Positions 1-51,216 of a stretch of DNA of 51,216 nucleotides are shown here, in pieces. The translations under genes were made by a program, and so were the position numbers. This DNA is from Candidatus Methanophagales archaeon (GTDB lineage: Archaea; Halobacteriota; Syntropharchaeia; Alkanophagales; Methanospirareceae). The stretch spans positions 1-51,216 of the forward strand of contig JANJFQ010000003.1 in NCBI GenBank assembly GCA_025435355.1, written 5' to 3'. Each line of letters opens with the position of its first letter. The first letter of the stretch is position 1. The notes beneath the pieces are model-generated. The model had not been told where the DNA came from. It saw only the letters and a list, made by a program, of their open reading frames with translations, and made no database searches.

Positions 1-1583
1 CTTTTGCAATCCAAGATAAACATGTAAAAAATGTGCATATTGGCTTACTGGAAAATGTCCCAGAACCACTGACTAATGATTTTGTGTTAAAACACAAAGC
101 ACAGATAGATGCAGGAGTGGAGAAACTAAAATGGTTCAACTCCAAACTATCTTCTTCTGGAAAAAAACCAGTGATGTTCGTAGTTGCAGATTATAACAAA
201 CACGCAGATGATGTAGGAAAATACCTTAAAAAGTATTTTCCAAACAGGGTGCTCGTTATCCATACTGATACAAAAGGAAATATAACAAAGAAGCATTTGC
301 CATATCTGAGAGAAGCAGCAAGGAATATTGATACAAACCAATACGAAGCGATAGTCAGTGTTATGATGCTCAAAGAGGGCTGGGATGTCAAGAATGTAGT
401 AGTTATAGTTCCACTTAGACCAGCAAAAGCACCTACTTTACCAGAACAAATTTTAGGAAGAGGTCTAAGAAGAATGGAACCATTTAATGAGGGTTGGCAA
501 GAAACTTTAGTTGTCGTGGACCATCCAAGATTTAGAGAATTATGGGATGCTGAAATTAGAAAAGGAGAATTGTATGCAAAAATCGAATCTGTTAAAGTCA
601 AGCCCAAAATACATAGCATTCGCGTGGACGGAAGCAAACTCGGATACGATTTTGAAATCCCAATGGTTGAAGGAGGGATAACGTCAAGAGTGCCAGAAAT
701 ATCTAAGCTTGATGTTGAGACATTGCCTTCTGGTGCCTTCAAAATATCAGAAATTGAGCCACCGAAGGTAATGTGGAGAGAAAAAGACCTTTTAACAAAA
801 CGGATTGTGGAAGAGAAAGAATTAGCATTTAGTTATGTTGATACCATCGAAGAATATTTATCCTATATAACAAAAGCCATCATAGCAAAATCCAAAACAC
901 CCTCTTATTTCTTTCCTGAACTTGTTCCAAAAGTTGAAGAGTATATCATCAAATTTTTATTTGAGGATGCTTTTGACATAAACAATAGAGAAGAAATTAA
1001 GAAATTGAATTTGCCACAGATAAGAAGAACAATTGTGGAATCATTTAATAAAGAAATACTCAAGCTTTCCACGAAAGAGGAAGAAACCTATGTTATAAGC
1101 CAGTATAAATTAAGCAACACGCCAGTTCTCCATACCTCAAAAAGTGAAAATATGCTGTATGAACCAAATAAGTGCATTTTCAATATCCTACCAGCAGATA
1201 GCTATCTTGAAATTGAGTTTATGAGATATTTAGATTCACAACCTGAAGTTTTGGCATTTACAAAAGTTTTAAGATATTGGATTCCCCTGCGCATAAGATA
1301 TTACGACCATTATGGATACTTACGGTACTATATCCCCGATTTTGTTGTTAAAACCGAAAATTGTTTTTATTTAATAGAAACCAAAAGGGAAGAGGACATA
1401 AATGTTAGATATAAGGACAAAGCTGCTACGGAATGGTGTAAATCCACTACAAAAGGAACAGGATTTACATGGATTTATATTAAAATAATGGCAGAAGATT
1501 TTAAAGAATATTCCACTCTTAAAATATCTCAACTTATTACAAATGTTGGCTACAGCCAATTTGCATTGGATAAAATTCATTAA
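1..1583 (+). CDS. Type III restriction-like endonuclease Res subunit (SF2 helicase C-terminal part plus PD-(D/E)XK nuclease); 5'-truncated by window edge
   Basis: MLKEGWDVKNV and EQILGRGLR helicase motifs V/VI; C-terminal YIPDFVVK...LIETK nuclease motif; frame open from window start. Confidence 0.85.
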   Translation, partial: FAIQDKHVKNVHIGLLENVPEPLTNDFVLKHKAQIDAGVEKLKWFNSKLSSSGKKPVMFVVADYNKHADDVGKYLKKYFPNRVLVIHTDTKGNITKKHLPYLREAARNIDTNQYEAIVSVMMLKEGWDVKNVVVIVPLRPAKAPTLPEQILGRGLRRMEPFNEGWQETLVVVDHPRFRELWDAEIRKGELYAKIESVKVKPKIHSIRVDGSKLGYDFEIPMVEGGITSRVPEISKLDVETLPSGAFKISEIEPPKVMWREKDLLTKRIVEEKELAFSYVDTIEEYLSYITKAIIAKSKTPSYFFPELVPKVEEYIIKFLFEDAFDINNREEIKKLNLPQIRRTIVESFNKEILKLSTKEEETYVISQYKLSNTPVLHTSKSENMLYEPNKCIFNILPADSYLEIEFMRYLDSQPEVLAFTKVLRYWIPLRIRYYDHYGYLRYYIPDFVVKTENCFYLIETKREEDINVRYKDKAATEWCKSTTKGTGFTWIYIKIMAEDFKEYSTLKISQLITNVGYSQFALDKIH

Positions 1584-1607
1584 TTTAATAAAATCTCGTG
1601 GTTTAAA

Positions 1608-2921
1608 TTACAAACATCCCACCAACCCCTCATATATCCTCTCCAAAATTTCCTTATCCGAAAGATACTCAGAATCCACAATTTTATCAAGCTTCAAAGG
1701 AAGACCATCCATCCTGTATGCGATCGCGTCCGTTTCGACACCCGTAATTGCAGTAGGAAACACAACAGAGGCGAACTGCGTAGTTGGGCTTTCAAAAGGG
1801 TCTATCACAATTAAAGGCATGTCGCGCAATTTCCGCGCTTTATCGCAAGGAAACGAAGAATAAGGGTCTGCACCTACGATTAACGCTGTATCCACCGCGC
1901 CTCGCTCTATCACGTCCAGAACCGTTGTCTTACCCGGCTCGAAGATTCTGTCACGGGAAAAATCCACGCCATAAGGATACCCTGTCTCACGTAACAAAAG
2001 TTGCACCGCACCGACTACGTTAAAATGCCCCTTCATTGGAAACAGCACGAATTTCACGCCCTCTTTGTTAAGCGCATCAACCAGCGATAAAACAGCTTCG
2101 ACTTTTTTCGATGCGTTTTCACTTGAAAAAACACCAAGACCAACGAAAATAACACCGTAAAACGCGTTCTTCAACCGGTCCGTTAATTTTACTATGGTAT
2201 CAAAGTCTATTTCGCCATTTACAAGTTCTCTTAACCCGTTCGTCTCTCCTTTTACCAATTGCTTCATAATCTCCGCTATATTAGCATCTTCACCAGCGTT
2301 CACACGCAAGAACCACCTTGATATTTTCTTCAATTCGATGTCAACCACATCAATAGTAATTATTTCCCTATCCAGCACCCCTCTCATTGCATATCTTCCA
2401 ATTGGATATACTGCGAACCTGGAAAGGTGTCTGGGATGCGACACAATGGGATTAGAGCCCCAGTAAATGACAACGTTGGCGTTATCGCGTATCTCATCCA
2501 GCAGAGCATAGTAAAACGGTTTTTTACCTTTTATCAACTCCGAATACAGAAGATTATGGCAAATTGATTCCGTGATGTCATATACTCCCTTCTTGTGCTT
2601 TGCTATCTCCAACGCTACACGCTGAGCGTTGTAGCCGCTATTGCTCAGCCCATAGACAAGCAGCTTCTTCGCATTTCTTAGTATATCCACCGCTTCTCCT
2701 ATTGCATCTTCGTAATCCGTTTCTTTACCATCTACCCTTGGCTTTTTTAGCCTACCCTCATTTTGTGGCGAAAGAAATTTTTCCACACCGAACTTGCATG
2801 CGTTTCTTATACCCTTTATTTTGTTTTCCGCTACGTCTACCGAAATGACCACGTCATCACATAGACATGCGCAGAAGGGACATACCGCTGCTTCTAATAT
2901 CTTCTCGTTCTCTTCTTCCAT
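1608..2921 (-). CDS. fwdB: Formylmethanofuran dehydrogenase subunit B-like protein (divergent, stand-alone)
   Basis: N-terminal CPFCACLCDD Fe-S motif, WGSNP...HPRHLSR, GHFNV, YRMDGLP typical of FwdB/FmdB. Confidence 0.8.
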   Translation of the reverse strand: MEEENEKILEAAVCPFCACLCDDVVISVDVAENKIKGIRNACKFGVEKFLSPQNEGRLKKPRVDGKETDYEDAIGEAVDILRNAKKLLVYGLSNSGYNAQRVALEIAKHKKGVYDITESICHNLLYSELIKGKKPFYYALLDEIRDNANVVIYWGSNPIVSHPRHLSRFAVYPIGRYAMRGVLDREIITIDVVDIELKKISRWFLRVNAGEDANIAEIMKQLVKGETNGLRELVNGEIDFDTIVKLTDRLKNAFYGVIFVGLGVFSSENASKKVEAVLSLVDALNKEGVKFVLFPMKGHFNVVGAVQLLLRETGYPYGVDFSRDRIFEPGKTTVLDVIERGAVDTALIVGADPYSSFPCDKARKLRDMPLIVIDPFESPTTQFASVVFPTAITGVETDAIAYRMDGLPLKLDKIVDSEYLSDKEILERIYEGLVGCL

Positions 2922-2931
2922 TTCTATAAGA

Positions 2932-4101
2932 TCATTCCTTTGTCACATCTTCTAACCGGTATCTCAAAAACGTTGAAATTAAAATATTCGTCAACACGAG
3001 ACATATACATAAAAGAATGATCCCATTTAGACCATACACTAAATAAACTGGTAAGGTCGCCACAGGCGCTAAGCCGTAGCCCGAAAACCGGAAGCTATTA
3101 TATATGGACGAAGCCGCTCCTCTTGATTCCGGCACGCACTCCACGACCATCGTGTTAAGCGAGGTAAATACCGTTGCGCCTCCTATACCCATGATCATGA
3201 CCGGAATGAAAAAAGTCATATATGTATTTACGTGCATAAATATCAAAAATGCGGTGAGCAGGATAATCAATCCAATAAGCAACGTCTTCTTTCTACCGAT
3301 AGAATCTGTAAAATAACCAGCAATCGGCGCTGTCGGAATACCAAAGAATCCTCCTGTGGCTAATAAAATACCTATCTTAGCCTCGCTCACGGATATCGTC
3401 AGTGTATCCGCTAAGAACATCATCGTTGCGATAACTCCAAAGAATACGAGAAATCCAATCATGCAAAGTAGTAAAAAATCTTTATTTTTGAATACTCCGC
3501 CCATCTTCCTTAATACATTCTTTAATTCGCCGTCACCCTTTGAAGTATCGAAATAAAAGAAGTAAATAGGGCTGAGCAGCCCCGATAAGAGGAATAACAG
3601 CAGGAATACAAGTCTCCAATCAATTATTGCAAGAAATCCCGCAACTAACGGACCAAATGCGATTCCCGCTTGTGTTGATGCGCCATACCCACCCATTACC
3701 CTACCACGTTCTTTGTATGGGAAGACATCGCCGAGGGTCGCCATGATGATAGGGGCTATGAATGCACTTCCAAGCCCCTGTAATGCCCTTGCACCCAGAA
3801 AAAGTCCGATACTATTCGATGATGCGCATAATAGCGATGCGAGTGAAAACGTAAATAGTCCAAAAAGAATGGTTCTCTTTCTACCATAAATATCTGAAAG
3901 CGCACCTGAAAAGAGCTGAAAGAATGCAAATGGAATTATGTAAATCGCAATAGATGCCGCTATAAACGAAATATCGGCATTGAAAAATTCTTTAAGCGGT
4001 GTAATCAACGGAAGTACCGTATTTCCTCCAAAAGGTCCAAGAAATACTGAAAAATATAATAAAATGAGAAGATGCTTTTTTGATAGTTCGTTCTTTTTCA
4101 T
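2932..4101 (-). CDS. MFS transporter (DHA1-like)
   Basis: About 12 hydrophobic segments; GALSDIYGRK and DSIGRKK motif A. Confidence 0.9.
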   Translation of the reverse strand: MKKNELSKKHLLILLYFSVFLGPFGGNTVLPLITPLKEFFNADISFIAASIAIYIIPFAFFQLFSGALSDIYGRKRTILFGLFTFSLASLLCASSNSIGLFLGARALQGLGSAFIAPIIMATLGDVFPYKERGRVMGGYGASTQAGIAFGPLVAGFLAIIDWRLVFLLLFLLSGLLSPIYFFYFDTSKGDGELKNVLRKMGGVFKNKDFLLLCMIGFLVFFGVIATMMFLADTLTISVSEAKIGILLATGGFFGIPTAPIAGYFTDSIGRKKTLLIGLIILLTAFLIFMHVNTYMTFFIPVMIMGIGGATVFTSLNTMVVECVPESRGAASSIYNSFRFSGYGLAPVATLPVYLVYGLNGIILLCICLVLTNILISTFLRYRLEDVTKE

Positions 4102-4114
4102 AAAATAGTCTTAT

Positions 4115-4840
4115 CTATCTTCTTGACTTCATCTTCTCGGTCATTCGTTCAAATTTCTCAGATGGTTTTGCCCTGCCTGCGGTGCTTAGATCGACCGCTT
4201 CTGCAATACCCCTTATCCTCTCCCACGGAATTGATGCGACCATAAACCCCGGGTTCCACCTCTCCAGCCTCCTTGCACTTATGTCACCAACCGAGAGGTT
4301 GAAGTTCCCTGATACAAGTGGGTAGGTTATCATGCTCCAGCAGAGAGCTCCTCTCATCTCGATAGATGGCGTTTTTCCATCCCAGAACTGATTTAAGGTG
4401 ATGAGCCTTGATGCCTGCTCGGCGTTTACAAGCATGAGGATGAGGTCCGGCGGAAAAAGGCCGGTTCTTACTGGATAAAGGAACACCTTCTTTGAAAGAC
4501 CAACGGGTGGCTTTGCAATCCTTTCAACCTCTACGCTTGACCTTATCGCGGTTTTAACGTCAAACCATAGCTTCTCGCCCTCAACCAGCATTTTCCATGA
4601 TATTTCTCGCCTCTGGATAAGACCAAGATGGGTCCTCCCCCCGGGACAGGCACATCTATCCTCTGAAAGCAATATGACTTTCCCCTCGGATGCTTCCAGT
4701 ATCGCTCCACACACGGTATAACTCCCTATTTCGGTCTCAACCTCAGGGTCTTCATCTGTGTACTTTACCCCGATTGGCTCTTTTTCTATACTTAAAGCCT
4801 CCACAATAATTTTAACGTTCTCGATATATTCTTCCTCCAT
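4115..4840 (-). CDS. DUF169 family protein
   Basis: EPIGVK, CPGG..HLG, PDLI...NAEQA.RL, ALC, S.GD..AR pattern. Confidence 0.8.
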   Translation of the reverse strand: MEEEYIENVKIIVEALSIEKEPIGVKYTDEDPEVETEIGSYTVCGAILEASEGKVILLSEDRCACPGGRTHLGLIQRREISWKMLVEGEKLWFDVKTAIRSSVEVERIAKPPVGLSKKVFLYPVRTGLFPPDLILMLVNAEQASRLITLNQFWDGKTPSIEMRGALCWSMITYPLVSGNFNLSVGDISARRLERWNPGFMVASIPWERIRGIAEAVDLSTAGRAKPSEKFERMTEKMKSRR

Positions 4841-4974
4841 CTATACCATCTCCTTTAACAGATAACACATTCTTAAAAGTGATAAAACAATATAAAAAAA
4901 CAGTGACCGCTCAATATTCGGTGGACTTATAAACCTCAAACCCCAAATAACAAGATTCTCACTAAAAGTCCTCA

Positions 4975-5521
4975 AAATCAAATACAATTTTTGAGCCATC
5001 TTTTCTGAGTGACTCTTTTCCTTCAATCTTTTTTGCAATCATGCCAAAAAACTCTTTTCGGTTCTCATTGTTCCAGTCAACGTATTTGCTTTTCTCTTTC
5101 AGCTCATTCAGGACGTCTTTTGCTTCCTTTAACTTCAGGCTCCGGTATTTGCATTCAAAAAACCCGATTGCTTTTCTTTCTTCATTCAGAACAACAATAT
5201 CAATCTCATACTGATTCTTTCCCTTTTCATGTTTCGGGATTGTACCCCACTGACTACCGATTTTCTGGAATTGACAGGGTAAAATGTCCCTTTTCTCAAT
5301 TAAAAATTCTCGGCAGACCTTTTCAAAGACGAATCCGAGATAGCGGTTGTATTTTCTTCTGTTGCAAGATAATAGACAAATTCCTTCCCTTTTACACTGG
5401 CAAGTGAAAGTGTTGTCTTTCCAATTCTTCTTCTCCCGTAAATCACGTAGAAATCCAAACCAGGACCGTCTAATTTCTCTTTAATTGCCTTTAGCTCTTT
5501 TCTCCTATTTATGAATTTCAT
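4975..5521 (-). pseudogene. Archaeal ATPase (ATPase_2 + DUF234 type), internally deleted and frameshifted
   Basis: N-term MKFINRRKEL...YGRRRIGKTTL jumps straight to C-terminal FEKVCRE...EIDIVVL...FECKY remnant in another frame. Confidence 0.75.
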
Positions 5522-5658
5522 AGCTCATGACCTCTTTTAAAATTTTAAACTAATATAAGTTATGTTATACTAATTTGGATTATATAAAGTTTTGCAATCA
5601 CGAACAAATCGTAATTGCTCAAAATCTCGTGGAATCTCGTAGTTTTCAGCAAGCAGGG

Positions 5659-6534
5659 TCATCTCATCCGCAGTACACGCAAATCCAAAACCACATGATA
5701 TTTCCGTGGTGCAACGGAACGCACAACCCTCGTCTCTTCTACTTCTATTCTTAATGAGTTTCCGAAAGCCGAAGAGAGATTAGCTCTTGCCCTTTCTAAG
5801 GGCACGTTAAATAAATCATCACCTTTTCTTCCCGTAGAAACGTCATAATAATGAATCACGCCTCTTGCACCTTCTTTGTTCAATTTCAATGCCCTCACGG
5901 CTAATGGCAGGAAAGAATACGCCTGTTCCGGCAGCGGCATGAGCACACGATCTGCAACACCTTCTAACTTCTCCAATTCTTCTCTTGCATCTCCGAGAAC
6001 CGGTATAACCGTTCCTTCCACCTTGTTCAACGTCACATTCTCCTTCATGTATTCAAACGCATAAGGATTCACGTCAATGGAATAAATCCGCGTTTGCGGT
6101 TGCATCTTCGCTATCACAATAGAGAAGCAGCCTACACCTGAAAACGTGTTTATTATTGTCTCGCCGGGTAAAACCTTTTTGGCAACCCGCATCCTCTCGT
6201 AGGAGAGCCGTGGAGAGAAGAAAACGTGCTTGAGGTCTACTTTGAAAATGTATCCGCACTCTTTATGCGTAGTTTCCAGGTTCTCATCTCCCCATATCAC
6301 TTCCAAATCTCTTGTTCGGTATAGCTCGTCTGTATGTGTGTAAAGAGGAACAGCGACGATGGTTCTCACTCGTGGATAAATCCTACGAAGTGCTTCTGCA
6401 ATGATCTCACATTTTGATTCTAATTCCGGATGAATCTTTAGGATGATAATATCACCGACGACGTCGTAAGATTTTATCAGCTTTTTCAGCTCGTCTTCGT
6501 CCAATGCATCCCTCAAAGCTTCTTTTAGCGTCAT
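5659..6534 (-). CDS. trm5: tRNA methyltransferase, Trm5/Taw2 (Met-10+) family
   Basis: YDVVGDII, T.HKE.G..FKVD...VFFSPRL..ER, FSGVG.F, D.NP.A, DRVLMPLP, IHYY. Confidence 0.8.
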   Translation of the reverse strand: MTLKEALRDALDEDELKKLIKSYDVVGDIIILKIHPELESKCEIIAEALRRIYPRVRTIVAVPLYTHTDELYRTRDLEVIWGDENLETTHKECGYIFKVDLKHVFFSPRLSYERMRVAKKVLPGETIINTFSGVGCFSIVIAKMQPQTRIYSIDVNPYAFEYMKENVTLNKVEGTVIPVLGDAREELEKLEGVADRVLMPLPEQAYSFLPLAVRALKLNKEGARGVIHYYDVSTGRKGDDLFNVPLERARANLSSAFGNSLRIEVEETRVVRSVAPRKYHVVLDLRVLRMR

Positions 6535-6599
6535 TTAGCCAAACGCCAACTTCTGTTTTCTCTTGCATCCCGTATCCTGCATCCTGCATCTTCACCCAA

Positions 6600-7037
6600 C
6601 TATACAGATGTAAAGAAAGCATATTGAGTAGCGGTTTGCAACTCTCTTCTCAATTTCCTCACGTCTTCTCGATGAATAAAAATTTCGTCTCTGCCCTCTT
6701 CTCCTTCTTTTCCTCTCTCGTTTTCTTTACCCAATATCCTCTTTACTATCTCACACTCTAACTTTCCTTGCACCCTTGCTATTCCTCTACCATAATCAGA
6801 CGACAGTTCTATGTATATAGGTAGTCTTAATTTTCCATAATCCTCTTTTGAAATCAGGTTCGCTATTTTACGCAGTTCTGCTCTCTTTATTCGATAAACC
6901 GTGCTGTTTCTCCCACGCACGGCAGGCTTATCTTCAGTTAGCAACGTCAAAAGCGTCTTCCGTTCTACTGGCAAATGCGTATTCAGTGTTTGAACCACCT
7001 TTGCTATCACTTTATCATCAACCTTACCGCCTATCAT
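6600..7037 (-). CDS. DUF61/UPF0216 family protein
   Basis: LNTHLP.ERKTL..LL.EDKP, LRLPIYIE, L.TATQYAF. Confidence 0.8.
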   Translation of the reverse strand: MIGGKVDDKVIAKVVQTLNTHLPVERKTLLTLLTEDKPAVRGRNSTVYRIKRAELRKIANLISKEDYGKLRLPIYIELSSDYGRGIARVQGKLECEIVKRILGKENERGKEGEEGRDEIFIHREDVRKLRRELQTATQYAFFTSV

Positions 7038-7073
7038 ATCCTTGTCTGTATCTGTATAACTCCTTTTTTTACC

Positions 7074-7703
7074 TTAGCTATACAAATACCATTTTCCTAT
7101 TACGTAAACCTCTGCACTCCGTTTCCTCGACGCTTCAGGCGAATACGCCCTCGAATACCGGAACTTCTCCCTCACAGCCCTATAAAACTTATCGTAATAA
7201 GCTCCTTGAAATATTTTCGCAACGAAATTACCACTGCGTATTAAAAGCGCGGAAGCAATGCTTAACGCAGATTCGCTCAGTTCAAAAGAGCGAAAATGGT
7301 CATAACTCCTGTTTCCACTCAACTTTGGCGACGCATCCGAAATCACAATGTCCACTAAATCTCTTCCTTTCAATAAATCTTTGATAGCCGTTACAGTCTC
7401 CTCTTCTTTCGTTATGTCACTTTTTATTATCTCTACGCCCTCTATTTTTTCTATATGCTGCAAATCCACGCTTATGACCACTCCACTCTCGCCGACTAAC
7501 CCTTTTGCAACCTGTGACCAGCCTCCAGGGGCAGCACCCAGATCCACGACAACGTCACCCTCTTTTATCACCTCGAACTTATTGGCTATTTGCAACAGTT
7601 TAAATGCGGAACGAGACCTGTAACCCCACTCTTTTGCTCTTTTGTAAAACCTGTCGCTCTTCAAGTCTGTTCTTTTTACCATGCTCCTGCTTTCTTTTTC
7701 CAA
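7074..7703 (-). CDS. rlmE: 23S rRNA Um2552 2'-O-methyltransferase (FtsJ/RrmJ); likely start at ATG 7682
   Basis: YRSRSAFKL, DLGAAPGGWSQ, SDASP, KIFQG, ASRKRSAEVY. Confidence 0.95.
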   Translation of the reverse strand: MEKESRSMVKRTDLKSDRFYKRAKEWGYRSRSAFKLLQIANKFEVIKEGDVVVDLGAAPGGWSQVAKGLVGESGVVISVDLQHIEKIEGVEIIKSDITKEEETVTAIKDLLKGRDLVDIVISDASPKLSGNRSYDHFRSFELSESALSIASALLIRSGNFVAKIFQGAYYDKFYRAVREKFRYSRAYSPEASRKRSAEVYVIGKWYLYS

Positions 7704-7720
7704 TCCCTGCTACGCATATT

Positions 7721-7894
7721 TCAGTATTTCCTCTTTACTTTTATCTCTATCTCCGCCCAGTCCTCCTTCACGCCCTTTAACGCAGAAACCGCACCGACAA
7801 TCGCCTTTCCCATCACATTTTGCACGAATTCGTTTGCTCCTATCTCTTCCTTATCCACAAATATCTCCACTTCTACTTTTTCTTTTTCTTCCAT
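7721..7894 (-). CDS. 57-aa protein resembling the MobB C-terminal domain (below ORF-track cutoff)
   Basis: Manual translation MEEKEKVEVEIFVDKEEIGANEFVQNVMGKAIVGAVSALKGVKEDWAEIEIKVKRKY; SD-like GGAGTG upstream; directly downstream of moaA. Confidence 0.7.
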   Translation of the reverse strand: MEEKEKVEVEIFVDKEEIGANEFVQNVMGKAIVGAVSALKGVKEDWAEIEIKVKRKY

Positions 7895-7911
7895 CTTTAC
7901 TCACTCCTAAT

Positions 7912-8865
7912 TCAATCTTTTTTACCAAAAAATGGCTCTCTATACTTCATCGCCAACCTCAATTTGTTTATTATGTGCTTCTCGTCCACGGTCTCTACGG
8001 GAACGAGATTATCATTCCTCAGCAAACAGGACTTTATCTTCCCATCAGACGTTATTCTTAACCGAGAGCAATTCGCACAGAACGCGGTGTTATCCATCGG
8101 ATGAACAACTTCTACTTCTACACCATCCACAAAATATTTTCTCCTGCGCTGCAGCCGCCTCGTTTTTATAGCCGACGCTTTCGATTTGAGTTCCGCTTCG
8201 ATCCCATAGAAGTCTGCTTTATAATTTAACATGGAAGGATTAAAAGAAGGAATCAATTCTATTAGCTGCAGGATTGCCACTTCTCCACCACCTCTATTAT
8301 TGCACTCACGCACAAAACCTACCATGCTAATTATCTCATCCTCGTTTATTCCTTTCAGGAGAACCGTGTTCAGCTTGAGTGACGTAAGACCTGCATCAAT
8401 CGCACTGTATATACCATCAATCACTTTTGGAAGGTTGTTTCTCGAAGAAGTGATGAAATCGTATCTTTCCTCTTTAAGCGAATCCAGGCTGACGTTCACC
8501 CTGTCCAAGCCCGCATCTGCAAGTTCAGCCGCATATTTACTCAATAATACGCCATTTGTTGTTGCCGATATGTCGTCTTCAAAATCTCGCATGCCTTGCA
8601 CTATGTCCACGAGGTCATCTCGCATCAACGGCTCGCCACCCGAGAATTTTATTCGCCTTATGTCAAAATACGCGGATGCAACTCTTGCTATCTCTATTAC
8701 AAGCTCGGCACTTATTTCTCCACTTTCCCCTCTTCTTCCTTCTCCTTCATTATGACAATAAATGCAATTCAAGTTACACCGATTCGTGAGTGAAAACCTC
8801 AAACTCCTTATCTCTCTACCGTAATCGTCTATTAATCTCTCTTTTTCTCCTTTTTCTCTTTTCAT
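7912..8865 (-). CDS. moaA: GTP 3',8-cyclase (molybdenum cofactor biosynthesis)
   Basis: CNLNCIYCH radical SAM motif, GGEPL, C-terminal FCANCSRLR.T.DGK.K.CL. Confidence 0.95.
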   Translation of the reverse strand: MKREKGEKERLIDDYGREIRSLRFSLTNRCNLNCIYCHNEGEGRRGESGEISAELVIEIARVASAYFDIRRIKFSGGEPLMRDDLVDIVQGMRDFEDDISATTNGVLLSKYAAELADAGLDRVNVSLDSLKEERYDFITSSRNNLPKVIDGIYSAIDAGLTSLKLNTVLLKGINEDEIISMVGFVRECNNRGGGEVAILQLIELIPSFNPSMLNYKADFYGIEAELKSKASAIKTRRLQRRRKYFVDGVEVEVVHPMDNTAFCANCSRLRITSDGKIKSCLLRNDNLVPVETVDEKHIINKLRLAMKYREPFFGKKD

Positions 8866-8898
8866 AATCCTATTTCGATTCCACCCTCTATCATCTTG

Positions 8899-9549
8899 CT
8901 AAAAGAAAGATAAAAAGTCAGCAGACACCCATGCTATTACACTCATCACAAACACAAAAATCGCAAGACATAAAGCAACCCCGTATATCCTTTTATCCCA
9001 TGCTAACACCTTCCTTCCATCCAAAACACTAACAGGGATCATGTTGAAAACAGCCAGTATTGCATTTATTATCACCCCGAACCAGCCTATATCTTTAAAA
9101 ATACCCGGCGGAGCAAGGATGAAAAGAGGTAAGAAAAGAAAAGCCAATGCTATATTCATCATCGGTCCTGCTATCGCTATCTTACCATTTTCTTCTCTCG
9201 TGAGATACGGATTGAAAATCATAACAGCACCGGGTGCCGCAAATATGAAGCCCATAAAAGCTGTTACTATTGCCACGAGCAACATAAAAGGTGCCATCCT
9301 GAACTCAGACCATGCGCCATATCTTTGTGCAACTACTTTATGAGCGAGTTCATGGAAAATGAATGCGAAGCCAACGGTAACCGCGGAAATAATAAAAATG
9401 CGAAAAGTTGAAACTAACAAACCAATATTCATATATCCTTGATGAGGGCGTGCAATAACTATAGTAAAGGCGATAGAAATAGCGAGCCATGCTATCAAAA
9501 GATGCTTTATTTCTGTTTCGCTCGTTTTTATCGGCATTTTACTTGGCAC
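8899..9549 (-). CDS. Site-2 protease (peptidase M50)
   Basis: HELAH, AGP..N, FNMIP...LDG. Confidence 0.9.
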   Translation of the reverse strand: MPSKMPIKTSETEIKHLLIAWLAISIAFTIVIARPHQGYMNIGLLVSTFRIFIISAVTVGFAFIFHELAHKVVAQRYGAWSEFRMAPFMLLVAIVTAFMGFIFAAPGAVMIFNPYLTREENGKIAIAGPMMNIALAFLFLPLFILAPPGIFKDIGWFGVIINAILAVFNMIPVSVLDGRKVLAWDKRIYGVALCLAIFVFVMSVIAWVSADFLSFF

Positions 9550-9557
9550 TAACCAGA

Positions 9558-9630
9558 TAGCCCGGGACGGATTCGAACCGCCGTCTCGAGGTCCAGAGCC
9601 TCGGATGATTGACCTCTACACTACCGGGCT
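9558..9630 (-). tRNA. tRNA-Gln(CTG)
   Basis: Reverse complement AGCCCGG...cgagg-ctCTGga-cctcg...GGTTCGAATCC...CCGGGCTA folds as a cloverleaf; no intron; CCA not encoded. Confidence 0.95.
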
Positions 9631-9683
9631 ACTTTCTTATATGTTATTTTTGATATTTTTAGGATATAAAAGTGATATACTTG

Positions 9684-9712
9684 TTTACCGCTGAGCACGC
9701 AGAGAACACAGA
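9684..9712. repeat. Short 9-nt-period REP-like repeat (tttaccgc..gag..cgc.gagaa); related copy at 35138-35169
   Basis: tttaccgctgagcacgcagagaacacaga vs tttaccgccgagatcgctgagaacgctgaga. Confidence 0.55.
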
Positions 9713-9730
9713 CAGTCAGAAAAATTAGGC

Positions 9731-10537
9731 TCAGACGATTTTTGTCTCCTTCTTCAAACTCTTTGCAAATGTCTCTACCTCGCGAAGCATGTTCTCTTCT
9801 GACCCCAATCCCTCCTCTACTATCCTTATGAATGCACTACCCACGATTGCACCATCTGCGACCTCGCAAACCGTTCTTACATGCTCACGCTTTGAGATAC
9901 CAAATCCAACCGCCAGTGGCACATGTTTATCCCGTGATAATTCCATTTCCTTTATCCCCCCGATAAGTGGGCGTATCGTATCAGAAAGCTTCTCTCTCGC
10001 TCCTGTTACGCCGAGCAGTGATACGACATAAATGAATCCAGACGCAACATCCAGAATCTTAGCCATTCTCTTCTCCGTCGTCGTAGGTGCAATAAGGAAG
10101 ATTAAATTGGTTTCATACCCCTTGCATATTTTTAGTAACGGTTTTGACTCCTCCACAGGCAAATCAGGCACGATTAACCCTTTTATCTCTGCGGATTCGC
10201 AATCGTTCACGAATTGTTCCAGCCCCCTTTGTAACACCAGATTGTAATAAGTAAGGCAAACCTTTTCCACTCCTTTTATTCCCGCAGCGACGTTAAAATA
10301 TAAATCCGGATTCATCCCCGCGTTTAAACTGCTTTCACTCGCTCGCTGTATCGTAATACCATCTGCGATGGGGTCCGAGAAGGGCAAACCGAGCTCTAAA
10401 ATGTCCACTCCGCCTTTTGTTAAAGCATCTGCTATTTTCGAGGTCTCCTCAGCAGTGGGATAACCCGCAGTGATGAACCCTATCAAAGCTTTCTCATTCT
10501 TTTTCTCCAGTTCTTTGAACTTGTTTTCTAAGCTCAT
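9731..10537 (-). CDS. trpA: Tryptophan synthase alpha subunit
   Basis: ELGLPFSDPIADG.TIQ, PDLP.EE, VS..GVTG.R, VGFGIS, DGAIVGSA. Confidence 0.97.
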   Translation of the reverse strand: MSLENKFKELEKKNEKALIGFITAGYPTAEETSKIADALTKGGVDILELGLPFSDPIADGITIQRASESSLNAGMNPDLYFNVAAGIKGVEKVCLTYYNLVLQRGLEQFVNDCESAEIKGLIVPDLPVEESKPLLKICKGYETNLIFLIAPTTTEKRMAKILDVASGFIYVVSLLGVTGAREKLSDTIRPLIGGIKEMELSRDKHVPLAVGFGISKREHVRTVCEVADGAIVGSAFIRIVEEGLGSEENMLREVETFAKSLKKETKIV

Positions 10538-10584
10538 CCCTTCATCAACGTACCATGTATAATAAAAAAGAGTGGGGTTATTTA

Positions 10585-10854
10585 TTATTTTTTTATTGCA
10601 ACTTCCAATATGTCTCCGATAAACGTGCCAAATATGAATACAATTACTAGGAATACCACATTTATAAATATTCCGATTGCACCCGCCGCAAAGAGGAAGA
10701 GCCCGCCCACGAAAAACCCGATAATCCCGAATACTATCCCAAGAATAATACCGTACACAATACCCTTTTTGAAAAGTTCCCAGCGCTTTTCCTTCCCGGG
10801 TTTCGTGTATCCGTATACCAATCCTATAATAAACGCAAGTATCGCTAATATCAT
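10585..10854 (-). CDS. Small conserved archaeal membrane protein (3 TM)
   Basis: MILAILAFIIGLVYGY..PGKE...G.FIGD.LE; start placed at ATG 10854. Confidence 0.7.
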   Translation of the reverse strand: MILAILAFIIGLVYGYTKPGKEKRWELFKKGIVYGIILGIVFGIIGFFVGGLFLFAAGAIGIFINVVFLVIVFIFGTFIGDILEVAIKK

Positions 10855-10955
10855 TTTTTCGACTCCAAAGATTTTACATGTGAGGAGGTATATAAACTTT
10901 TCGAAATGTTCCCTTGGACAGGCAGATGAAAATTTCGCCTGACGGCGACAATGAA

Positions 10956-12239
10956 TCAAAAAATCTTCCTGCTCTTCGCCTTCGCACCCATCCCCTCCTC
11001 TATCCGCAACAATTGATTGTATTTACATGTCCTCTCGCTTCTTGCAGGTGCGCCTGTTTTTATTATCTCTGCGTTTATTGCAACCGCGAAATCTGCGATA
11101 AGCGTATCCTCTGTCTCGCCTGACCTATGGCTGACTACTTTCTTATATCCGTTCTCAGAAGCCAATATAACGGCATTCAGAGTTTCTGAAATAGTGCCTA
11201 TTTGATTCAACTTCAGCAGGATTGCATTTGCCGCTTTTTTCTTTATCCCCTCTCTAAGTCGCTTGACATTCGTCACGAACAGGTCATCGCCTACTATTAT
11301 GTTCCGCGGCAGCTTAGCCGTGAGTTCCGCAAATAACTCGAATGAATCCTCTTCAAAAGGGTCTTCTATCAATTCTATCGGATATTTCTCCACGAGGGCT
11401 CGATAGAAGTCAATTAGTTCATAGCCGTCTTTCTCCATGCCGTCTATCATGTATTTTCGCTTCGCAGAGTCGAAGAAAGAAGAAGCCGCGGCATCCATGC
11501 CCAACCGTATTTCAGCTTCAGAATAACCCGCTTCTGTTATCGCTTCTGTTATCGCATCTAATGCCTGAGCCGTCTCACGCATAGGTGGTGCATAGCCACC
11601 TTCATCCCCTACATTCGTGGCTATCTTACCGTATTTTTCCGCTAACACTTTTTTAAGTGCGTGATAAGTCTCAACGCCAGCTCTTAAATTATCGCTGAAC
11701 CTGTCAAAACCTACGGGTAGAATAATAAACTCCTGTATGCTCAGCTCGTTACCCGCATGCTTACCGCCGTTTATCACGTTCATCATCGGCACAGGAAGCT
11801 CATACCGCAGCACCGTCCCCGCGACATCCTCACAGATATATGCAAAGAGCGGTTTTTTTAACGAATCCGCTGCCGCTTTACAAACAGCCATCGAGGTTCC
11901 AAGAATAGAATTTGCACCCAATCTCGACTTGTTTTCCGTTCCGTCCAACGTTATTAGTCGCTCATCTATTTCTTTTTGTTCAAGAGCATTCTTTCCAATT
12001 AGCTCGTTTTTTATCACCGTATTAACGACCTTAACAGCTTTAAGAGCGCCTTTACCACCATATCTTTTCTTGTCACCGTCTCGTTTCTCCCACGCCTCTT
12101 TACTTCCGGTAGATGCCCCTGAAGGCACACTCGCTCTGCCAAATCCGTTCTCTGTATGCACTTCTACTTCTACGGTCGGATTTCCACGAGAATCCAAAAT
12201 CTCTCTTCCTTTTATTTCCTCTATCTCTATTATGCTCAT
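10956..12239 (-). CDS. eno: Enolase
   Basis: REILDSRGNPTVEVEV, PSGASTG, GDEGG, SHRSGETED, IKTGAP.RSER. Confidence 0.98.
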   Translation of the reverse strand: MSIIEIEEIKGREILDSRGNPTVEVEVHTENGFGRASVPSGASTGSKEAWEKRDGDKKRYGGKGALKAVKVVNTVIKNELIGKNALEQKEIDERLITLDGTENKSRLGANSILGTSMAVCKAAADSLKKPLFAYICEDVAGTVLRYELPVPMMNVINGGKHAGNELSIQEFIILPVGFDRFSDNLRAGVETYHALKKVLAEKYGKIATNVGDEGGYAPPMRETAQALDAITEAITEAGYSEAEIRLGMDAAASSFFDSAKRKYMIDGMEKDGYELIDFYRALVEKYPIELIEDPFEEDSFELFAELTAKLPRNIIVGDDLFVTNVKRLREGIKKKAANAILLKLNQIGTISETLNAVILASENGYKKVVSHRSGETEDTLIADFAVAINAEIIKTGAPARSERTCKYNQLLRIEEGMGAKAKSRKIF

Positions 12240-12433
12240 AGTTGTTTCACCTCTTGCTAACGATAATTAATACATGTTTCCCTGTTATTTTTCCTTCTTT
12301 CATTTCATTCATCTCCTGATCTCAATTACAGGGTTTGTTTTTGGAGCTTCTATGATAACCTCTTCTCCTCCATCCACGATTCCTATGCACATGAGCAATG
12401 CCATGGCACATACAATTGCTGCTGCTTGCTTGC

Positions 12434-12973
12434 TTACTTTCCTAAATAATCAGTCCATGCTTTCTCACATTCTTTCTTTCTTTTTACAATACTCTGAAAT
12501 TCCCAGTCATCTGCTATTTTTAGATTTTTCTCACGCATGAAGTTTATAAAATAATTTGCTTTATCTAAGACCTCTGTTACAAAGTCTTCCAGAGGTACTG
12601 CAATAGGCTTTCCCTTGCCACCCATTTTTTTGTCGAAAATTGGACCACCAGTTTTCGCATCTAAGTTTGGAGCTCCCGCTGCCATATAATGTACAGTCAC
12701 ATCAACTAAATTGCCATGGCGTTTGAATACAAAATCAAAGGGATTATCAAGTATAGAACATCTAACTTCATTTGTTGTTCCAATAATGGTCGGTAATGCT
12801 TTTAGCCATCTGTCAAATACGGAAAAATAGTGATCACTGACAATAGACTCTGATTTACTTTCATCATGTTTTGTTATATTAATGCCATTACATATCACCA
12901 CCACGGGTCCTCCTACATATTCGTTATAGTTATCAAATCCTTCCATAAAAATTTTTAATTTAAATTTTTTCAT
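12434..12973 (-). CDS. Putative immunity protein to the upstream toxin
   Basis: 179-aa cytoplasmic ORF starting 10 nt after the toxin stop, with AGGTGA RBS; AT-rich like the toxin tip; no recognisable family. Confidence 0.55.
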   Translation of the reverse strand: MKKFKLKIFMEGFDNYNEYVGGPVVVICNGINITKHDESKSESIVSDHYFSVFDRWLKALPTIIGTTNEVRCSILDNPFDFVFKRHGNLVDVTVHYMAAGAPNLDAKTGGPIFDKKMGGKGKPIAVPLEDFVTEVLDKANYFINFMREKNLKIADDWEFQSIVKRKKECEKAWTDYLGK

Positions 12974-12983
12974 ATTTTCACCT

Positions 12984-14984
12984 TTATTTACCCCATGGCC
13001 ATCTGACACCAAGACCCTCCTTTGGGAATGCTGTTGTAACTCCCCTCCCTTTCTCGATTATCCCCATTTCATCAACTCCGTTATTAAAACCGTGATCTAT
13101 GGGTCTGAATATGATTTTAGTTACATCTTGAGGATCTGGAGTACCCTTTTCTAACCCAGCCTCGATCATTTCTTCGACTTCATCCCAATCCATTCCTTCA
13201 GGGAATAGAGAAGTACCCCGCTCTGGAGAGCCATCTATATGTTTAAACTGGATATGTTTCTTTCCAAAACCGGGTTTCCATACACCATCAACAAAATAAT
13301 CTTCCTTACCAACTTTTATGACTGTTGTATCACTTACAACTTCGGTTCCGGCTTTAACACTCCTACTTGGAGCTTTCAACATCCTAACTAGCTGTTCTTC
13401 CCCAGCAGTTATATCGATGGGATCAATCCCCGTCCCCCTCACATATACCGCCAACTTCTCGGGATTAACCTTATTCATGTCAATGACATTCCACTCCACA
13501 CCCTTCGATGTTATCTCAACAATTTCTTCCTTATACTGCTTCACCAACGTATTAACAAACCCTTCGCCATGCTTCTTAAATATCTTCGCTAATCCTTTCT
13601 GTGCATCATCACCCCATTCTTTCAATGCTTTTCTGCCAATCTCTGACTTTGCCATCCACTCTGCTGTATCATCGGACATCTCAGCCAAGTTTTTACCTGC
13701 TCTATCAGCTTTACCCTTCCCTAAACTTTCCAGAAGTCCTTTCCCAGTTTGCTTATCAACGTTCTTTAAAGCCTTATTCCACCCATTTAGAGCCGGTTGA
13801 CTTAATTCATCCCACCACGGGACGTAATGTATGATGCCCAATTTAAATCCAACATCATCAAACCATTTAACCGTCCAACTGACACCACCTTTAACATATT
13901 CTACGGTACCATTTGCCTTTGTTTTTATAACCCGTCCCGTCTCGCCAATATCATCCACAAATTTTAGAGCACGACCTTTCCCAACGACCATAGCCAGGCC
14001 GTGACCAACAAATCCAGCAGGTATAAATGGAGATACAGCATCGCCAACAAGCATCGCCTCCTCGAACTTACACCTATCCGCAGCGGGTCCAGCATTCTCG
14101 CGGATTTCAGCAACACAGTTCCTTGTGTCACCAACACAGCCTTTTATCGCATTTACACATTGCGGAACGCCAAAAGAATCCTCTTCCTGGAACACGCACT
14201 TGCAGAACTCTTCCGTGCTCCATGCAACTGAAGCAACGTCAATAACAGCCATCGCAACAGCCACAGGCGCTATTTCAGGTGTAAAATCGTCAATTCGTGA
14301 GAAATTGGAGCAGTCGCCTTTTGATTGCGCCACACGCGATTCACCGGGCAGTGTTGCAATGAAATTAACAACTTCTTTTGATTCGTCCACGGTTATATCC
14401 CGCGATTTCTGATAATCTCCTTCGTAATCCAGATTCGTTATCCTGTATCTTATGTCTATGTGGTGATTGCCGTATGGGACATCCTCGATGTATGCATACC
14501 CAAAAGGATTGGTCAATGCCCTTTCTTCCCCATCCACATACACATAAACGTTCGCTACTGGATAGCCATTGATATTATCCACGTTTACCTGAAGGTCGCC
14601 TCTATGCGTGTCGCAGTCACAACCACCGGAATCACAACCCGCCTCGCTAAAACAATACCCTTCTTCATAACAGTAGTAATGCTCATTGTCTATCTCACAG
14701 CCGCACCCACTAAGAGTACCGCTACATGAGGGAGTGCATGAGTTGGGATAGCCAGATGGATTACATTCACCACCAGCATGGAAATAACAGGTTACCGTGC
14801 TTGTTGATAAGGTTGTGTAATCAGGTGTACTATCAACAGAATCTGAATGTATGTTTATTGGACTTTCAGATGTTACAGTCTCGCCACCCGACACTATGCC
14901 GCCGAAGAGCTGCGAACCCAGTAGTAACGCTATAATAAAAATCCCTATAATCGTATCCATCGCTTTGCTTTTTTCGCCTTTCAA
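12984..14984 (-). CDS. Secreted polymorphic-toxin-like protein with C-terminal EndoU/BECR-like RNase domain
   Basis: Signal peptide, Cys-rich segment, PEGA/carboxypeptidase-regulatory-like beta sandwich, two hydrophobic helices, C-terminal GKKHIQFKH...SLFP..MDW.EV..MI...VTTAFP. Confidence 0.65.
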   Translation of the reverse strand: MKGEKSKAMDTIIGIFIIALLLGSQLFGGIVSGGETVTSESPINIHSDSVDSTPDYTTLSTSTVTCYFHAGGECNPSGYPNSCTPSCSGTLSGCGCEIDNEHYYCYEEGYCFSEAGCDSGGCDCDTHRGDLQVNVDNINGYPVANVYVYVDGEERALTNPFGYAYIEDVPYGNHHIDIRYRITNLDYEGDYQKSRDITVDESKEVVNFIATLPGESRVAQSKGDCSNFSRIDDFTPEIAPVAVAMAVIDVASVAWSTEEFCKCVFQEEDSFGVPQCVNAIKGCVGDTRNCVAEIRENAGPAADRCKFEEAMLVGDAVSPFIPAGFVGHGLAMVVGKGRALKFVDDIGETGRVIKTKANGTVEYVKGGVSWTVKWFDDVGFKLGIIHYVPWWDELSQPALNGWNKALKNVDKQTGKGLLESLGKGKADRAGKNLAEMSDDTAEWMAKSEIGRKALKEWGDDAQKGLAKIFKKHGEGFVNTLVKQYKEEIVEITSKGVEWNVIDMNKVNPEKLAVYVRGTGIDPIDITAGEEQLVRMLKAPSRSVKAGTEVVSDTTVIKVGKEDYFVDGVWKPGFGKKHIQFKHIDGSPERGTSLFPEGMDWDEVEEMIEAGLEKGTPDPQDVTKIIFRPIDHGFNNGVDEMGIIEKGRGVTTAFPKEGLGVRWPWGK

Positions 14985-15174
14985 TTATCTTATCATGCCT
15001 CCTTATCCTGGTTTGACGGAACAACGGCAGTTTGACTTAGGGTAAGGGAAGAAAATCAGGTATATAAAATTTTCGATTCGTTTATTTATCCTTCTACTTT
15101 TATATTTATATTTCGTATCGTGCAACATATATTTTCTACGAGCCCAAAAAAGAAAAGAAGGAGATTTATCATAG

Positions 15175-16815
15175 ATGAAAGAAAGCGGGGAAGAAACAGA
15201 AAAGACGAAAAAGGTGCTTGTAACAGACCATATTTCTGAAGAGGGTATAAGAAAGCTGCGGGAGTTTGCAGAAGTTGATATTGAATTAGAATTGAGCAAG
15301 GAAGAATTAACGGAGCGTATTGGGGGCTATGATGCGTTAATCGTGAGAAGTGGCACGAAAGTGACGAAGGAAATAATAGAAGCAGGCGGCCGATTAAAGG
15401 TAATAGGCAGAGCAGGTGTCGGCGTGGACAACATAGATGTGGAAACTGCGACGGAAAAAGGAATAATGGTGGTGAATGCGCCAGAAGCAAATACTATATC
15501 TGCGGCGGAACACACCATTGCAATGCTGCTCAGCCTTTCGAGAAAAATACCGGCTGCGAATGTGTTGCTGAAATCAAGGAAGTGGGAGAGAAAAAAGCAC
15601 ATGGGTGTGGAAGTAAATGGCAAGGTATTAGGCATAATAGGTCTGGGAAGAGTGGGAAGTGAGGTAGCGAAGAGGGGGAAAGGGCTTGGGATGAGAGTCG
15701 TTGCTTATGACCCTTTCATCTCATTGGAGAGTGCGAGAGAACTTGGAATTACTCTTTTAAGCATTACTGAGGTTCTTTCTGTCGCTGATTTTATATCGCT
15801 GCATACTCCACTGACAAAGGACACGCATCACCTGATAGGTAATAAAGAGTTCGAGTTGATGAAAGATGGCGTTCGTGTGATAAATTGTGCTCGTGGAGGA
15901 ATAATAGATGAGGATGCACTGAAGGATGCGATAAAGAGTGGTAAAATAGCAGGAGCGGCCTTGGATGTTTTTGAGCACGAGCCACCCGATGAAAGTGAAT
16001 TAGTGCAAATGGAAGAAGTAATTGTTACGCCTCATCTGGGTGCATCCACGGAGGAAGCACAGAGGGCTGCTGCTGTGGTTATTGCTGAGGAGGTAATAAC
16101 CGCATTGAAGAACAAGCCTGTGAGGAATGCCGTGAACATGATATACGTCGAAGTGGATTTGATGGACGCTATAAAGCCCTATTTAGTATTAGCAGAGAAA
16201 CTCGGACGGCTCTCAGCACAGCTCATACCAAAATCGAATAGGCTTGAGCAATTTAACGTTTCTTATAAAGGAGAAATAGGAATGGCAACACACAGCATAG
16301 GGAAAAACACGAGATTGATAACCGTAGCAATGCTGAAGAGCTTTCTATCGTGGTTCACCGATGGTGTGAATTATGTGAATGCCGAGGCAATAGCGAAGAA
16401 ATTTGGGATAAAAGTCACGGAAAGCAAGACCGAGGACGTTGAAAATTTCTCCTCACTGATTAGCATTACAACGACCACGCGGATAGAAGATGAAGGAAAA
16501 AAAAGGACCGTTGCAGGCACACTCTTTGGAATAGACGATCCAAGAATAGTGAAAATAGACGGGTTCAGGGTGGATGCATCTCCTTCTGGTTACATGCTTA
16601 TATGCTCCTTCCTCGATAAACCGCGGGTGATAGGTCCTGTTTGCATGATTTTAGGCGACCGCGGCATAAACATAGCAGGGATGCAGGTGGGAAGGGAGAA
16701 AGTAGGAGGTGAAGCGGTTATGGTGCTTAATGTGGATAGTAGCGTTAGTGAGGATATAATGGAAGAGATGGAAAAGGTGAAGAACATATTTGATGTTAAG
16801 CTTGTGAAGCTGTAA
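15175..16815 (+). CDS. serA: D-3-phosphoglycerate dehydrogenase (type I, ASB+ACT)
   Basis: RAGVGVDNID, GLGRVG, NCARGG, TPHLGAST.EAQ, C-terminal ACT DKP.VIG...NIA.M. Confidence 0.97.
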   Translation: MKESGEETEKTKKVLVTDHISEEGIRKLREFAEVDIELELSKEELTERIGGYDALIVRSGTKVTKEIIEAGGRLKVIGRAGVGVDNIDVETATEKGIMVVNAPEANTISAAEHTIAMLLSLSRKIPAANVLLKSRKWERKKHMGVEVNGKVLGIIGLGRVGSEVAKRGKGLGMRVVAYDPFISLESARELGITLLSITEVLSVADFISLHTPLTKDTHHLIGNKEFELMKDGVRVINCARGGIIDEDALKDAIKSGKIAGAALDVFEHEPPDESELVQMEEVIVTPHLGASTEEAQRAAAVVIAEEVITALKNKPVRNAVNMIYVEVDLMDAIKPYLVLAEKLGRLSAQLIPKSNRLEQFNVSYKGEIGMATHSIGKNTRLITVAMLKSFLSWFTDGVNYVNAEAIAKKFGIKVTESKTEDVENFSSLISITTTTRIEDEGKKRTVAGTLFGIDDPRIVKIDGFRVDASPSGYMLICSFLDKPRVIGPVCMILGDRGINIAGMQVGREKVGGEAVMVLNVDSSVSEDIMEEMEKVKNIFDVKLVKL

Positions 16816-16869
16816 AATTAAACATACAAAAGTCTTATTCTTTTTAAGAAAAGGTTTGTTGAGGTAAGA

Positions 16870-17220
16870 ATGAAAAAGAGAAGAAAGCCAAAATTCGAGA
16901 GGTATGGATGGTGGAAAAAGAAGAAGTTGAGTAAGAGCTGGAGAAGACCTCGTGGGCATGATAACAAGATGAGAGAGCATATAGCGGCGAAGGGCGCGAT
17001 GGTGAAAGCAGGATATAGGAGAAAGAAGGAAGAAAGGGGGATACTTCCGTCTGGCGTGCGAGAAGTGCTTGTTTCCAATACGAATGACCTTACTAAGGCA
17101 GAGGTTGCAATTGATGGAATAGCTGTGCGGATAGCATCTTCCGTTGGAAGGAGAAAAAGGGAACAAATAGAAGAGGAAGCGGGAACGCTTGGTATAAGGG
17201 TGCTTAATCCTAAGCATTAG
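16870..17220 (+). CDS. rpl32e: 50S ribosomal protein L32e
   Basis: KPKF.R...K.L..SWRRPRG.DNKMR, GY, PSG..EVLV.N, IA..VG.RKR..I, I.VLN. Confidence 0.95.
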   Translation: MKKRRKPKFERYGWWKKKKLSKSWRRPRGHDNKMREHIAAKGAMVKAGYRRKKEERGILPSGVREVLVSNTNDLTKAEVAIDGIAVRIASSVGRRKREQIEEEAGTLGIRVLNPKH

Positions 17221-17253
17221 AACGCAAATAAAGAGGAATTTTAATTAAAAGCA

Positions 17254-17829
17254 ATGCCAAAAAGAGCTCCTGACCCCATTACCGAGGAAGAGCTAAACAA
17301 AATCTTGGATGCTGCTATCGTGAATGATAGAGACTATCTGATATTAAGGCTACTTGCAAGAACTGGCATCCGTATAGGCGAGCTTTACGGTGTCTATAAG
17401 TGCGAGCGCGGGGAATGGATATACGGGATACAGAAGAAAGACATTGACTTCCGCAACAAAAGGCTGTGGGTATATTCGTTGAAGCAGAAGAGATATGTAA
17501 GAAGAGAGGTCCTTGCTGACGATGCCACTATGGTGTTGTTGAAGAGATACACAGAAAAGATGAAGCCCGAGGATTATGTTTTCAGAAGCATCTCGTATAG
17601 ACAAATTCAGAGGCTGCCGAAGAAGTATGCCCTGCAAGCAGGTGTAGATAAAAACGTGTCATGCCATTCCCTTCGACACTTCTTTATCACGCATTCCTGG
17701 AGAAAAGGGATAGACATTGCCAGACTCCAATACCTCGCAGGCCATGCTGACTTGAAAACCACAATGATATACACGCATGTGACGACAGAGGATGTGGAGA
17801 AAAAATATCGTGAGATATACGAGGAATAG
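17254..17829 (+). mobile_element. Tyrosine recombinase/integrase, catalytic domain only (191 aa)
   Basis: TGIRIGEL (R), HSLRH (HxxR), LAGHAD...TMIY (H, Y) catalytic residues intact. Confidence 0.9.
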
Positions 17830-17917
17830 GTTGTTATAAGCTACCCGTTTGTTATGGTTAAAAATCGAAAAGCATTTATATATACTCTGGAATTTGTGAT
17901 TTAGAAATATAGGTTAA

Positions 17918-18187
17918 TCATTCACCAGAAGTCGCATATATTTCATAAGGCATTATCTTCTTGTTCGCCTTCTTCTTCCCTCTCAACTTATTTACGAGGT
18001 CGGCGGCTTTCTCCTTCTTCTTCCGCTCCTTCAACCTCCCCATTATGCTCGCCATCTCTTTCGCCTTTCCCTCACTGCCGTATTCCTTCTCCTCCTCCTT
18101 TACATACTCACCATCTACATCCTCTTCCACCGCTATTTCCTCTTCTTCCTCTTCCATTCCTTCAAAAACCATTACACCTACACTCAC
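17918..18187 (-). CDS. Pup/UBact-like intrinsically disordered protein modifier ending in -SGE
   Basis: 89 aa, highly charged, C-terminus EIYATSGE, strong RBS GGAGGTG, immediately downstream of the Dop-like gene. Confidence 0.8.
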   Translation of the reverse strand: MSVGVMVFEGMEEEEEEIAVEEDVDGEYVKEEEKEYGSEGKAKEMASIMGRLKERKKKEKAADLVNKLRGKKKANKKIMPYEIYATSGE

Positions 18188-18255
18188 TTTAACTCCACCT
18201 CCTTACACTTTTATTACTTCTTTTTCTTGATAAAACTTTCCTCTTTTACCGTAAA

Positions 18256-19815
18256 CTAAGAAATTATCTTCTCAGGATATAATCTTTTCGCTGCTGATAA
18301 AACTTCCGCGATTTCTCTCCCCTCTTTCATTTCCGCCCCCATCTCTTCCTTATTCAGTATAAACGGCTCGTCCAGTATTATTTTCGCTTCGTTAAGCACC
18401 ATCGTTGACCAGCTAACACTTCTCACGTGTGACCCGTACCCTTTCAACATCTCAACCTTGAAAAAGTCCCTCGTATGCTCAGGTGCATTATCCAATGCAT
18501 ATTTTACTCTATCGGATAAAGAAGACCAATCAACCTGCGGCAGTTCTTTCTTTGCAAATGCCAGCGACTCCTTCGGATTGAAAAGACAACTACCTTTTGT
18601 ACTCTCTTCTTCGTCCACAATGTAGTACAGCACGCTCTCATCCAGCAATGCATACTGGTTACAAATGCTTATTCCTTCAAAGGCGCTTTTTGGCTCATAA
18701 TTCACAAGCAGTGCCAGTTTCGTCACCCAGTCTATCCCATCCACATATTCTTCCACTCGCCGAGCTTCCAGCTTCTCTATCACTTCCTCTAAACTCCTTT
18801 TACCTATTTCATCCCACTTTCCTTCTTCTCCCATCTCTTCATACATCTTCTCTATTCCCTCGAGATAAAACCGGAGAATAGAAACGGCATCTGTCATCTC
18901 CTCGTTCTTCAACTTTATCTTCCACTCGCATTCCTGTGTATCCGCTGATATTTTCTTGAATGCCCTCACCGGGTCGTCTATCTCCGGCGCATCGTCCAGG
19001 AAGCCCAATTCAAATGCACAAATTACCATCGCTTGCGCGACATCACGCAAGAAAATTGCGTATTCGGAACGAAGTGCCTCATAATGTATATCGTGCAGTC
19101 GCCAGTATTGACGTGCCGCATGAGGCTGGTCTCTCGTGTTCAAGATGCCTCTACCCGAGGTAGTGGCAAGAGAAGACTTCTGAACAACAAACATCGCTCT
19201 TGGCGAAATAACAAACTTCACCCCTTCTTTACCAATGGTGTCCCCGGAAACAACATCCCCGGACCCAGTGAACAATATTCTCGTGACGACCCAGGGTATT
19301 AGCGCTTTTTCTACACGACTCCAATCCTTGCACGCCTCTCTTTTTGTTATTATATTCCCGTGCGTAGAATAGGTCTTGGTTTTTACTTTTTTACCTTTGC
19401 CATCGCTACTACGATTGGCGACATTATTTTTATGAACAACCACTTTCTTCTTTAAAGCCAGACTTGCCTCCCTTGACCCCACAAAAGCATATATCTCTGA
19501 TGCTTTATCGTATGCCACGGCATCAAAGGGATTATTGTAAGAGGGTGTCGCTATTTCAAGATGCCCCATATCGTTATAAATCCGACAGCCGTTATCACCA
19601 TACGAAGACGTTATCCTCGATTCATGCGCTTCTTGAGATACCTCCGTAATTAGGTCCCACATTACATCCCTTGAAAATCCTCTCCTTTTTAAACCTTGAA
19701 TCGCGGCGTTAGCGAGCAGAGAAGGATTTGAAATCGCTTTTGCACTCACGGGATATTCCTGCTCTATTCCTCTTATCTTATTTTCTGTTCCTCCTTCCTT
19801 CTTTCTCGCACTCAT
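18256..19815 (-). CDS. dop: Dop-like depupylase/deamidase (Pup-ligase family)
   Basis: GIEQEY, NP.L, WD, NGCRIYND.GH.E, P.DAV..DKA, KNNV...DGKG, TGSG, L.TT..RGILNTRDQPHA, RLH resemble actinobacterial Dop. Confidence 0.8.
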   Translation of the reverse strand: MSARKKEGGTENKIRGIEQEYPVSAKAISNPSLLANAAIQGLKRRGFSRDVMWDLITEVSQEAHESRITSSYGDNGCRIYNDMGHLEIATPSYNNPFDAVAYDKASEIYAFVGSREASLALKKKVVVHKNNVANRSSDGKGKKVKTKTYSTHGNIITKREACKDWSRVEKALIPWVVTRILFTGSGDVVSGDTIGKEGVKFVISPRAMFVVQKSSLATTSGRGILNTRDQPHAARQYWRLHDIHYEALRSEYAIFLRDVAQAMVICAFELGFLDDAPEIDDPVRAFKKISADTQECEWKIKLKNEEMTDAVSILRFYLEGIEKMYEEMGEEGKWDEIGKRSLEEVIEKLEARRVEEYVDGIDWVTKLALLVNYEPKSAFEGISICNQYALLDESVLYYIVDEEESTKGSCLFNPKESLAFAKKELPQVDWSSLSDRVKYALDNAPEHTRDFFKVEMLKGYGSHVRSVSWSTMVLNEAKIILDEPFILNKEEMGAEMKEGREIAEVLSAAKRLYPEKIIS

Positions 19816-19973
19816 TAGCCTTTGTGGTAATTTTATTTTTATAAATTTTTTATCTTCGCATTCTATACCTTCCTAATTCAACAATAGTTACTGCATTCTC
19901 TAACTCTTTTACATCAAGGAGAGTTAGGAATTCTCTTAAAACTTTATCAACGCCCCAAAAACTTCATCTACCA

Positions 19974-21737
19974 TTATATCTCTTCTTCCTTTTCATTCCC
20001 CTTCTTCTCCTCTCTCCTTATCTCCTCTGCCTTCTCCTTTATACTCCCCCCATCCCACCCATCCAGTTCATCAAATCTATAAGTTTTGTTATTGGAATAC
20101 AGCAAATAGTCTAAATACGGATTCCTGACGATTCTGTTTCTTATTTCTCTGCTTATCTCCTCCTCCCAGCCCCTTATGTCCCCCTCCTCTGCAAGCAATC
20201 GCACGAGAACCTGCCTTGTTCCTTCCCCGCTCCTCCTCTCTCGCAAAAACACCACCACTGCACTTGGCATCCTCGCAAGTTCCGGATACCTCTCAAATAG
20301 CCTCGAATATTCTTCCCCAGTCGGCCTACTCACATCTATCCTTACCTTTGGCTCCCTGTTTATCGTTATCTTATTCCAGCTCAGGACAGCATTCTCGAAT
20401 TCTGACGCAAGTCTTACCCTTAGCTCGGCTCTCGAATCCTTTGGCGGGAACAATAACGCTTCCCCTATCTCCTCTTCCGTTAGTATTCGCTCCACCCCCA
20501 CCCTATCCACCACTTGCTCGTATAAGTCATAATCACAGAGATTGGCGAAATCAAACGATGCCGCTATCTCTTTCTCCACACGCTCATCCATCATGTATAT
20601 GCTCCGGTAATCAAACTTCCCCTTTGACGTGCATTTATATTCAAAATCATCTATCTCATTCTTTATCACCCATAACTTCATCACCCATTCTAAACGCCGC
20701 ACCACGTATGGGTCTTCAAGCAATCCCTGCTCGAATTTGTCACAAATCTTCTTGAACGTATCCAAAACGTATTTGTCCCAGTAAGATGTCTCTCGTTCCT
20801 CAAACAACTCCTCTATCACCGTAAGATAATAACAATTAAGATAATCAATCGCGGACTGAGTCCTCCCATTCATTAACTTTATCCGCCAATCACCTTCGGT
20901 ATTCACCGAAATATCTTTGAATGTTTGAAGCGGATTCCAGATGTCCTCTACATGCGAGATATTCCCTGTTTCTATTGCATCTATTACATACGATGTGAGG
21001 GCATTATTGAGCAGCCGTGTAACCTCAGAGCGAACACCCTCACCCGATGTAACATGGACACGATATTTATCCTTTGTACTCAACGGCTCGTCTCGTGTAG
21101 ATAATATAGGCCATTGAGAAGGCGACTCCGTGAGAACACGCTTCGAAACCATCGCTTTCGGCGAAATCACATATCTTATCCCTTCTTTTTCCGCTATAAA
21201 CCCGCCAGCGCCAAAGAATATCTTCCGAAGCACTAAAAACGGTATGAGCAAATTCTCTTTACCCGCAAATTTCTTCCTCTCCACCATGTATGATTCGTGC
21301 GTGCCCCGGCTATACCTCTTGTCTATCTCCACATTTGCTTTCCAGCATTGGATGCGTGCAGGGTTATTCCCTCTCTTCTTCAACTTTTCCCTGTATCTTT
21401 CATTTGCTTTCTCCACGCCTATCTGCATGTACAACTCCGACGCCTTATCGTATTTCAGCACCTCAAAAGCATTTCGGCATTCAGGCGTGGCTATCTCTAA
21501 GTGACCTCCAGTGCAGATGTAAATCCGAGAGCCATTTCTCAAAAAGCCATCGTTCCTCCTCCGTAACTTCGAGCATATCGCATCCGCTCCATCAAAAAAA
21601 GTATAATTCTCAAGTGCATGAATCACTTCATCCACATGATAAAATCTCGCATACCTGTACAAGCCAGGCGATTCTGAACTTATGCCCACTCTAAATTCGT
21701 GCTCTAACCCCTGCCATTTGTTCAAATCCTCCCCCAT
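19974..21737 (-). CDS. pafA: PafA-like Pup ligase homolog (divergent active site)
   Basis: GLEHEF, FLRNGSRIY..GGH.E.ATPEC, GTHESY, LIPFLV.R...GAG, STRDEP, YRVHV; ATG at 21737 is 1 nt past the ATPase stop. Confidence 0.75.
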   Translation of the reverse strand: MGEDLNKWQGLEHEFRVGISSESPGLYRYARFYHVDEVIHALENYTFFDGADAICSKLRRRNDGFLRNGSRIYICTGGHLEIATPECRNAFEVLKYDKASELYMQIGVEKANERYREKLKKRGNNPARIQCWKANVEIDKRYSRGTHESYMVERKKFAGKENLLIPFLVLRKIFFGAGGFIAEKEGIRYVISPKAMVSKRVLTESPSQWPILSTRDEPLSTKDKYRVHVTSGEGVRSEVTRLLNNALTSYVIDAIETGNISHVEDIWNPLQTFKDISVNTEGDWRIKLMNGRTQSAIDYLNCYYLTVIEELFEERETSYWDKYVLDTFKKICDKFEQGLLEDPYVVRRLEWVMKLWVIKNEIDDFEYKCTSKGKFDYRSIYMMDERVEKEIAASFDFANLCDYDLYEQVVDRVGVERILTEEEIGEALLFPPKDSRAELRVRLASEFENAVLSWNKITINREPKVRIDVSRPTGEEYSRLFERYPELARMPSAVVVFLRERRSGEGTRQVLVRLLAEEGDIRGWEEEISREIRNRIVRNPYLDYLLYSNNKTYRFDELDGWDGGSIKEKAEEIRREEKKGNEKEEEI

Positions 21738-21738
21738 T

Positions 21739-23373
21739 TTAAAAATGCATTCCCGTTTCTTCTTCCGGCATTCCCTCATACCCTGATGCTAATATCTCCT
21801 CCGCTCTTCTCTGCACAAACTTGTCAAATCCCTCTTTTAGGTGTCCCATGCTCACCCCTATATCCTCTATGCGTTTATACTTCTTCTGCAAATCATTCGT
21901 CTTGCTTCCCGCATCTAATATCACTTCAATTCTTTCATTATCCCACATTCTCTTCATATCCCCACTGCTGATATCTCCTTTTTTCAACATTAGCAATGTC
22001 CTCTCCTCCAATGCCTTATCCCTCGCATAGTTGAATATCTGGGCTATAAACCGCCCGGTTATCGTATCCGCCCTCCTTATCCGCCCTATTTCCGTCTCAA
22101 CATAAGTATCACTGTACATATAGCCGACCATCTCCCTAACCAGATACGCCCTCGCCTCTTCTTCTCCACCCCTTTCCTTTACCAGGTAGCAGTCAATAGG
22201 AATATTTTTAGCATATAAGGAGGCAATGGAATATGCAGCTTCCTTATCAGGTGCTGGAACCTCAATTATCTTGTCAAATCTCGCCCTGAATGCGGAATCT
22301 ATAAGATACAACCTGTTCGTCGCTCCTATCACCGTAAGGTGTGGATGCAGAGCATGGAAACCCTCCAACAGGTCCAGTAGTTGCCCGGTAACTCTCTCCG
22401 GCGCTCCCGAGGAACCTGTGTACATGCCCCTTTCCTGTGCTAACGCATCTATCTCGTCAAAGAAGATTACACCATAGTCATTTTCCCCTTCCTCTAATTT
22501 AGCGTTCGCAGTCTTGAACACCATTCTCACATTCTTCTCTGATTCGCCAAGCCACATGCTGAAAAGCTCTCCTGCTCCTACCTTCATAAATTCACAATTC
22601 GGTAATGCGGATGCCAACGCCTTTGCACACATCGTTTTCCCGCATCCTGGCGAACCATACAGAAGTATCTTTCTCGAACCTTCTCCATATTTTGTGTAAT
22701 CGTCAGGATTTATCATCGGAAGAACAATGCTCTTTATTAATTCCTGTTTTACCTCCTTCAAGCCCCCAATGTCATTAAAACTCACCTCAGGGCTCTTCGT
22801 GACTTCATAGCGGGAGAATTCCTTTGTCTTGTAACTCTTCTTTATGTCAAACGTGCCGGGGAGAAGTCCTACCTTCATCCCCTCTTTTATCTCTTCCTTC
22901 TCTTCTTCTCTTAGCTTTTTATATAATCTACCACGTCCTTTTCCCGTGGATATTTCAACTATCCATTCATCTTCAGTGTCGTCCTTCCTCAACTCCTCTA
23001 TCTCCCCCACCTCTAAATCCACCATCCGGTCATATACCTTCGTGATTCCTATGGTAAATCCACTGGGGTTATTCCTATCCGGGATGCGCCCTATGAAGAC
23101 ATATTTCCCTTCTTGTAGCTCCCTTATTTCTTCCTCAGTAAGCGTTCCGTATGGCAAAGCCTTTAACGCACCATTCAAATTCACGATGGCGCCCTCATCA
23201 GTCTTTTCCACTACGAATCCACAGTCTAAAGGCGGTGACCTCGCTTTTGACACAAGTTTCTCCAAATCAGCTTTATACGCTTCTGTCTCCTCGTATTTCC
23301 TCCTCAACCGCCGGTAGTCACTCTCTAACCGTTCATATTCGTATCTTGGAATATAGTCCACCCTTTCTCCCAT
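21739..23373 (-). CDS. arc: ARC/Mpa-like proteasome-associated AAA+ ATPase
   Basis: N-terminal coiled coil ending SPP, long (probably double OB) interdomain, DIGGL, GSPGCGKT, IFFDEID, GATNR, ITG..IA.I, C-terminal TGMHF; heads the pafA-dop-pup operon. Confidence 0.8.
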   Translation of the reverse strand: MGERVDYIPRYEYERLESDYRRLRRKYEETEAYKADLEKLVSKARSPPLDCGFVVEKTDEGAIVNLNGALKALPYGTLTEEEIRELQEGKYVFIGRIPDRNNPSGFTIGITKVYDRMVDLEVGEIEELRKDDTEDEWIVEISTGKGRGRLYKKLREEEKEEIKEGMKVGLLPGTFDIKKSYKTKEFSRYEVTKSPEVSFNDIGGLKEVKQELIKSIVLPMINPDDYTKYGEGSRKILLYGSPGCGKTMCAKALASALPNCEFMKVGAGELFSMWLGESEKNVRMVFKTANAKLEEGENDYGVIFFDEIDALAQERGMYTGSSGAPERVTGQLLDLLEGFHALHPHLTVIGATNRLYLIDSAFRARFDKIIEVPAPDKEAAYSIASLYAKNIPIDCYLVKERGGEEEARAYLVREMVGYMYSDTYVETEIGRIRRADTITGRFIAQIFNYARDKALEERTLLMLKKGDISSGDMKRMWDNERIEVILDAGSKTNDLQKKYKRIEDIGVSMGHLKEGFDKFVQRRAEEILASGYEGMPEEETGMHF

Positions 23374-23492
23374 GTTTAATCCCCTTTTACAATATAAGAA
23401 TTGATTTTATAAAAATGCGATACCTCGCTCTTGTTTTTACATAATTATATTTATAATATATAGATAGATAAATAGATGCTGGATGAGGAACG

Positions 23493-24551
23493 ATGAAAGA
23501 GGAGAAAAGAAAAATACAGCTCACAGGCGGTTCAACTCTCACTATATCGCTACCTATAAAATGGGCGAGAGAAGCGGGTTTAAAGCAAGGAGATGAGCTC
23601 TCTTTAATCCAACGCAGTGATAACTCCCTCGTCATAACACCGGAGAAGAAGGAAAAAGACCAGATAAAATCCGCTGAGTTCGAGTTCTCGGAGGAAGAAA
23701 GCTTTGAAGACAACTTCAGGTATCTTATCGCTTATTACCTCGTTGGATACGACCTCGTAAAGCTTTTATCTCCCAACGGTTTCGGGGCTGAAGAAAGGAA
23801 GAGGATAAAGGAGGAGGTGAGGAAGAGGCTGATAGGCATGGAGGTCGTTGGAGAATCGTCAAGGGAAATAGCACTCCAAAGCTTTTTAAAATACGAAGAT
23901 TTTACACTTAGAGATGCGATACGGAGCATGTCTGAAATAATATTGTCAATGCATGCAGATGCGATTTCTTCGCTCAAAGAAAGCGACGCGAACCTTGCGG
24001 AAGATGTTATAGAGCGCGATAACGAGATAGACAGATTTTATTTACTTATTGTAAGGCAGCTCAAAGCTGCGATGAGCGACCCCGATCTTGCAAGGAAGAT
24101 AGGCGTGGGCAGGCAGCGCGACAGCCTGGGATACAGGATAATAGCAAAGTGCATGGAGAGGATAGGCGACCATGTAGAGAATATAGCGAAGAATTCCTGG
24201 ATGATAAATCCAAAAAGCACCGTATCGGGACCTGTATCCTTCGGGGGCAAAAGCTTAGAAGGCATAAAGGAAATCGGCTTCCGTGCCGAAAACCTGTTCA
24301 ATAAGACTCTGGCTTCCTTATCGAATACGAATATGAAAGAGGCGAATGAAGCGATAAGGGATGCAAATGCGCTGATAAATAAGTTAGAGGGAATAAATGA
24401 GCGGGTTCTGGCAGAAGAGCTGAGTATTACAGATAAAATACACGTTCTTTCTATCCTGGAGAGTTTGGGAAGAATAGCGAAGTATTGCACAGATATAGCA
24501 GAGGTAACGATAAATAGGGGGACAAAAATAGCAGGAGAATTGGAGTTTTAA
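23493..24551 (+). CDS. Phosphate uptake regulator (AbrB + PhoU domains)
   Basis: RKIQLTGGST..ISLP..W, YL.GYD, D.EIDRFY.L..RQL, ERIGDH. Confidence 0.9.
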   Translation: MKEEKRKIQLTGGSTLTISLPIKWAREAGLKQGDELSLIQRSDNSLVITPEKKEKDQIKSAEFEFSEEESFEDNFRYLIAYYLVGYDLVKLLSPNGFGAEERKRIKEEVRKRLIGMEVVGESSREIALQSFLKYEDFTLRDAIRSMSEIILSMHADAISSLKESDANLAEDVIERDNEIDRFYLLIVRQLKAAMSDPDLARKIGVGRQRDSLGYRIIAKCMERIGDHVENIAKNSWMINPKSTVSGPVSFGGKSLEGIKEIGFRAENLFNKTLASLSNTNMKEANEAIRDANALINKLEGINERVLAEELSITDKIHVLSILESLGRIAKYCTDIAEVTINRGTKIAGELEF

Positions 24552-24554
24552 GAT

Positions 24555-25898
24555 ATGTTAGAGAAGTTAAGCAGTTCGCTGAAGGAAACGATTCGGAAGA
24601 TAGCGATGGCGAAGAAGATAGACAAGCGTACGGTTGACGAGCTAGTGCGGGACATACAGCGGGCTTTGATTCAGGCAGACGTTAAGATTTCACTGGTGAA
24701 GGAGCTTTCGGATCGCATAAGAGAGCGCAGTTTGAAAGAGAAGATGGTGTTGAATCCGAGGGAGCACGTGATTAAGGTGGTCTATGAGGAGTTGATGAAC
24801 ATCATAGGAAAGAGCGTGGAAGTGCCTTTAGCCCCTCAGAAGATAATGATGGTGGGTTTGCATGGTACGGGAAAAACGTCATCATGTGCGAAACTTGCGA
24901 GGTATTTTCAAAAGAAGGGGTTAAAGCCTGCGGTTATCTGCGCTGACGTGTATAGACCAGCGGCATCCGACCAGTTAAGGCAACTGTGTGATAAAATAGG
25001 CGTTCCGTTTTACGACGGCGCGAATCTACCGGAAGGAAAAGATGTGATGCGCATAGTGAATGCAGGAATGAAAGAATTTGAGAAGTATGACGTTAAGATA
25101 GTGGATACCGCGGGAAGGCATGCTCTCGAGGAAGACATGATAGAAGAGATAAGAGAGATAGAAGAGATGATAAAGTCGGAACAGAGATTTCTTGTTCTGG
25201 ATGCGAGCATAGGGCAGCAGGCATCAGTGCAGGCGCGGGCTTTTGACGATGCAAGTGGAATTACCGGCATAATTATAACCAAGATGGATGGAACTGCGAA
25301 AGGAGGTGGTGCGCTTTCTGCGGTATCGGAGACGAATTCTGGAGTTGCATTTATAGGCACGGGGGAAAAGGTAGATGATTTTGAGAAATTTGAATCCGAT
25401 GGGTTCATCTCACGGTTGCTCGGGATGGGCGACATAAAGTCATTGATAGAGATGGCGGAGGAGAGTTTAAAGCCCGAGGATGTTGACGTTGACCTCTTAA
25501 AAGGGAAATTCACGTTAAATGTTTTGTATAAGCAGTTAGAAGCGGTGAAGAAAATGGGACCTTTGAAGAAATTAATGCAAATGATGCCATTAGGTGGGCT
25601 TGACATTGATTTCGACGATCAGATGTATCAAATTACGGAGGATAAATTGAAAACATTCAAGGCGATGATGGATTCGATGACGGTGGAAGAGCTGAACGAG
25701 CCGAAGATAATAGGTGGGTCGAGGTCAAGAAGAATAGCGAGGGGTTCGGGCACGACAACCGCGGAGGTAAACGAGCTGCTAAAATATCATCGGCTGATGC
25801 AAAAGATGATGAAGAGTTTAAGCACGGGAAGAGGAATGGGGAAAATACCGATGATGAAAGGGATGCCAATAGGTAAGATGATGAAGAGGATGAAGTGA
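24555..25898 (+). CDS. srp54: Signal recognition particle protein SRP54
   Basis: [28 protein letters not shown]-domain MDSMT..EL..P, RIARGSG. Confidence 0.97.
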
Positions 25899-25901
25899 AT
25901 G

Positions 25902-26076
25902 TAGTCATTCCAGTAATAAATTGCAAGTAATAAACCACGCGATTTCACGAGATTAACACAAGAAAAGGAGGTTTATAGGTGGCAAAATCACCGATGGAAC
26001 ACTGAAACCAGATTCCTATTATTGTTCTCTCGTGAAAATCTGTGTGATCTTGTGGTTATAATTTTCGGAATGACTA
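25902..26076. mobile_element. Putative MITE (about 175 bp) with terminal inverted repeat TAGTCATTCC/GGAATGACTA
   Basis: Exact 10-bp TIR with outer TA, plus subterminal inverted arrays aaccacgcgatttcacgagatt / ctcgtgaaaatctgtgtgatcttgtggtt; between convergent srp54 and sppA. Confidence 0.6.
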
Positions 26077-26140
26077 TAGAAAAGCCACCCAGAACTCGCT
26101 TTGTTCAATTAAAAACTGCTGAATTCCTCGACTGAGACAT

Positions 26141-27085
26141 TCACCACCCCAAATCTACTCGCGGCTTTCCTGCTTCTAAAAATGTTTCGGCTATTCCATG
26201 GCCGAGTTCTCTGGCAAATACGCCAAATAACGACTCAAAAGGTGCTTTTCTTCCGTATTCAACGACTCTTGGCTTCCCTTCGATTCCTGCCATTTCCGCT
26301 GCGAGGTCAACGGCATCCTGAAAATTACCCAACTCATCTACCAACCCCATCTCTTTTGCCTGCCTGCCCGTGAGGATTCTGCCATCGGCAAGCTCTAAGA
26401 CCTCTCTCTCGTTCATCTGTCTTCCTTCCGCTACTGCTCGAACGAACTGAAAATAGATATCATCAATCATTTCCTGAAGGATTTCCCGCTCTTTTTCAGT
26501 CATATTTCTAAGCGGTGACCCGATGTCTTTATATTTACCGCTTTTAATGACATTAGCGCGTATCCCATACTTCTCAAGCAGCTCAGAGTACTGCAACTGT
26601 GAAAAAATCGCACCAATGCTCCCGGTTATTGTCCCGGGATTCGCAACTATTTTGTCTGACGCACAGGCAACGTAATACCCACCAGAAGTGGCTACATCGC
26701 TCATCGAAGTCACAACTACCTTCCCATTTTCTCGTGCTTTACACACCTCTTCGTGCAATTCTTGAGATGCAGCAGCGCTTCCACCAGGGCTATTTATCCT
26801 GAGTATGATTGCCTTTACAGAGGGGTCTTCGCCCGCACGTTTTATCTGCTTTGCAATATCGTCTGCACCTGATTCCGAACCAAATAGCCCAAGTCCACCT
26901 CTGCCACCCACGATTGCACCTTCAATGCTGATTATTGCTATTTTATCACCGCCTATACCACCGCTATCAAAAGGAGTTTTCGCTATAATAGCAATTCCGA
27001 GCACTGTGGAAATCAAACAAAGAGCTAATAGGAGCAAGGCAATGACCTTTTTTTTCTTTCCCATCACCGATTTAATGCTCTCCAT
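26141..27085 (-). CDS. sppA: Signal peptide peptidase SppA (36K type)
   Basis: INSPGGS, A.SGGYY, TGSIG, KSGKYKD, GLVDELG. Confidence 0.95.
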   Translation of the reverse strand: MESIKSVMGKKKKVIALLLLALCLISTVLGIAIIAKTPFDSGGIGGDKIAIISIEGAIVGGRGGLGLFGSESGADDIAKQIKRAGEDPSVKAIILRINSPGGSAAASQELHEEVCKARENGKVVVTSMSDVATSGGYYVACASDKIVANPGTITGSIGAIFSQLQYSELLEKYGIRANVIKSGKYKDIGSPLRNMTEKEREILQEMIDDIYFQFVRAVAEGRQMNEREVLELADGRILTGRQAKEMGLVDELGNFQDAVDLAAEMAGIEGKPRVVEYGRKAPFESLFGVFARELGHGIAETFLEAGKPRVDLGW

Positions 27086-27103
27086 TTAAACTCCTCCATA
27101 TAA

Positions 27104-27727
27104 TTATATCCCCAACATCAAAAAAATAGCAATTACGACTATAAACACCAGCACTATAAGAACCACAAATGGAAGAACGAGAGTTGCAATTGCCCTACCC
27201 GTTGAGAACTTATGTGCCTCTCTAATTGCGAGAACGTCCAGTATCAAAATCCAGATCGCTAAAATACCGCCCAAACCGATAGATATGAAGGCTCCCGCTA
27301 AACTACCAGAAAGTATGGAGATTAAACCAACTGGGGCTTGGAATATGTTTGGAAGCATAGCAAAACCCATTAGAACCAACATTTCTGTGAAAGCACCCTT
27401 TCCTCCAAGCATCTTTGCTACCACGTGAAGTATGCCCGCGATAACGACCCAGCCAATAAATCCGCTAACCACGCTTAAAATTATGGATGCAGCCGGTGAG
27501 AGCATCACTACTTCAAAACCCGGAGCAGCAGGTTCAAAACCCGGAAACTCTGCAAACATGGACATGAACACGCTTTGCGTTAATATGCTTCCTACTCCAC
27601 TACAAATACATGCAATTAGAACTATTATAGCTGCGATTGTTACTGATGTTCTCTCTTCTAACATTCGTCTAAATGAAGCAGCAGGGCTGAAAAAAGTCCC
27701 GGAAATATTTTCGAGCAAATCAGTCAT
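27104..27727 (-). CDS. Yip1 family membrane protein
   Basis: F.SP...F, 5 TM segments, LGGKG.F, AIREAH.FSTGRA. Confidence 0.85.
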   Translation of the reverse strand: MTDLLENISGTFFSPAASFRRMLEERTSVTIAAIIVLIACICSGVGSILTQSVFMSMFAEFPGFEPAAPGFEVVMLSPAASIILSVVSGFIGWVVIAGILHVVAKMLGGKGAFTEMLVLMGFAMLPNIFQAPVGLISILSGSLAGAFISIGLGGILAIWILILDVLAIREAHKFSTGRAIATLVLPFVVLIVLVFIVVIAIFLMLGI

Positions 27728-27825
27728 TTATTTTATCTCCTCTCCTTAGCACATTCATCCTTTATCGCCTGAGCCATCTCCTCATTGTAATTGCAAAATG
27801 CAGAATGCAAATTGAAAAATACATC

Positions 27826-28161
27826 TCATCTATGTTTTGCCTTCTTTCTTCCAAATAAAGAAGGTAAATGGATTGCGTAAGAACCCCCCTCCTTTATCCC
27901 CATTACTATCTCCTTCCTCTCTAATAACGCATCCAGATTGAGTTCATATACGCCAGGGCTCAGGATCCTTAAGCTTTCTATCTTCTCCCACTCTAAGGGC
28001 ACCTTTTCTTCTATTTTTATCCGGTCCACCAAATCCGCTGCTTTTATATCTTCTCCTTCTCTTATATACAGAAAAAGATTCCCCCCACACTCCGGACAAC
28101 CCCCCAACATCTCTTCCACCATCTTTTCAAATTTCTTCCCGCATCTCAGACACTTATGCAT
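27826..28161 (-). CDS. oapC: Zn-ribbon protein (DUF2072, OapC-like)
   Basis: HKCLRCG...GCPECGG..F, IES.RI..PG.YELNL. Confidence 0.85.
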   Translation of the reverse strand: MHKCLRCGKKFEKMVEEMLGGCPECGGNLFLYIREGEDIKAADLVDRIKIEEKVPLEWEKIESLRILSPGVYELNLDALLERKEIVMGIKEGGSYAIHLPSLFGRKKAKHR

Positions 28162-28168
28162 TTTTAGT

Positions 28169-28501
28169 TTAGAATGCAGAAATTATCGCACTTATTAACC
28201 CCTTTTCCTTCTTCATCGTGCGCATTATTTTCGCAGGTCCTATCACGGTGAGCCGTGCCTTTCTTCTCATATTTAAAAACCCCTTCTTACTTGGATATCC
28301 ACTCATCTCTATTCCCGGGAAATCTTCGTCAACCTCTGTCATCGTGAGCTCTATCAGACTCATCTGCTCCTCTGACGTTAGACCGCCCTCCAACACCATT
28401 ATATTCCCCGACTTCACGCCCTCCAGCACGAATCTTAGCTTCTCCATCGAGCCCATTGAATTTATTCTATCTTCCGATATCAGGTCCATCTTTATTTCCA
28501 T
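28169..28501 (-). CDS. oapB: DUF2073 protein (OapB-like)
   Basis: MEKLR, VLEGGLT.EE...LIE.TM, F.GIE, LTVIGPA. Confidence 0.85.
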   Translation of the reverse strand: MEIKMDLISEDRINSMGSMEKLRFVLEGVKSGNIMVLEGGLTSEEQMSLIELTMTEVDEDFPGIEMSGYPSKKGFLNMRRKARLTVIGPAKIMRTMKKEKGLISAIISAF

Positions 28502-28507
28502 CGTTTC

Positions 28508-29209
28508 TCACCTGAATCTCCTCGTCATTTCCTCATACAACTTCTCCATATTCTCACCTTTCAATGCCGATACAGGTATGACGGAGTGCTGAGGGAATGC
28601 ATTTATTATCCTTTGTGGAGCGGCGTCCGATAAATCCATTTTATTTGCCGCTATAATAACCGGCGTGTCTCTTGCTTCCATATTCCCGATGAGGACGATG
28701 TTAGTTTGCGTATATGGATCCTCGGTAGAATCCATCACGAGCACAACGCCGTCAATATCGTCGAGCCATTTTATTGCCTCTATAACACCCTCAGTCGCCT
28801 CCTTCGCCCTCCTTTTCGCCTCCTCTTCTTCTAAACCATAAGCCATGAACTCGTGAAAATCTATTTTTGTCGCTAATCCCGGGGTGTCAACCACGTCCAG
28901 CTTCAACTTTGCTCTTTCCCTCTTTAGCATTGAGTCCGGATTTGAATGAGGGTTTGGATTTTGCACTGACTTCGACTTCAGGTCTATGATAATCCCGCCC
29001 CTTCTGACTGCTCTTCTCGTCTCATGCGGTACATCCGTGGATACCCCCATATCCTCGTTCTCATCCACAAAAGTATGGATTATTCTATTCGCTAAAGTCG
29101 TTTTCCCCGCATTTGGCGGTCCGTAGAGTCCAATTTTTGCCGTTCTCTTCCTAAAAGCCAACAGCCTTAATAGTCGTGCTAAAATGCCCTTCCTTTTCCT
29201 CGATTTCAT
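28508..29209 (-). CDS. oapA: Era-like GTPase (OapA-like)
   Basis: GPPNAGKTTLAN, PHETR, DTPG, RAKEATEGV, ANKMD. Confidence 0.85.
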   Translation of the reverse strand: MKSRKRKGILARLLRLLAFRKRTAKIGLYGPPNAGKTTLANRIIHTFVDENEDMGVSTDVPHETRRAVRRGGIIIDLKSKSVQNPNPHSNPDSMLKRERAKLKLDVVDTPGLATKIDFHEFMAYGLEEEEAKRRAKEATEGVIEAIKWLDDIDGVVLVMDSTEDPYTQTNIVLIGNMEARDTPVIIAANKMDLSDAAPQRIINAFPQHSVIPVSALKGENMEKLYEEMTRRFR

Positions 29210-29369
29210 CTCTTCTTCTATTATTAGATGCCTAAATTTATTAATACCTTACTCATTCATAATATCAATAGTTAGGTTACATTTAAATATTCCCCTTCCT
29301 TCTCAGAGGCACATAGTGAATGAAGAATAAGAGGCAAGTGAGGGAAGTTCGGAGCGAGAGGATGAAAAA

Positions 29370-29669
29370 TTGGCAGATATAGAAGGAACAGAAGAAGTAA
29401 TACGCGTACGTATCCCCCAAAAAAAGAAGCGGGAAGTGTTATGTATAGTCGAGAAGATGTTAGGTGGGAGAAGAGTAACCGTGCAGTGCATAGATGGGAT
29501 AGAAAGAATGGCCCGAATCCCCGGTAGGTTAAAGAGGAGACAATGGGTACAAGTTGGCGATGTAGTAATAGTAGTTCCCTGGGACTTCCAGGATGAAAAG
29601 GGTGACCTCATATACCGATATAAAAGACCACAAGCGGAATGGCTGAGAAAGAAGGGCTACTTGAAATAG
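29370..29669 (+). CDS. eif1a: Translation initiation factor aIF-1A
   Basis: [15 protein letters not shown]...[13 protein letters not shown]. Confidence 0.95.
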
Positions 29670-30493
29670 AGAAATGGCTAAAGAGGGAAGAGAAGCAATT
29701 ACCCAAAGGTAAAAGGAGGAAAAAAGACTATCGGGATAGAAAAACGGAGCTATACGTTCTCGACGTTCCCACTTTGGAAACACTATATAAATTCTCAAAA
29801 AGGGGAATAATAAAAGCATTGGGTGGCCCCATAAGTAGAGGTAAGGAAGCCGTTATATTTCATGGGATAGGAGCTGGAGAGGAGGAATTAGCGATAAAGA
29901 TGTATAAAATAAGCACCGCAGACTTCAATGCCATGCTTGACTATATAATTGGCGACCCGCGGTTTGCAAATATAAAGAGGGACCGCAGAAGTATCGTATT
30001 TTCATGGGCTCGTAAAGAGTTTAAGAATCTGAAAAGAGCGTTTGACGTCGGAGTTCGGGTTCCCAGGCCGATTGCATGTGATAAAAACGTGTTGATAATG
30101 GAGTTTATAGGAAAAGGAGGGATAGCCGCACCGAAGTTGAGAGAGATCCCCTTAGAAGTGCTTGAGCTTGATTTTGAACTCGAAGAACTTTTTTGGCGTA
30201 TCCTTTCCCATATGAAAATCATGTATGAGAAGGGGAGGATGGTGCATGCGGACCTTAGTGAGTACAACATATTGATGAAAGGGTATGCAGAGCAAGAAGT
30301 TGCAGGTGTAAATGCGGCTGAAATAGAGATAGAACCGGTAATAATAGATATGGGACAATCGCTACTTTTAGAGCATCCTAATGCTGATGCGTTCCTCAAG
30401 CGTGACGCAAGAAATATCGTTACATTCTTTAACAAACTTGGTTTAGATTTAGACCGTTCAGAAGAAGAAGTAATGAAAATGGTGAAGAGGTAA
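29639..30493 (+). CDS. rio1: RIO1 serine/threonine kinase
   Basis: [33 protein letters not shown]. Confidence 0.95.
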
Positions 30494-30495
30494 AA

Positions 30496-31065
30496 ATGGT
30501 AATGCAGTATGTCATGATTCCTCAGGATAGAATAGGCGTGCTAATTGGTCATAATGGAATCGTAAAAGAAGATATAGAAAAAAAATCGTTGACCAGGATA
30601 GACATAGATAGTAATGAGGGTGAGGTGTATATAGAAGGCTTAGAAGGTGGGGACCCCTTAAAGGCGCTCAGAGTTGCAGACGTGGTAAAGGCAATAGGAC
30701 GAGGCTTTTCACCTGAAAACGCTCTTGCACTCCTTGATGACGATTTGCTCCTATTCGACATCATTTCCATCGCTCATCTCACACCAAAGACGCTAAAAAG
30801 AGTGAAAGGGCGTGTAATAGGACGAAATGGAAGAACGAGAAGAGTGATAGAGAACCTATCAGGTGTTAAAATCTCTGTTTATGGGAAGACCATAGGCATA
30901 ATAGGTTATTCGCATCAGATAAGACCTGCACATGACGCAATAGAGATGCTGATAAATGGTGCACCACATAGCGCGGTTTACTCTTTCTTAGAGCGGAAAA
31001 GGAGAGAAGAAGAGGAGAAGAATAGTTACGGATTACGAATGGACAATTACGAATTGCCCTTGTAG
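30496..31065 (+). CDS. KH-domain ribosome biogenesis protein (Dim2/Pno1)
   Basis: RIGVLIG..G, AIGRGFSPE, RVKGRVIG..G.TR, GAPH..VY. Confidence 0.92.
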   Translation: MVMQYVMIPQDRIGVLIGHNGIVKEDIEKKSLTRIDIDSNEGEVYIEGLEGGDPLKALRVADVVKAIGRGFSPENALALLDDDLLLFDIISIAHLTPKTLKRVKGRVIGRNGRTRRVIENLSGVKISVYGKTIGIIGYSHQIRPAHDAIEMLINGAPHSAVYSFLERKRREEEEKNSYGLRMDNYELPL

Positions 31066-31087
31066 CATCATAATCCATAATTGAAAG

Positions 31088-31735
31088 ATGGAAGAGGAAA
31101 GGGAATATGAGGAAGAAAGGAGGAGGATGGTAGATACTCTCAAGAGACAAGGCGTTAGTGAAAGGGTGTTAGAAGCGATGATGCATGTCAAAAGACACCT
31201 TTTCGTCCCGGCCCATCTTAGCGACCAGGCATATTGGGATTATCCGTTGCCTATCGGGGAAGGTCAAACGATAAGCGCACCACACATGGTCGCGATGATG
31301 TGCGGTTATCTGGAGTTGAAGAAGGGGGAGAAAGTGCTTGAAATTGGCGCTGGCTCAGGATACCACGCTGCCGTCATTGCAGAGATAATAGGAGAAAAGG
31401 GGCACGTATATTCCATAGAAAGGATAAAATGGTTAGTGGAATTTTCGCGGGAGAACCTGAAGCGTGCAGGCTATAAACATGTGACGGTGACGCCGGGTGA
31501 TGGAACACTTGGACTGCCTGAACACGCACCATATGACAAAATAAGCGTGACTTGTTCTGCCCCTGATGTGCCGCCACCGTTGCTTGAACAGTTAAAAGTG
31601 AATGGAAAGATGGTTATACCTATCGGGAGATACATGCAAGAGTTATATCTTGTGAATAAGAGAAATGGAATAGAGAGGGAGAGAAAATGCGACGTTCTTT
31701 TCGTGCCTCTGGTGGGAAGATATGGATTCCGGTAA
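31088..31735 (+). CDS. pcm: Protein-L-isoaspartate O-methyltransferase
   Basis: RHLFVP, GQTISAPHMV, LEIG.GSGY.AA, GDG..G....APYD, FVPL. Confidence 0.96.
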   Translation: MEEEREYEEERRRMVDTLKRQGVSERVLEAMMHVKRHLFVPAHLSDQAYWDYPLPIGEGQTISAPHMVAMMCGYLELKKGEKVLEIGAGSGYHAAVIAEIIGEKGHVYSIERIKWLVEFSRENLKRAGYKHVTVTPGDGTLGLPEHAPYDKISVTCSAPDVPPPLLEQLKVNGKMVIPIGRYMQELYLVNKRNGIERERKCDVLFVPLVGRYGFR

Positions 31736-31755
31736 ATGTTAAAGGAGACAAAACA

Positions 31756-32280
31756 ATGAACAATGATATTTATTTGAATTTGGGATTTTCAAGAGATATG
31801 CGCGAACAGATGCTGTCACCGGCAAGCGGGAAGATACTAAGGATACAGAATTTAGGAAAGTTTGATCAAAATGCTTCGCAAGTAGAGGGTGACAGCAGAA
31901 CTATTTCCATATTCATGCATCTTCATAATGTGCACATCACCGCCGCGCCATTAGACGGCGTAGTGAAAAAAATCACGCCGGAAAAAGGATTCTTTAAGCC
32001 CGCTTTTCTCCGCAGCTGCGATTTCAACACGAAAAATACAATAGAACTAAGCACAGAATATGGGGATATAAAAATAGTGCAAATAGCGGGATTTTTTACG
32101 AGGAAAATAAAGTGCGAGGTGAAAGAAGGGCAGAAAGTAAGGAAAGGAGAAAGAATAGGTAAGATTTGTTTCGGCTCTCGCGTGGACGTGAGCATTCCCG
32201 AAGGGTTCGAGATACTGGTGAAAAAGAGGGATAAAGTGAAGTGCCGGAAAACAACGATAGCGGGAAACAATGCAAAATAA
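31756..32280 (+). CDS. psd: Phosphatidylserine (archaetidylserine) decarboxylase proenzyme; short, no N-terminal membrane anchor visible
   Basis: SPA.G, ISIFM...NVH, QIAG...R.I, G.I.FGSRVD self-cleavage motif; GGAG RBS before ATG 31756. Confidence 0.85.
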   Translation: MNNDIYLNLGFSRDMREQMLSPASGKILRIQNLGKFDQNASQVEGDSRTISIFMHLHNVHITAAPLDGVVKKITPEKGFFKPAFLRSCDFNTKNTIELSTEYGDIKIVQIAGFFTRKIKCEVKEGQKVRKGERIGKICFGSRVDVSIPEGFEILVKKRDKVKCRKTTIAGNNAK

Positions 32281-32307
32281 AATCATTTTGCACTTTGTAT
32301 GTATTGT

Positions 32308-33429
32308 CTATTGCGTCACCGAGTGCTGCCACCATTCCATAATATACTCAGGTAGCTTGAACCCTCGTTGATGAAGTCTTGCCACCAAATGCAGAGGAAG
32401 AGGACTGAGTACAAACGTCGCACGCTCATAGAAAGTCGTAGGTGAGGCGTCTATTATGAAACTCCCAGGCTCCCTCGATAAGGTGGATTCATTAGCAACG
32501 ATGGAATAGACAGAGCCTCCAAATTCCCTCTGCTCCCGGCACCATCTTAGAAGGGGTTCCGTCTCTCCAGACCATGAAATTAAAAACAAAATATCCCCAG
32601 CTCGTGGTCTTGGTGCAAATGGTCCAGATAAATAAACTTCATCGCCAATGGCTCTTTTAACATGCTGCAATCTTATTGCAGTCATCTTCGCAACGTTTCT
32701 CGCAGTACCCAGCCCACCCATTGTTATGCGGCACCGCGTCTCGAGCTTGTCAATGATATGCTCGTAATTATCTGACCTGACGAATTTACGCACAATTGTT
32801 CCTATAATCTTTGATTCCTCATCTATTTTCTCAAACACACTCATATAATCATTCTCCTCATTTATGGCTTCCTTTGTTTTCTGAAATAGTAGCAAAGAAC
32901 CTAATTCATAAACATCGTTCATTATGCCATGTTTGAGAAATGCATTAAAGCTACTAGATTTTTTCTCCCTCCCTTTCAGTTCGACCACGTTACCATATTC
33001 TTTCTCTCTTATCTTTCCTATCGAGGAATTCCGAGTTGAGACAACAGCGTCAATAGTAAATTTATCGCTTTTTTCTCGCTCGATATAATCCACGAGTTGT
33101 TTAACCACAATTTTAGGCGTTGCGGTCTCACCACTTCCGGAATTAACAAGCAGTGCTATTCTATCATGCTTTTTCTCCAATACCGGTGCTGCCTCCACGA
33201 TGTCTCTGCCGGGGAAATCTATGTCCACCATTGTTCTCACCGCTTTGTCCATTTGCCCCATTCCTATGTACAATGCGCTTTGCGACCTCCCTTCACCCAC
33301 GAGAATGATACAATCTGCGGCGTTGAGGTCATCGTAAAAAGGCTCAAAATCGCCCTTATTAACATTACGAACGTTCCTCATTACTCCGTTGAGATATCCA
33401 ACCCCTTTTCTGGTTTTACTTAGCGCCAT
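32308..33429 (-). CDS. Tandem SIS-domain protein (3-hexulose-6-phosphate isomerase-like)
   Basis: GEGRS and SGSGET in the first half; RL.H, GD....ISWSGET in the second half. Confidence 0.7.
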   Translation of the reverse strand: MALSKTRKGVGYLNGVMRNVRNVNKGDFEPFYDDLNAADCIILVGEGRSQSALYIGMGQMDKAVRTMVDIDFPGRDIVEAAPVLEKKHDRIALLVNSGSGETATPKIVVKQLVDYIEREKSDKFTIDAVVSTRNSSIGKIREKEYGNVVELKGREKKSSSFNAFLKHGIMNDVYELGSLLLFQKTKEAINEENDYMSVFEKIDEESKIIGTIVRKFVRSDNYEHIIDKLETRCRITMGGLGTARNVAKMTAIRLQHVKRAIGDEVYLSGPFAPRPRAGDILFLISWSGETEPLLRWCREQREFGGSVYSIVANESTLSREPGSFIIDASPTTFYERATFVLSPLPLHLVARLHQRGFKLPEYIMEWWQHSVTQ

Positions 33430-33605
33430 AAGCTATAAGAAGAAAGACGTTTACCAACAACCGTTCTTTGGAACGGAAAGCGTGACCAAAGAAAACTGCC
33501 TCTTCTCATTCTTCACCCCCTCTTCATGTCACACATTATCCTTGTCAAGTATGGATTTACCTTTGGCTTTAAGCGTTTCGATTTTTTTCTACACGGAAAA
33601 ATGTT

Positions 33606-35081
33606 TCAATATGCTCTTGCAATGTATACTCTTTTCGCCTTTCGCGAACAAATCATGCATTTACCTTCACTTTTTTCTTTTTCTTCATTCTCACCTCCAG
33701 CCCCATATATCACCTCGCCTAACACATTTACCCCAAGGCGCTCCTCTACTTCCCGCCCACACCTTTCGCTCTCGCACAAGAATATAGAAACGATGCCCCT
33801 TCTTCTCAGTTCTTCCATCTCCCCTTCGCTCTTATCTTTACCTACACCGCTGTCCCCGCTTTTATAGATGTTAGCGAAAAAAGTTTCTTTTGCTCGCTCA
33901 TGAACACAATCCTGGATTGCTTTTAGCGTCTCTTTCACTTCAGGCACCACATCGCCAAGAGGAACTTGCATCCTTGTGAAGTCATTCCGCTTTATGAATT
34001 CACATCTGTTGTTTCTTACATCTCTTGGACCTACCTCTATCCTCAAAGGCACTCCTTTCATCTCCCATTTGTAATACTTCGCCCCTGGTCTTTCATCGGA
34101 GTTATCGAAAAATACTCTTACGCCTGCTCTTTTCAATTCCTCATACACCGCAAAGCAAACTTTTTCCACTTCCGCACCCTCGCTTGAATACACGATAGGC
34201 ACGATAACCACCTGTATGGGTGCGACTTCTGGAGGTAGCACCAGACCATGCTCCTCACCATGAACCGAAATCACTGCGGCAACGCACCTTTCCGAAATGC
34301 CATAGCACGTCTGATTTACATACTTCGGCGAGCCATCTTTATCCTCATATTTTATGTCAAAAGTTCTTGCAAAGCTCTCGCCAAGCAAATGGATAGTAGC
34401 AATCTGCATTGTCTTACCATCTGGCATGAGCGTATCAAAGGCGATAGAATACTCTGCACCCGGGAATTTATCCCATTCCGGTCTTCTCGTGATTACATAA
34501 GGAATGGCAAGCAGGTCGAAGAAATTCTTGTATAAAGCCACAGCCTTTTTTATTTGCTCCACGGCATCCATCTGGCTCGCGTGTGCAGTATGTGCCTCCT
34601 TAAAGGAGGTTATCTCACGCAGCCGAATGAGCGGTCTTGTATGCTTTGTTTCGTATCTGAAGGTGTTCACGATCTGGTATATCCGGAGCGGCAAGTCGCG
34701 ATGCGACCTTATCCACACCTTAAACACAGGGTATATCGCGGTCTCTGAGGTGGGACGAAGTGCAAGAGGGACGTCCAACTCGGTGCTTCCTCCTTTTGTA
34801 ACCCAGAAGACCTCCTCTTCAAACCCCTTTATGTGCTCCTTCTCTTTCATCAACTCATCTTTTGGTATCAACAGAGGAAACTGTGCCTCTTCATGTTCCT
34901 TATCCATCAGGGACCTCAAAATCGTGTAAATAAGATTCCTCAGTTTATAGCCGTAAGGATACCATACATATACGCCCTTCACTGGATACCTCACGTCCAA
35001 TATCTCCGCGCGCTTCAGTATCTCGTTATACCATTCACTGAAGTTATTTCCCTTTTGCAATATGGTTTCTTCTTTTTTCAT
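33606..35081 (-). CDS. proS: Prolyl-tRNA synthetase (archaeal type)
   Basis: FSEWY, LRPTSET, FRYETK.TRPLIR.RE, KFPGA, CYGISER, WE.KGVPLR. Confidence 0.98.
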   Translation of the reverse strand: MKKEETILQKGNNFSEWYNEILKRAEILDVRYPVKGVYVWYPYGYKLRNLIYTILRSLMDKEHEEAQFPLLIPKDELMKEKEHIKGFEEEVFWVTKGGSTELDVPLALRPTSETAIYPVFKVWIRSHRDLPLRIYQIVNTFRYETKHTRPLIRLREITSFKEAHTAHASQMDAVEQIKKAVALYKNFFDLLAIPYVITRRPEWDKFPGAEYSIAFDTLMPDGKTMQIATIHLLGESFARTFDIKYEDKDGSPKYVNQTCYGISERCVAAVISVHGEEHGLVLPPEVAPIQVVIVPIVYSSEGAEVEKVCFAVYEELKRAGVRVFFDNSDERPGAKYYKWEMKGVPLRIEVGPRDVRNNRCEFIKRNDFTRMQVPLGDVVPEVKETLKAIQDCVHERAKETFFANIYKSGDSGVGKDKSEGEMEELRRRGIVSIFLCESERCGREVEERLGVNVLGEVIYGAGGENEEKEKSEGKCMICSRKAKRVYIARAY

Positions 35082-35198
35082 CCTATATTGTCTTTATTTA
35101 TTTATCATAGCTATACAGATACAAAAAAGGTATTAGGTTTACCGCCGAGATCGCTGAGAACGCTGAGATGACGGAAAAAGAAGAAGAGGGAGAAAATT

Positions 35199-35878
35199 AT
35201 GGAATACCATAGGGAAAGTGGTGATTATCTTCTCTTTGTTGGGCGTTGGTATCTTATACGGAATATCATTAACATCTTTTGTAGAGTCTCCTTACGTGCC
35301 TTTGGAAGCGGTTGCAGTTGGAACTCATGAAGGCGCGTTCATACGTACAAAAGGTGTTATCACCGATTTCCGCGTCACAGAATACGGAGATGTGCTCACG
35401 TTAGGAGGAAACAAAACAAAGCTGCTGATATTTGTTGACTCGACGGATGAGCGTAAGGAGCTATTAAACCTGAGTTATGGCGATGAAATAGAGGTTCAAG
35501 GCAGAGTGAAGTTATATAAGAGCAGGTATGAACTCGTAGCCTCTGAAAACGGAATAAAAAAGTTGAGTTATGAAAATGAAAATACTTCTTTCGTCCCGCA
35601 GATAGCACTTGCGCCCGGAGGAGTATGAAGGAAGAAGGATAAGCATCGTGGGTTACGCAGGGGACGTTTACAAGCACGTTTTTTATCTGTGCGATGAGAA
35701 AGGCAAATATTGGTTGCGGGTGCAGATGGATGCCGAGGCAGGGGCAAATGTTGATGATGGTTCTATCCCTATCTCAAAGTTGCAAAAAGGAGATAAAATA
35801 ATTGCTGAGGGCGTATTTGTATATAACCCGGAGAATATGAGGTATGAGTTGAACCTGATTTCTTTGAGAGGGTGTTAG
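35199..35878 (+). pseudogene. Membrane-anchored tandem OB-fold protein, frameshifted (pseudogene or sequence error)
   Basis: N-terminal TM, then OB (GD.IEVQG.V..Y...YEL) in 35218-35628 continuing as PEEYEGR.I...GDKI.AEG in 35609-35878; ATG 35199 is also out of frame. Confidence 0.65.
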
Positions 35879-36058
35879 CAGTAGAGATGTAAAGTGTGTT
35901 TTGAGCACATGTTTTTTCTATATGACTCTGACAGGTGTTATTTCTGCTTAATCTTATTTATAATGCCTTTGATGAATCATTATGCGAAACTCTTTGCAGT
36001 TGCAGGCTTCGTACTTAAGTACGGGGTATATGTGACTTTAAAAGGTGGTGAATTAAAG

Positions 36059-37897
36059 ATGAAAAAAAGCAAGAAGGTTTTGGAGTTTGTCGCAGTTTTA
36101 GCGATAGCGATGATTACGAGTGGATTTGCTGCAATGGTTTCTGCTGATAATACATTTGAAAGCGATGTAAACTCTTCATCAGCCATAATTCAGGATAATA
36201 ATCATCCGTTTATGCAAGAGAATGGCTGGCTAAATCAAGTTTCTCTGAAAGATGATGCATATCATTATAAATATTCATTAGATGGAATAAACGATCATCT
36301 GTACACTGAGTGGTGGTATTTCAATGTATACAACATGGACAGGCAGTTCATGGTATCTTATTTACTTCTCGATCCCGGGAATCTGACCGGTATAGGAGTT
36401 GCAGAAGTGCTTGCAATTGTATATGATGGCATGCCATTGATCGGATTTACATCAACATCGGTGTCTGATTTCACAGCAGATTATGAGAAGCCAAATGTGA
36501 CGATTGGCTCAAATTCACTGCTTGCACTGAATGATACAACATTTGTGATCAATGGCAGTTGCTATGATATTTATTCACATATTCCGATCCAGTGGAACCT
36601 CACATATACCATGGACGTGGGATCATGGTTTGGAGCATCTGCACCCATGCATGTTGGACACATACCAGATGACTGGATGCAGTGGCTGAGTTATATGACC
36701 GGCGCAAACGTGCAGGGCACCATTACCATTGGCGGAATGACCTATGATATGTCAGGTAGAGGGTATCATGATCATAACTGGGGTGAATGGCTCTCTTATG
36801 ACCCGCAGTGGAACTGGGCGCAGGTTAGTGTGCCAGAAGAAAATGCCAGCCTGATCCTCGGCGATGTGATTGCACCGCCAGTGCGCAACACCGTGATGGC
36901 GTTCAAATACAATGGAACAACGATAACATTCAATGATATCGATCTGACATACACAGGCTATGGATTTGATTCGGTCACATCGAAATTATATCCCGATGAA
37001 TACCACGTGACAGGGAACAGTGATGAATACAGCATAAATGTCACGATTAGCGTGATCAAGAACGTTCCTCTAGTAAGGCCATTCCCGGGAGCACTGCCAG
37101 ATTATGTGCTATTCGAACAGGTTTCGGATTACAATATAACGTTGTTTAAGGATGAAGAAAGGGTTTATAGCCTCAATCAGAGCGGTTTCTCAGAGTATAC
37201 AACGCACAAGGTACATACAATATATGGCAGGGTACTGAATGCAGAGGGTGCATCGGTCACCGTTACCGATGCGAGAACGAGCATGTCAAAACAGAGCACA
37301 GTGGCATCTGGATATTATAGCGTGGATGGTGATTTTCTGGATTATTTGATCGATGATACCACACCGTGGGTGGCTGATGGCGATATTCTGCTCATAGAGG
37401 CGGTTAAAAATCAAAATAGAGGTAACACTACCCTGATTGTGAATATGAGCATGGATAAGCAACAGGCTGCCGATATAACCCTCCAGCCAATGCCCGCCAG
37501 AGTATTCGACACAGGTGCTGGCACTTATCCCAGCATAATGGGAACACACCATGGCACAATCAAACCCTACCACGATGTCAACATCAGTCTGATGTTCACC
37601 TATCCATGCACCGGAACAGGTGGGCATACTGAATATGCTGAAATCCGGAATGCAACCTGGAACGCAACTGCAACTTGGAGAGGATATATAGGCGATTGGC
37701 ATAATATCTCTTTCGATAAGACAGTTGTTCTATTAGCGAACGAAACATACAACTACACCATCCGCACAAGCTCTTATCCGCAAATAATACATAAAAAGGA
37801 ATTTAATGCAACAGGAGGAAGGATAACTTGCTCAGAGTTCATAGATGCAAATGGAAAGAGATATGATAATTGGATCCCTGCGATTAGATTGGAGTAA
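36059..37897 (+). CDS. Secreted CrtC/AttH-like (tocopherol cyclase/lipocalin fold) protein with about 125-aa C-terminal domain
   Basis: Signal peptide MKKSKK...VSA, EWWYF, GYHDHNWG, W.W; C-terminal FDTG.GTYPSI.GTH.G...NWIPAIRLE. Confidence 0.7.
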   Translation: MKKSKKVLEFVAVLAIAMITSGFAAMVSADNTFESDVNSSSAIIQDNNHPFMQENGWLNQVSLKDDAYHYKYSLDGINDHLYTEWWYFNVYNMDRQFMVSYLLLDPGNLTGIGVAEVLAIVYDGMPLIGFTSTSVSDFTADYEKPNVTIGSNSLLALNDTTFVINGSCYDIYSHIPIQWNLTYTMDVGSWFGASAPMHVGHIPDDWMQWLSYMTGANVQGTITIGGMTYDMSGRGYHDHNWGEWLSYDPQWNWAQVSVPEENASLILGDVIAPPVRNTVMAFKYNGTTITFNDIDLTYTGYGFDSVTSKLYPDEYHVTGNSDEYSINVTISVIKNVPLVRPFPGALPDYVLFEQVSDYNITLFKDEERVYSLNQSGFSEYTTHKVHTIYGRVLNAEGASVTVTDARTSMSKQSTVASGYYSVDGDFLDYLIDDTTPWVADGDILLIEAVKNQNRGNTTLIVNMSMDKQQAADITLQPMPARVFDTGAGTYPSIMGTHHGTIKPYHDVNISLMFTYPCTGTGGHTEYAEIRNATWNATATWRGYIGDWHNISFDKTVVLLANETYNYTIRTSSYPQIIHKKEFNATGGRITCSEFIDANGKRYDNWIPAIRLE

Positions 37898-37911
37898 ACA
37901 GGAGGACAACT

Positions 37912-38025
37912 ATGAACACTGAAATCTATCGCTTCAAGGTAGGGACTTTCGAATGCATGGCCGTCTGCGATGGCACCTTCGCGTATCCTGACCCTGCTAC
38001 AAAGGTATTTCGCTTATTCCGGTAA
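37912..38025 (+). pseudogene. N-terminal fragment of an MBL-fold metallohydrolase
   Basis: GGAGG RBS, MNTEIYRFKVGTFECMAVCDG then premature stop. Confidence 0.55.
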
Positions 38026-38212
38026 AAAGACACATACAAGCCCATTTCACCATTAAATCTTACCTCAGGTTCTAATTTTTTGTTCTAACTAGCTACTGCG
38101 ATTTTTTATTATGAGACTGCCTCTTAAGTACGGGGTATGTGACGGTAAGCGGGATATTCCAAGCTTCGACCGGAACACTTGTTGCAGACAGATGAAAAGG
38201 GAGGAAAGGAAA

Positions 38213-38440
38213 ATGGAAGGTTTTAAAAAGTTTTTGGTGAAAGACCGAGGTTATTCAGAAGAGGAGGCTGATAAGCTTTTAGCGACGTTAAAAAAGGATG
38301 AACGAATAAAGCAAAAAAGTAAGCGTGAGATGATAGCGCATGGATTAAGGCAAATTCAGGACAGTATAAGAGAGGTCATTCTACTGTGGAATGACTTAGA
38401 AGAAGAAATGGAAAAAGAGGGAAACCAAAAGCAAAGATAG
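38213..38440 (+). CDS. Small hypothetical helical protein
   Basis: RBS-preceded ATG, purine-rich coding bias. Confidence 0.55.
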   Translation: MEGFKKFLVKDRGYSEEEADKLLATLKKDERIKQKSKREMIAHGLRQIQDSIREVILLWNDLEEEMEKEGNQKQR

Positions 38441-38465
38441 CCACTCTTTCTAACACATTTTAGCG

Positions 38466-38831
38466 ATGAAAAAGTGGAATATGATGGAAGATTTTGGTTA
38501 CTACCCAAGCAGGATATTTGTATTTACTACCCTATACTTCAATCTCAACATGCTTGACCTAATCATCACAAAAATAGCACTTGAAAACTGCGACTACGTA
38601 TATGAACTAAATCCCCTTTATTATCACCCCCTCTTCGTGGTTTTTAAGATATTCGCACCAGTTCTCCTGCTCTCTCTTTATTTCTTCTTATACTTCGTTA
38701 CCAAATTTGAGCGAGATAGAAGAATAATGGGAAAATGGGGATTGGGTTGCGTAATGGCGTTGATAATCTTATGCGTGTTTGTTTGTATCAATAACTTATA
38801 TCATATTTGTATAACCGGGTGCATTACCTGA
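38466..38831 (+). CDS. Small membrane protein (DUF5658-like)
   Basis: LN.LD..IT, ELNP, K, N pattern with 3-4 TM. Confidence 0.65.
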   Translation: MKKWNMMEDFGYYPSRIFVFTTLYFNLNMLDLIITKIALENCDYVYELNPLYYHPLFVVFKIFAPVLLLSLYFFLYFVTKFERDRRIMGKWGLGCVMALIILCVFVCINNLYHICITGCIT

Positions 38832-39114
38832 TTCTTATTTATCGGACTCTGCTGCCCGCAGGCACTTCTTTATCCAGATGCAACAAAATCGGTTTTCCAT
38901 TGATGTCTACGGCTAAAATCATCCCCTACTTTCAACACCCATGAGCTTTGTAGGCTTCAGATTAGTCAAAACAGGAACAAATCCGCCAATCAAACACTCT
39001 AGATATTAAATATTTTTGCATACCGGAAAAAAATCGAAAAGCTTTTATGTACCCTATTATGAACGCATATTGAAAATAAGATTGTTGCCAAAGATGTTGT
39101 AAGGAGGTACTGCA

Positions 39115-40172
39115 TTGACCTATGATATTATAATTTCAGGAGCAGGTCCCGCAGGAAGTTCTGCTGCGATTGCTCTTTCCAAGAAGGGTTTCAAGGTTCT
39201 TCTGCTGGACAAAGAGAAGTTTCCGCGAGACAAGGCCTGCGGCGATGGATTCGGACCAAAATCATTGGCGTTGTTTGATGATCTGGGAGTCTACAAGAAG
39301 TTCGAAAAAGAAAACTTTGAAAAAAGTGAGTATGTCATTGTATCATCCCCCAATGGTCACAAGATGCGAGGTAAGGCCCCCACTGCTGATGGGCTCAGAG
39401 ATTTCGGATGGGTAATCCCCCGCAAGAAAGCAGATGCCATTCTCGTGGATCATGCCGTTGATAACGGGGCTGAGCTCGATGAATTTCGGGTTGTGGAACC
39501 CATCATAGAAAACGGCTTTGTAGTCGGCATCAAGGGGAGACATGACGGCAATCTTGTCGAAAAGAGGGGAAGAATGATCATCGCGGCTGATGGCGTCAAC
39601 TCAGCTATCGGCAGAAAGATGGGGATGAGTCTTCATCTTAGTCAGTACCGGGAACACATGGCGATAGCGGCAAGGGCGTACTTTAAGGGAGCTGAAAACT
39701 TAGAAGGCGGGATAGAAATACACTATGAAAAGCAAAACAAATCTCTCCGCTGAAGGATCTCGGAATACCCATGGGTTCCCTGATTCTACACCATCTGAAG
39801 GAACGCCCACTGTCTCATGACGGTCTGATATTCTGTGGCGACTCGACTAGCTTCGTGGACTGCCTCACAGGTGAGGGCATTTCCTATGCACTCGAGGCGG
39901 GAGGGATAATCGCTCCCGGCGTCATCGAGAAAGCCCAAAATGCTGGAATTTCCTCCAGAGAAGTGCTAAAGGAATACGAGACCCAAGTCTACGAAGCGTT
40001 CAAGGCCGACTACACAGACGGCGTCAAGCTCAGGAAACGGTTACTTTCAAGTGATTTTACTATCAACATGGCGATTAAAAAGGCTGCAAAGGATGAAAGG
40101 GTAGCGTCGTTAATGGCGGGAATAATAGTGCGCTCTGTGGAAAAAAAAGAAGCGACTGTCGTTGAAGTTTAA
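39115..40172 (+). pseudogene. Geranylgeranyl reductase-family FAD oxidoreductase, broken with internal deletion
   Basis: GAGPAGS, FPRDKACGDG, AADG..S in 39115-39753; GD...VD.LTGEGISYA in 39771-40172; middle segment missing. Confidence 0.8.
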
Positions 40173-40216
40173 CGGTTTATCCTTCCCTTGTTCTTTGTTC
40201 ATTCTTGCTAAATTTA

Positions 40217-40402
40217 TTACCTGCCGATAACACGTAATAATTCGCCCGTTTCTGTATCAAATAGCTTACCGGGACGTTTCTCAGAAGAATGCATGGCAAG
40301 GTACTCTTCCGCATCCTCTAAACGGTCAAAAGACCACTTGAACCGACGCCTACCACACCTATTTGACGTTTCCACAACGAACCGTTTTTCCTCTGTCGTC
40401 AT
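40217..40402 (-). CDS. Small hypothetical protein
   Basis: 61-aa ORF with GGAG RBS. Confidence 0.45.
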   Translation of the reverse strand: MTTEEKRFVVETSNRCGRRRFKWSFDRLEDAEEYLAMHSSEKRPGKLFDTETGELLRVIGR

Positions 40403-40500
40403 TTATAATTTACTCCAATAGGGATGCGAGTTTTATAGCTCCAGTATTCAAAGAACTTCACATACTATATAAATTTTATAATTTTTTGTGATTCTCAGTT

Positions 40501-42096
40501 TCAGGTTGTAAATCGCTTGTAAATTCTCGTTATTTTATCAGGAAGTTTTACAACATCATCTATCACAACCCATCTGCTATTGGCATACATTCGTGGCAAA
40601 TACTCAGCAGCTTTACGGTCAACAGTAATACAAAACGACTTGATACCATATCTTTGTGCTTCCTTTAATGCCATTCTCGTATCTTCAATGGCGTAATTTC
40701 CATAATAATCCTGGTCTAATGGCTTACCATCACTCAATAGAATAAGCATTTTTGTCTTTTCTTCTCTTCTTCTTAATTTAGTTGTGGTGTGCCGGATTGC
40801 AGGAGCAATTCTCGTAGTTTGTTGATTCCTCATTGCTGAAATTTTGCGTTGCACACGCGGGTCATAAGAGTCATCAAAACCTTTAATTTTATAAAAAACC
40901 ACATTATCTCTTCCATACCCGGAGAATCCGTAAATAGCAAAAGCATCGCCTAATTCTTCCAATGCTTCAGACATTAATATCAATGCTTCTTTTTCACACG
41001 TTATTGTTGAGCCGCCCGTACTACCACTCATGTCAACGAGAAATGCTACTGCTATATCCCTAATTCTTTTTTTAGTTCGTACATAGTTTCTTTCAGAAGG
41101 TGAGAGTCTTAGTCTCTTATCAATAAAATATTGAACCGCTGAATCCAGGTCAATATCATCTCCATCAAATTGACCCCTTAATTTTACTAAACCCTCTGGT
41201 CTGAGCATTTGGAATTCTCGCCTGATGCTCTTTATCACTCCTGCATGCTTCTGAATTGTGTCAAGATAGAATTCATCTGAACCACCCGCTAAAATTCGTT
41301 CTCTAATCCTCGTCCAATTTAATCTATAATCTTTAATGTCACTACCCCATTCATGATATAAATAAGTATCCTGCTCGCTTTGAAGTTCATTTTCAGCTCT
41401 AATTAACGTTTCAAGGTCTCTTAAATAATCTTTCACCTTGTTTGGCTCAAGAGCATCAATTCTTGACTCGACGTCTTTGGGTTTGATTCCTTTTTCTTTG
41501 AACAATACTCTTAACAGTTCCCTTACTGCATCTTCTGAAGTGTAATTATCTTTTTTATCATCGTTTAAAGGACTTTTGTCTGGCTCGCTATTTAGTTTCT
41601 CACTAATTTTTCGTGCTGCTCTTCCAAAATTGCCTATATTTTGATTGACCCGAGATTGGTCTAAAGGTGCTGAAAAAGGATTCATCGGTAGATAGGGCTC
41701 TTGAAAATTGTCAGCTATCAAAAAATATAATTCAACAGTAACCCTTGCTGTTTCGTGGACATCTGCATCCGGAGAAGATAAAGTTCGGGTTATTGATAAA
41801 GCTTGAGCAAGAGTTTGCAGAAAATTTTCCGGAACTTGTTCTTTTGTTCTTCCGGCAGTTAACCGCTGCGCTATAATCTCTACTGCTCTTTGTTTATCAT
41901 TAGCTAATTCATCAAGAAAAGGCCTTTTAGAAACCATGTAAACGTTCATTTCTGCTATTTGTTCACCAAGAGCAGGATATTCTGCCTGCAGCCGTGAATT
42001 GATTCTATGATCTTCAAGTATGGTTATGAGATCCTTCGCTAACGCAGGCTCAGGAAAGAGTTCATAAAATTTTTCTATGTCGCTAATGCCGGTCAT
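40501..42096 (-). CDS. NorD/CbbO-like VWA protein (C-terminal half)
   Basis: Y.EW......YR..W, DGDDIDLD, MIDAS VDMSGS, TR...AIRH, LSDGKP.D, YAIEDTR.A. Confidence 0.9.
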   Translation of the reverse strand: MTGISDIEKFYELFPEPALAKDLITILEDHRINSRLQAEYPALGEQIAEMNVYMVSKRPFLDELANDKQRAVEIIAQRLTAGRTKEQVPENFLQTLAQALSITRTLSSPDADVHETARVTVELYFLIADNFQEPYLPMNPFSAPLDQSRVNQNIGNFGRAARKISEKLNSEPDKSPLNDDKKDNYTSEDAVRELLRVLFKEKGIKPKDVESRIDALEPNKVKDYLRDLETLIRAENELQSEQDTYLYHEWGSDIKDYRLNWTRIRERILAGGSDEFYLDTIQKHAGVIKSIRREFQMLRPEGLVKLRGQFDGDDIDLDSAVQYFIDKRLRLSPSERNYVRTKKRIRDIAVAFLVDMSGSTGGSTITCEKEALILMSEALEELGDAFAIYGFSGYGRDNVVFYKIKGFDDSYDPRVQRKISAMRNQQTTRIAPAIRHTTTKLRRREEKTKMLILLSDGKPLDQDYYGNYAIEDTRMALKEAQRYGIKSFCITVDRKAAEYLPRMYANSRWVVIDDVVKLPDKITRIYKRFTT

Positions 42097-42237
42097 TTAC
42101 GCTCACTATATTTGCCTCATTGGTATTCGGTTAAGAGTGTTTGCGCTCTTATATTTATATTTGTATCTATTCAGGTTTTTTAAAGTTGTTTACCAAGGAA
42201 GAAATACTTTTAAATTTATTATGATGCAAGGAAAGAA

Positions 42238-42444
42238 TTGGATTTCGTTTACCAGCGTGAAAATAGCGAATATCACGGAATAGAGGTGAAATACAAGCCG
42301 AAAGTGTCATTTACGGATGTCGCCTCCATTAACATGCCAAAGCTGATATTGAGCAAAAAAGAGTTTGATACAAAGGGGGATATTGCAATTGTTCCTGCTT
42401 ACGTTTTTCTGTGCTTGCTGGAAAGTTCTGTGAAGAATTTGTAA
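42238..42444 (+). pseudogene. C-terminal remnant of an ATP-binding (DUF4143-type) protein
   Basis: KELDFV...GIEVKY...IVPAYVFL with no N-terminus. Confidence 0.55.
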
Positions 42445-42449
42445 GCGTT

Positions 42450-42646
42450 AAAAGGGTTAGGCGGTCGGCGAGCGAGTGAGGAGTGGTCATAAGCGTGGAT
42501 TTGCGGCATCGCGAAAATATTTCAGGGAGCTTATTAGGATAAGTTCTATGGGGCTATGAAAGAGCGGTTTAGGTATGCGAGGGCGTATTCGCCCACCGCG
42601 ACTCGTAAAGGATGTGCGGAGGTTTATTTATGTGGTTGGGAAAGGT
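42450..42646 (+). pseudogene. Degraded, internally deleted second copy of rlmE
   Basis: Matches rlmE at 7074-7703: GVVISVDL.H joined to AKIFQGAY*DKFY.A..E.FRY.RAYSP.A.RK..AEVY. Confidence 0.85.
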
Positions 42647-42781
42647 TACAAAGGATTGGTTATGCAAGATTATTCCTAAGTTTCGACTCCTATCAAGACG
42701 TAAAAGTAAAAGTCCATGTCGAAGCTTAGATATAAAGATGACGAACTTGTGGGAATTACCATATTGGAGGCTTCTAAGTGG

Positions 42782-44377
42782 TCATTTAATACCTTCACGC
42801 TCACCATACTTCGCCTTTATTTTATCAGCGACATCCTGAACTCTCCTCAGCTCAAAATCAAAACTGCCATATTCCAAATGAGCTTCTTCATGTGTCGCCA
42901 AAACTTTGTACATAATGAAATTTTTAGCTTCTTCTTTGAAATCTTTAACTCTTCCCGGAAGAAAGATTCGCTCACCGTCGGTTGTGGCTCCCTGTGCTTC
43001 CACAATCTCGATTCTGTAACCTAATAATGCATTCAGATAATGTAACAAAACAGGTTTTACGCGCTTCAGCTCAAGACCATCTGTGATAGAATCAAAAAAA
43101 TCTGCATATTCAGAAGACTCGCCTTTCACAAAAGACGTTGCTTTCTCTTCCCCTTCCATCTTTGCTATTTCTGAAGCCTGGTGAGCTACCTTCTCCAAAC
43201 CTTCATAATCCGCTCTACCGATGAGGTCTGGACTCTCCTCAAGCAAACTAACCGCAGTTCGCACGCTATACCTGGCAACTCGACTACTAAGTCCATAAAC
43301 ATCCTTAACTAACTCTTTATCTCCATACCTCAACAATCTATCAATGAGTGCCGGACTCAGCCCAAGCAACCTGACAGCAGTTCTCCAATTATAATCCCTG
43401 GCGACCTGACTACAAAAACCATAAACAGTTGTAACTAATTCTTTATCCCCATATCCCAGCAATCTATCAATGAGTGCTGGACACTCATCAAGCAACTTAG
43501 CGGCAATAAATCTATCATCTTTGTCGACCTGAGTACAAAGACCGGCAACCTCCTCTAAAACATCATATCCAACTTTATCTATGAGTGCTGGACTCATCTC
43601 AAGCAACCGGGCAGCAACAAAACTATCTTCCTGAGCGACCTGAGTACAAAGACCGGCAACCTCCTCTAAAACATCATATCCAACTTTATCTATGAGTGCT
43701 GGACTCAGCCCAAGCAACCTAACCGCAGTTCTCCCACTATAGTTAGCAACCTGACTACTAAGTCTTGCAATCTTCTCTAAACCTTCATATCCTACTCTAT
43801 CTATGAGTGCTGGGCTCATCTCGAGCAATCTAGCAGCAATAAATCTACGATCGTTTGGGACCTGAGTACAAAGACTGGCAATCTTCTCTAAACCTTCATA
43901 GCCTACTCTATCAACGAGATCTGGACATATCCCAAGCAACTTAGCAGCGACAAAACTATCTTCCTGGACTACCAGAGTACAAAGACCGGCAATCTTCTCT
44001 AAACCTTCATAGCCTACTCTATCTATGAGTATTAGACTCATCTCAAGCAACCGGGCAGCAGTTCCTCCACTATACCTGGCGACCGGACTACAAAGACCAT
44101 AAACATTAAGAACTAATTCTTTATCGCCATAGTTTAGCAATCTATCTATGAGCTCAGGGCTCATCTCAAGCAAACTAACCGCAGTTCGCACACTATGATC
44201 TTTGGCGATCTGGCTACAAAGACCAACAACCTTCTCTAAACCTTCATATCCAATTCTGTCGAGCAAAGGATATAATTCGCCAACTAATTTCTCAAGAACT
44301 TCACCTTCGTAATACTCATTAAGTAGTTTCCTTATTTTTCGCACTCCAAAAGCCCTCTTGATAGAAATCCATGCCAT
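42782..44377 (-). CDS. Tandem helical-repeat protein fused to NorD/CbbO-type N-terminal segment with HExxH
   Basis: About 10 repeats of 37-42 aa, then TDGERIFLP...YKVLATHEEAHLEYGSF. Confidence 0.8.
   Translation of the reverse strand: MAWISIKRAFGVRKIRKLLNEYYEGEVLEKLVGELYPLLDRIGYEGLEKVVGLCSQIAKDHSVRTAVSLLEMSPELIDRLLNYGDKELVLNVYGLCSPVARYSGGTAARLLEMSLILIDRVGYEGLEKIAGLCTLVVQEDSFVAAKLLGICPDLVDRVGYEGLEKIASLCTQVPNDRRFIAARLLEMSPALIDRVGYEGLEKIARLSSQVANYSGRTAVRLLGLSPALIDKVGYDVLEEVAGLCTQVAQEDSFVAARLLEMSPALIDKVGYDVLEEVAGLCTQVDKDDRFIAAKLLDECPALIDRLLGYGDKELVTTVYGFCSQVARDYNWRTAVRLLGLSPALIDRLLRYGDKELVKDVYGLSSRVARYSVRTAVSLLEESPDLIGRADYEGLEKVAHQASEIAKMEGEEKATSFVKGESSEYADFFDSITDGLELKRVKPVLLHYLNALLGYRIEIVEAQGATTDGERIFLPGRVKDFKEEAKNFIMYKVLATHEEAHLEYGSFDFELRRVQDVADKIKAKYGEREGIK
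43160..44266 (-). repeat. Intragenic tandem repeat array, 111-126 bp units (9 full + 1 partial)
   Basis: About 70 bp identical at 43526-43596 and 43637-43707 (111-bp period); protein unit LIDRVGYEGLEKIAGLCTQV.....AARLLEMSPA. Confidence 0.9.
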
Positions 44378-44390
44378 TTTCTGTCAGCAG

Positions 44391-45221
44391 TTACACGTTA
44401 AAGTAATTTTTGAGGATTTCTTCTATGCTTCTTTTGAGGTCACTATCGTGAGTTAAAGGCTCTGTCATAGTTGAATATAGCGCATCTCTCATTGGTACCC
44501 CACTTTTTAGCAAGGTGGCAGCATAAACAAGTTCTCTGGTAGAAACACCTTCTTCGAGCCCTTGTTGAATAAGGTTTCTTATTTTATTCGCAGCTTTTAC
44601 CAACCTTTTTGCAGTATCTTGTTCAACACCCGTCTCTTGATGCACAATTTGAGTTTCTAAGCCTTCACCTGGCCATCCGAGCGCGATGCTTACAAACCTC
44701 TGTCTTGTACTTTGTTTCAATTCTTTTAAGACACTCTGGTAACCCGGATTATAACTAATTACCAGCATAAAGTCATCTGGAGCATAGAACATCTTTCCTA
44801 ACTTCTCAACCAGCAAATATCTCCTATGATCCGTTAATGGATGAATGACGACAGTTGTATCTTTTCTTGCTTCCACGACTTCATCCAGATAAACGATTCC
44901 ACCATTTTTTACAGCCATAAGAAGAGGACCATCAATCCACTCAACATCGTCTCCTTTAATGATATACCTTCCGGTTAAGTCATTTCCACTTAAATCATCA
45001 TGACAAGCAACAGTATAGAGCGGGCAACCTAACTTCCAGGCCATATGCTCAACTAATCTTGTTTTACCACTTCCCGTAGGTCCCTTCAGCATAACCGGAA
45101 GTTTATTCATATAGGCAGCTTCAAATAGCGCAACCTCGTTCCCTTGCGGTAAATAAAAAGGCTCCTCTTTTATTTCAAAGCTACCATCTTCATATAATCT
45201 TGAGTCCAATCTCTCTAACAT
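44391..45221 (-). CDS. MoxR AAA+ ATPase, CbbQ/NirQ/NorQ family
   Basis: [74 protein letters not shown]. Confidence 0.93.
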
Positions 45222-45313
45222 TTATACTCACTTAACAGTGACTACAATAATTCATATTCATTTAAATCTTTCGTATTTGACGATATGAAAAACCCTTTTT
45301 TGTTTAGCGCCTT

Positions 45314-45721
45314 TTATAATACCACGAGATTACTCCGTTGAAAGGATTTTGTTATAATCGAGCTGTGCATCCTCTTTCTTATCTGGATCCAGCAGGAGCC
45401 CAGCCCCAAGCTCTGACTGGTAAGTTGTAAGATTATGGAAGTGATGGAGCAGTCCCCGATCCAGACGTCCGACTCGTTCTCGTCGGCGCAGACCACCACT
45501 CCCAAGCTTGACCCCTTCACGAAGCTCGAGCCGCTGGTCTTGGCCCGGGAGAGCTCTTCCAATTTGGCTCTGTCAGTAATGAAGAGAAACCGCCAGGGCC
45601 TGAAATTGCGAGAAGAGGGAGAGCGGAGGGGCGCTTCCTCCAACAGCTCGATGAACTCGGGCTCGATTTCTTTATCCTTGTATTTTCTGACACTCCGTCG
45701 CTTTCTCAGTATATCAAGCAT
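45314..45721 (-). pseudogene. Nitroreductase family protein, C-terminally truncated
   Basis: RRSVRKY, PSSRN.RPW, LGLGSCW; typical C-terminal GYP segment missing. Confidence 0.7.
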
Positions 45722-45825
45722 AATCTTCCTCCACGTCTTCCTATGTTTTGCTGTAAAATAAATTCATATCCTGGTCGTTTTGAGGAGTATATTCGCGGGC
45801 AACTCCATCCTCTTATTACCTAATT

Positions 45826-45981
45826 TTATTCTAAACGATACACTTCCCCGATTTGCAACGGCACAACCCTGATATCCGCTCGCGCTTCTACTTCGTTCTT
45901 GAATTCTTCTGGATCCGCTTCGTACCGATGCATGGAGATGACAACTTTTGGTTTGATTGTTAGTGCAGCCTCAACAGCCTC
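45826..45981 (-). pseudogene. C-terminal remnant of an MBL-fold metal-dependent hydrolase
   Basis: EAVEAALTIKPKVVISMH...DPEEFK...VVPLQIGE*. Confidence 0.6.
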
Positions 45982-46128
45982 CAAAAGAAATTACGCACAA
46001 CAGGGTATATTCGAACTTGAGTTCGCATATCCTTCCATTTTGGCATTATACCGAACTTACTCCATATACATCCCTTCAGTTTCCCGCTCATTTTTTTAGT
46101 ACCTGAATTTTGTAATAGACGCAGATAC

Positions 46129-46791
46129 TCAAATAACGGTTCTTTGAGCTACATAGGCGTAGTAAAGATCGTCAATATCTTCCTGTCCACTCCACACTAA
46201 AAATTTAAACTCCTTCAACTTGTCAAAGCCGCAACCTTGTAAAAGTCTTTCGATGTATCTATTGCTGTGCATGAATACCGTTACGCCCCAGTCGCTTTGG
46301 ATCTCTGAATAACCTTGCGGGTTGTGACTGACCGCCTTTTCTTCTTTTTCCGGGGTTTGTGCTAAAACAGTGAAGGCGAAGATTCCTCCTGGTTTGATAA
46401 TCCGGGAAACCTCTTTAAACATCGGTTCCAAGTTGCCAAAGAAATGAAAAACGCCGCAGGAAATCACATGGTCGAAGAAGCCGTCGGAATAAGGCAGCGG
46501 CGTATTCCGCAGGTCGAACTGTTTGAGGTCCTTTGCGAAATCTTTCGACTTGCAGATTTTCAACATTTCAATAGACCCGTCGATTCCGAATACTTCCAAG
46601 CCCGCTCTGGCAAATGGTAGGGAGCCAAGCCCTGTACCTATTCCGAGATCAAGCAGGCGCTCATGAGGATTCACATATTCAAAGTTCAGACCGAACAGCG
46701 CTTCATGGGCGAAACACTTGTATTCACGGACTTGCTGATCGTATTCAGCAGCGCATTCATCGTGTCCGCGAATAATATCGTTCTTTTTCAT
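46129..46791 (-). CDS. Class I SAM-dependent methyltransferase
   Basis: LDLGIGTG, GIDGS.EML, FD.V.S.GV, R..KPGG. Confidence 0.9.
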   Translation of the reverse strand: MKKNDIIRGHDECAAEYDQQVREYKCFAHEALFGLNFEYVNPHERLLDLGIGTGLGSLPFARAGLEVFGIDGSIEMLKICKSKDFAKDLKQFDLRNTPLPYSDGFFDHVISCGVFHFFGNLEPMFKEVSRIIKPGGIFAFTVLAQTPEKEEKAVSHNPQGYSEIQSDWGVTVFMHSNRYIERLLQGCGFDKLKEFKFLVWSGQEDIDDLYYAYVAQRTVI

Positions 46792-46915
46792 TTTTTCTGT
46801 CTCCTTTAGTTTATGAATATTGCACGGTCTTTAAAAAAAATTCCATTAATCGCCCATAGTTCACGATTTCATATTAACGTTTATATTAAATTACTTTCAA
46901 ATTCATAGAAGCATC

Positions 46916-47073
46916 GCCTACGTTACTTTGGAGACGAAGATCGCTGGTCTATAGCATTTTACACATATAGCCACGAGAAGTATGAGCCTTGCGTTTTCAA
47001 CAACGGGAGTTTTCATGGTACACCCGAGGAGGCCTTTGAAAGTTCCGCAGTATACTTGCAAGATTCTCCATGA
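46916..47073 (+). pseudogene. C-terminal fragment of a conserved hypothetical protein
   Basis: RLRYFGDEDRWSIAFYTYSHEKYEPCVF...GTPEEAF...YL* with no start. Confidence 0.45.
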
Positions 47074-47139
47074 TTTTAGATATTACAAACAATTTTGTAC
47101 CACAAACCTTTATATAGTGCAAACTACATTGCATTAATT

Positions 47140-47751
47140 ATGATAGAAAAAATCAATTTGAAAGAAATCGAGAAAAAGGCATGGACATCTACTTTTGAGG
47201 ATGGAATTACTGACATTGGAATAGGTCTCATATTAGTTGTATCGACGATCTGCCAGATGTTTGATGATGTTCGTTTTTATCTGTATGCATTATTCATAGT
47301 ACCGGCACTGTTTATCACTGCAGCGAAAAAATACATTACAACTCCCAGGATAGGGCTTGTCAAATTCAGCAGGGAGCGCAACAAAAAAAGATATATGCTT
47401 TTCTTGGTCATGACAACAGCAATTGTTTTTCTGCTAATACTAACAACAAAAGGATTGCTTCAAAAATTACCAATGACACCACTAATAGTCGGATCGATAG
47501 TATTCATTATCTGCAGTTCAATTGCATATTTTTTGAATTTCAACAGGATGTACATCTATGCTGTCCTGTTTACTTTATCCTTTGCACTTAATGAGATAAC
47601 AATAGCTAATACAGGAGTCATTGCAAGTGGTGCATACGCCTGGTTGATTTCAGCAATAATATTGATAGTGATAGGGTTTGTGTATTTGGTTAGATTCCTG
47701 AAGAAATATCCACTGCCGGTAAAGGAGGTGTCCGATGTCAGCCACAATTAA
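47140..47751 (+). CDS. Hypothetical membrane protein
   Basis: INLKEIE.KA...F.DG, ...PRIG.VKF, RFL.KYP; 6-7 TM. Confidence 0.75.
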   Translation: MIEKINLKEIEKKAWTSTFEDGITDIGIGLILVVSTICQMFDDVRFYLYALFIVPALFITAAKKYITTPRIGLVKFSRERNKKRYMLFLVMTTAIVFLLILTTKGLLQKLPMTPLIVGSIVFIICSSIAYFLNFNRMYIYAVLFTLSFALNEITIANTGVIASGAYAWLISAIILIVIGFVYLVRFLKKYPLPVKEVSDVSHN

Positions 47752-48208
47752 TCTGAAAGAGATAGAGCAAAAAGCATATCGTGATTCCCAGCAGGACGGC
47801 TTGATGGAAATCATGATGGGACTAATCCTTATGGCTTTTGGCGGCTTTTTCTATTCTACCGTTTTTGTATTCTACATTTTATTGATTTTATTTTCCGGAA
47901 GGATTGTTGAGTTCTTTCGAAAACGGTATATCTATCCCAGAATTGGGTTCGTCAAGTTCCGTCAGGAAAACCCAAAGGCGGTCTTGACTGGCGTCCTTCT
48001 TTTCGAGTTCGCAGTTATCGTGATCATATTCACTCTGATCTCTTTATTTGGTGACGTGAAGGAGTATTCCCAATGGGTGAAGTGGTCGCCATTGATTTAT
48101 CTGGTTTTCATGGGTGGATTCCTATTCCTTTGTGGGTTGGTCATCTTCACCCGTTTTATGAGCAAGTATCCGCTTCTCCCAGAGGAGGTCTCCCGTGTCA
48201 TCAAGTAA
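47735..48208 (+). CDS. Paralogous hypothetical membrane protein (shorter, possibly internally deleted)
   Basis: Same INLKEIE.KA..DG, PRIG.VKF, RF..KYP motifs as the upstream gene. Confidence 0.7.
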   Translation: MSATINLKEIEQKAYRDSQQDGLMEIMMGLILMAFGGFFYSTVFVFYILLILFSGRIVEFFRKRYIYPRIGFVKFRQENPKAVLTGVLLFEFAVIVIIFTLISLFGDVKEYSQWVKWSPLIYLVFMGGFLFLCGLVIFTRFMSKYPLLPEEVSRVIK

Positions 48209-48530
48209 GAACGCACCAAGCGAAGACCTTCAGTCCATCGCGGGAATTGACCGGCTGATCCACGAACCTGCCAGACTGATGATCATGGCATACCTCTATG
48301 TCGTAGAGAGCGCAGACTTCCTCTTCTTGATGCACCAGACCGGGCTGACACACGGCAACCTATCCTCACACATGAGCAAGCTGGAAGCTGCGGGCTACAT
48401 CGAGGTAGTGAAGGAGTTTGTGACCAAGAAGCCACATACTATGCTCCGCCTCACAGACAAAGGGCGAACTGCTTTTCGGGCGTACCGGCAGAGCATGATG
48501 CAGGTGCTTGATGACTTGTCTGACAAGTAA
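48195..48530 (+). CDS. Winged-helix transcriptional regulator (ArsR/MarR-like, HTH_34)
   Basis: IH.PARL.IM, T.GNLS.H..KLE.AGY, LT.KGR.AF. Confidence 0.9.
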   Translation: MSSSKNAPSEDLQSIAGIDRLIHEPARLMIMAYLYVVESADFLFLMHQTGLTHGNLSSHMSKLEAAGYIEVVKEFVTKKPHTMLRLTDKGRTAFRAYRQSMMQVLDDLSDK

Positions 48531-48585
48531 TAATGAGAGAAGTGGATAAAAAAATAGAAAGGGGATAAAAAAAATATAAACACCC

Positions 48586-49560
48586 CTATGCCGACATTTT
48601 TAGAATTGGATGTGGTTCCTTCGTCTCTATTCCGTGTTCTGCATGGTTAGCCTCTGCAACAATCATATCTGCCATGCCAACCAGCGGGAACACCTTCGGA
48701 GCATTCTCGATTGGTCCGTAAAGCACGAAATCCTGACCCGCCATTACCGGGATAATATTAGAGGCTATGTCACAGATACTGAACACGTCTGCACCAAGTC
48801 CTTCCCAGCCAGCCGGTCCTTTTGTCGCATGCTCCTTCCGGAACGTCTTCAGCCATGTCCATGCAGAAGGTGCATTGTGGATACCCAACCCCACGGCAAT
48901 ACCGAATTTCGATTTGACGACGAAGCCAGAAGCAACAGCTGATCCAACCCCTGCGCCTATGGGTAGTGTAGCGGGATCACACATCTGTTTCGTTACACCC
49001 ATGTCCCGTGCAAGATGCACCAATCCTTTCTCGAAGGTACCTGCTCCTGTCTCTAACAAATCAATCTTCCCTGCTACCGTTGAATCTTTTGGATTGAACG
49101 CTAAGATAATCGCTGCTTCCAGCCTGGAATCTTTGATTGCTTCCAGCTCCGCTTCAGAACACGAAATGTTTATAGAGTTATACACCGCTTTATCTATCAG
49201 TCCAACTTCATCAGCATACTTGAGCCCTGCAACCTTTGCTTCTGCCACTGTCGAGTCAATCAAGAAGGGAACATCACTTACCTCGGTACAGAATGCGATT
49301 TCTTTCTCCATTGCCTCTGATGACTCTGAAAATATCTGCATCATGCATGGATTGCCGGTTAAATCCGAAAACTCCTCTTGCTTCTTTATCACGTCTTCCG
49401 CTGCTTTCTTGTCAAATATACCTTTATCCGCATCTTCGACCAGATAATGCTTCGCATAGAATATCGTACCACAAAGAACAGTTGCGCACTCTCCTGGCTG
49501 TCCTCCTACCTTCGCTTTACCTATCTCATATATATCCTGCTTCCTATCAAATACAAACAT
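48586..49560 (-). CDS. mtrH: Tetrahydromethanopterin S-methyltransferase subunit H
   Basis: GGQPGE..TVL.GTIFY, PFLIDST, YNSIN, G.HNAPSAW.W, DFVLYGPIE. Confidence 0.97.
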   Translation of the reverse strand: MFVFDRKQDIYEIGKAKVGGQPGECATVLCGTIFYAKHYLVEDADKGIFDKKAAEDVIKKQEEFSDLTGNPCMMQIFSESSEAMEKEIAFCTEVSDVPFLIDSTVAEAKVAGLKYADEVGLIDKAVYNSINISCSEAELEAIKDSRLEAAIILAFNPKDSTVAGKIDLLETGAGTFEKGLVHLARDMGVTKQMCDPATLPIGAGVGSAVASGFVVKSKFGIAVGLGIHNAPSAWTWLKTFRKEHATKGPAGWEGLGADVFSICDIASNIIPVMAGQDFVLYGPIENAPKVFPLVGMADMIVAEANHAEHGIETKEPHPILKMSA

Positions 49561-49579
49561 TTTTTCTGCCCTCCTTTTC

Positions 49580-49873
49580 TTATCCTATCAGGAATATCAC
49601 GTATACAAGTATTCCTATTATCAGCCCGTACAAAAGACCAATCGCAAAACCCATTTTCTCTCCCTGTCTCTGCGCAAGCTCGCCCGTGACAAACTCCACC
49701 TTCTCGTCCATCGCCGCTAATCTGCCCAGTAGTTTTGTGTGCTCTGGTGGTGTCATTGCAACAGGAACTGCTAACTCCTTCAGTTCCTCTTCTAACTTCT
49801 CCAACACCTCTGCTTCTACTTCTCTCTCTATCTCCTTTTCCAGCTCTTCCTCTGTTTTTTTCTCTTCTCCCAT
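49580..49873 (-). CDS. mtrG: Mtr subunit G
   Basis: RL..MDEKVEF..GEL.QR.G...G..IGLLYG. Confidence 0.92.
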   Translation of the reverse strand: MGEEKKTEEELEKEIEREVEAEVLEKLEEELKELAVPVAMTPPEHTKLLGRLAAMDEKVEFVTGELAQRQGEKMGFAIGLLYGLIIGILVYVIFLIG

Positions 49874-49892
49874 TCTTTATTTCTCCTTTGTT

Positions 49893-50090
49893 TTATGCCC
49901 ACGTCATAACTCTAAATCCGGCGAGAAGCAGACTCACGAATAGCCCGATTGCCATCCCTTTTATGAATCCTACCCAGAGACCGGCTGCGAACCTCGAATC
50001 CTTGCCTATTAACGTTATGGACTTTCTCAAGTCCTCTATTTTTGCAGTTATCACCGCCGTTTCCGGTGTTTGTTGAATTACTTTTGCCAT
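49893..50090 (-). CDS. mtrF: Mtr subunit F
   Basis: IEDLR....LIGKD.RF.AGL....KG.AIG; position between mtrA and mtrG. Confidence 0.85.
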   Translation of the reverse strand: MAKVIQQTPETAVITAKIEDLRKSITLIGKDSRFAAGLWVGFIKGMAIGLFVSLLLAGFRVMTWA

Positions 50091-50831
50091 TTAGGACACC
50101 CCCCATAAGATAAGAGGCAGAAGAAACACAATTGCCGCTATCAGCCCTGCCAATATTCCCAGTATAGAATTCATGGAGAGCCCCGATGATAACTTCTGGT
50201 CCCTCGCAATTAACTGACTCTTGTATGTGATATCCTTCGTGGCTCGATTTATTACGTCCATGAATGGAGAAGCGGGCATTGCTAAAGGCATTGCCAACAC
50301 TGCCCCCACTGCTTCCTCTTCGCCCACCTTTACAAACATCGGGTCTTCCGGATAAGCGCCAGGGTCCCTTGCCTTCAGCTCATTTACTTTTGCCATTATC
50401 GTCCCATAGTCTTCCTCACCTATCATGTCAATTATTTCCACCTGATCTCTGAATCGCGCGATCGCAGTATCCGGTAGATTCTCGATGAAGGGTATTGCAC
50501 CTGTCGTGTCTATTATCTTATGTGTATTGGGGTCAACGCCATTTTTCCACAGTGCTATCATCGAACCTCCGCTTATATGCCCCGGAACTTCCGCACCTGC
50601 AACGATGAGGAATCTTATGTTCGGATTTGAGATCATGTTCGTTATCATCTTCTCTAACCCGATGTTCTCTGTTTTATCAGGTCCCTGTATCGCAATCCCG
50701 GGCAGGTGTTCGATGTGGAAATAAGACCCCGTTGACGATATTGCCACCGGGCTTTCCGGATCGCCGACTTCATAGTCACCGGTGACGAGCGGCCATTTTT
50801 CCGGAACTTCTTTCTTCTCCGCCATATTCAC
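50091..50831 (-). CDS. mtrA: Mtr subunit A (corrinoid protein)
   Basis: WP...GDY.VGDP.SPVA, KTENIG.EK, SNPNIRF, EV.GH.SG, GAIPFIEN, C-terminal TM. Confidence 0.97.
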   Translation of the reverse strand: MNMAEKKEVPEKWPLVTGDYEVGDPESPVAISSTGSYFHIEHLPGIAIQGPDKTENIGLEKMITNMISNPNIRFLIVAGAEVPGHISGGSMIALWKNGVDPNTHKIIDTTGAIPFIENLPDTAIARFRDQVEIIDMIGEEDYGTIMAKVNELKARDPGAYPEDPMFVKVGEEEAVGAVLAMPLAMPASPFMDVINRATKDITYKSQLIARDQKLSSGLSMNSILGILAGLIAAIVFLLPLILWGVS

Positions 50832-51127
50832 GCACCTCCTATTTTAAATAATGCAAGTGTTACCGCTAACACACCAAACATCACTCCGAACACGAACATC
50901 GTTATGAAGCCCGCTTTACTCAATGCTCCTTCTCTGTGCGGCTGAGACATCAAGAACCCACTCGTTGGGTCGAGGCAATTGACAAGGTCCTCCACTGAAG
51001 CTTCCATGACTGCTATTTGCTCTTCTATCGGTGAAAGGTTCACTTTGTAGAATCCTGGTCTGCTCTCTCCTACTTTGAGCGAGTCCGGGTCCAGCACCAC
51101 ACCATATTTCTCATTTATTACCAACAT
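50828..51127 (-). CDS. mtrB: Mtr subunit B
   Basis: LDP...VGE, PI.EQ, DL...LDP, P.REG....AG. Confidence 0.9.
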   Translation of the reverse strand: MLVINEKYGVVLDPDSLKVGESRPGFYKVNLSPIEEQIAVMEASVEDLVNCLDPTSGFLMSQPHREGALSKAGFITMFVFGVMFGVLAVTLALFKIGGA

Positions 51128-51143
51128 GTTTTTACCTCCTATG

Positions 51144-51216
51144 TTATTCTATTGTCTTGATTAGCCCCGTTCCAACGGTCGAATATGCCTCGCGCATAGC
51201 TATCTTTACGAACTTT
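51144..51216 (-). CDS. mtrC: Mtr subunit C, C-terminal end (truncated by window)
   Basis: KFVKIAMREAYSTVGTGLIKTIE*; position upstream of mtrB. Confidence 0.75.
   Translation of the reverse strand, partial: KFVKIAMREAYSTVGTGLIKTIE

Follow-up and report, generated by a model that had tools for sequence, protein, structure and literature searches.

A probable archaeal relative of the Pup-type tagging pathway encoded in the ANME-1/Methanophagales lineage

The window examined here, a 51,216-nucleotide stretch of contig JANJFQ010000003.1 from a Candidatus Methanophagales archaeon, an oxidizer of methane, carries a cassette of four genes resembling those used for protein pupylation in bacteria. As the original prediction had it, the four genes are co-oriented, and all lie on the minus strand. 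The features of the locus, in the direction of transcription, are:

21739-23373, minus strand: ATPase gene, encoding a Mpa/ARC-like AAA+ ATPase of 544 aa
19974-21737, minus strand: paralogue A (PafA-like), PF03136 Pup_ligase, 587 aa from the conserved start
19816-19973, minus strand: A-B spacer of 158 nt with an A/T-rich, TATA-like stretch at 19837-19846, as read from the sequence
18256-19815, minus strand: paralogue B (Dop-like), PF03136 Pup_ligase, 519 aa
18196-18202, minus strand: Shine-Dalgarno-like GGAGGTG, 8 nt 5' of the modifier's GTG, as read from the sequence
17918-18187, minus strand: candidate modifier gene, 89 aa, GTG start, C-terminus PYEIYATSGE

The genes for the ATPase and paralogue A are tightly packed, and translational coupling between them is plausible, because the ATG of paralogue A at 21737, which is the conserved start in the PafA-like genes of 20/20 relatives, begins one base after the ATPase stop codon (TAA, 21741-21739). 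This much of the predicted coupling stands, while the 41-nt overlap listed for the two genes does not, as it stems from a non-conserved upstream ATG with which the ORF list extends paralogue A to 21779 (601 aa). An internal promoter driving paralogue B and the small ORF may lie in the A-B spacer, and the GGAGGTG motif may have a role in initiating translation of the modifier. The order ATPase, PafA-like, Dop-like is constant in the window and in all 20 loci taken from relatives (21/21); the small ORF directly follows the Dop-like gene in 18/21 loci and lies elsewhere in the genome, unlinked, in 3/21. Metatranscriptome contigs 90-99% alike span the three large genes (three runs from one study, in a type of library that may also contain DNA).

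The genome is a metagenome-assembled one of 227 contigs (81.8% complete, 4.1% contamination), and Pup_ligase genes are typical of bacteria, with Corynebacterium glutamicum the only one of 14 control genomes to give a PF03136 match. The cassette might on these grounds be taken for an artefact of a chimeric contig or of bacterial contamination, a reading that is already contradicted and to which we give next to no credence. The cassette is flanked by the genes for SRP54 and for L32e (PF01655), the latter a ribosomal protein that archaea share with eukaryotes, and G+C is even over the region at 0.43-0.45. Within the host family, 24/24 genomes carry PF03136 genes, as do 2/2 of the sister family, compared with 0/14 of the others from the class or phylum; a second sample gave 23/23 versus 0/177. 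A divergent ORF whose end looks like the end of the PhoU-domain gene in the window stands beside the ATPase gene in 17/20 of the relatives' loci (ORF ends compared by eye); the enzymes, moreover, are not nested inside bacterial clades, as described below. Both the flanks and the presence of the cassette throughout the family thus identify the contig as archaeal rather than as a chimera with bacterial DNA, and a Pup/UBact-like tool-kit, apart from 20S genes, is present in a genuinely archaeal, ANME-1-type genome.

That the cassette comes without its own 20S genes was also correctly predicted. A profile search of the genome for 20S genes (PF00227) found none on the cassette's contig, and the four matches in the genome are confined to contigs C133, C159, and C60. 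The PAN gene is also on another contig than the cassette, and the host genome yields two ThiF-family and two ThiS/MoaD-family matches. The original prediction further held that a UBact-like locus had been mentioned for ANME-1, which we could not trace in the papers searched; our literature searches found no description of the ANME-1 cassette, and only automatic database names came to light, namely 'proteasome accessory factor PafA2 family protein' for the enzymes and, in one record, 'Pup--protein ligase [ANME-1 cluster archaeon GoMg2]'.

Membership of both enzymes in the Pup_ligase superfamily is clear, with PF03136 matched by paralogue A at 205.3 bits (2.3e-60, model positions 66-439 of 441) and by paralogue B at 220.5 bits (5.3e-65, positions 1-440 of 441), against a cut-off of 25. 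Nevertheless, the idea of a complete bacterial-type cassette grafted into the archaeon does not hold for the enzymes, which score 148-192 bits where the equivalog cut-offs are 492-551. Against the PafA model TIGR03686 (cut-off 551.3; bacterial anchor P0307 scores 584.9), A reaches 166.1 and B 147.7 bits, and against the Dop model TIGR03688 (cut-off 492.3; bacterial anchors P0185, P0216, and P0241 score 508-564), A reaches 170.4 and B 192.4 bits. The closest solved relatives of A and B are Dop and PafA (the best PDB matches of B being Dop 4b0r/5lrt, 1.4e-34), and phmmer places both nearer Dop than PafA. In the tree, A and B fall into separate clades outside the bacterial PafA + Dop group, and the named members of these two clades are archaeal. 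The two are sisters (SH-aLRT 95), a result that speaks against their being simple orthologues of PafA and Dop; a topology that places A with PafA instead was not rejected (p-AU 0.09).

Paralogue A lacks the catalytic Asp of PafA, carrying Cys75 where bacterial-type sequences have this residue in 112/112 rows. According to a passage of PMC3511204, the loop Asp of the beta-sheet cradle is the proposed catalytic base of PafA. In an ungapped alignment to C. glutamicum PafA (4b0t), IYICTGGHLE of A is paired with LYLDVGSHPE, and Cys75 is matched to the Asp for which the 4bjr chain has Asn. The position is Cys in 20/20 relatives, and the Asp is replaced in 8/11 clade-A rows (Cys in 4, His in 4). Paralogue A does have the PafA-type loop of three residues from the Asp position to the His of H-x-E, and it aligns gap-free to PafA 4b0t/4bjr, whereas a one-residue gap is needed against Dop. 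It retains nearly all other active-site positions (the conserved E-x-E, H-x-E, H-E, R-D-E, and R-x-H) and ends in a conserved C-terminal extension of ~115 aa with invariant columns, for which there was no Pfam match and no Atlas match.

In contrast, the Asp is replaced in 0/22 clade-B rows. Asp82 of paralogue B aligns to the Dop catalytic Asp (D94, A. cellulolyticus) with Dop-type spacing, and the residue is present in 21/21 relatives. Two other conserved residues are gone from clade B: alignment columns 478 and 582, which are E in 98% and 95% of the 112 bacterial-type rows, hold S/T/A/L/V and G/S/Y/H/A/V/F, respectively, in 22/22 clade-B rows. A section of PMC8599861 describes a Dop-loop, 40-65 conserved residues ahead of strand beta2 that every Dop has and PafA lacks. 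The phmmer alignments of A and B to Dop begin only past this region, and in both paralogues a similar stretch of ~50 residues separates the E-x-E strand from the NGxRxY strand.

From these patterns, A is more likely the ligase, since it has the PafA-type spacing, keeps all of the conserved acidic residues, and is encoded directly behind the ATPase gene. B is more likely to remove the tag as a deconjugase and to deamidate the rare modifier variants that end in Gln, since it keeps the Asp in Dop-type spacing. We would like to note that this division of ligase and deconjugase between A and B is drawn from loop spacing and residue patterns, and that each of the two could be inactive or do something else, given the scores below cut-off, the missing Asp of A, and the two missing Glu of clade B. 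The same residue losses, along with the position of the clades outside bacterial PafA + Dop, set the enzymes apart from the bacterial type that had been predicted.

Two-gene Pup_ligase cassettes were also found in Bathyarchaeia, Methanomethylicia, and other Thermoproteota, where their distribution is patchy (11/301 sampled genomes of the phylum) and where we found automatic annotation only. Similar to the ANME-1 cassette, they have the order A, B, tiny ORF ending G-E/Q, their A and B share the two clades with the ANME-1 genes, and the catalytic Asp of their A is replaced too, by His. In contrast to the ANME-1 cassette, their A is 457 aa long and without the C-terminal extension, and no Mpa-like ATPase turned up in the three genomes examined for one, which gave AAA-module matches only (profile positions 190-395). 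The Bathyarchaeia tiny ORFs (~40 aa, ending VVAPPGE/Q; PPGE in 3, PPGQ in 1) have no profile similarity to the ANME-1 modifier (hhalign probability 0.25%).

The difference between the clades in Asp loss invites the alternative that one enzyme alone is catalytic, with B, its Asp intact, both ligating and removing the tag, and with A an adaptor, non-catalytic or regulatory, that would bind the modifier or the substrate and link it to the ATPase via the extra C-terminal domain of A. We consider this unlikely, though it deserves to be kept in mind. An adaptor would suit the extension of no known family and the beginning of the A gene 1 nt past the ATPase stop, and the modelled binding of the modifier by A, described below, would be equally expected of one. 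However, the retention by A of nearly all its other active-site positions, together with a mean column identity higher than that of B (80% vs 71%), is unusual for a dead enzyme, and it is clade B, not A, that has lost two conserved Glu. Cys and His, moreover, could both act as base or nucleophile, and the A of Bathyarchaeia exists without the extension and without the ATPase.

The candidate modifier is a real gene, because its last 40 codons are all variable in DNA with 20 of the amino acids invariant, because, under synonymous change, the amino acid stays the same across 20 loci at 10 of the final 12 positions, and because a Shine-Dalgarno-like motif stands ahead of it. The gene was found in 21/21 genomes checked. 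Among 30 aligned termini, 24 read SGE, five AGE, and one SGQ, such that Glu is last in 29 and Gln in one, and the GE terminus on which the prediction of a tag had hinged is indeed conserved. The product is thus of the expected functional class, a small protein with Gly and then a terminal Glu/Gln, encoded beside Pup_ligase genes. Its N-terminal half is acidic (pI 4.05) and its C-terminal half basic (pI 10.12). It is not, however, a recognizable modifier of bacterial type: no Pfam family and no Pup/UBact-type or other NCBIfam model matched at E<=10 except an HscB model (E 0.12), and the names given to its 76 database clusters are all 'hypothetical protein', apart from a single 'ribosomal protein L4' and a single MGnify code.

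We also modelled A (residues 1-470) in complex with the modifier (residues 43-89), which gave a score of 0.85 against 0.01 for the best of three controls, on a measure whose mark is reached by 58/80 solved complexes and 2/110 mismatched pairs and which may partly reflect the solved PafA-Pup and Dop-Pup complexes. The runs share at least 60% of contacts, and the partner pLDDT is at least 76. The modelled contacts join modifier residues 57-86 to A 77-79 (beside Cys75) and A 16-20, and the C-terminal half of the modifier is accordingly placed, in this prediction, in the PafA-like groove of A.

A reading without any protein tagging would liken A and B to glutamine-synthetase and glutamate-cysteine-ligase relatives, making them carboxylate-amine ligases on small molecules or peptides and the small ORF an unrelated neighbour. 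Both enzymes are distant from characterised PafA and Dop and fall in separate clades, the modifier lacks similarity to Pup and is unlinked in the 3/21 genomes mentioned above, and the RNA contigs cover the three large genes and not the small ORF, all of which would be in keeping with such a reading. Nevertheless, we hold it to be quite improbable, since the terminal G-E/Q, the restriction of extreme conservation to the C-terminal part of the ORF, the second, unrelated small G-E/Q ORF at the same position in Bathyarchaeia, the confident complex model relative to controls, and the presence of a Mpa-like unfoldase in the cassette fit a protein tag and are unexpected for small-molecule ligases.

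The ATPase matches PF00004 (7.2e-34). Its only full-length NCBIfam alignment is to TIGR03689 (pup_AAA; residues 33-456 vs 30-456 of 512), at 151.8 bits where the cut-off is 504.75. PAN subfamily models reach 159-172 bits, in alignments limited to the AAA part. The AF2 model, with a mean pLDDT of only 62.9, has the Mpa/ARC architecture of coiled coil, OB domains, and one AAA module: a long N-terminal helix (10-44), a beta-rich OB-like region (52-170), an AAA module (~205-400), and a helical C-terminal region with a tail ending TGMHF are predicted. A Foldseek search of the PDB with this model returned M. tuberculosis Mpa at all of ranks 1-10 and at rank 14, in alignments of 508-525 columns (E 1.6e-19 to 4.9e-17). 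In 19/19 ATPase sequences the two Walker motifs (A and B) and that of the pore loop are intact, and the tail reads TGMH[FY] in 21/21 loci. As set out in a passage of PMC3493965, the HbYX rule asks for Tyr/Phe as the penultimate residue, preceded by one that is hydrophobic or small, and an excerpt of PMC6466877 gives a conserved GxYx C-terminal motif for Mpa. The tail follows neither, HbYX because its penultimate residue is His (GMHF/GMHY) and not Tyr/Phe, in all 21/21 loci. With this tail, the ATPase, too, departs from the bacterial type.

On balance, we favour the view that the cassette encodes a tagging pathway of archaea that is related to the Pup type and has been passed on by vertical descent within the ANME-1/Methanophagales lineage and the sister family. 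The conserved cassette resembles the bacterial Pup machinery yet has its own unrecognized small tag and an altered ligase active site, so that archaea, too, probably have Pup-like tagging, in a form so far undescribed. We infer a pathway in which the 89-aa protein would be a largely unstructured modifier whose conserved basic C-terminal half would fold into the groove of a Pup_ligase-family enzyme, with the terminal Glu reaching the ATP/Mg site. The side-chain carboxylate of this Glu would be phosphorylated and then joined to a lysine of the target protein as a glutamyl isopeptide, with Cys75 (His in the Bathyarchaeia versions) substituting for the catalytic Asp in A. The Mpa-like ATPase would recognise the tag via its N-terminal coiled coil, unfold the tagged proteins, and either feed the native archaeal 20S encoded elsewhere or act without it; both routes are kept in view because GMHF is not a canonical docking motif.

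The proposed pathway is similar to the actinobacterial Pup-proteasome system in its ATPase, with coiled coil, OB-like region, AAA module, and best folds to Mpa, in its two homologous PF03136 enzymes, in its small charged protein ending G-E and occasionally G-Q, and in the predicted groove binding of the tag's C-terminal half to the active-site loop. It differs in that the enzymes lie outside both the PafA and Dop clades and far under their equivalog cut-offs, with a Cys for the catalytic Asp in the PafA-like one and two conserved Glu missing from the clade of the other. Whereas Pup ends GGE/GGQ, the ANME-1 tag ends SGE, has no match to the Pup HMM, and is basic where bound in the model. An E/Q pair is known for Pup, of which Dop deamidates the Gln (as stated in part of PMC3511204). 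The ATPase tail, as noted above, is GMHF and not the GxYx given for Mpa (PMC6466877, in excerpt). The gene order is ATPase-A-B-tag without prcBA in the locus, unlike actinobacterial loci, and the host is archaeal and has a PAN and a 20S proteasome of its own.

UBact loci are reportedly found in Gram-negative bacterial phyla (Lehmann and coworkers, 2017), and they include proteasome subunit genes and a modifier ending R-[TS]-G-E. By this description, they resemble the ANME-1 cassette as a Pup-like tool-kit outside Actinobacteria with a small G-E/Q modifier, and the T-S-G-E at the end of the ANME-1 modifier is close to their terminal motif. Unlike in UBact, the ANME-1 modifier ends A-T-S-G-E, with no Arg at that place, no proteasome subunit genes are in the locus, and searches of Pfam and NCBIfam at E<=10 gave the small ORF no match of Pup or UBact type. 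A UBact model is probably included in the NCBIfam library.

Some pupylation loci, such as those of Corynebacterium, have no proteasome genes and are termed 'cluster III' in a passage of PMC3511204. The ANME-1 locus is similar in that it has a tagging tool-kit and an ATPase but lacks 20S genes, and its role might therefore be independent of the proteasome; however, those bacteria have canonical PafA, Dop, and Pup and lack a proteasome, whereas the ANME-1 host has 20S alpha and beta subunits and PAN. Sampylation (SAMP/UbaA) uses beta-grasp tags whose C-terminal Gly is adenylated by an E1-like enzyme. It shares with the proposed pathway the tagging of lysines by small proteins in archaea, and the ANME-1 host has the ThiF- and ThiS/MoaD-family matches given above, but the chemistry and folds are unrelated, as here the tag would be joined via the side chain of its terminal Glu, and the joining enzyme would be a ligase of the glutamine-synthetase fold.

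Four co-oriented genes had been predicted for this contig, and all four were borne out on the minus strand, filling window positions 17918-23373. In order of transcription they are as follows.

Genes of the cassette
21739-23373, minus strand: AAA ATPase, 544 aa; PF00004 (Pfam)
19974-21779 as listed, minus strand: PafA-like Pup_ligase-family protein (paralogue A); PF03136, 205.3 bits, cut-off 25
18256-19815, minus strand: Dop-like Pup_ligase-family protein, 519 aa (paralogue B); PF03136, 220.5 bits, cut-off 25
17918-18187, minus strand: small ORF encoding the candidate modifier, 89 aa, C-terminus ...ATSGE; no Pfam family

The assignment of the two middle genes to the Pup-ligase family was thus upheld by the PF03136 profile search. 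Against NCBIfam, both enzymes fall between PafA and Dop, at 148-192 bits versus equivalog cut-offs of 551 and 492, and the Pup-system ATPase model covers residues 33-456 of the ATPase with 152 bits versus a cut-off of 505. The PafA-like gene really starts at the ATG at 21737, 1 base past the ATPase stop (TAA, 21741-21739): 20 of 20 relatives keep this start, whereas conservation does not extend to the upstream ATG at 21779. Open frames of 1130-1871 aa in relatives, which appear to fuse the ATPase to the ligase, came about because the frames were read through stops; stop codons separate the genes, and a fusion is ruled out. In the locus of one relative (L026, genome G010, 1886-3849, minus strand), the Dop-like gene is split into two frames of 443 aa and 239 aa, through a frameshift or through an assembly error.

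Chimerism of the contig with bacterial DNA, raised as a possible refutation in the original prediction, is excluded in practice by the cassette's surroundings, its base composition and its occurrence in relatives. The source MAG has 227 contigs, with a completeness of 81.8% and a contamination of 4.1%, and the window is one complete 51-kb contig of it. The cassette is flanked by genes for ribosomal protein L32e and an integrase on one side and by a PhoU-domain gene and SRP54 on the other, and G+C is even throughout the region. PF03136 genes were found in 24/24 other genomes of the family, in 2/2 of the second family of the order and in 0/14 genomes taken from the rest of the class or phylum; when the phylum was sampled again, evenly, the counts were 23/23 inside the family and 0/177 outside it. 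All 20 loci fetched from relatives keep the order ATPase, PafA-like, Dop-like. The closest named records, at 60-90% identity, are labelled ANME-1 cluster archaeon, Methanophagales, Methanophagaceae or Candidatus Alkanophaga, with a few other labels that are probably binning errors; the two peptide patterns behind this search of genome contigs are peculiar to the archaeal Dop-like clade, so that only archaeal-type loci came back. A set of an unfoldase, two enzymes and a tag is fixed in all the genomes sampled from the ANME-1 family, the chief anaerobic methane oxidisers in marine sediments.

In some ANME-1-family genomes a third PF03136 match, of about 506-532 aa, stands apart on a different contig; extra matches lie at G024:C14:2216-3400, G010:C1:196025-197314 and G012:C56:4260-5336 (genome, contig, positions). 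The gap separating L32e from the cassette's end holds the following gene.

Gene beside the modifier
17254-17829, plus strand: tyrosine recombinase, 191 aa; PF00589, 7.6e-27

Because the loci of relatives carry other ORFs at this place, the recombinase may mark a local insertion or rearrangement beside the modifier gene. Elsewhere in the window, four long ORFs had no Pfam family at the thresholds used: 12984-14984 (minus strand, 666 aa), 35894-37897 (plus, 667 aa), 42782-44377 (minus, 531 aa) and 33-1583 (plus, 516 aa). A 531-aa ORF at 40501-42096, which neighbours one of them, carries a VWA domain.

By phmmer against PDB sequences, both paralogues are nearer to Dop (4b0r) than to PafA (4b0t/4bjr), and it is the catalytic loop that separates them. 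Paralogue B (519 aa) places Asp82 on the Dop Asp with Dop spacing. Paralogue A (587 aa) aligns to PafA without gaps and has Cys75 at the Asp of wild-type 4b0t, a position that is Asn in the PafA-Pup complex chain 4bjr. Among relatives, Cys is found in 20/20 PafA-like and Asp in 21/21 Dop-like sequences. This Asp is described in a passage of PMC3511204 as the proposed catalytic base, and for Dop as possibly a nucleophile. A profile search of 1.84 billion representatives yielded 2609 matches at E<=0.001, the best 150 of which gave a 148-row alignment. Within these best 150 of 2609, the catalytic Asp is present in 112/112 bacterial-type and 22/22 Dop-like archaeal rows, and the 11 rows of the PafA-like archaeal clade have Cys (4), His (4) or Asp (3) in its place. 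Two Glu residues that are each conserved in 95-98% of the bacterial-type rows in the same set have been replaced in the Dop-like archaeal clade; the PafA-like archaeal clade retains both. Modelling paralogue A with AF2 on an alignment of 11 rows gave an unusable result (mean pLDDT 36.6), and the ESM Atlas gave no usable match for its C-terminal extension. One bacterial-type sequence in the collection (P0328, 406 aa) joins positions 1-87 of a bacterial 20S alpha-subunit model to a PafA part, which points to a run-on of the gene call or to a fusion at a prcA-pafA junction.

Trees were drawn from the best 150 of 2609 matches with bacterial anchors labelled by NCBIfam, using FastTree on 145 of the 148 rows (three aberrant rows dropped) and IQ-TREE on 60 hand-picked rows under LG+G4 without a mixture model. 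Both programs recover the archaeal paralogues A and B as one fully supported clade each. The two clades join one another with an SH-aLRT of 95 in the 60-row tree and weakly in the 145-row tree, and the joined clades stand apart from every bacterial-type PafA and Dop sequence among these best matches (support 99). Forcing the PafA-like clade onto bacterial PafA cost 41.5 lnL units and was not rejected by the AU test (p-AU 0.0905), so that an independent duplication in archaea is only one of the possibilities, alongside orthology of paralogue A and PafA. Among the matches listed, named members of the archaeal clades come from Bathyarchaeia, Methanomethylicia/Verstraetearchaeota and Thermoproteota, with one Nitrososphaerales fragment. 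PF03136 genes are family-wide in archaea of the ANME-1 type and patchy in the Thermoproteota-side phylum to which Bathyarchaeia belong (11/301 sampled genomes).

In Pup-type tagging, the side chain of a terminal Glu is linked to lysine by a glutamine-synthetase-fold ligase. The cassette's small ORF, a conserved gene, has a C-terminus resembling that of Pup. It begins at GTG with GGAGGTG 8 nt upstream, and it directly follows the Dop-like gene in 18/21 loci, 16 ending in TSGE and 2 in TAGE. In the remaining 3/21 genomes the modifier is on a different contig or at some other genomic site, its C-terminus unchanged. One of the relatives (locus L033, genome G018) has a 271-aa ORF (576-1391, plus strand) in the modifier's usual place; the modifier of G018 is on another contig (locus L105), beside a ribose-phosphate-pyrophosphokinase-like ORF. 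Across the 20 loci with the exact terminal motif, all of the last 40 codons vary in DNA, and 20 of them are invariant in amino acid, as are 10 of the last 12 residues. A database search returned 76 clusters, none with a Pfam family; where a name was given it was "hypothetical protein", save for a single "ribosomal protein L4" and a single MGnify code. The GE terminus, whose lack of conservation would have counted against the tag, is present in 29 of 30 aligned sequences (29 clusters and the window copy): SGE 24, AGE 5 and SGQ 1. Acidic and variable in its N-terminal half (pI 4.05), the protein has a basic, almost unchanging stretch of 47 residues at its C-terminus (pI 10.12). Neither Pup nor any other meaningful Pfam or NCBIfam model matched the modifier at E<=10, and its best ESM Atlas match (0.79, a eukaryotic cluster) gave no lead.

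The modifier, which has no sequence likeness to Pup, is predicted to bind in the groove of paralogue A. A complex prediction covering this one pair, run from alignments of paralogue A (residues 1-470) and of the modifier (residues 43-89), gave a score of 0.85 (best control 0.01), a mark reached by 58/80 solved complexes and 2/110 mismatched pairs, and the score may be partly learned likeness because PafA-Pup and Dop-Pup complexes are solved. The runs share at least 60% of contacts, with a partner pLDDT of at least 76. Modifier residues 57-86 are predicted to contact residues 102-109 and 388-429 of paralogue A, which form the groove, as well as 16-20 (the E-x-E strand) and 77-79 (a loop beside Cys75).

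The AF2 model of the ATPase, a rough guide only because of its pLDDT of 62.9, has an N-terminal long helix, a beta-rich region, a single AAA module and a helical C-terminal part. In a Foldseek search with this model, M. tuberculosis Mpa takes ranks 1-10 and 14 over 508-525 columns, above Rpt subunits and Cdc48. Walker A, Walker B and the aromatic pore loop are intact in 19/19 ATPases. The tail is TGMHF or TGMHY in 21/21 loci; with His as its penultimate residue it departs from the HbYX rule that a passage of PMC3493965 applies to archaeal proteasomal ATPases. The host also encodes ordinary 20S alpha and beta genes, a PAN that exceeds its model cut-off (588 bits), a gene with two AAA modules (contig C171) and ThiF-family and ThiS-family genes, and the cassette therefore supplements the usual archaeal equipment.

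In three metatranscriptome runs of one study, contigs cover the ATPase, PafA-like and Dop-like genes and one spans the ATPase/PafA-like junction, although the libraries may contain DNA and the contigs come from relatives that are 90-99% alike. Window 17800-18181, the region of the modifier, has no contig in the three runs, which speaks neither for nor against its expression. Contigs from two of the runs (X1 and X3) have insertions of 1-6 nt in the spacer between ATPase stop and PafA-like start, at window 21733-21735; the length of this junction differs among strains, and both genes remain adjacent.

The cassette represents an archaeal line within the Pup-ligase family. Its distinctive features are its own modifier, a ligase-like paralogue with Cys for Asp, a Dop-like paralogue whose acidic site is trimmed and an Mpa-like ATPase without a canonical docking tail. 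We infer conjugation, a split of labour between paralogues A and B and a link to the proteasome. We would give rather long odds to a bolder reading, in which Cys75 is a nucleophile that carries the tag as a thioester before lysine, and the archaeal branch may match the bacterial systems in age or be their source. ATP-dependent phosphorylation of the tag's terminal Glu would come first, the tag would then be handed to Cys75, and lysine would come last, making the PafA-like paralogue a glutamine-synthetase-fold enzyme with ubiquitin-E1/E2-like covalent chemistry. Were conjugation confirmed, archaea would gain a second, chemically distinct protein-tagging route and a new tag family, a natural Asp-to-Cys (or His) active-site variant would be at hand for probing the PafA/Dop mechanism, and the origin of pupylation and of its proteasome link would become testable. 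The calculated +1354.6115 Da that the 12-residue tryptic remnant of the modifier would leave on lysine would then be a concrete search mass in existing ANME metaproteomes.

Databases already name the enzymes automatically as "proteasome accessory factor PafA2 family protein", and one automatic record reads "Pup--protein ligase [ANME-1 cluster archaeon GoMg2]". We found no published description of these enzymes in the papers searched, and "Pup", "proteasom" and "ubiquitin" are absent from the main texts of the ANME genome papers PMC9012536 and PMC9894754. Passages in reviews present Pup-type tagging as a bacterial invention and SAMPs as its archaeal counterpart (PMC3511204, PMC3493965, PMC12288473).

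Among known systems, Mpa has a GxYx motif as its tail (from a passage of PMC6466877), in place of the TGMH[F/Y] found here. Bathyarchaeia and Methanomethylicia hold related two-enzyme sets with different tiny tags. Bathyarchaeia-type loci share with ANME-1 the order paralogue A, paralogue B, tiny ORF; their tiny ORFs end in VVAPPGE (3) or VVAPPGQ (1) and have no homology to the ANME-1 modifier profile detectable by hhalign (probability 0.25%), and no Mpa-like ATPase was found in the 3 host genomes searched. The original prediction of a Pup-like tool-kit that an archaeon carries at a distance from its 20S genes stands, but "complete bacterial-type" does not describe it, since the cassette has its own modifier and its enzymes lie outside the bacterial clades of PafA and Dop.

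Follow-up and report, generated by a model that had tools for sequence, protein, structure and literature searches.

Pupylation is, to our knowledge, regarded as a bacterial and mainly actinobacterial invention, and archaeal protein tags are, as far as we know, thought to be limited to β-grasp SAMP and Urm1-type modifiers. UBact of some Gram-negative phyla, which we take to be a Pup-like modifier, offers a further comparison. The depupylase Dop carries a loop of ~40 residues from which a conserved Trp inserts into the nucleotide pocket. W47 of this loop is functionally important, and R227 and H241 of Dop hold the catalytic phosphate (PMC8599861). The GhExE motif of core strand 1 and the [HQ]x[NH] motif of core strand 4 were described in 2008 (Iyer 2008, PMC2588565), and the conserved Asp of PafA and Dop is debated as a base, a water activator or a nucleophile (PMC12288473).

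The 51,216-nucleotide stretch of DNA analyzed here (the window; Candidatus Methanophagales archaeon, contig JANJFQ010000003.1, positions 1 to 51,216) contains two paralogs of the Pup_ligase family (PF03136), P1 and P2, on the minus strand between positions 18256 and 21737 (Table 1). The preliminary description had picked out this adjacent pair of PafA/Dop-family genes, as the PF03136 matches confirm, and had overlooked the AAA ATPase gene and the gene for a candidate Pup-like modifier, SM, on either side of it. From the homology, fold, residue identities, conservation, synteny and distribution reported below, we infer conjugation itself, the choice of the ligating paralog and the thioester. 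Our preferred reading, to which we give about an even chance, makes this region the enzymatic heart of an archaeal Pup-like tagging system of four genes, in which Cys75 of P2 does the job of the catalytic Asp.

Gene layout and distribution of the locus

The four genes form an operon in the order AAA-P2-P1-SM, with synteny in the loci retrieved. The AAA stop codon lies 1 nt ahead of the P2 ATG, which is the start used by most homologs and the basis for the protein length given in Table 1; an ATG upstream at 21779 would yield 601 aa. SM starts with GTG, with GGAGGTG directly upstream. In 19 of 20 loci with sufficient flank its gene directly follows P1, and in three further cases it is found at another genomic site, away from P1. 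Contigs from RNA libraries (three runs, one study), 90-99% alike, span the AAA gene, P2 and parts of P1, a weak support because such contigs do not prove transcription; none lies over positions 17900-18267 (SM), which is uninformative on SM expression.

Table 1. Genes of the operon and the substituted catalytic codon, with positions in the window.
Feature	Position	Strand	Basis
AAA ATPase, 544 aa	21739..23373	-	PF00004, 117.5 bits
P2, Pup_ligase-family enzyme, 587 aa	19974..21737	-	PF03136, 205.3 bits
Cys75 codon (TGC) of P2, at catalytic Asp position	21513..21515	-	alignment
P1, Pup_ligase-family enzyme, 519 aa	18256..19815	-	PF03136, 220.5 bits
SM, highly charged protein, 89 aa, candidate Pup-like modifier	17918..18187	-	context, C-terminus, complex model

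In a sample of the phylum, PF03136 was found in all genomes of the order's two families (38/38 and 2/2) and in none of the 260 other genomes sampled. The four-gene set is fixed in this ANME-1/Methanophagales order of methane-oxidizing archaea, so that a complete Pup-style module (unfoldase, two glutamine-synthetase-fold enzymes and a Glu-ended modifier) would be fixed across an environmentally important group of anaerobic methanotrophs. No prior description of such an archaeal system was found in the literature searched.

Trees built with FastTree and IQ-TREE, with the Dop and PafA clade labels checked by NCBIfam, placed P1 and P2 together across a split from canonical Dop and PafA supported at 97-98%; the P1/P2 duplication is separate from the PafA/Dop split. 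Both proteins scored far below the NCBIfam cut-offs for Dop (TIGR03688, cut-off 492.3) and PafA (TIGR03686, cut-off 551.3), with 192.4 and 147.7 bits for P1 and 170.4 and 166.1 bits for P2, respectively. Calling either protein a ligase or a depupylase by likeness is weak because the trees place both outside the two canonical clades. The labels 'PafA-like' and 'Dop-like' of the preliminary description thus fail as statements of orthology, given the trees and the sub-cut-off scores; as functional guesses they are reasonable but weak, resting on the Dop-like fold and score of P1 and the PafA loop length of P2.

Active-site residues of P1 and P2

The family matches in Table 1, against a cut-off of 25, cover model positions 1-440 of 441 in P1 and 66-439 of 441 in P2. 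The AF2 model of P1 (pLDDT 95.0, pTM 0.95) matched Dop structures better than PafA in Foldseek (TMt 0.81-0.87, E 6e-29 vs 0.71-0.75, E 2e-22; probability 1.00). For the P2 model (pLDDT 87.7, pTM 0.88) Dop also ranked first (7oxy, E 3.1e-30), followed by PafA (4bjr_B, E 1.7e-28), again with probability 1.00 and with TMt values of 0.72-0.88 for Dop and 0.70-0.73 for PafA.

P1 shares with Dop (4b0r, 7oxy, 7oy3) the fold (TMt 0.85-0.87), the catalytic Asp, the length of the D-x-x-H loop and a Trp-bearing N-terminal insert, and its gene adjoins that of the modifier. It differs in its score and its position outside the Dop clade, and in an insert ~12 positions shorter than in the Dop model, which bears out the short Dop loop noted earlier; P2 has an insert of almost equal, intermediate length. 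The GhExE motif (here GIEQEY), Asp82 in RIYNDMGH (codon 19570-19572), E87, H152-x-N154, and the Arg and His are all retained. The substitutions are Gly153, which gives HGN for HEN (19357-19359) and still fits [HQ]x[NH], and Gln230, which gives TRDQPH for TRDEPH (19126-19128); the corresponding residues of Dop are E156 and E229. Both are rare in the family, with E 139, G 3 and Q 2 in the column for the E of HEN, and E 122 and Q 5 in that for the E of TRDEP. The earlier observation that this protein keeps the Asp and has HGN is upheld, since RIYNDMGH, THGN and TRDQPH are invariant in 19 of 19 aligned ANME-1 P1 sequences, bar one TRDQAH. Trp53 of the insert is likewise conserved in 19 of 19 ANME-1 P1 sequences, and also in P0140 and P0150; no alignment supports its equivalence to Dop W47.

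P2 shares with PafA (4b0t, 4bjr) the Pfam family, the fold and the length of the catalytic loop (x-T-G-G-H vs D-V-G-S-H), as well as GhExE, the metal-binding Glu, H-E-x, and the Arg and His, and its groove is predicted to bind a small Glu-ended protein. It differs from PafA in having Cys for Asp, in a score of 166 bits where the cut-off is 551, in falling outside the PafA clade, in its archaeal host, and in an N-terminal insert of ~20 residues and an additional C-terminal segment of ~115 residues. All nucleotide, metal and phosphate residues that could be checked are kept: GhExE (GLEHEF; E12 and E14, two columns that each hold E in 136 of the 140 representatives aligned), E81, H147, and the TRDEP Arg and RVHV His, which correspond to Dop R227 and H241. 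At the [HQ]x[NH] motif P2 has HES, and the Ser in third position is off the 2008 motif yet common to 63 of 144 representatives. Two further sequences had been listed as deviations and are ordinary for the family: Leu in TRDEPL is the commonest residue of its column (L 71, H 54), and KANV varies at its second residue (N 65, S 20, T 12, G 11, C 10, A 7).

The substitution of the Asp itself stands. A gapless alignment of P2 RIYICTGGHLEIATPEC with PafA 4b0t RLYLDVGSHPEYATAEC makes Cys75 the counterpart of C. glutamicum PafA Asp64, as the preliminary description had read it by eye, and an alignment with Dop 4b0r (RLYVD-HAHPEYSTPE), with one gap, pairs it with Dop Asp94. No D or E that could replace the Asp occurs in the aligned P2 loop between R71 and E81. 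Among the best 150 cluster representatives of the family, the catalytic column holds D 135, C 2, H 1, Q 1, E 1, I 1 and 9 gaps; P1 conforms with Asp82 to the Asp found in 135 of 141 aligned representatives, whereas P2 departs from it.

Cys75 was present in 115 of 120 homologs among the matches listed, the remaining 5 being fragments gapped there, and it is thus invariant in 115 of 115 homologs covering the site, at identities down to 46%. The codon is TGC at 15 of 16 loci and TGT at one, and two base changes separate GAY from TGY. A Cys found in every covering homolog down to this identity is neither a sequencing error nor a strain-specific change, and the codons at 16 loci agree; of the two findings named earlier as able to overturn the claim, an alternative acidic residue and a Cys peculiar to one strain, neither occurred.

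In related clades of archaea the Cys75 column holds Asp (P0121, P0345 and P0347) or His (~30 clusters, of which three bear the name Bathyarchaeota). The residue thus differs among clades (D, H or C) and is fixed inside each, as expected for a working catalytic residue. The pattern fits a general base better than a nucleophile, and the Cys in place of the catalytic Asp hints at altered chemistry in P2. These natural D, H and C variants may serve as a ready-made experiment on the role of the Asp. A metagenome scan around P0121, the nearest Asp-bearing relative, recovered no relative. The P0118 clade, a third Cys-type paralog considered as a possible second system, stands alone beside unrelated genes.

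The candidate modifier and the AAA ATPase

Like Pup, SM is small, charged and probably disordered, has a Gly-Glu or Gly-Gln end and lies beside a PafA-family gene, and the groove of the enzyme is the predicted binding site of its conserved C-terminal part. Unlike Pup, it has an S/A-G-E rather than G-G-E/Q end and a strongly basic C-terminal half, and sequence similarity to Pup was undetectable. The protein ends in ...KKIMPYEIYATSGE (terminal Glu codon 17921-17923), and the C-terminal pattern is ...PYEIYAT[SA]G[EQ]. All 76 clusters of SM homologs end in [SA]G[EQ], 73 with Glu and 3 with Gln; the N-terminal half is acidic and variable, and the C-terminal half basic and conserved. SM matched no family among the Pfam and NCBIfam profiles, and 37 members searched against Pfam at E values up to 10 gave low-complexity noise only and no Pup family. 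The best score against the ESM Atlas (0.79) was uninformative.

Modeled as a complex with SM residues 40-89, P2 gave a score of 0.87, compared with 0.02 for the best of three controls. Of the solved complexes, 116 of 157 attain the mark applied, as do 2 of 215 mismatched pairs, a calibration only roughly valid here because own alignments were used. Runs agreed in at least 67% of contacts, with a partner pLDDT of at least 78. The modeled interface involves E14, R16 and residues 75-79 (Cys75-His79) of P2, and residues 75-89 of SM are all predicted to be in contact. The SM tail is accordingly modeled in the P2 groove near the active site, a prediction that may partly reflect memory of the solved Pup-PafA and Pup-Dop grooves.

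The AAA ATPase consists of an N-terminal coiled-coil-like segment and a single AAA module. It scored under the cut-offs of both the NCBIfam PAN subfamily (172.4 bits, cut-off 500) and pup_AAA (Mpa/ARC, TIGR03689; 151.8 bits, cut-off 504.75), the latter match running from residue 33 to 456 against positions 30-456 of a 512-position model. Its conserved C-terminus, E[ED]TGMH[FY], is shared by 11 of 11 loci. The operon ATPase is an extra paralog, as a canonical PAN is encoded on contig C181 (588 bits), and the proteasome alpha and beta genes are located elsewhere in the genome.

Possible chemistry and division of labor

In the mechanism we envisage, the AAA protein would act as an Mpa/PAN-like unfoldase beside the two glutamine-synthetase-fold paralogs, and SM would be a small disordered modifier ending in Glu or, in a few lineages, in Gln. 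The conserved C-terminal half of SM would bind the helical groove of the enzymes and place the terminal Glu in the active site, where P2, with its ATP, Mg and phosphate residues intact, would phosphorylate the γ-carboxylate as PafA does. Cys75 would then take over the function of the Asp, either as a base for the incoming lysine or by forming a γ-glutamyl thioester that the lysine resolves. For a Cys75 thiolate beside an acyl phosphate, a transient thioester seems somewhat more likely than a base. P1, the more Dop-like enzyme and the one that retains the Asp, would serve as deamidase and deconjugase, and the ATPase would deliver tagged proteins to the 20S proteasome encoded elsewhere.

That P2 is a Pup-type ligase with covalent thiol catalysis, in which Cys75 captures the γ-glutamyl phosphate as a thioester and passes it to lysine, is put forward tentatively, as a possibility that falls short of probable. 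Chemical precedent exists for a thiolate that yields a thioester resolved by another nucleophile: an active-site Cys attacks the γ-glutamyl or aspartyl phosphate in γ-glutamyl phosphate reductase and aspartate-semialdehyde dehydrogenase, and ubiquitin E1 and E2 enzymes form thioesters. The folds of these enzymes are unrelated to that of P2, whose intermediate is one that we infer. If real, the P2 thioester would represent E1/E2-like chemistry with an independent origin on a glutamine-synthetase fold, in a lineage of archaea with its own Pup-like tag, and thus a second origin of thioester-based protein tagging.

A reversal of roles, raised in the preliminary description beside thiol chemistry and an inactive partner, is rather doubtful. 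P1 would then be the ligase and P2 the deconjugase and deamidase, with Cys75 attacking the isopeptide or amide bond as a nucleophile to give a thioester acyl-enzyme, which would be the 'aspartate amidase' model of Dop transposed to a thiol. In that published model the Dop Asp attacks the isopeptide directly (PMC12288473), and a Cys would be the better nucleophile there. P1 retains all directly catalytic residues of the family, the 3 of 76 SM clusters with a Gln terminus require a deamidase, and the Dop model gives P2 a marginally better score than the PafA model does (170.4 vs 166.1 bits), with Dop structures as its first matches. However, it is P1 that is clearly more Dop-like in score, fold, loop length and insert Trp, and P2 that has the PafA loop length. 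The ATP and phosphate apparatus of P2 would also be needless for a plain thiol amidase, a weak objection as Dop retains the apparatus too.

It is unlikely that P2 is a non-catalytic receptor or adaptor for SM, a pseudoenzyme coupled to the AAA ATPase, with P1 as a bifunctional ligase and deconjugase. P2 is without the Asp deemed essential (PMC3511204 and PMC12288473), and the solved chain of the PafA-Pup complex 4bjr has Asn at that position and binds Pup regardless. The P2 start just past the AAA stop and the extra C-terminal segment would suit an adaptor, and PafA is also able to depupylate (PMC12288473). Nevertheless, a P2 that only binds would not be expected to retain GhExE, E81, H147, Arg and His, nor a Cys kept in all 115 homologs at a column where D, H or C is fixed within each clade. 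The three mechanisms proposed earlier are not separable by sequence, and of these the inactive partner is disfavored because every checkable nucleotide, metal and phosphate residue is kept in P2, whose Cys shows no drift.

It is highly improbable that P1 and P2 are small-molecule γ-glutamyl amide enzymes like GCS2 or glutamine synthetases, with the small ORF unrelated: the fold is common to YbdK/GCS2 and glutamine synthetases and SM has no recognized family, but Foldseek matches of P1 and P2 to Dop and PafA (E 1e-20 to 1e-30) are ~20 orders of magnitude better than those to GCS2, the pupylation-defining C-terminal domain lies within the Pfam match (to position 440 of 441), SM co-occurs across the order with its [SA]G[EQ] end fixed, the complex model far outscores its controls, and an AAA unfoldase gene heads the operon.

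A cysteine at the catalytic position of P2

P2, one of two Pup_ligase-family (PF03136) paralogs in the window, carries a cysteine (Cys75) where the Pup ligase PafA and the depupylase/deamidase Dop have their essential aspartate. The P2 segment RIYICTGGHLEIATPEC aligns without gaps to RLYLDVGSHPEYATAEC of C. glutamicum PafA (4b0t) and with one gap to RLYVD-HAHPEYSTPE of Dop (4b0r), which puts Cys75 level with PafA Asp64 and Dop Asp94 and confirms the replacement proposed by eye in the preliminary description. Between R71 and the metal-binding E81 the chain has neither Asp nor Glu. Conservation among archaeal orthologs is likewise borne out: of the 120 homologs among the matches listed, which span identities down to 46%, 115 carry the Cys, and the remaining five are fragments lacking this stretch. 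Among 16 loci, 15 use the codon TGC and one uses TGT, and an Asp-to-Cys exchange takes two base changes. In the PF03136 family as a whole (column counts here and below from the best 150 of 2098 representatives, E-values up to 0.001) the catalytic column contains D 135, C 2, H 1, Q 1, E 1, I 1 and gap 9. Outside the order, the nearest relatives carry Asp (homolog clusters P0121, P0345 and P0347) or His at this column; the His form (~30 clusters within P0346-P0376, ~442 aa, LCYIH-SNLFEVCTPE) includes three clusters named Candidatus Bathyarchaeota.

The catalytic set of P2 is otherwise intact, with GhExE, E81, H147, the Arg of TRDEP and the His of RVHV in place, as judged by motif definitions taken from part of Iyer et al. 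2008 (PMC2588565). The Dop counterparts of the last two residues, R227 and H241, keep the catalytic phosphate in place, according to a portion of PMC8599861. The second paralog, P1, retains its Asp (Asp82) and has HGN for HEN, as first described; both HGN and TRDQPH are fixed among ANME-1 P1 orthologs, the family columns being E 139, G 3, Q 2 for the middle residue of HGN and E 122, Q 5 for the Gln of TRDQPH. Two further P2 motifs taken to be unusual proved to be ordinary: Leu outnumbers every other residue at the end of TRDEPx (L 71, H 54), and the second position of KxNV (KANV in P2) varies across the family.

Relationship to PafA and Dop, and probable roles

The labels PafA-like for P2 and Dop-like for P1 do not hold in the sense of orthology. 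Against the NCBIfam equivalog models, the two proteins score 148-192 bits, compared with cut-offs of 492 and 551. In both trees (FastTree, 139 rows; IQ-TREE, 50 rows, LG+C20, short search, SH-aLRT only), P1-type and P2-type sequences group together with other poorly known sequences, and a split supported at 97-98% separates them from canonical Dop and PafA and from a large 'HES' clade. Dop is grouped with PafA, and NCBIfam confirmed the labels of these two clades. The trees thus set P1 and P2 apart from Dop and PafA, and the ANME-1 pair therefore stems from a separate duplication. The HES clade (P0146-P0268, 'HES / HTKDEPL / RLHLICGE') is itself distinct from canonical PafA and Dop, and many of its members are 700-850 aa long.

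P1 resembles Dop in the loop length of D-x-x-H and in its better Dop scores, and P2 resembles PafA in the length of the catalytic loop. The inserts of both are intermediate, ~20-24 positions longer than in the PafA model and 12-19 shorter than in the Dop model, in agreement with the short Dop loop noted earlier for P1. A Trp is conserved in the N-terminal insert of P1; W47 of the Dop loop is important in Dop, as stated in part of PMC8599861. AlphaFold2 models of P2 (pLDDT 87.7, pTM 0.88) and P1 (pLDDT 95.0, pTM 0.95) both had Dop and PafA as top Foldseek matches. P2 has an additional C-terminal segment ending in a long acidic helix, partly of low confidence (residues 490-522, pLDDT < 50) and enclosing a conserved YRFDELDGW motif. 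The extension has no Pfam match, and PafA, Dop and a stand-alone Cys-type paralog (see below) all lack it.

We favour P2 as the ligase of the pair, and P1 may serve as a Dop-like deamidase and deconjugase. An exchange of these roles seems unlikely. In Foldseek, P2 is nearly tied between Dop (7oxy, E 3.1e-30, TMt 0.76) and PafA (4bjr_B, E 1.7e-28, TMt 0.73); for P1 the matches to Dop (E 6e-29, TMt 0.85-0.87) are clearly better than those to PafA (E 2e-22, TMt 0.71-0.75). That P2, with its Asp replaced, would be a pseudoenzyme adaptor is quite improbable: because its nucleotide, metal and phosphate apparatus is intact and the Cys immovable, P2 is, as far as sequence can tell, most likely an active enzyme. 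In the favoured ligase, Cys75 could act as the base for the lysine, or it could capture the gamma-glutamyl phosphate as a thioester. The D/H/C variation among related clades would fit the role of a base, and a thiolate beside an acyl phosphate would, by analogy, fit that of a nucleophile, for which glutamyl-phosphate reductase is a precedent. An exposed catalytic thiol would be tolerable in the strictly anoxic lifestyle of these archaea.

The candidate modifier

The operon also encodes SM, a small charged protein that is labelled hypothetical in the sources, has no Pfam or NCBIfam family match and is a candidate Pup-like modifier. The N-terminal half varies and is acidic; hardly any variation is seen in the C-terminal half, KEKAADLVSKLRGKKKxNKKIMPYEIYAT[SA]G[EQ]. 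The last residue, after Gly, is Glu in 73 and Gln in 3 of 76 homolog clusters, and a C-terminal Glu or Gln after Gly is a hallmark of Pup. Pup is ligated via the C-terminal Glu's gamma-carboxylate, and Gln forms require deamidation, as described in part of PMC8599861. SM lies directly 3' of P1 in 19 of the 20 loci with enough flank; three genomes, one of the same family plus the two from its sister family, retain it on a separate contig, and it was not found in one genome that is 87% complete.

Modelled as a complex, P2 and SM residues 40-89 scored 0.87 (best of three controls, 0.02), a pass that may partly reflect likeness to known structures, because Pup-PafA and Pup-Dop complexes have been solved. 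Solved complexes attain the mark applied in 116 of 157 cases and mismatched pairs in 2 of 215; these figures are approximate here, own alignments having been used. Contact agreement between runs was at least 67% and partner pLDDT at least 78. In the model, SM residues 57-89 run along a helical groove of P2, and the P2 interface takes in E14, R16 and residues 75-79 (Cys75 to His79). The prediction supports binding of SM by P2.

The data establish family, fold, residues, conservation, synteny and distribution; the activities we infer. In our interpretation the module is an archaeal Pup-like tagging system, and small-molecule chemistry in place of tagging is very improbable. Under existing automatic annotation these proteins go by 'Pup--protein ligase' or 'PafA2 family'. 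In the full-text literature, with most subscription journals outside the search, we found no description of the modifier, the Cys variant or a PafA/Dop system in archaea (for the last, on the evidence of titles and the first lines of abstracts), and no paper on pupylation in ANME or ANME-1. The portion of Iyer et al. 2008 (PMC2588565) available names bacterial lineages only.

Operon, genomic setting and distribution

Features of the operon, its surroundings and related loci (window positions unless a locus or contig is named; PF03136 profile cut-off, 25 bits)
Feature	Position	Strand	Remarks
AAA ATPase	21739-23373	-	first of four tightly packed genes
AAA C-terminal tail	21739-21760	-	E[ED]TGMH[FY]
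P2	19974-21737	-	PF03136, 205.3 bits
P2 C-terminal segment	19974-20330	-	residues ~470-587
P1	18256-19815	-	PF03136, 220.5 bits
SM	17918-18187	-	89 aa; GGAGGTG precedes start
Tyrosine recombinase (Phage_integrase) family gene	17254-17829	+	191 aa; convergent with SM
PhoU domains fused to N-terminal MazE/AbrB-type domain	23493-24551	+	divergent from AAA ATPase gene
666-aa protein	12984-14984	-	N-terminal hydrophobic segment, Cys-rich region; no Pfam match
CbbQ/NirQ-type AAA_5 ATPase	44391-45221	-	followed by two 531-aa proteins (whole group 40501-45221)
Stand-alone Cys-type paralog	L033:2039-3523	+	also L034:4884-6079, L035, L036
Stand-alone Cys-type paralog, further contigs	G024:C14, G010:C1, G012:C56

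The stop of the AAA gene and the ATG of P2 are 1 nt apart, and the order AAA-P2-P1 is syntenic across loci. The flanks hold ordinary archaeal housekeeping genes (enolase, TrpA, SerA, L32e, SRP54, ProRS, MtrH), and the nearest homologs come from sources named, for example, Methanophagales archaeon or ANME-1 cluster archaeon. G+C does not shift along the region, and beyond the recombinase gene no further sign of a mobile element was seen. The genome also encodes 20S alpha and beta subunits and a canonical PAN, and because of the latter the AAA ATPase of the operon is an extra unfoldase. Its tail is kept in 11 of 11 loci and is a possible docking motif for the proteasome, akin to HbYX or the GQYL of Mpa. 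RNA-library contigs of close relatives (three runs, one study) span the AAA gene, P2 and parts of P1 and hint at expression of these genes.

The PF03136 copies of this genome are P1 and P2 only. Genes of the family occur in 38/38 and 2/2 genomes of the order's two families and in 0/260 other genomes of the phylum sample (36/36, 2/2 and 0/22 in a smaller sample). A third, stand-alone Cys-type paralog of ~490 aa with RIYIC[NHD]-SLPE, in which the TRDEP motif is not recognisable, is present in some Methanophagales. Neither the AAA ATPase nor SM adjoins it; its neighbours are unrelated (tRNA-binding, nucleotidyltransferase, macro domain and GatD-like proteins). Elsewhere in the window, one of the two 531-aa proteins next to the AAA_5 ATPase includes a VWA domain, and the layout recalls MoxR-VWA pairs.
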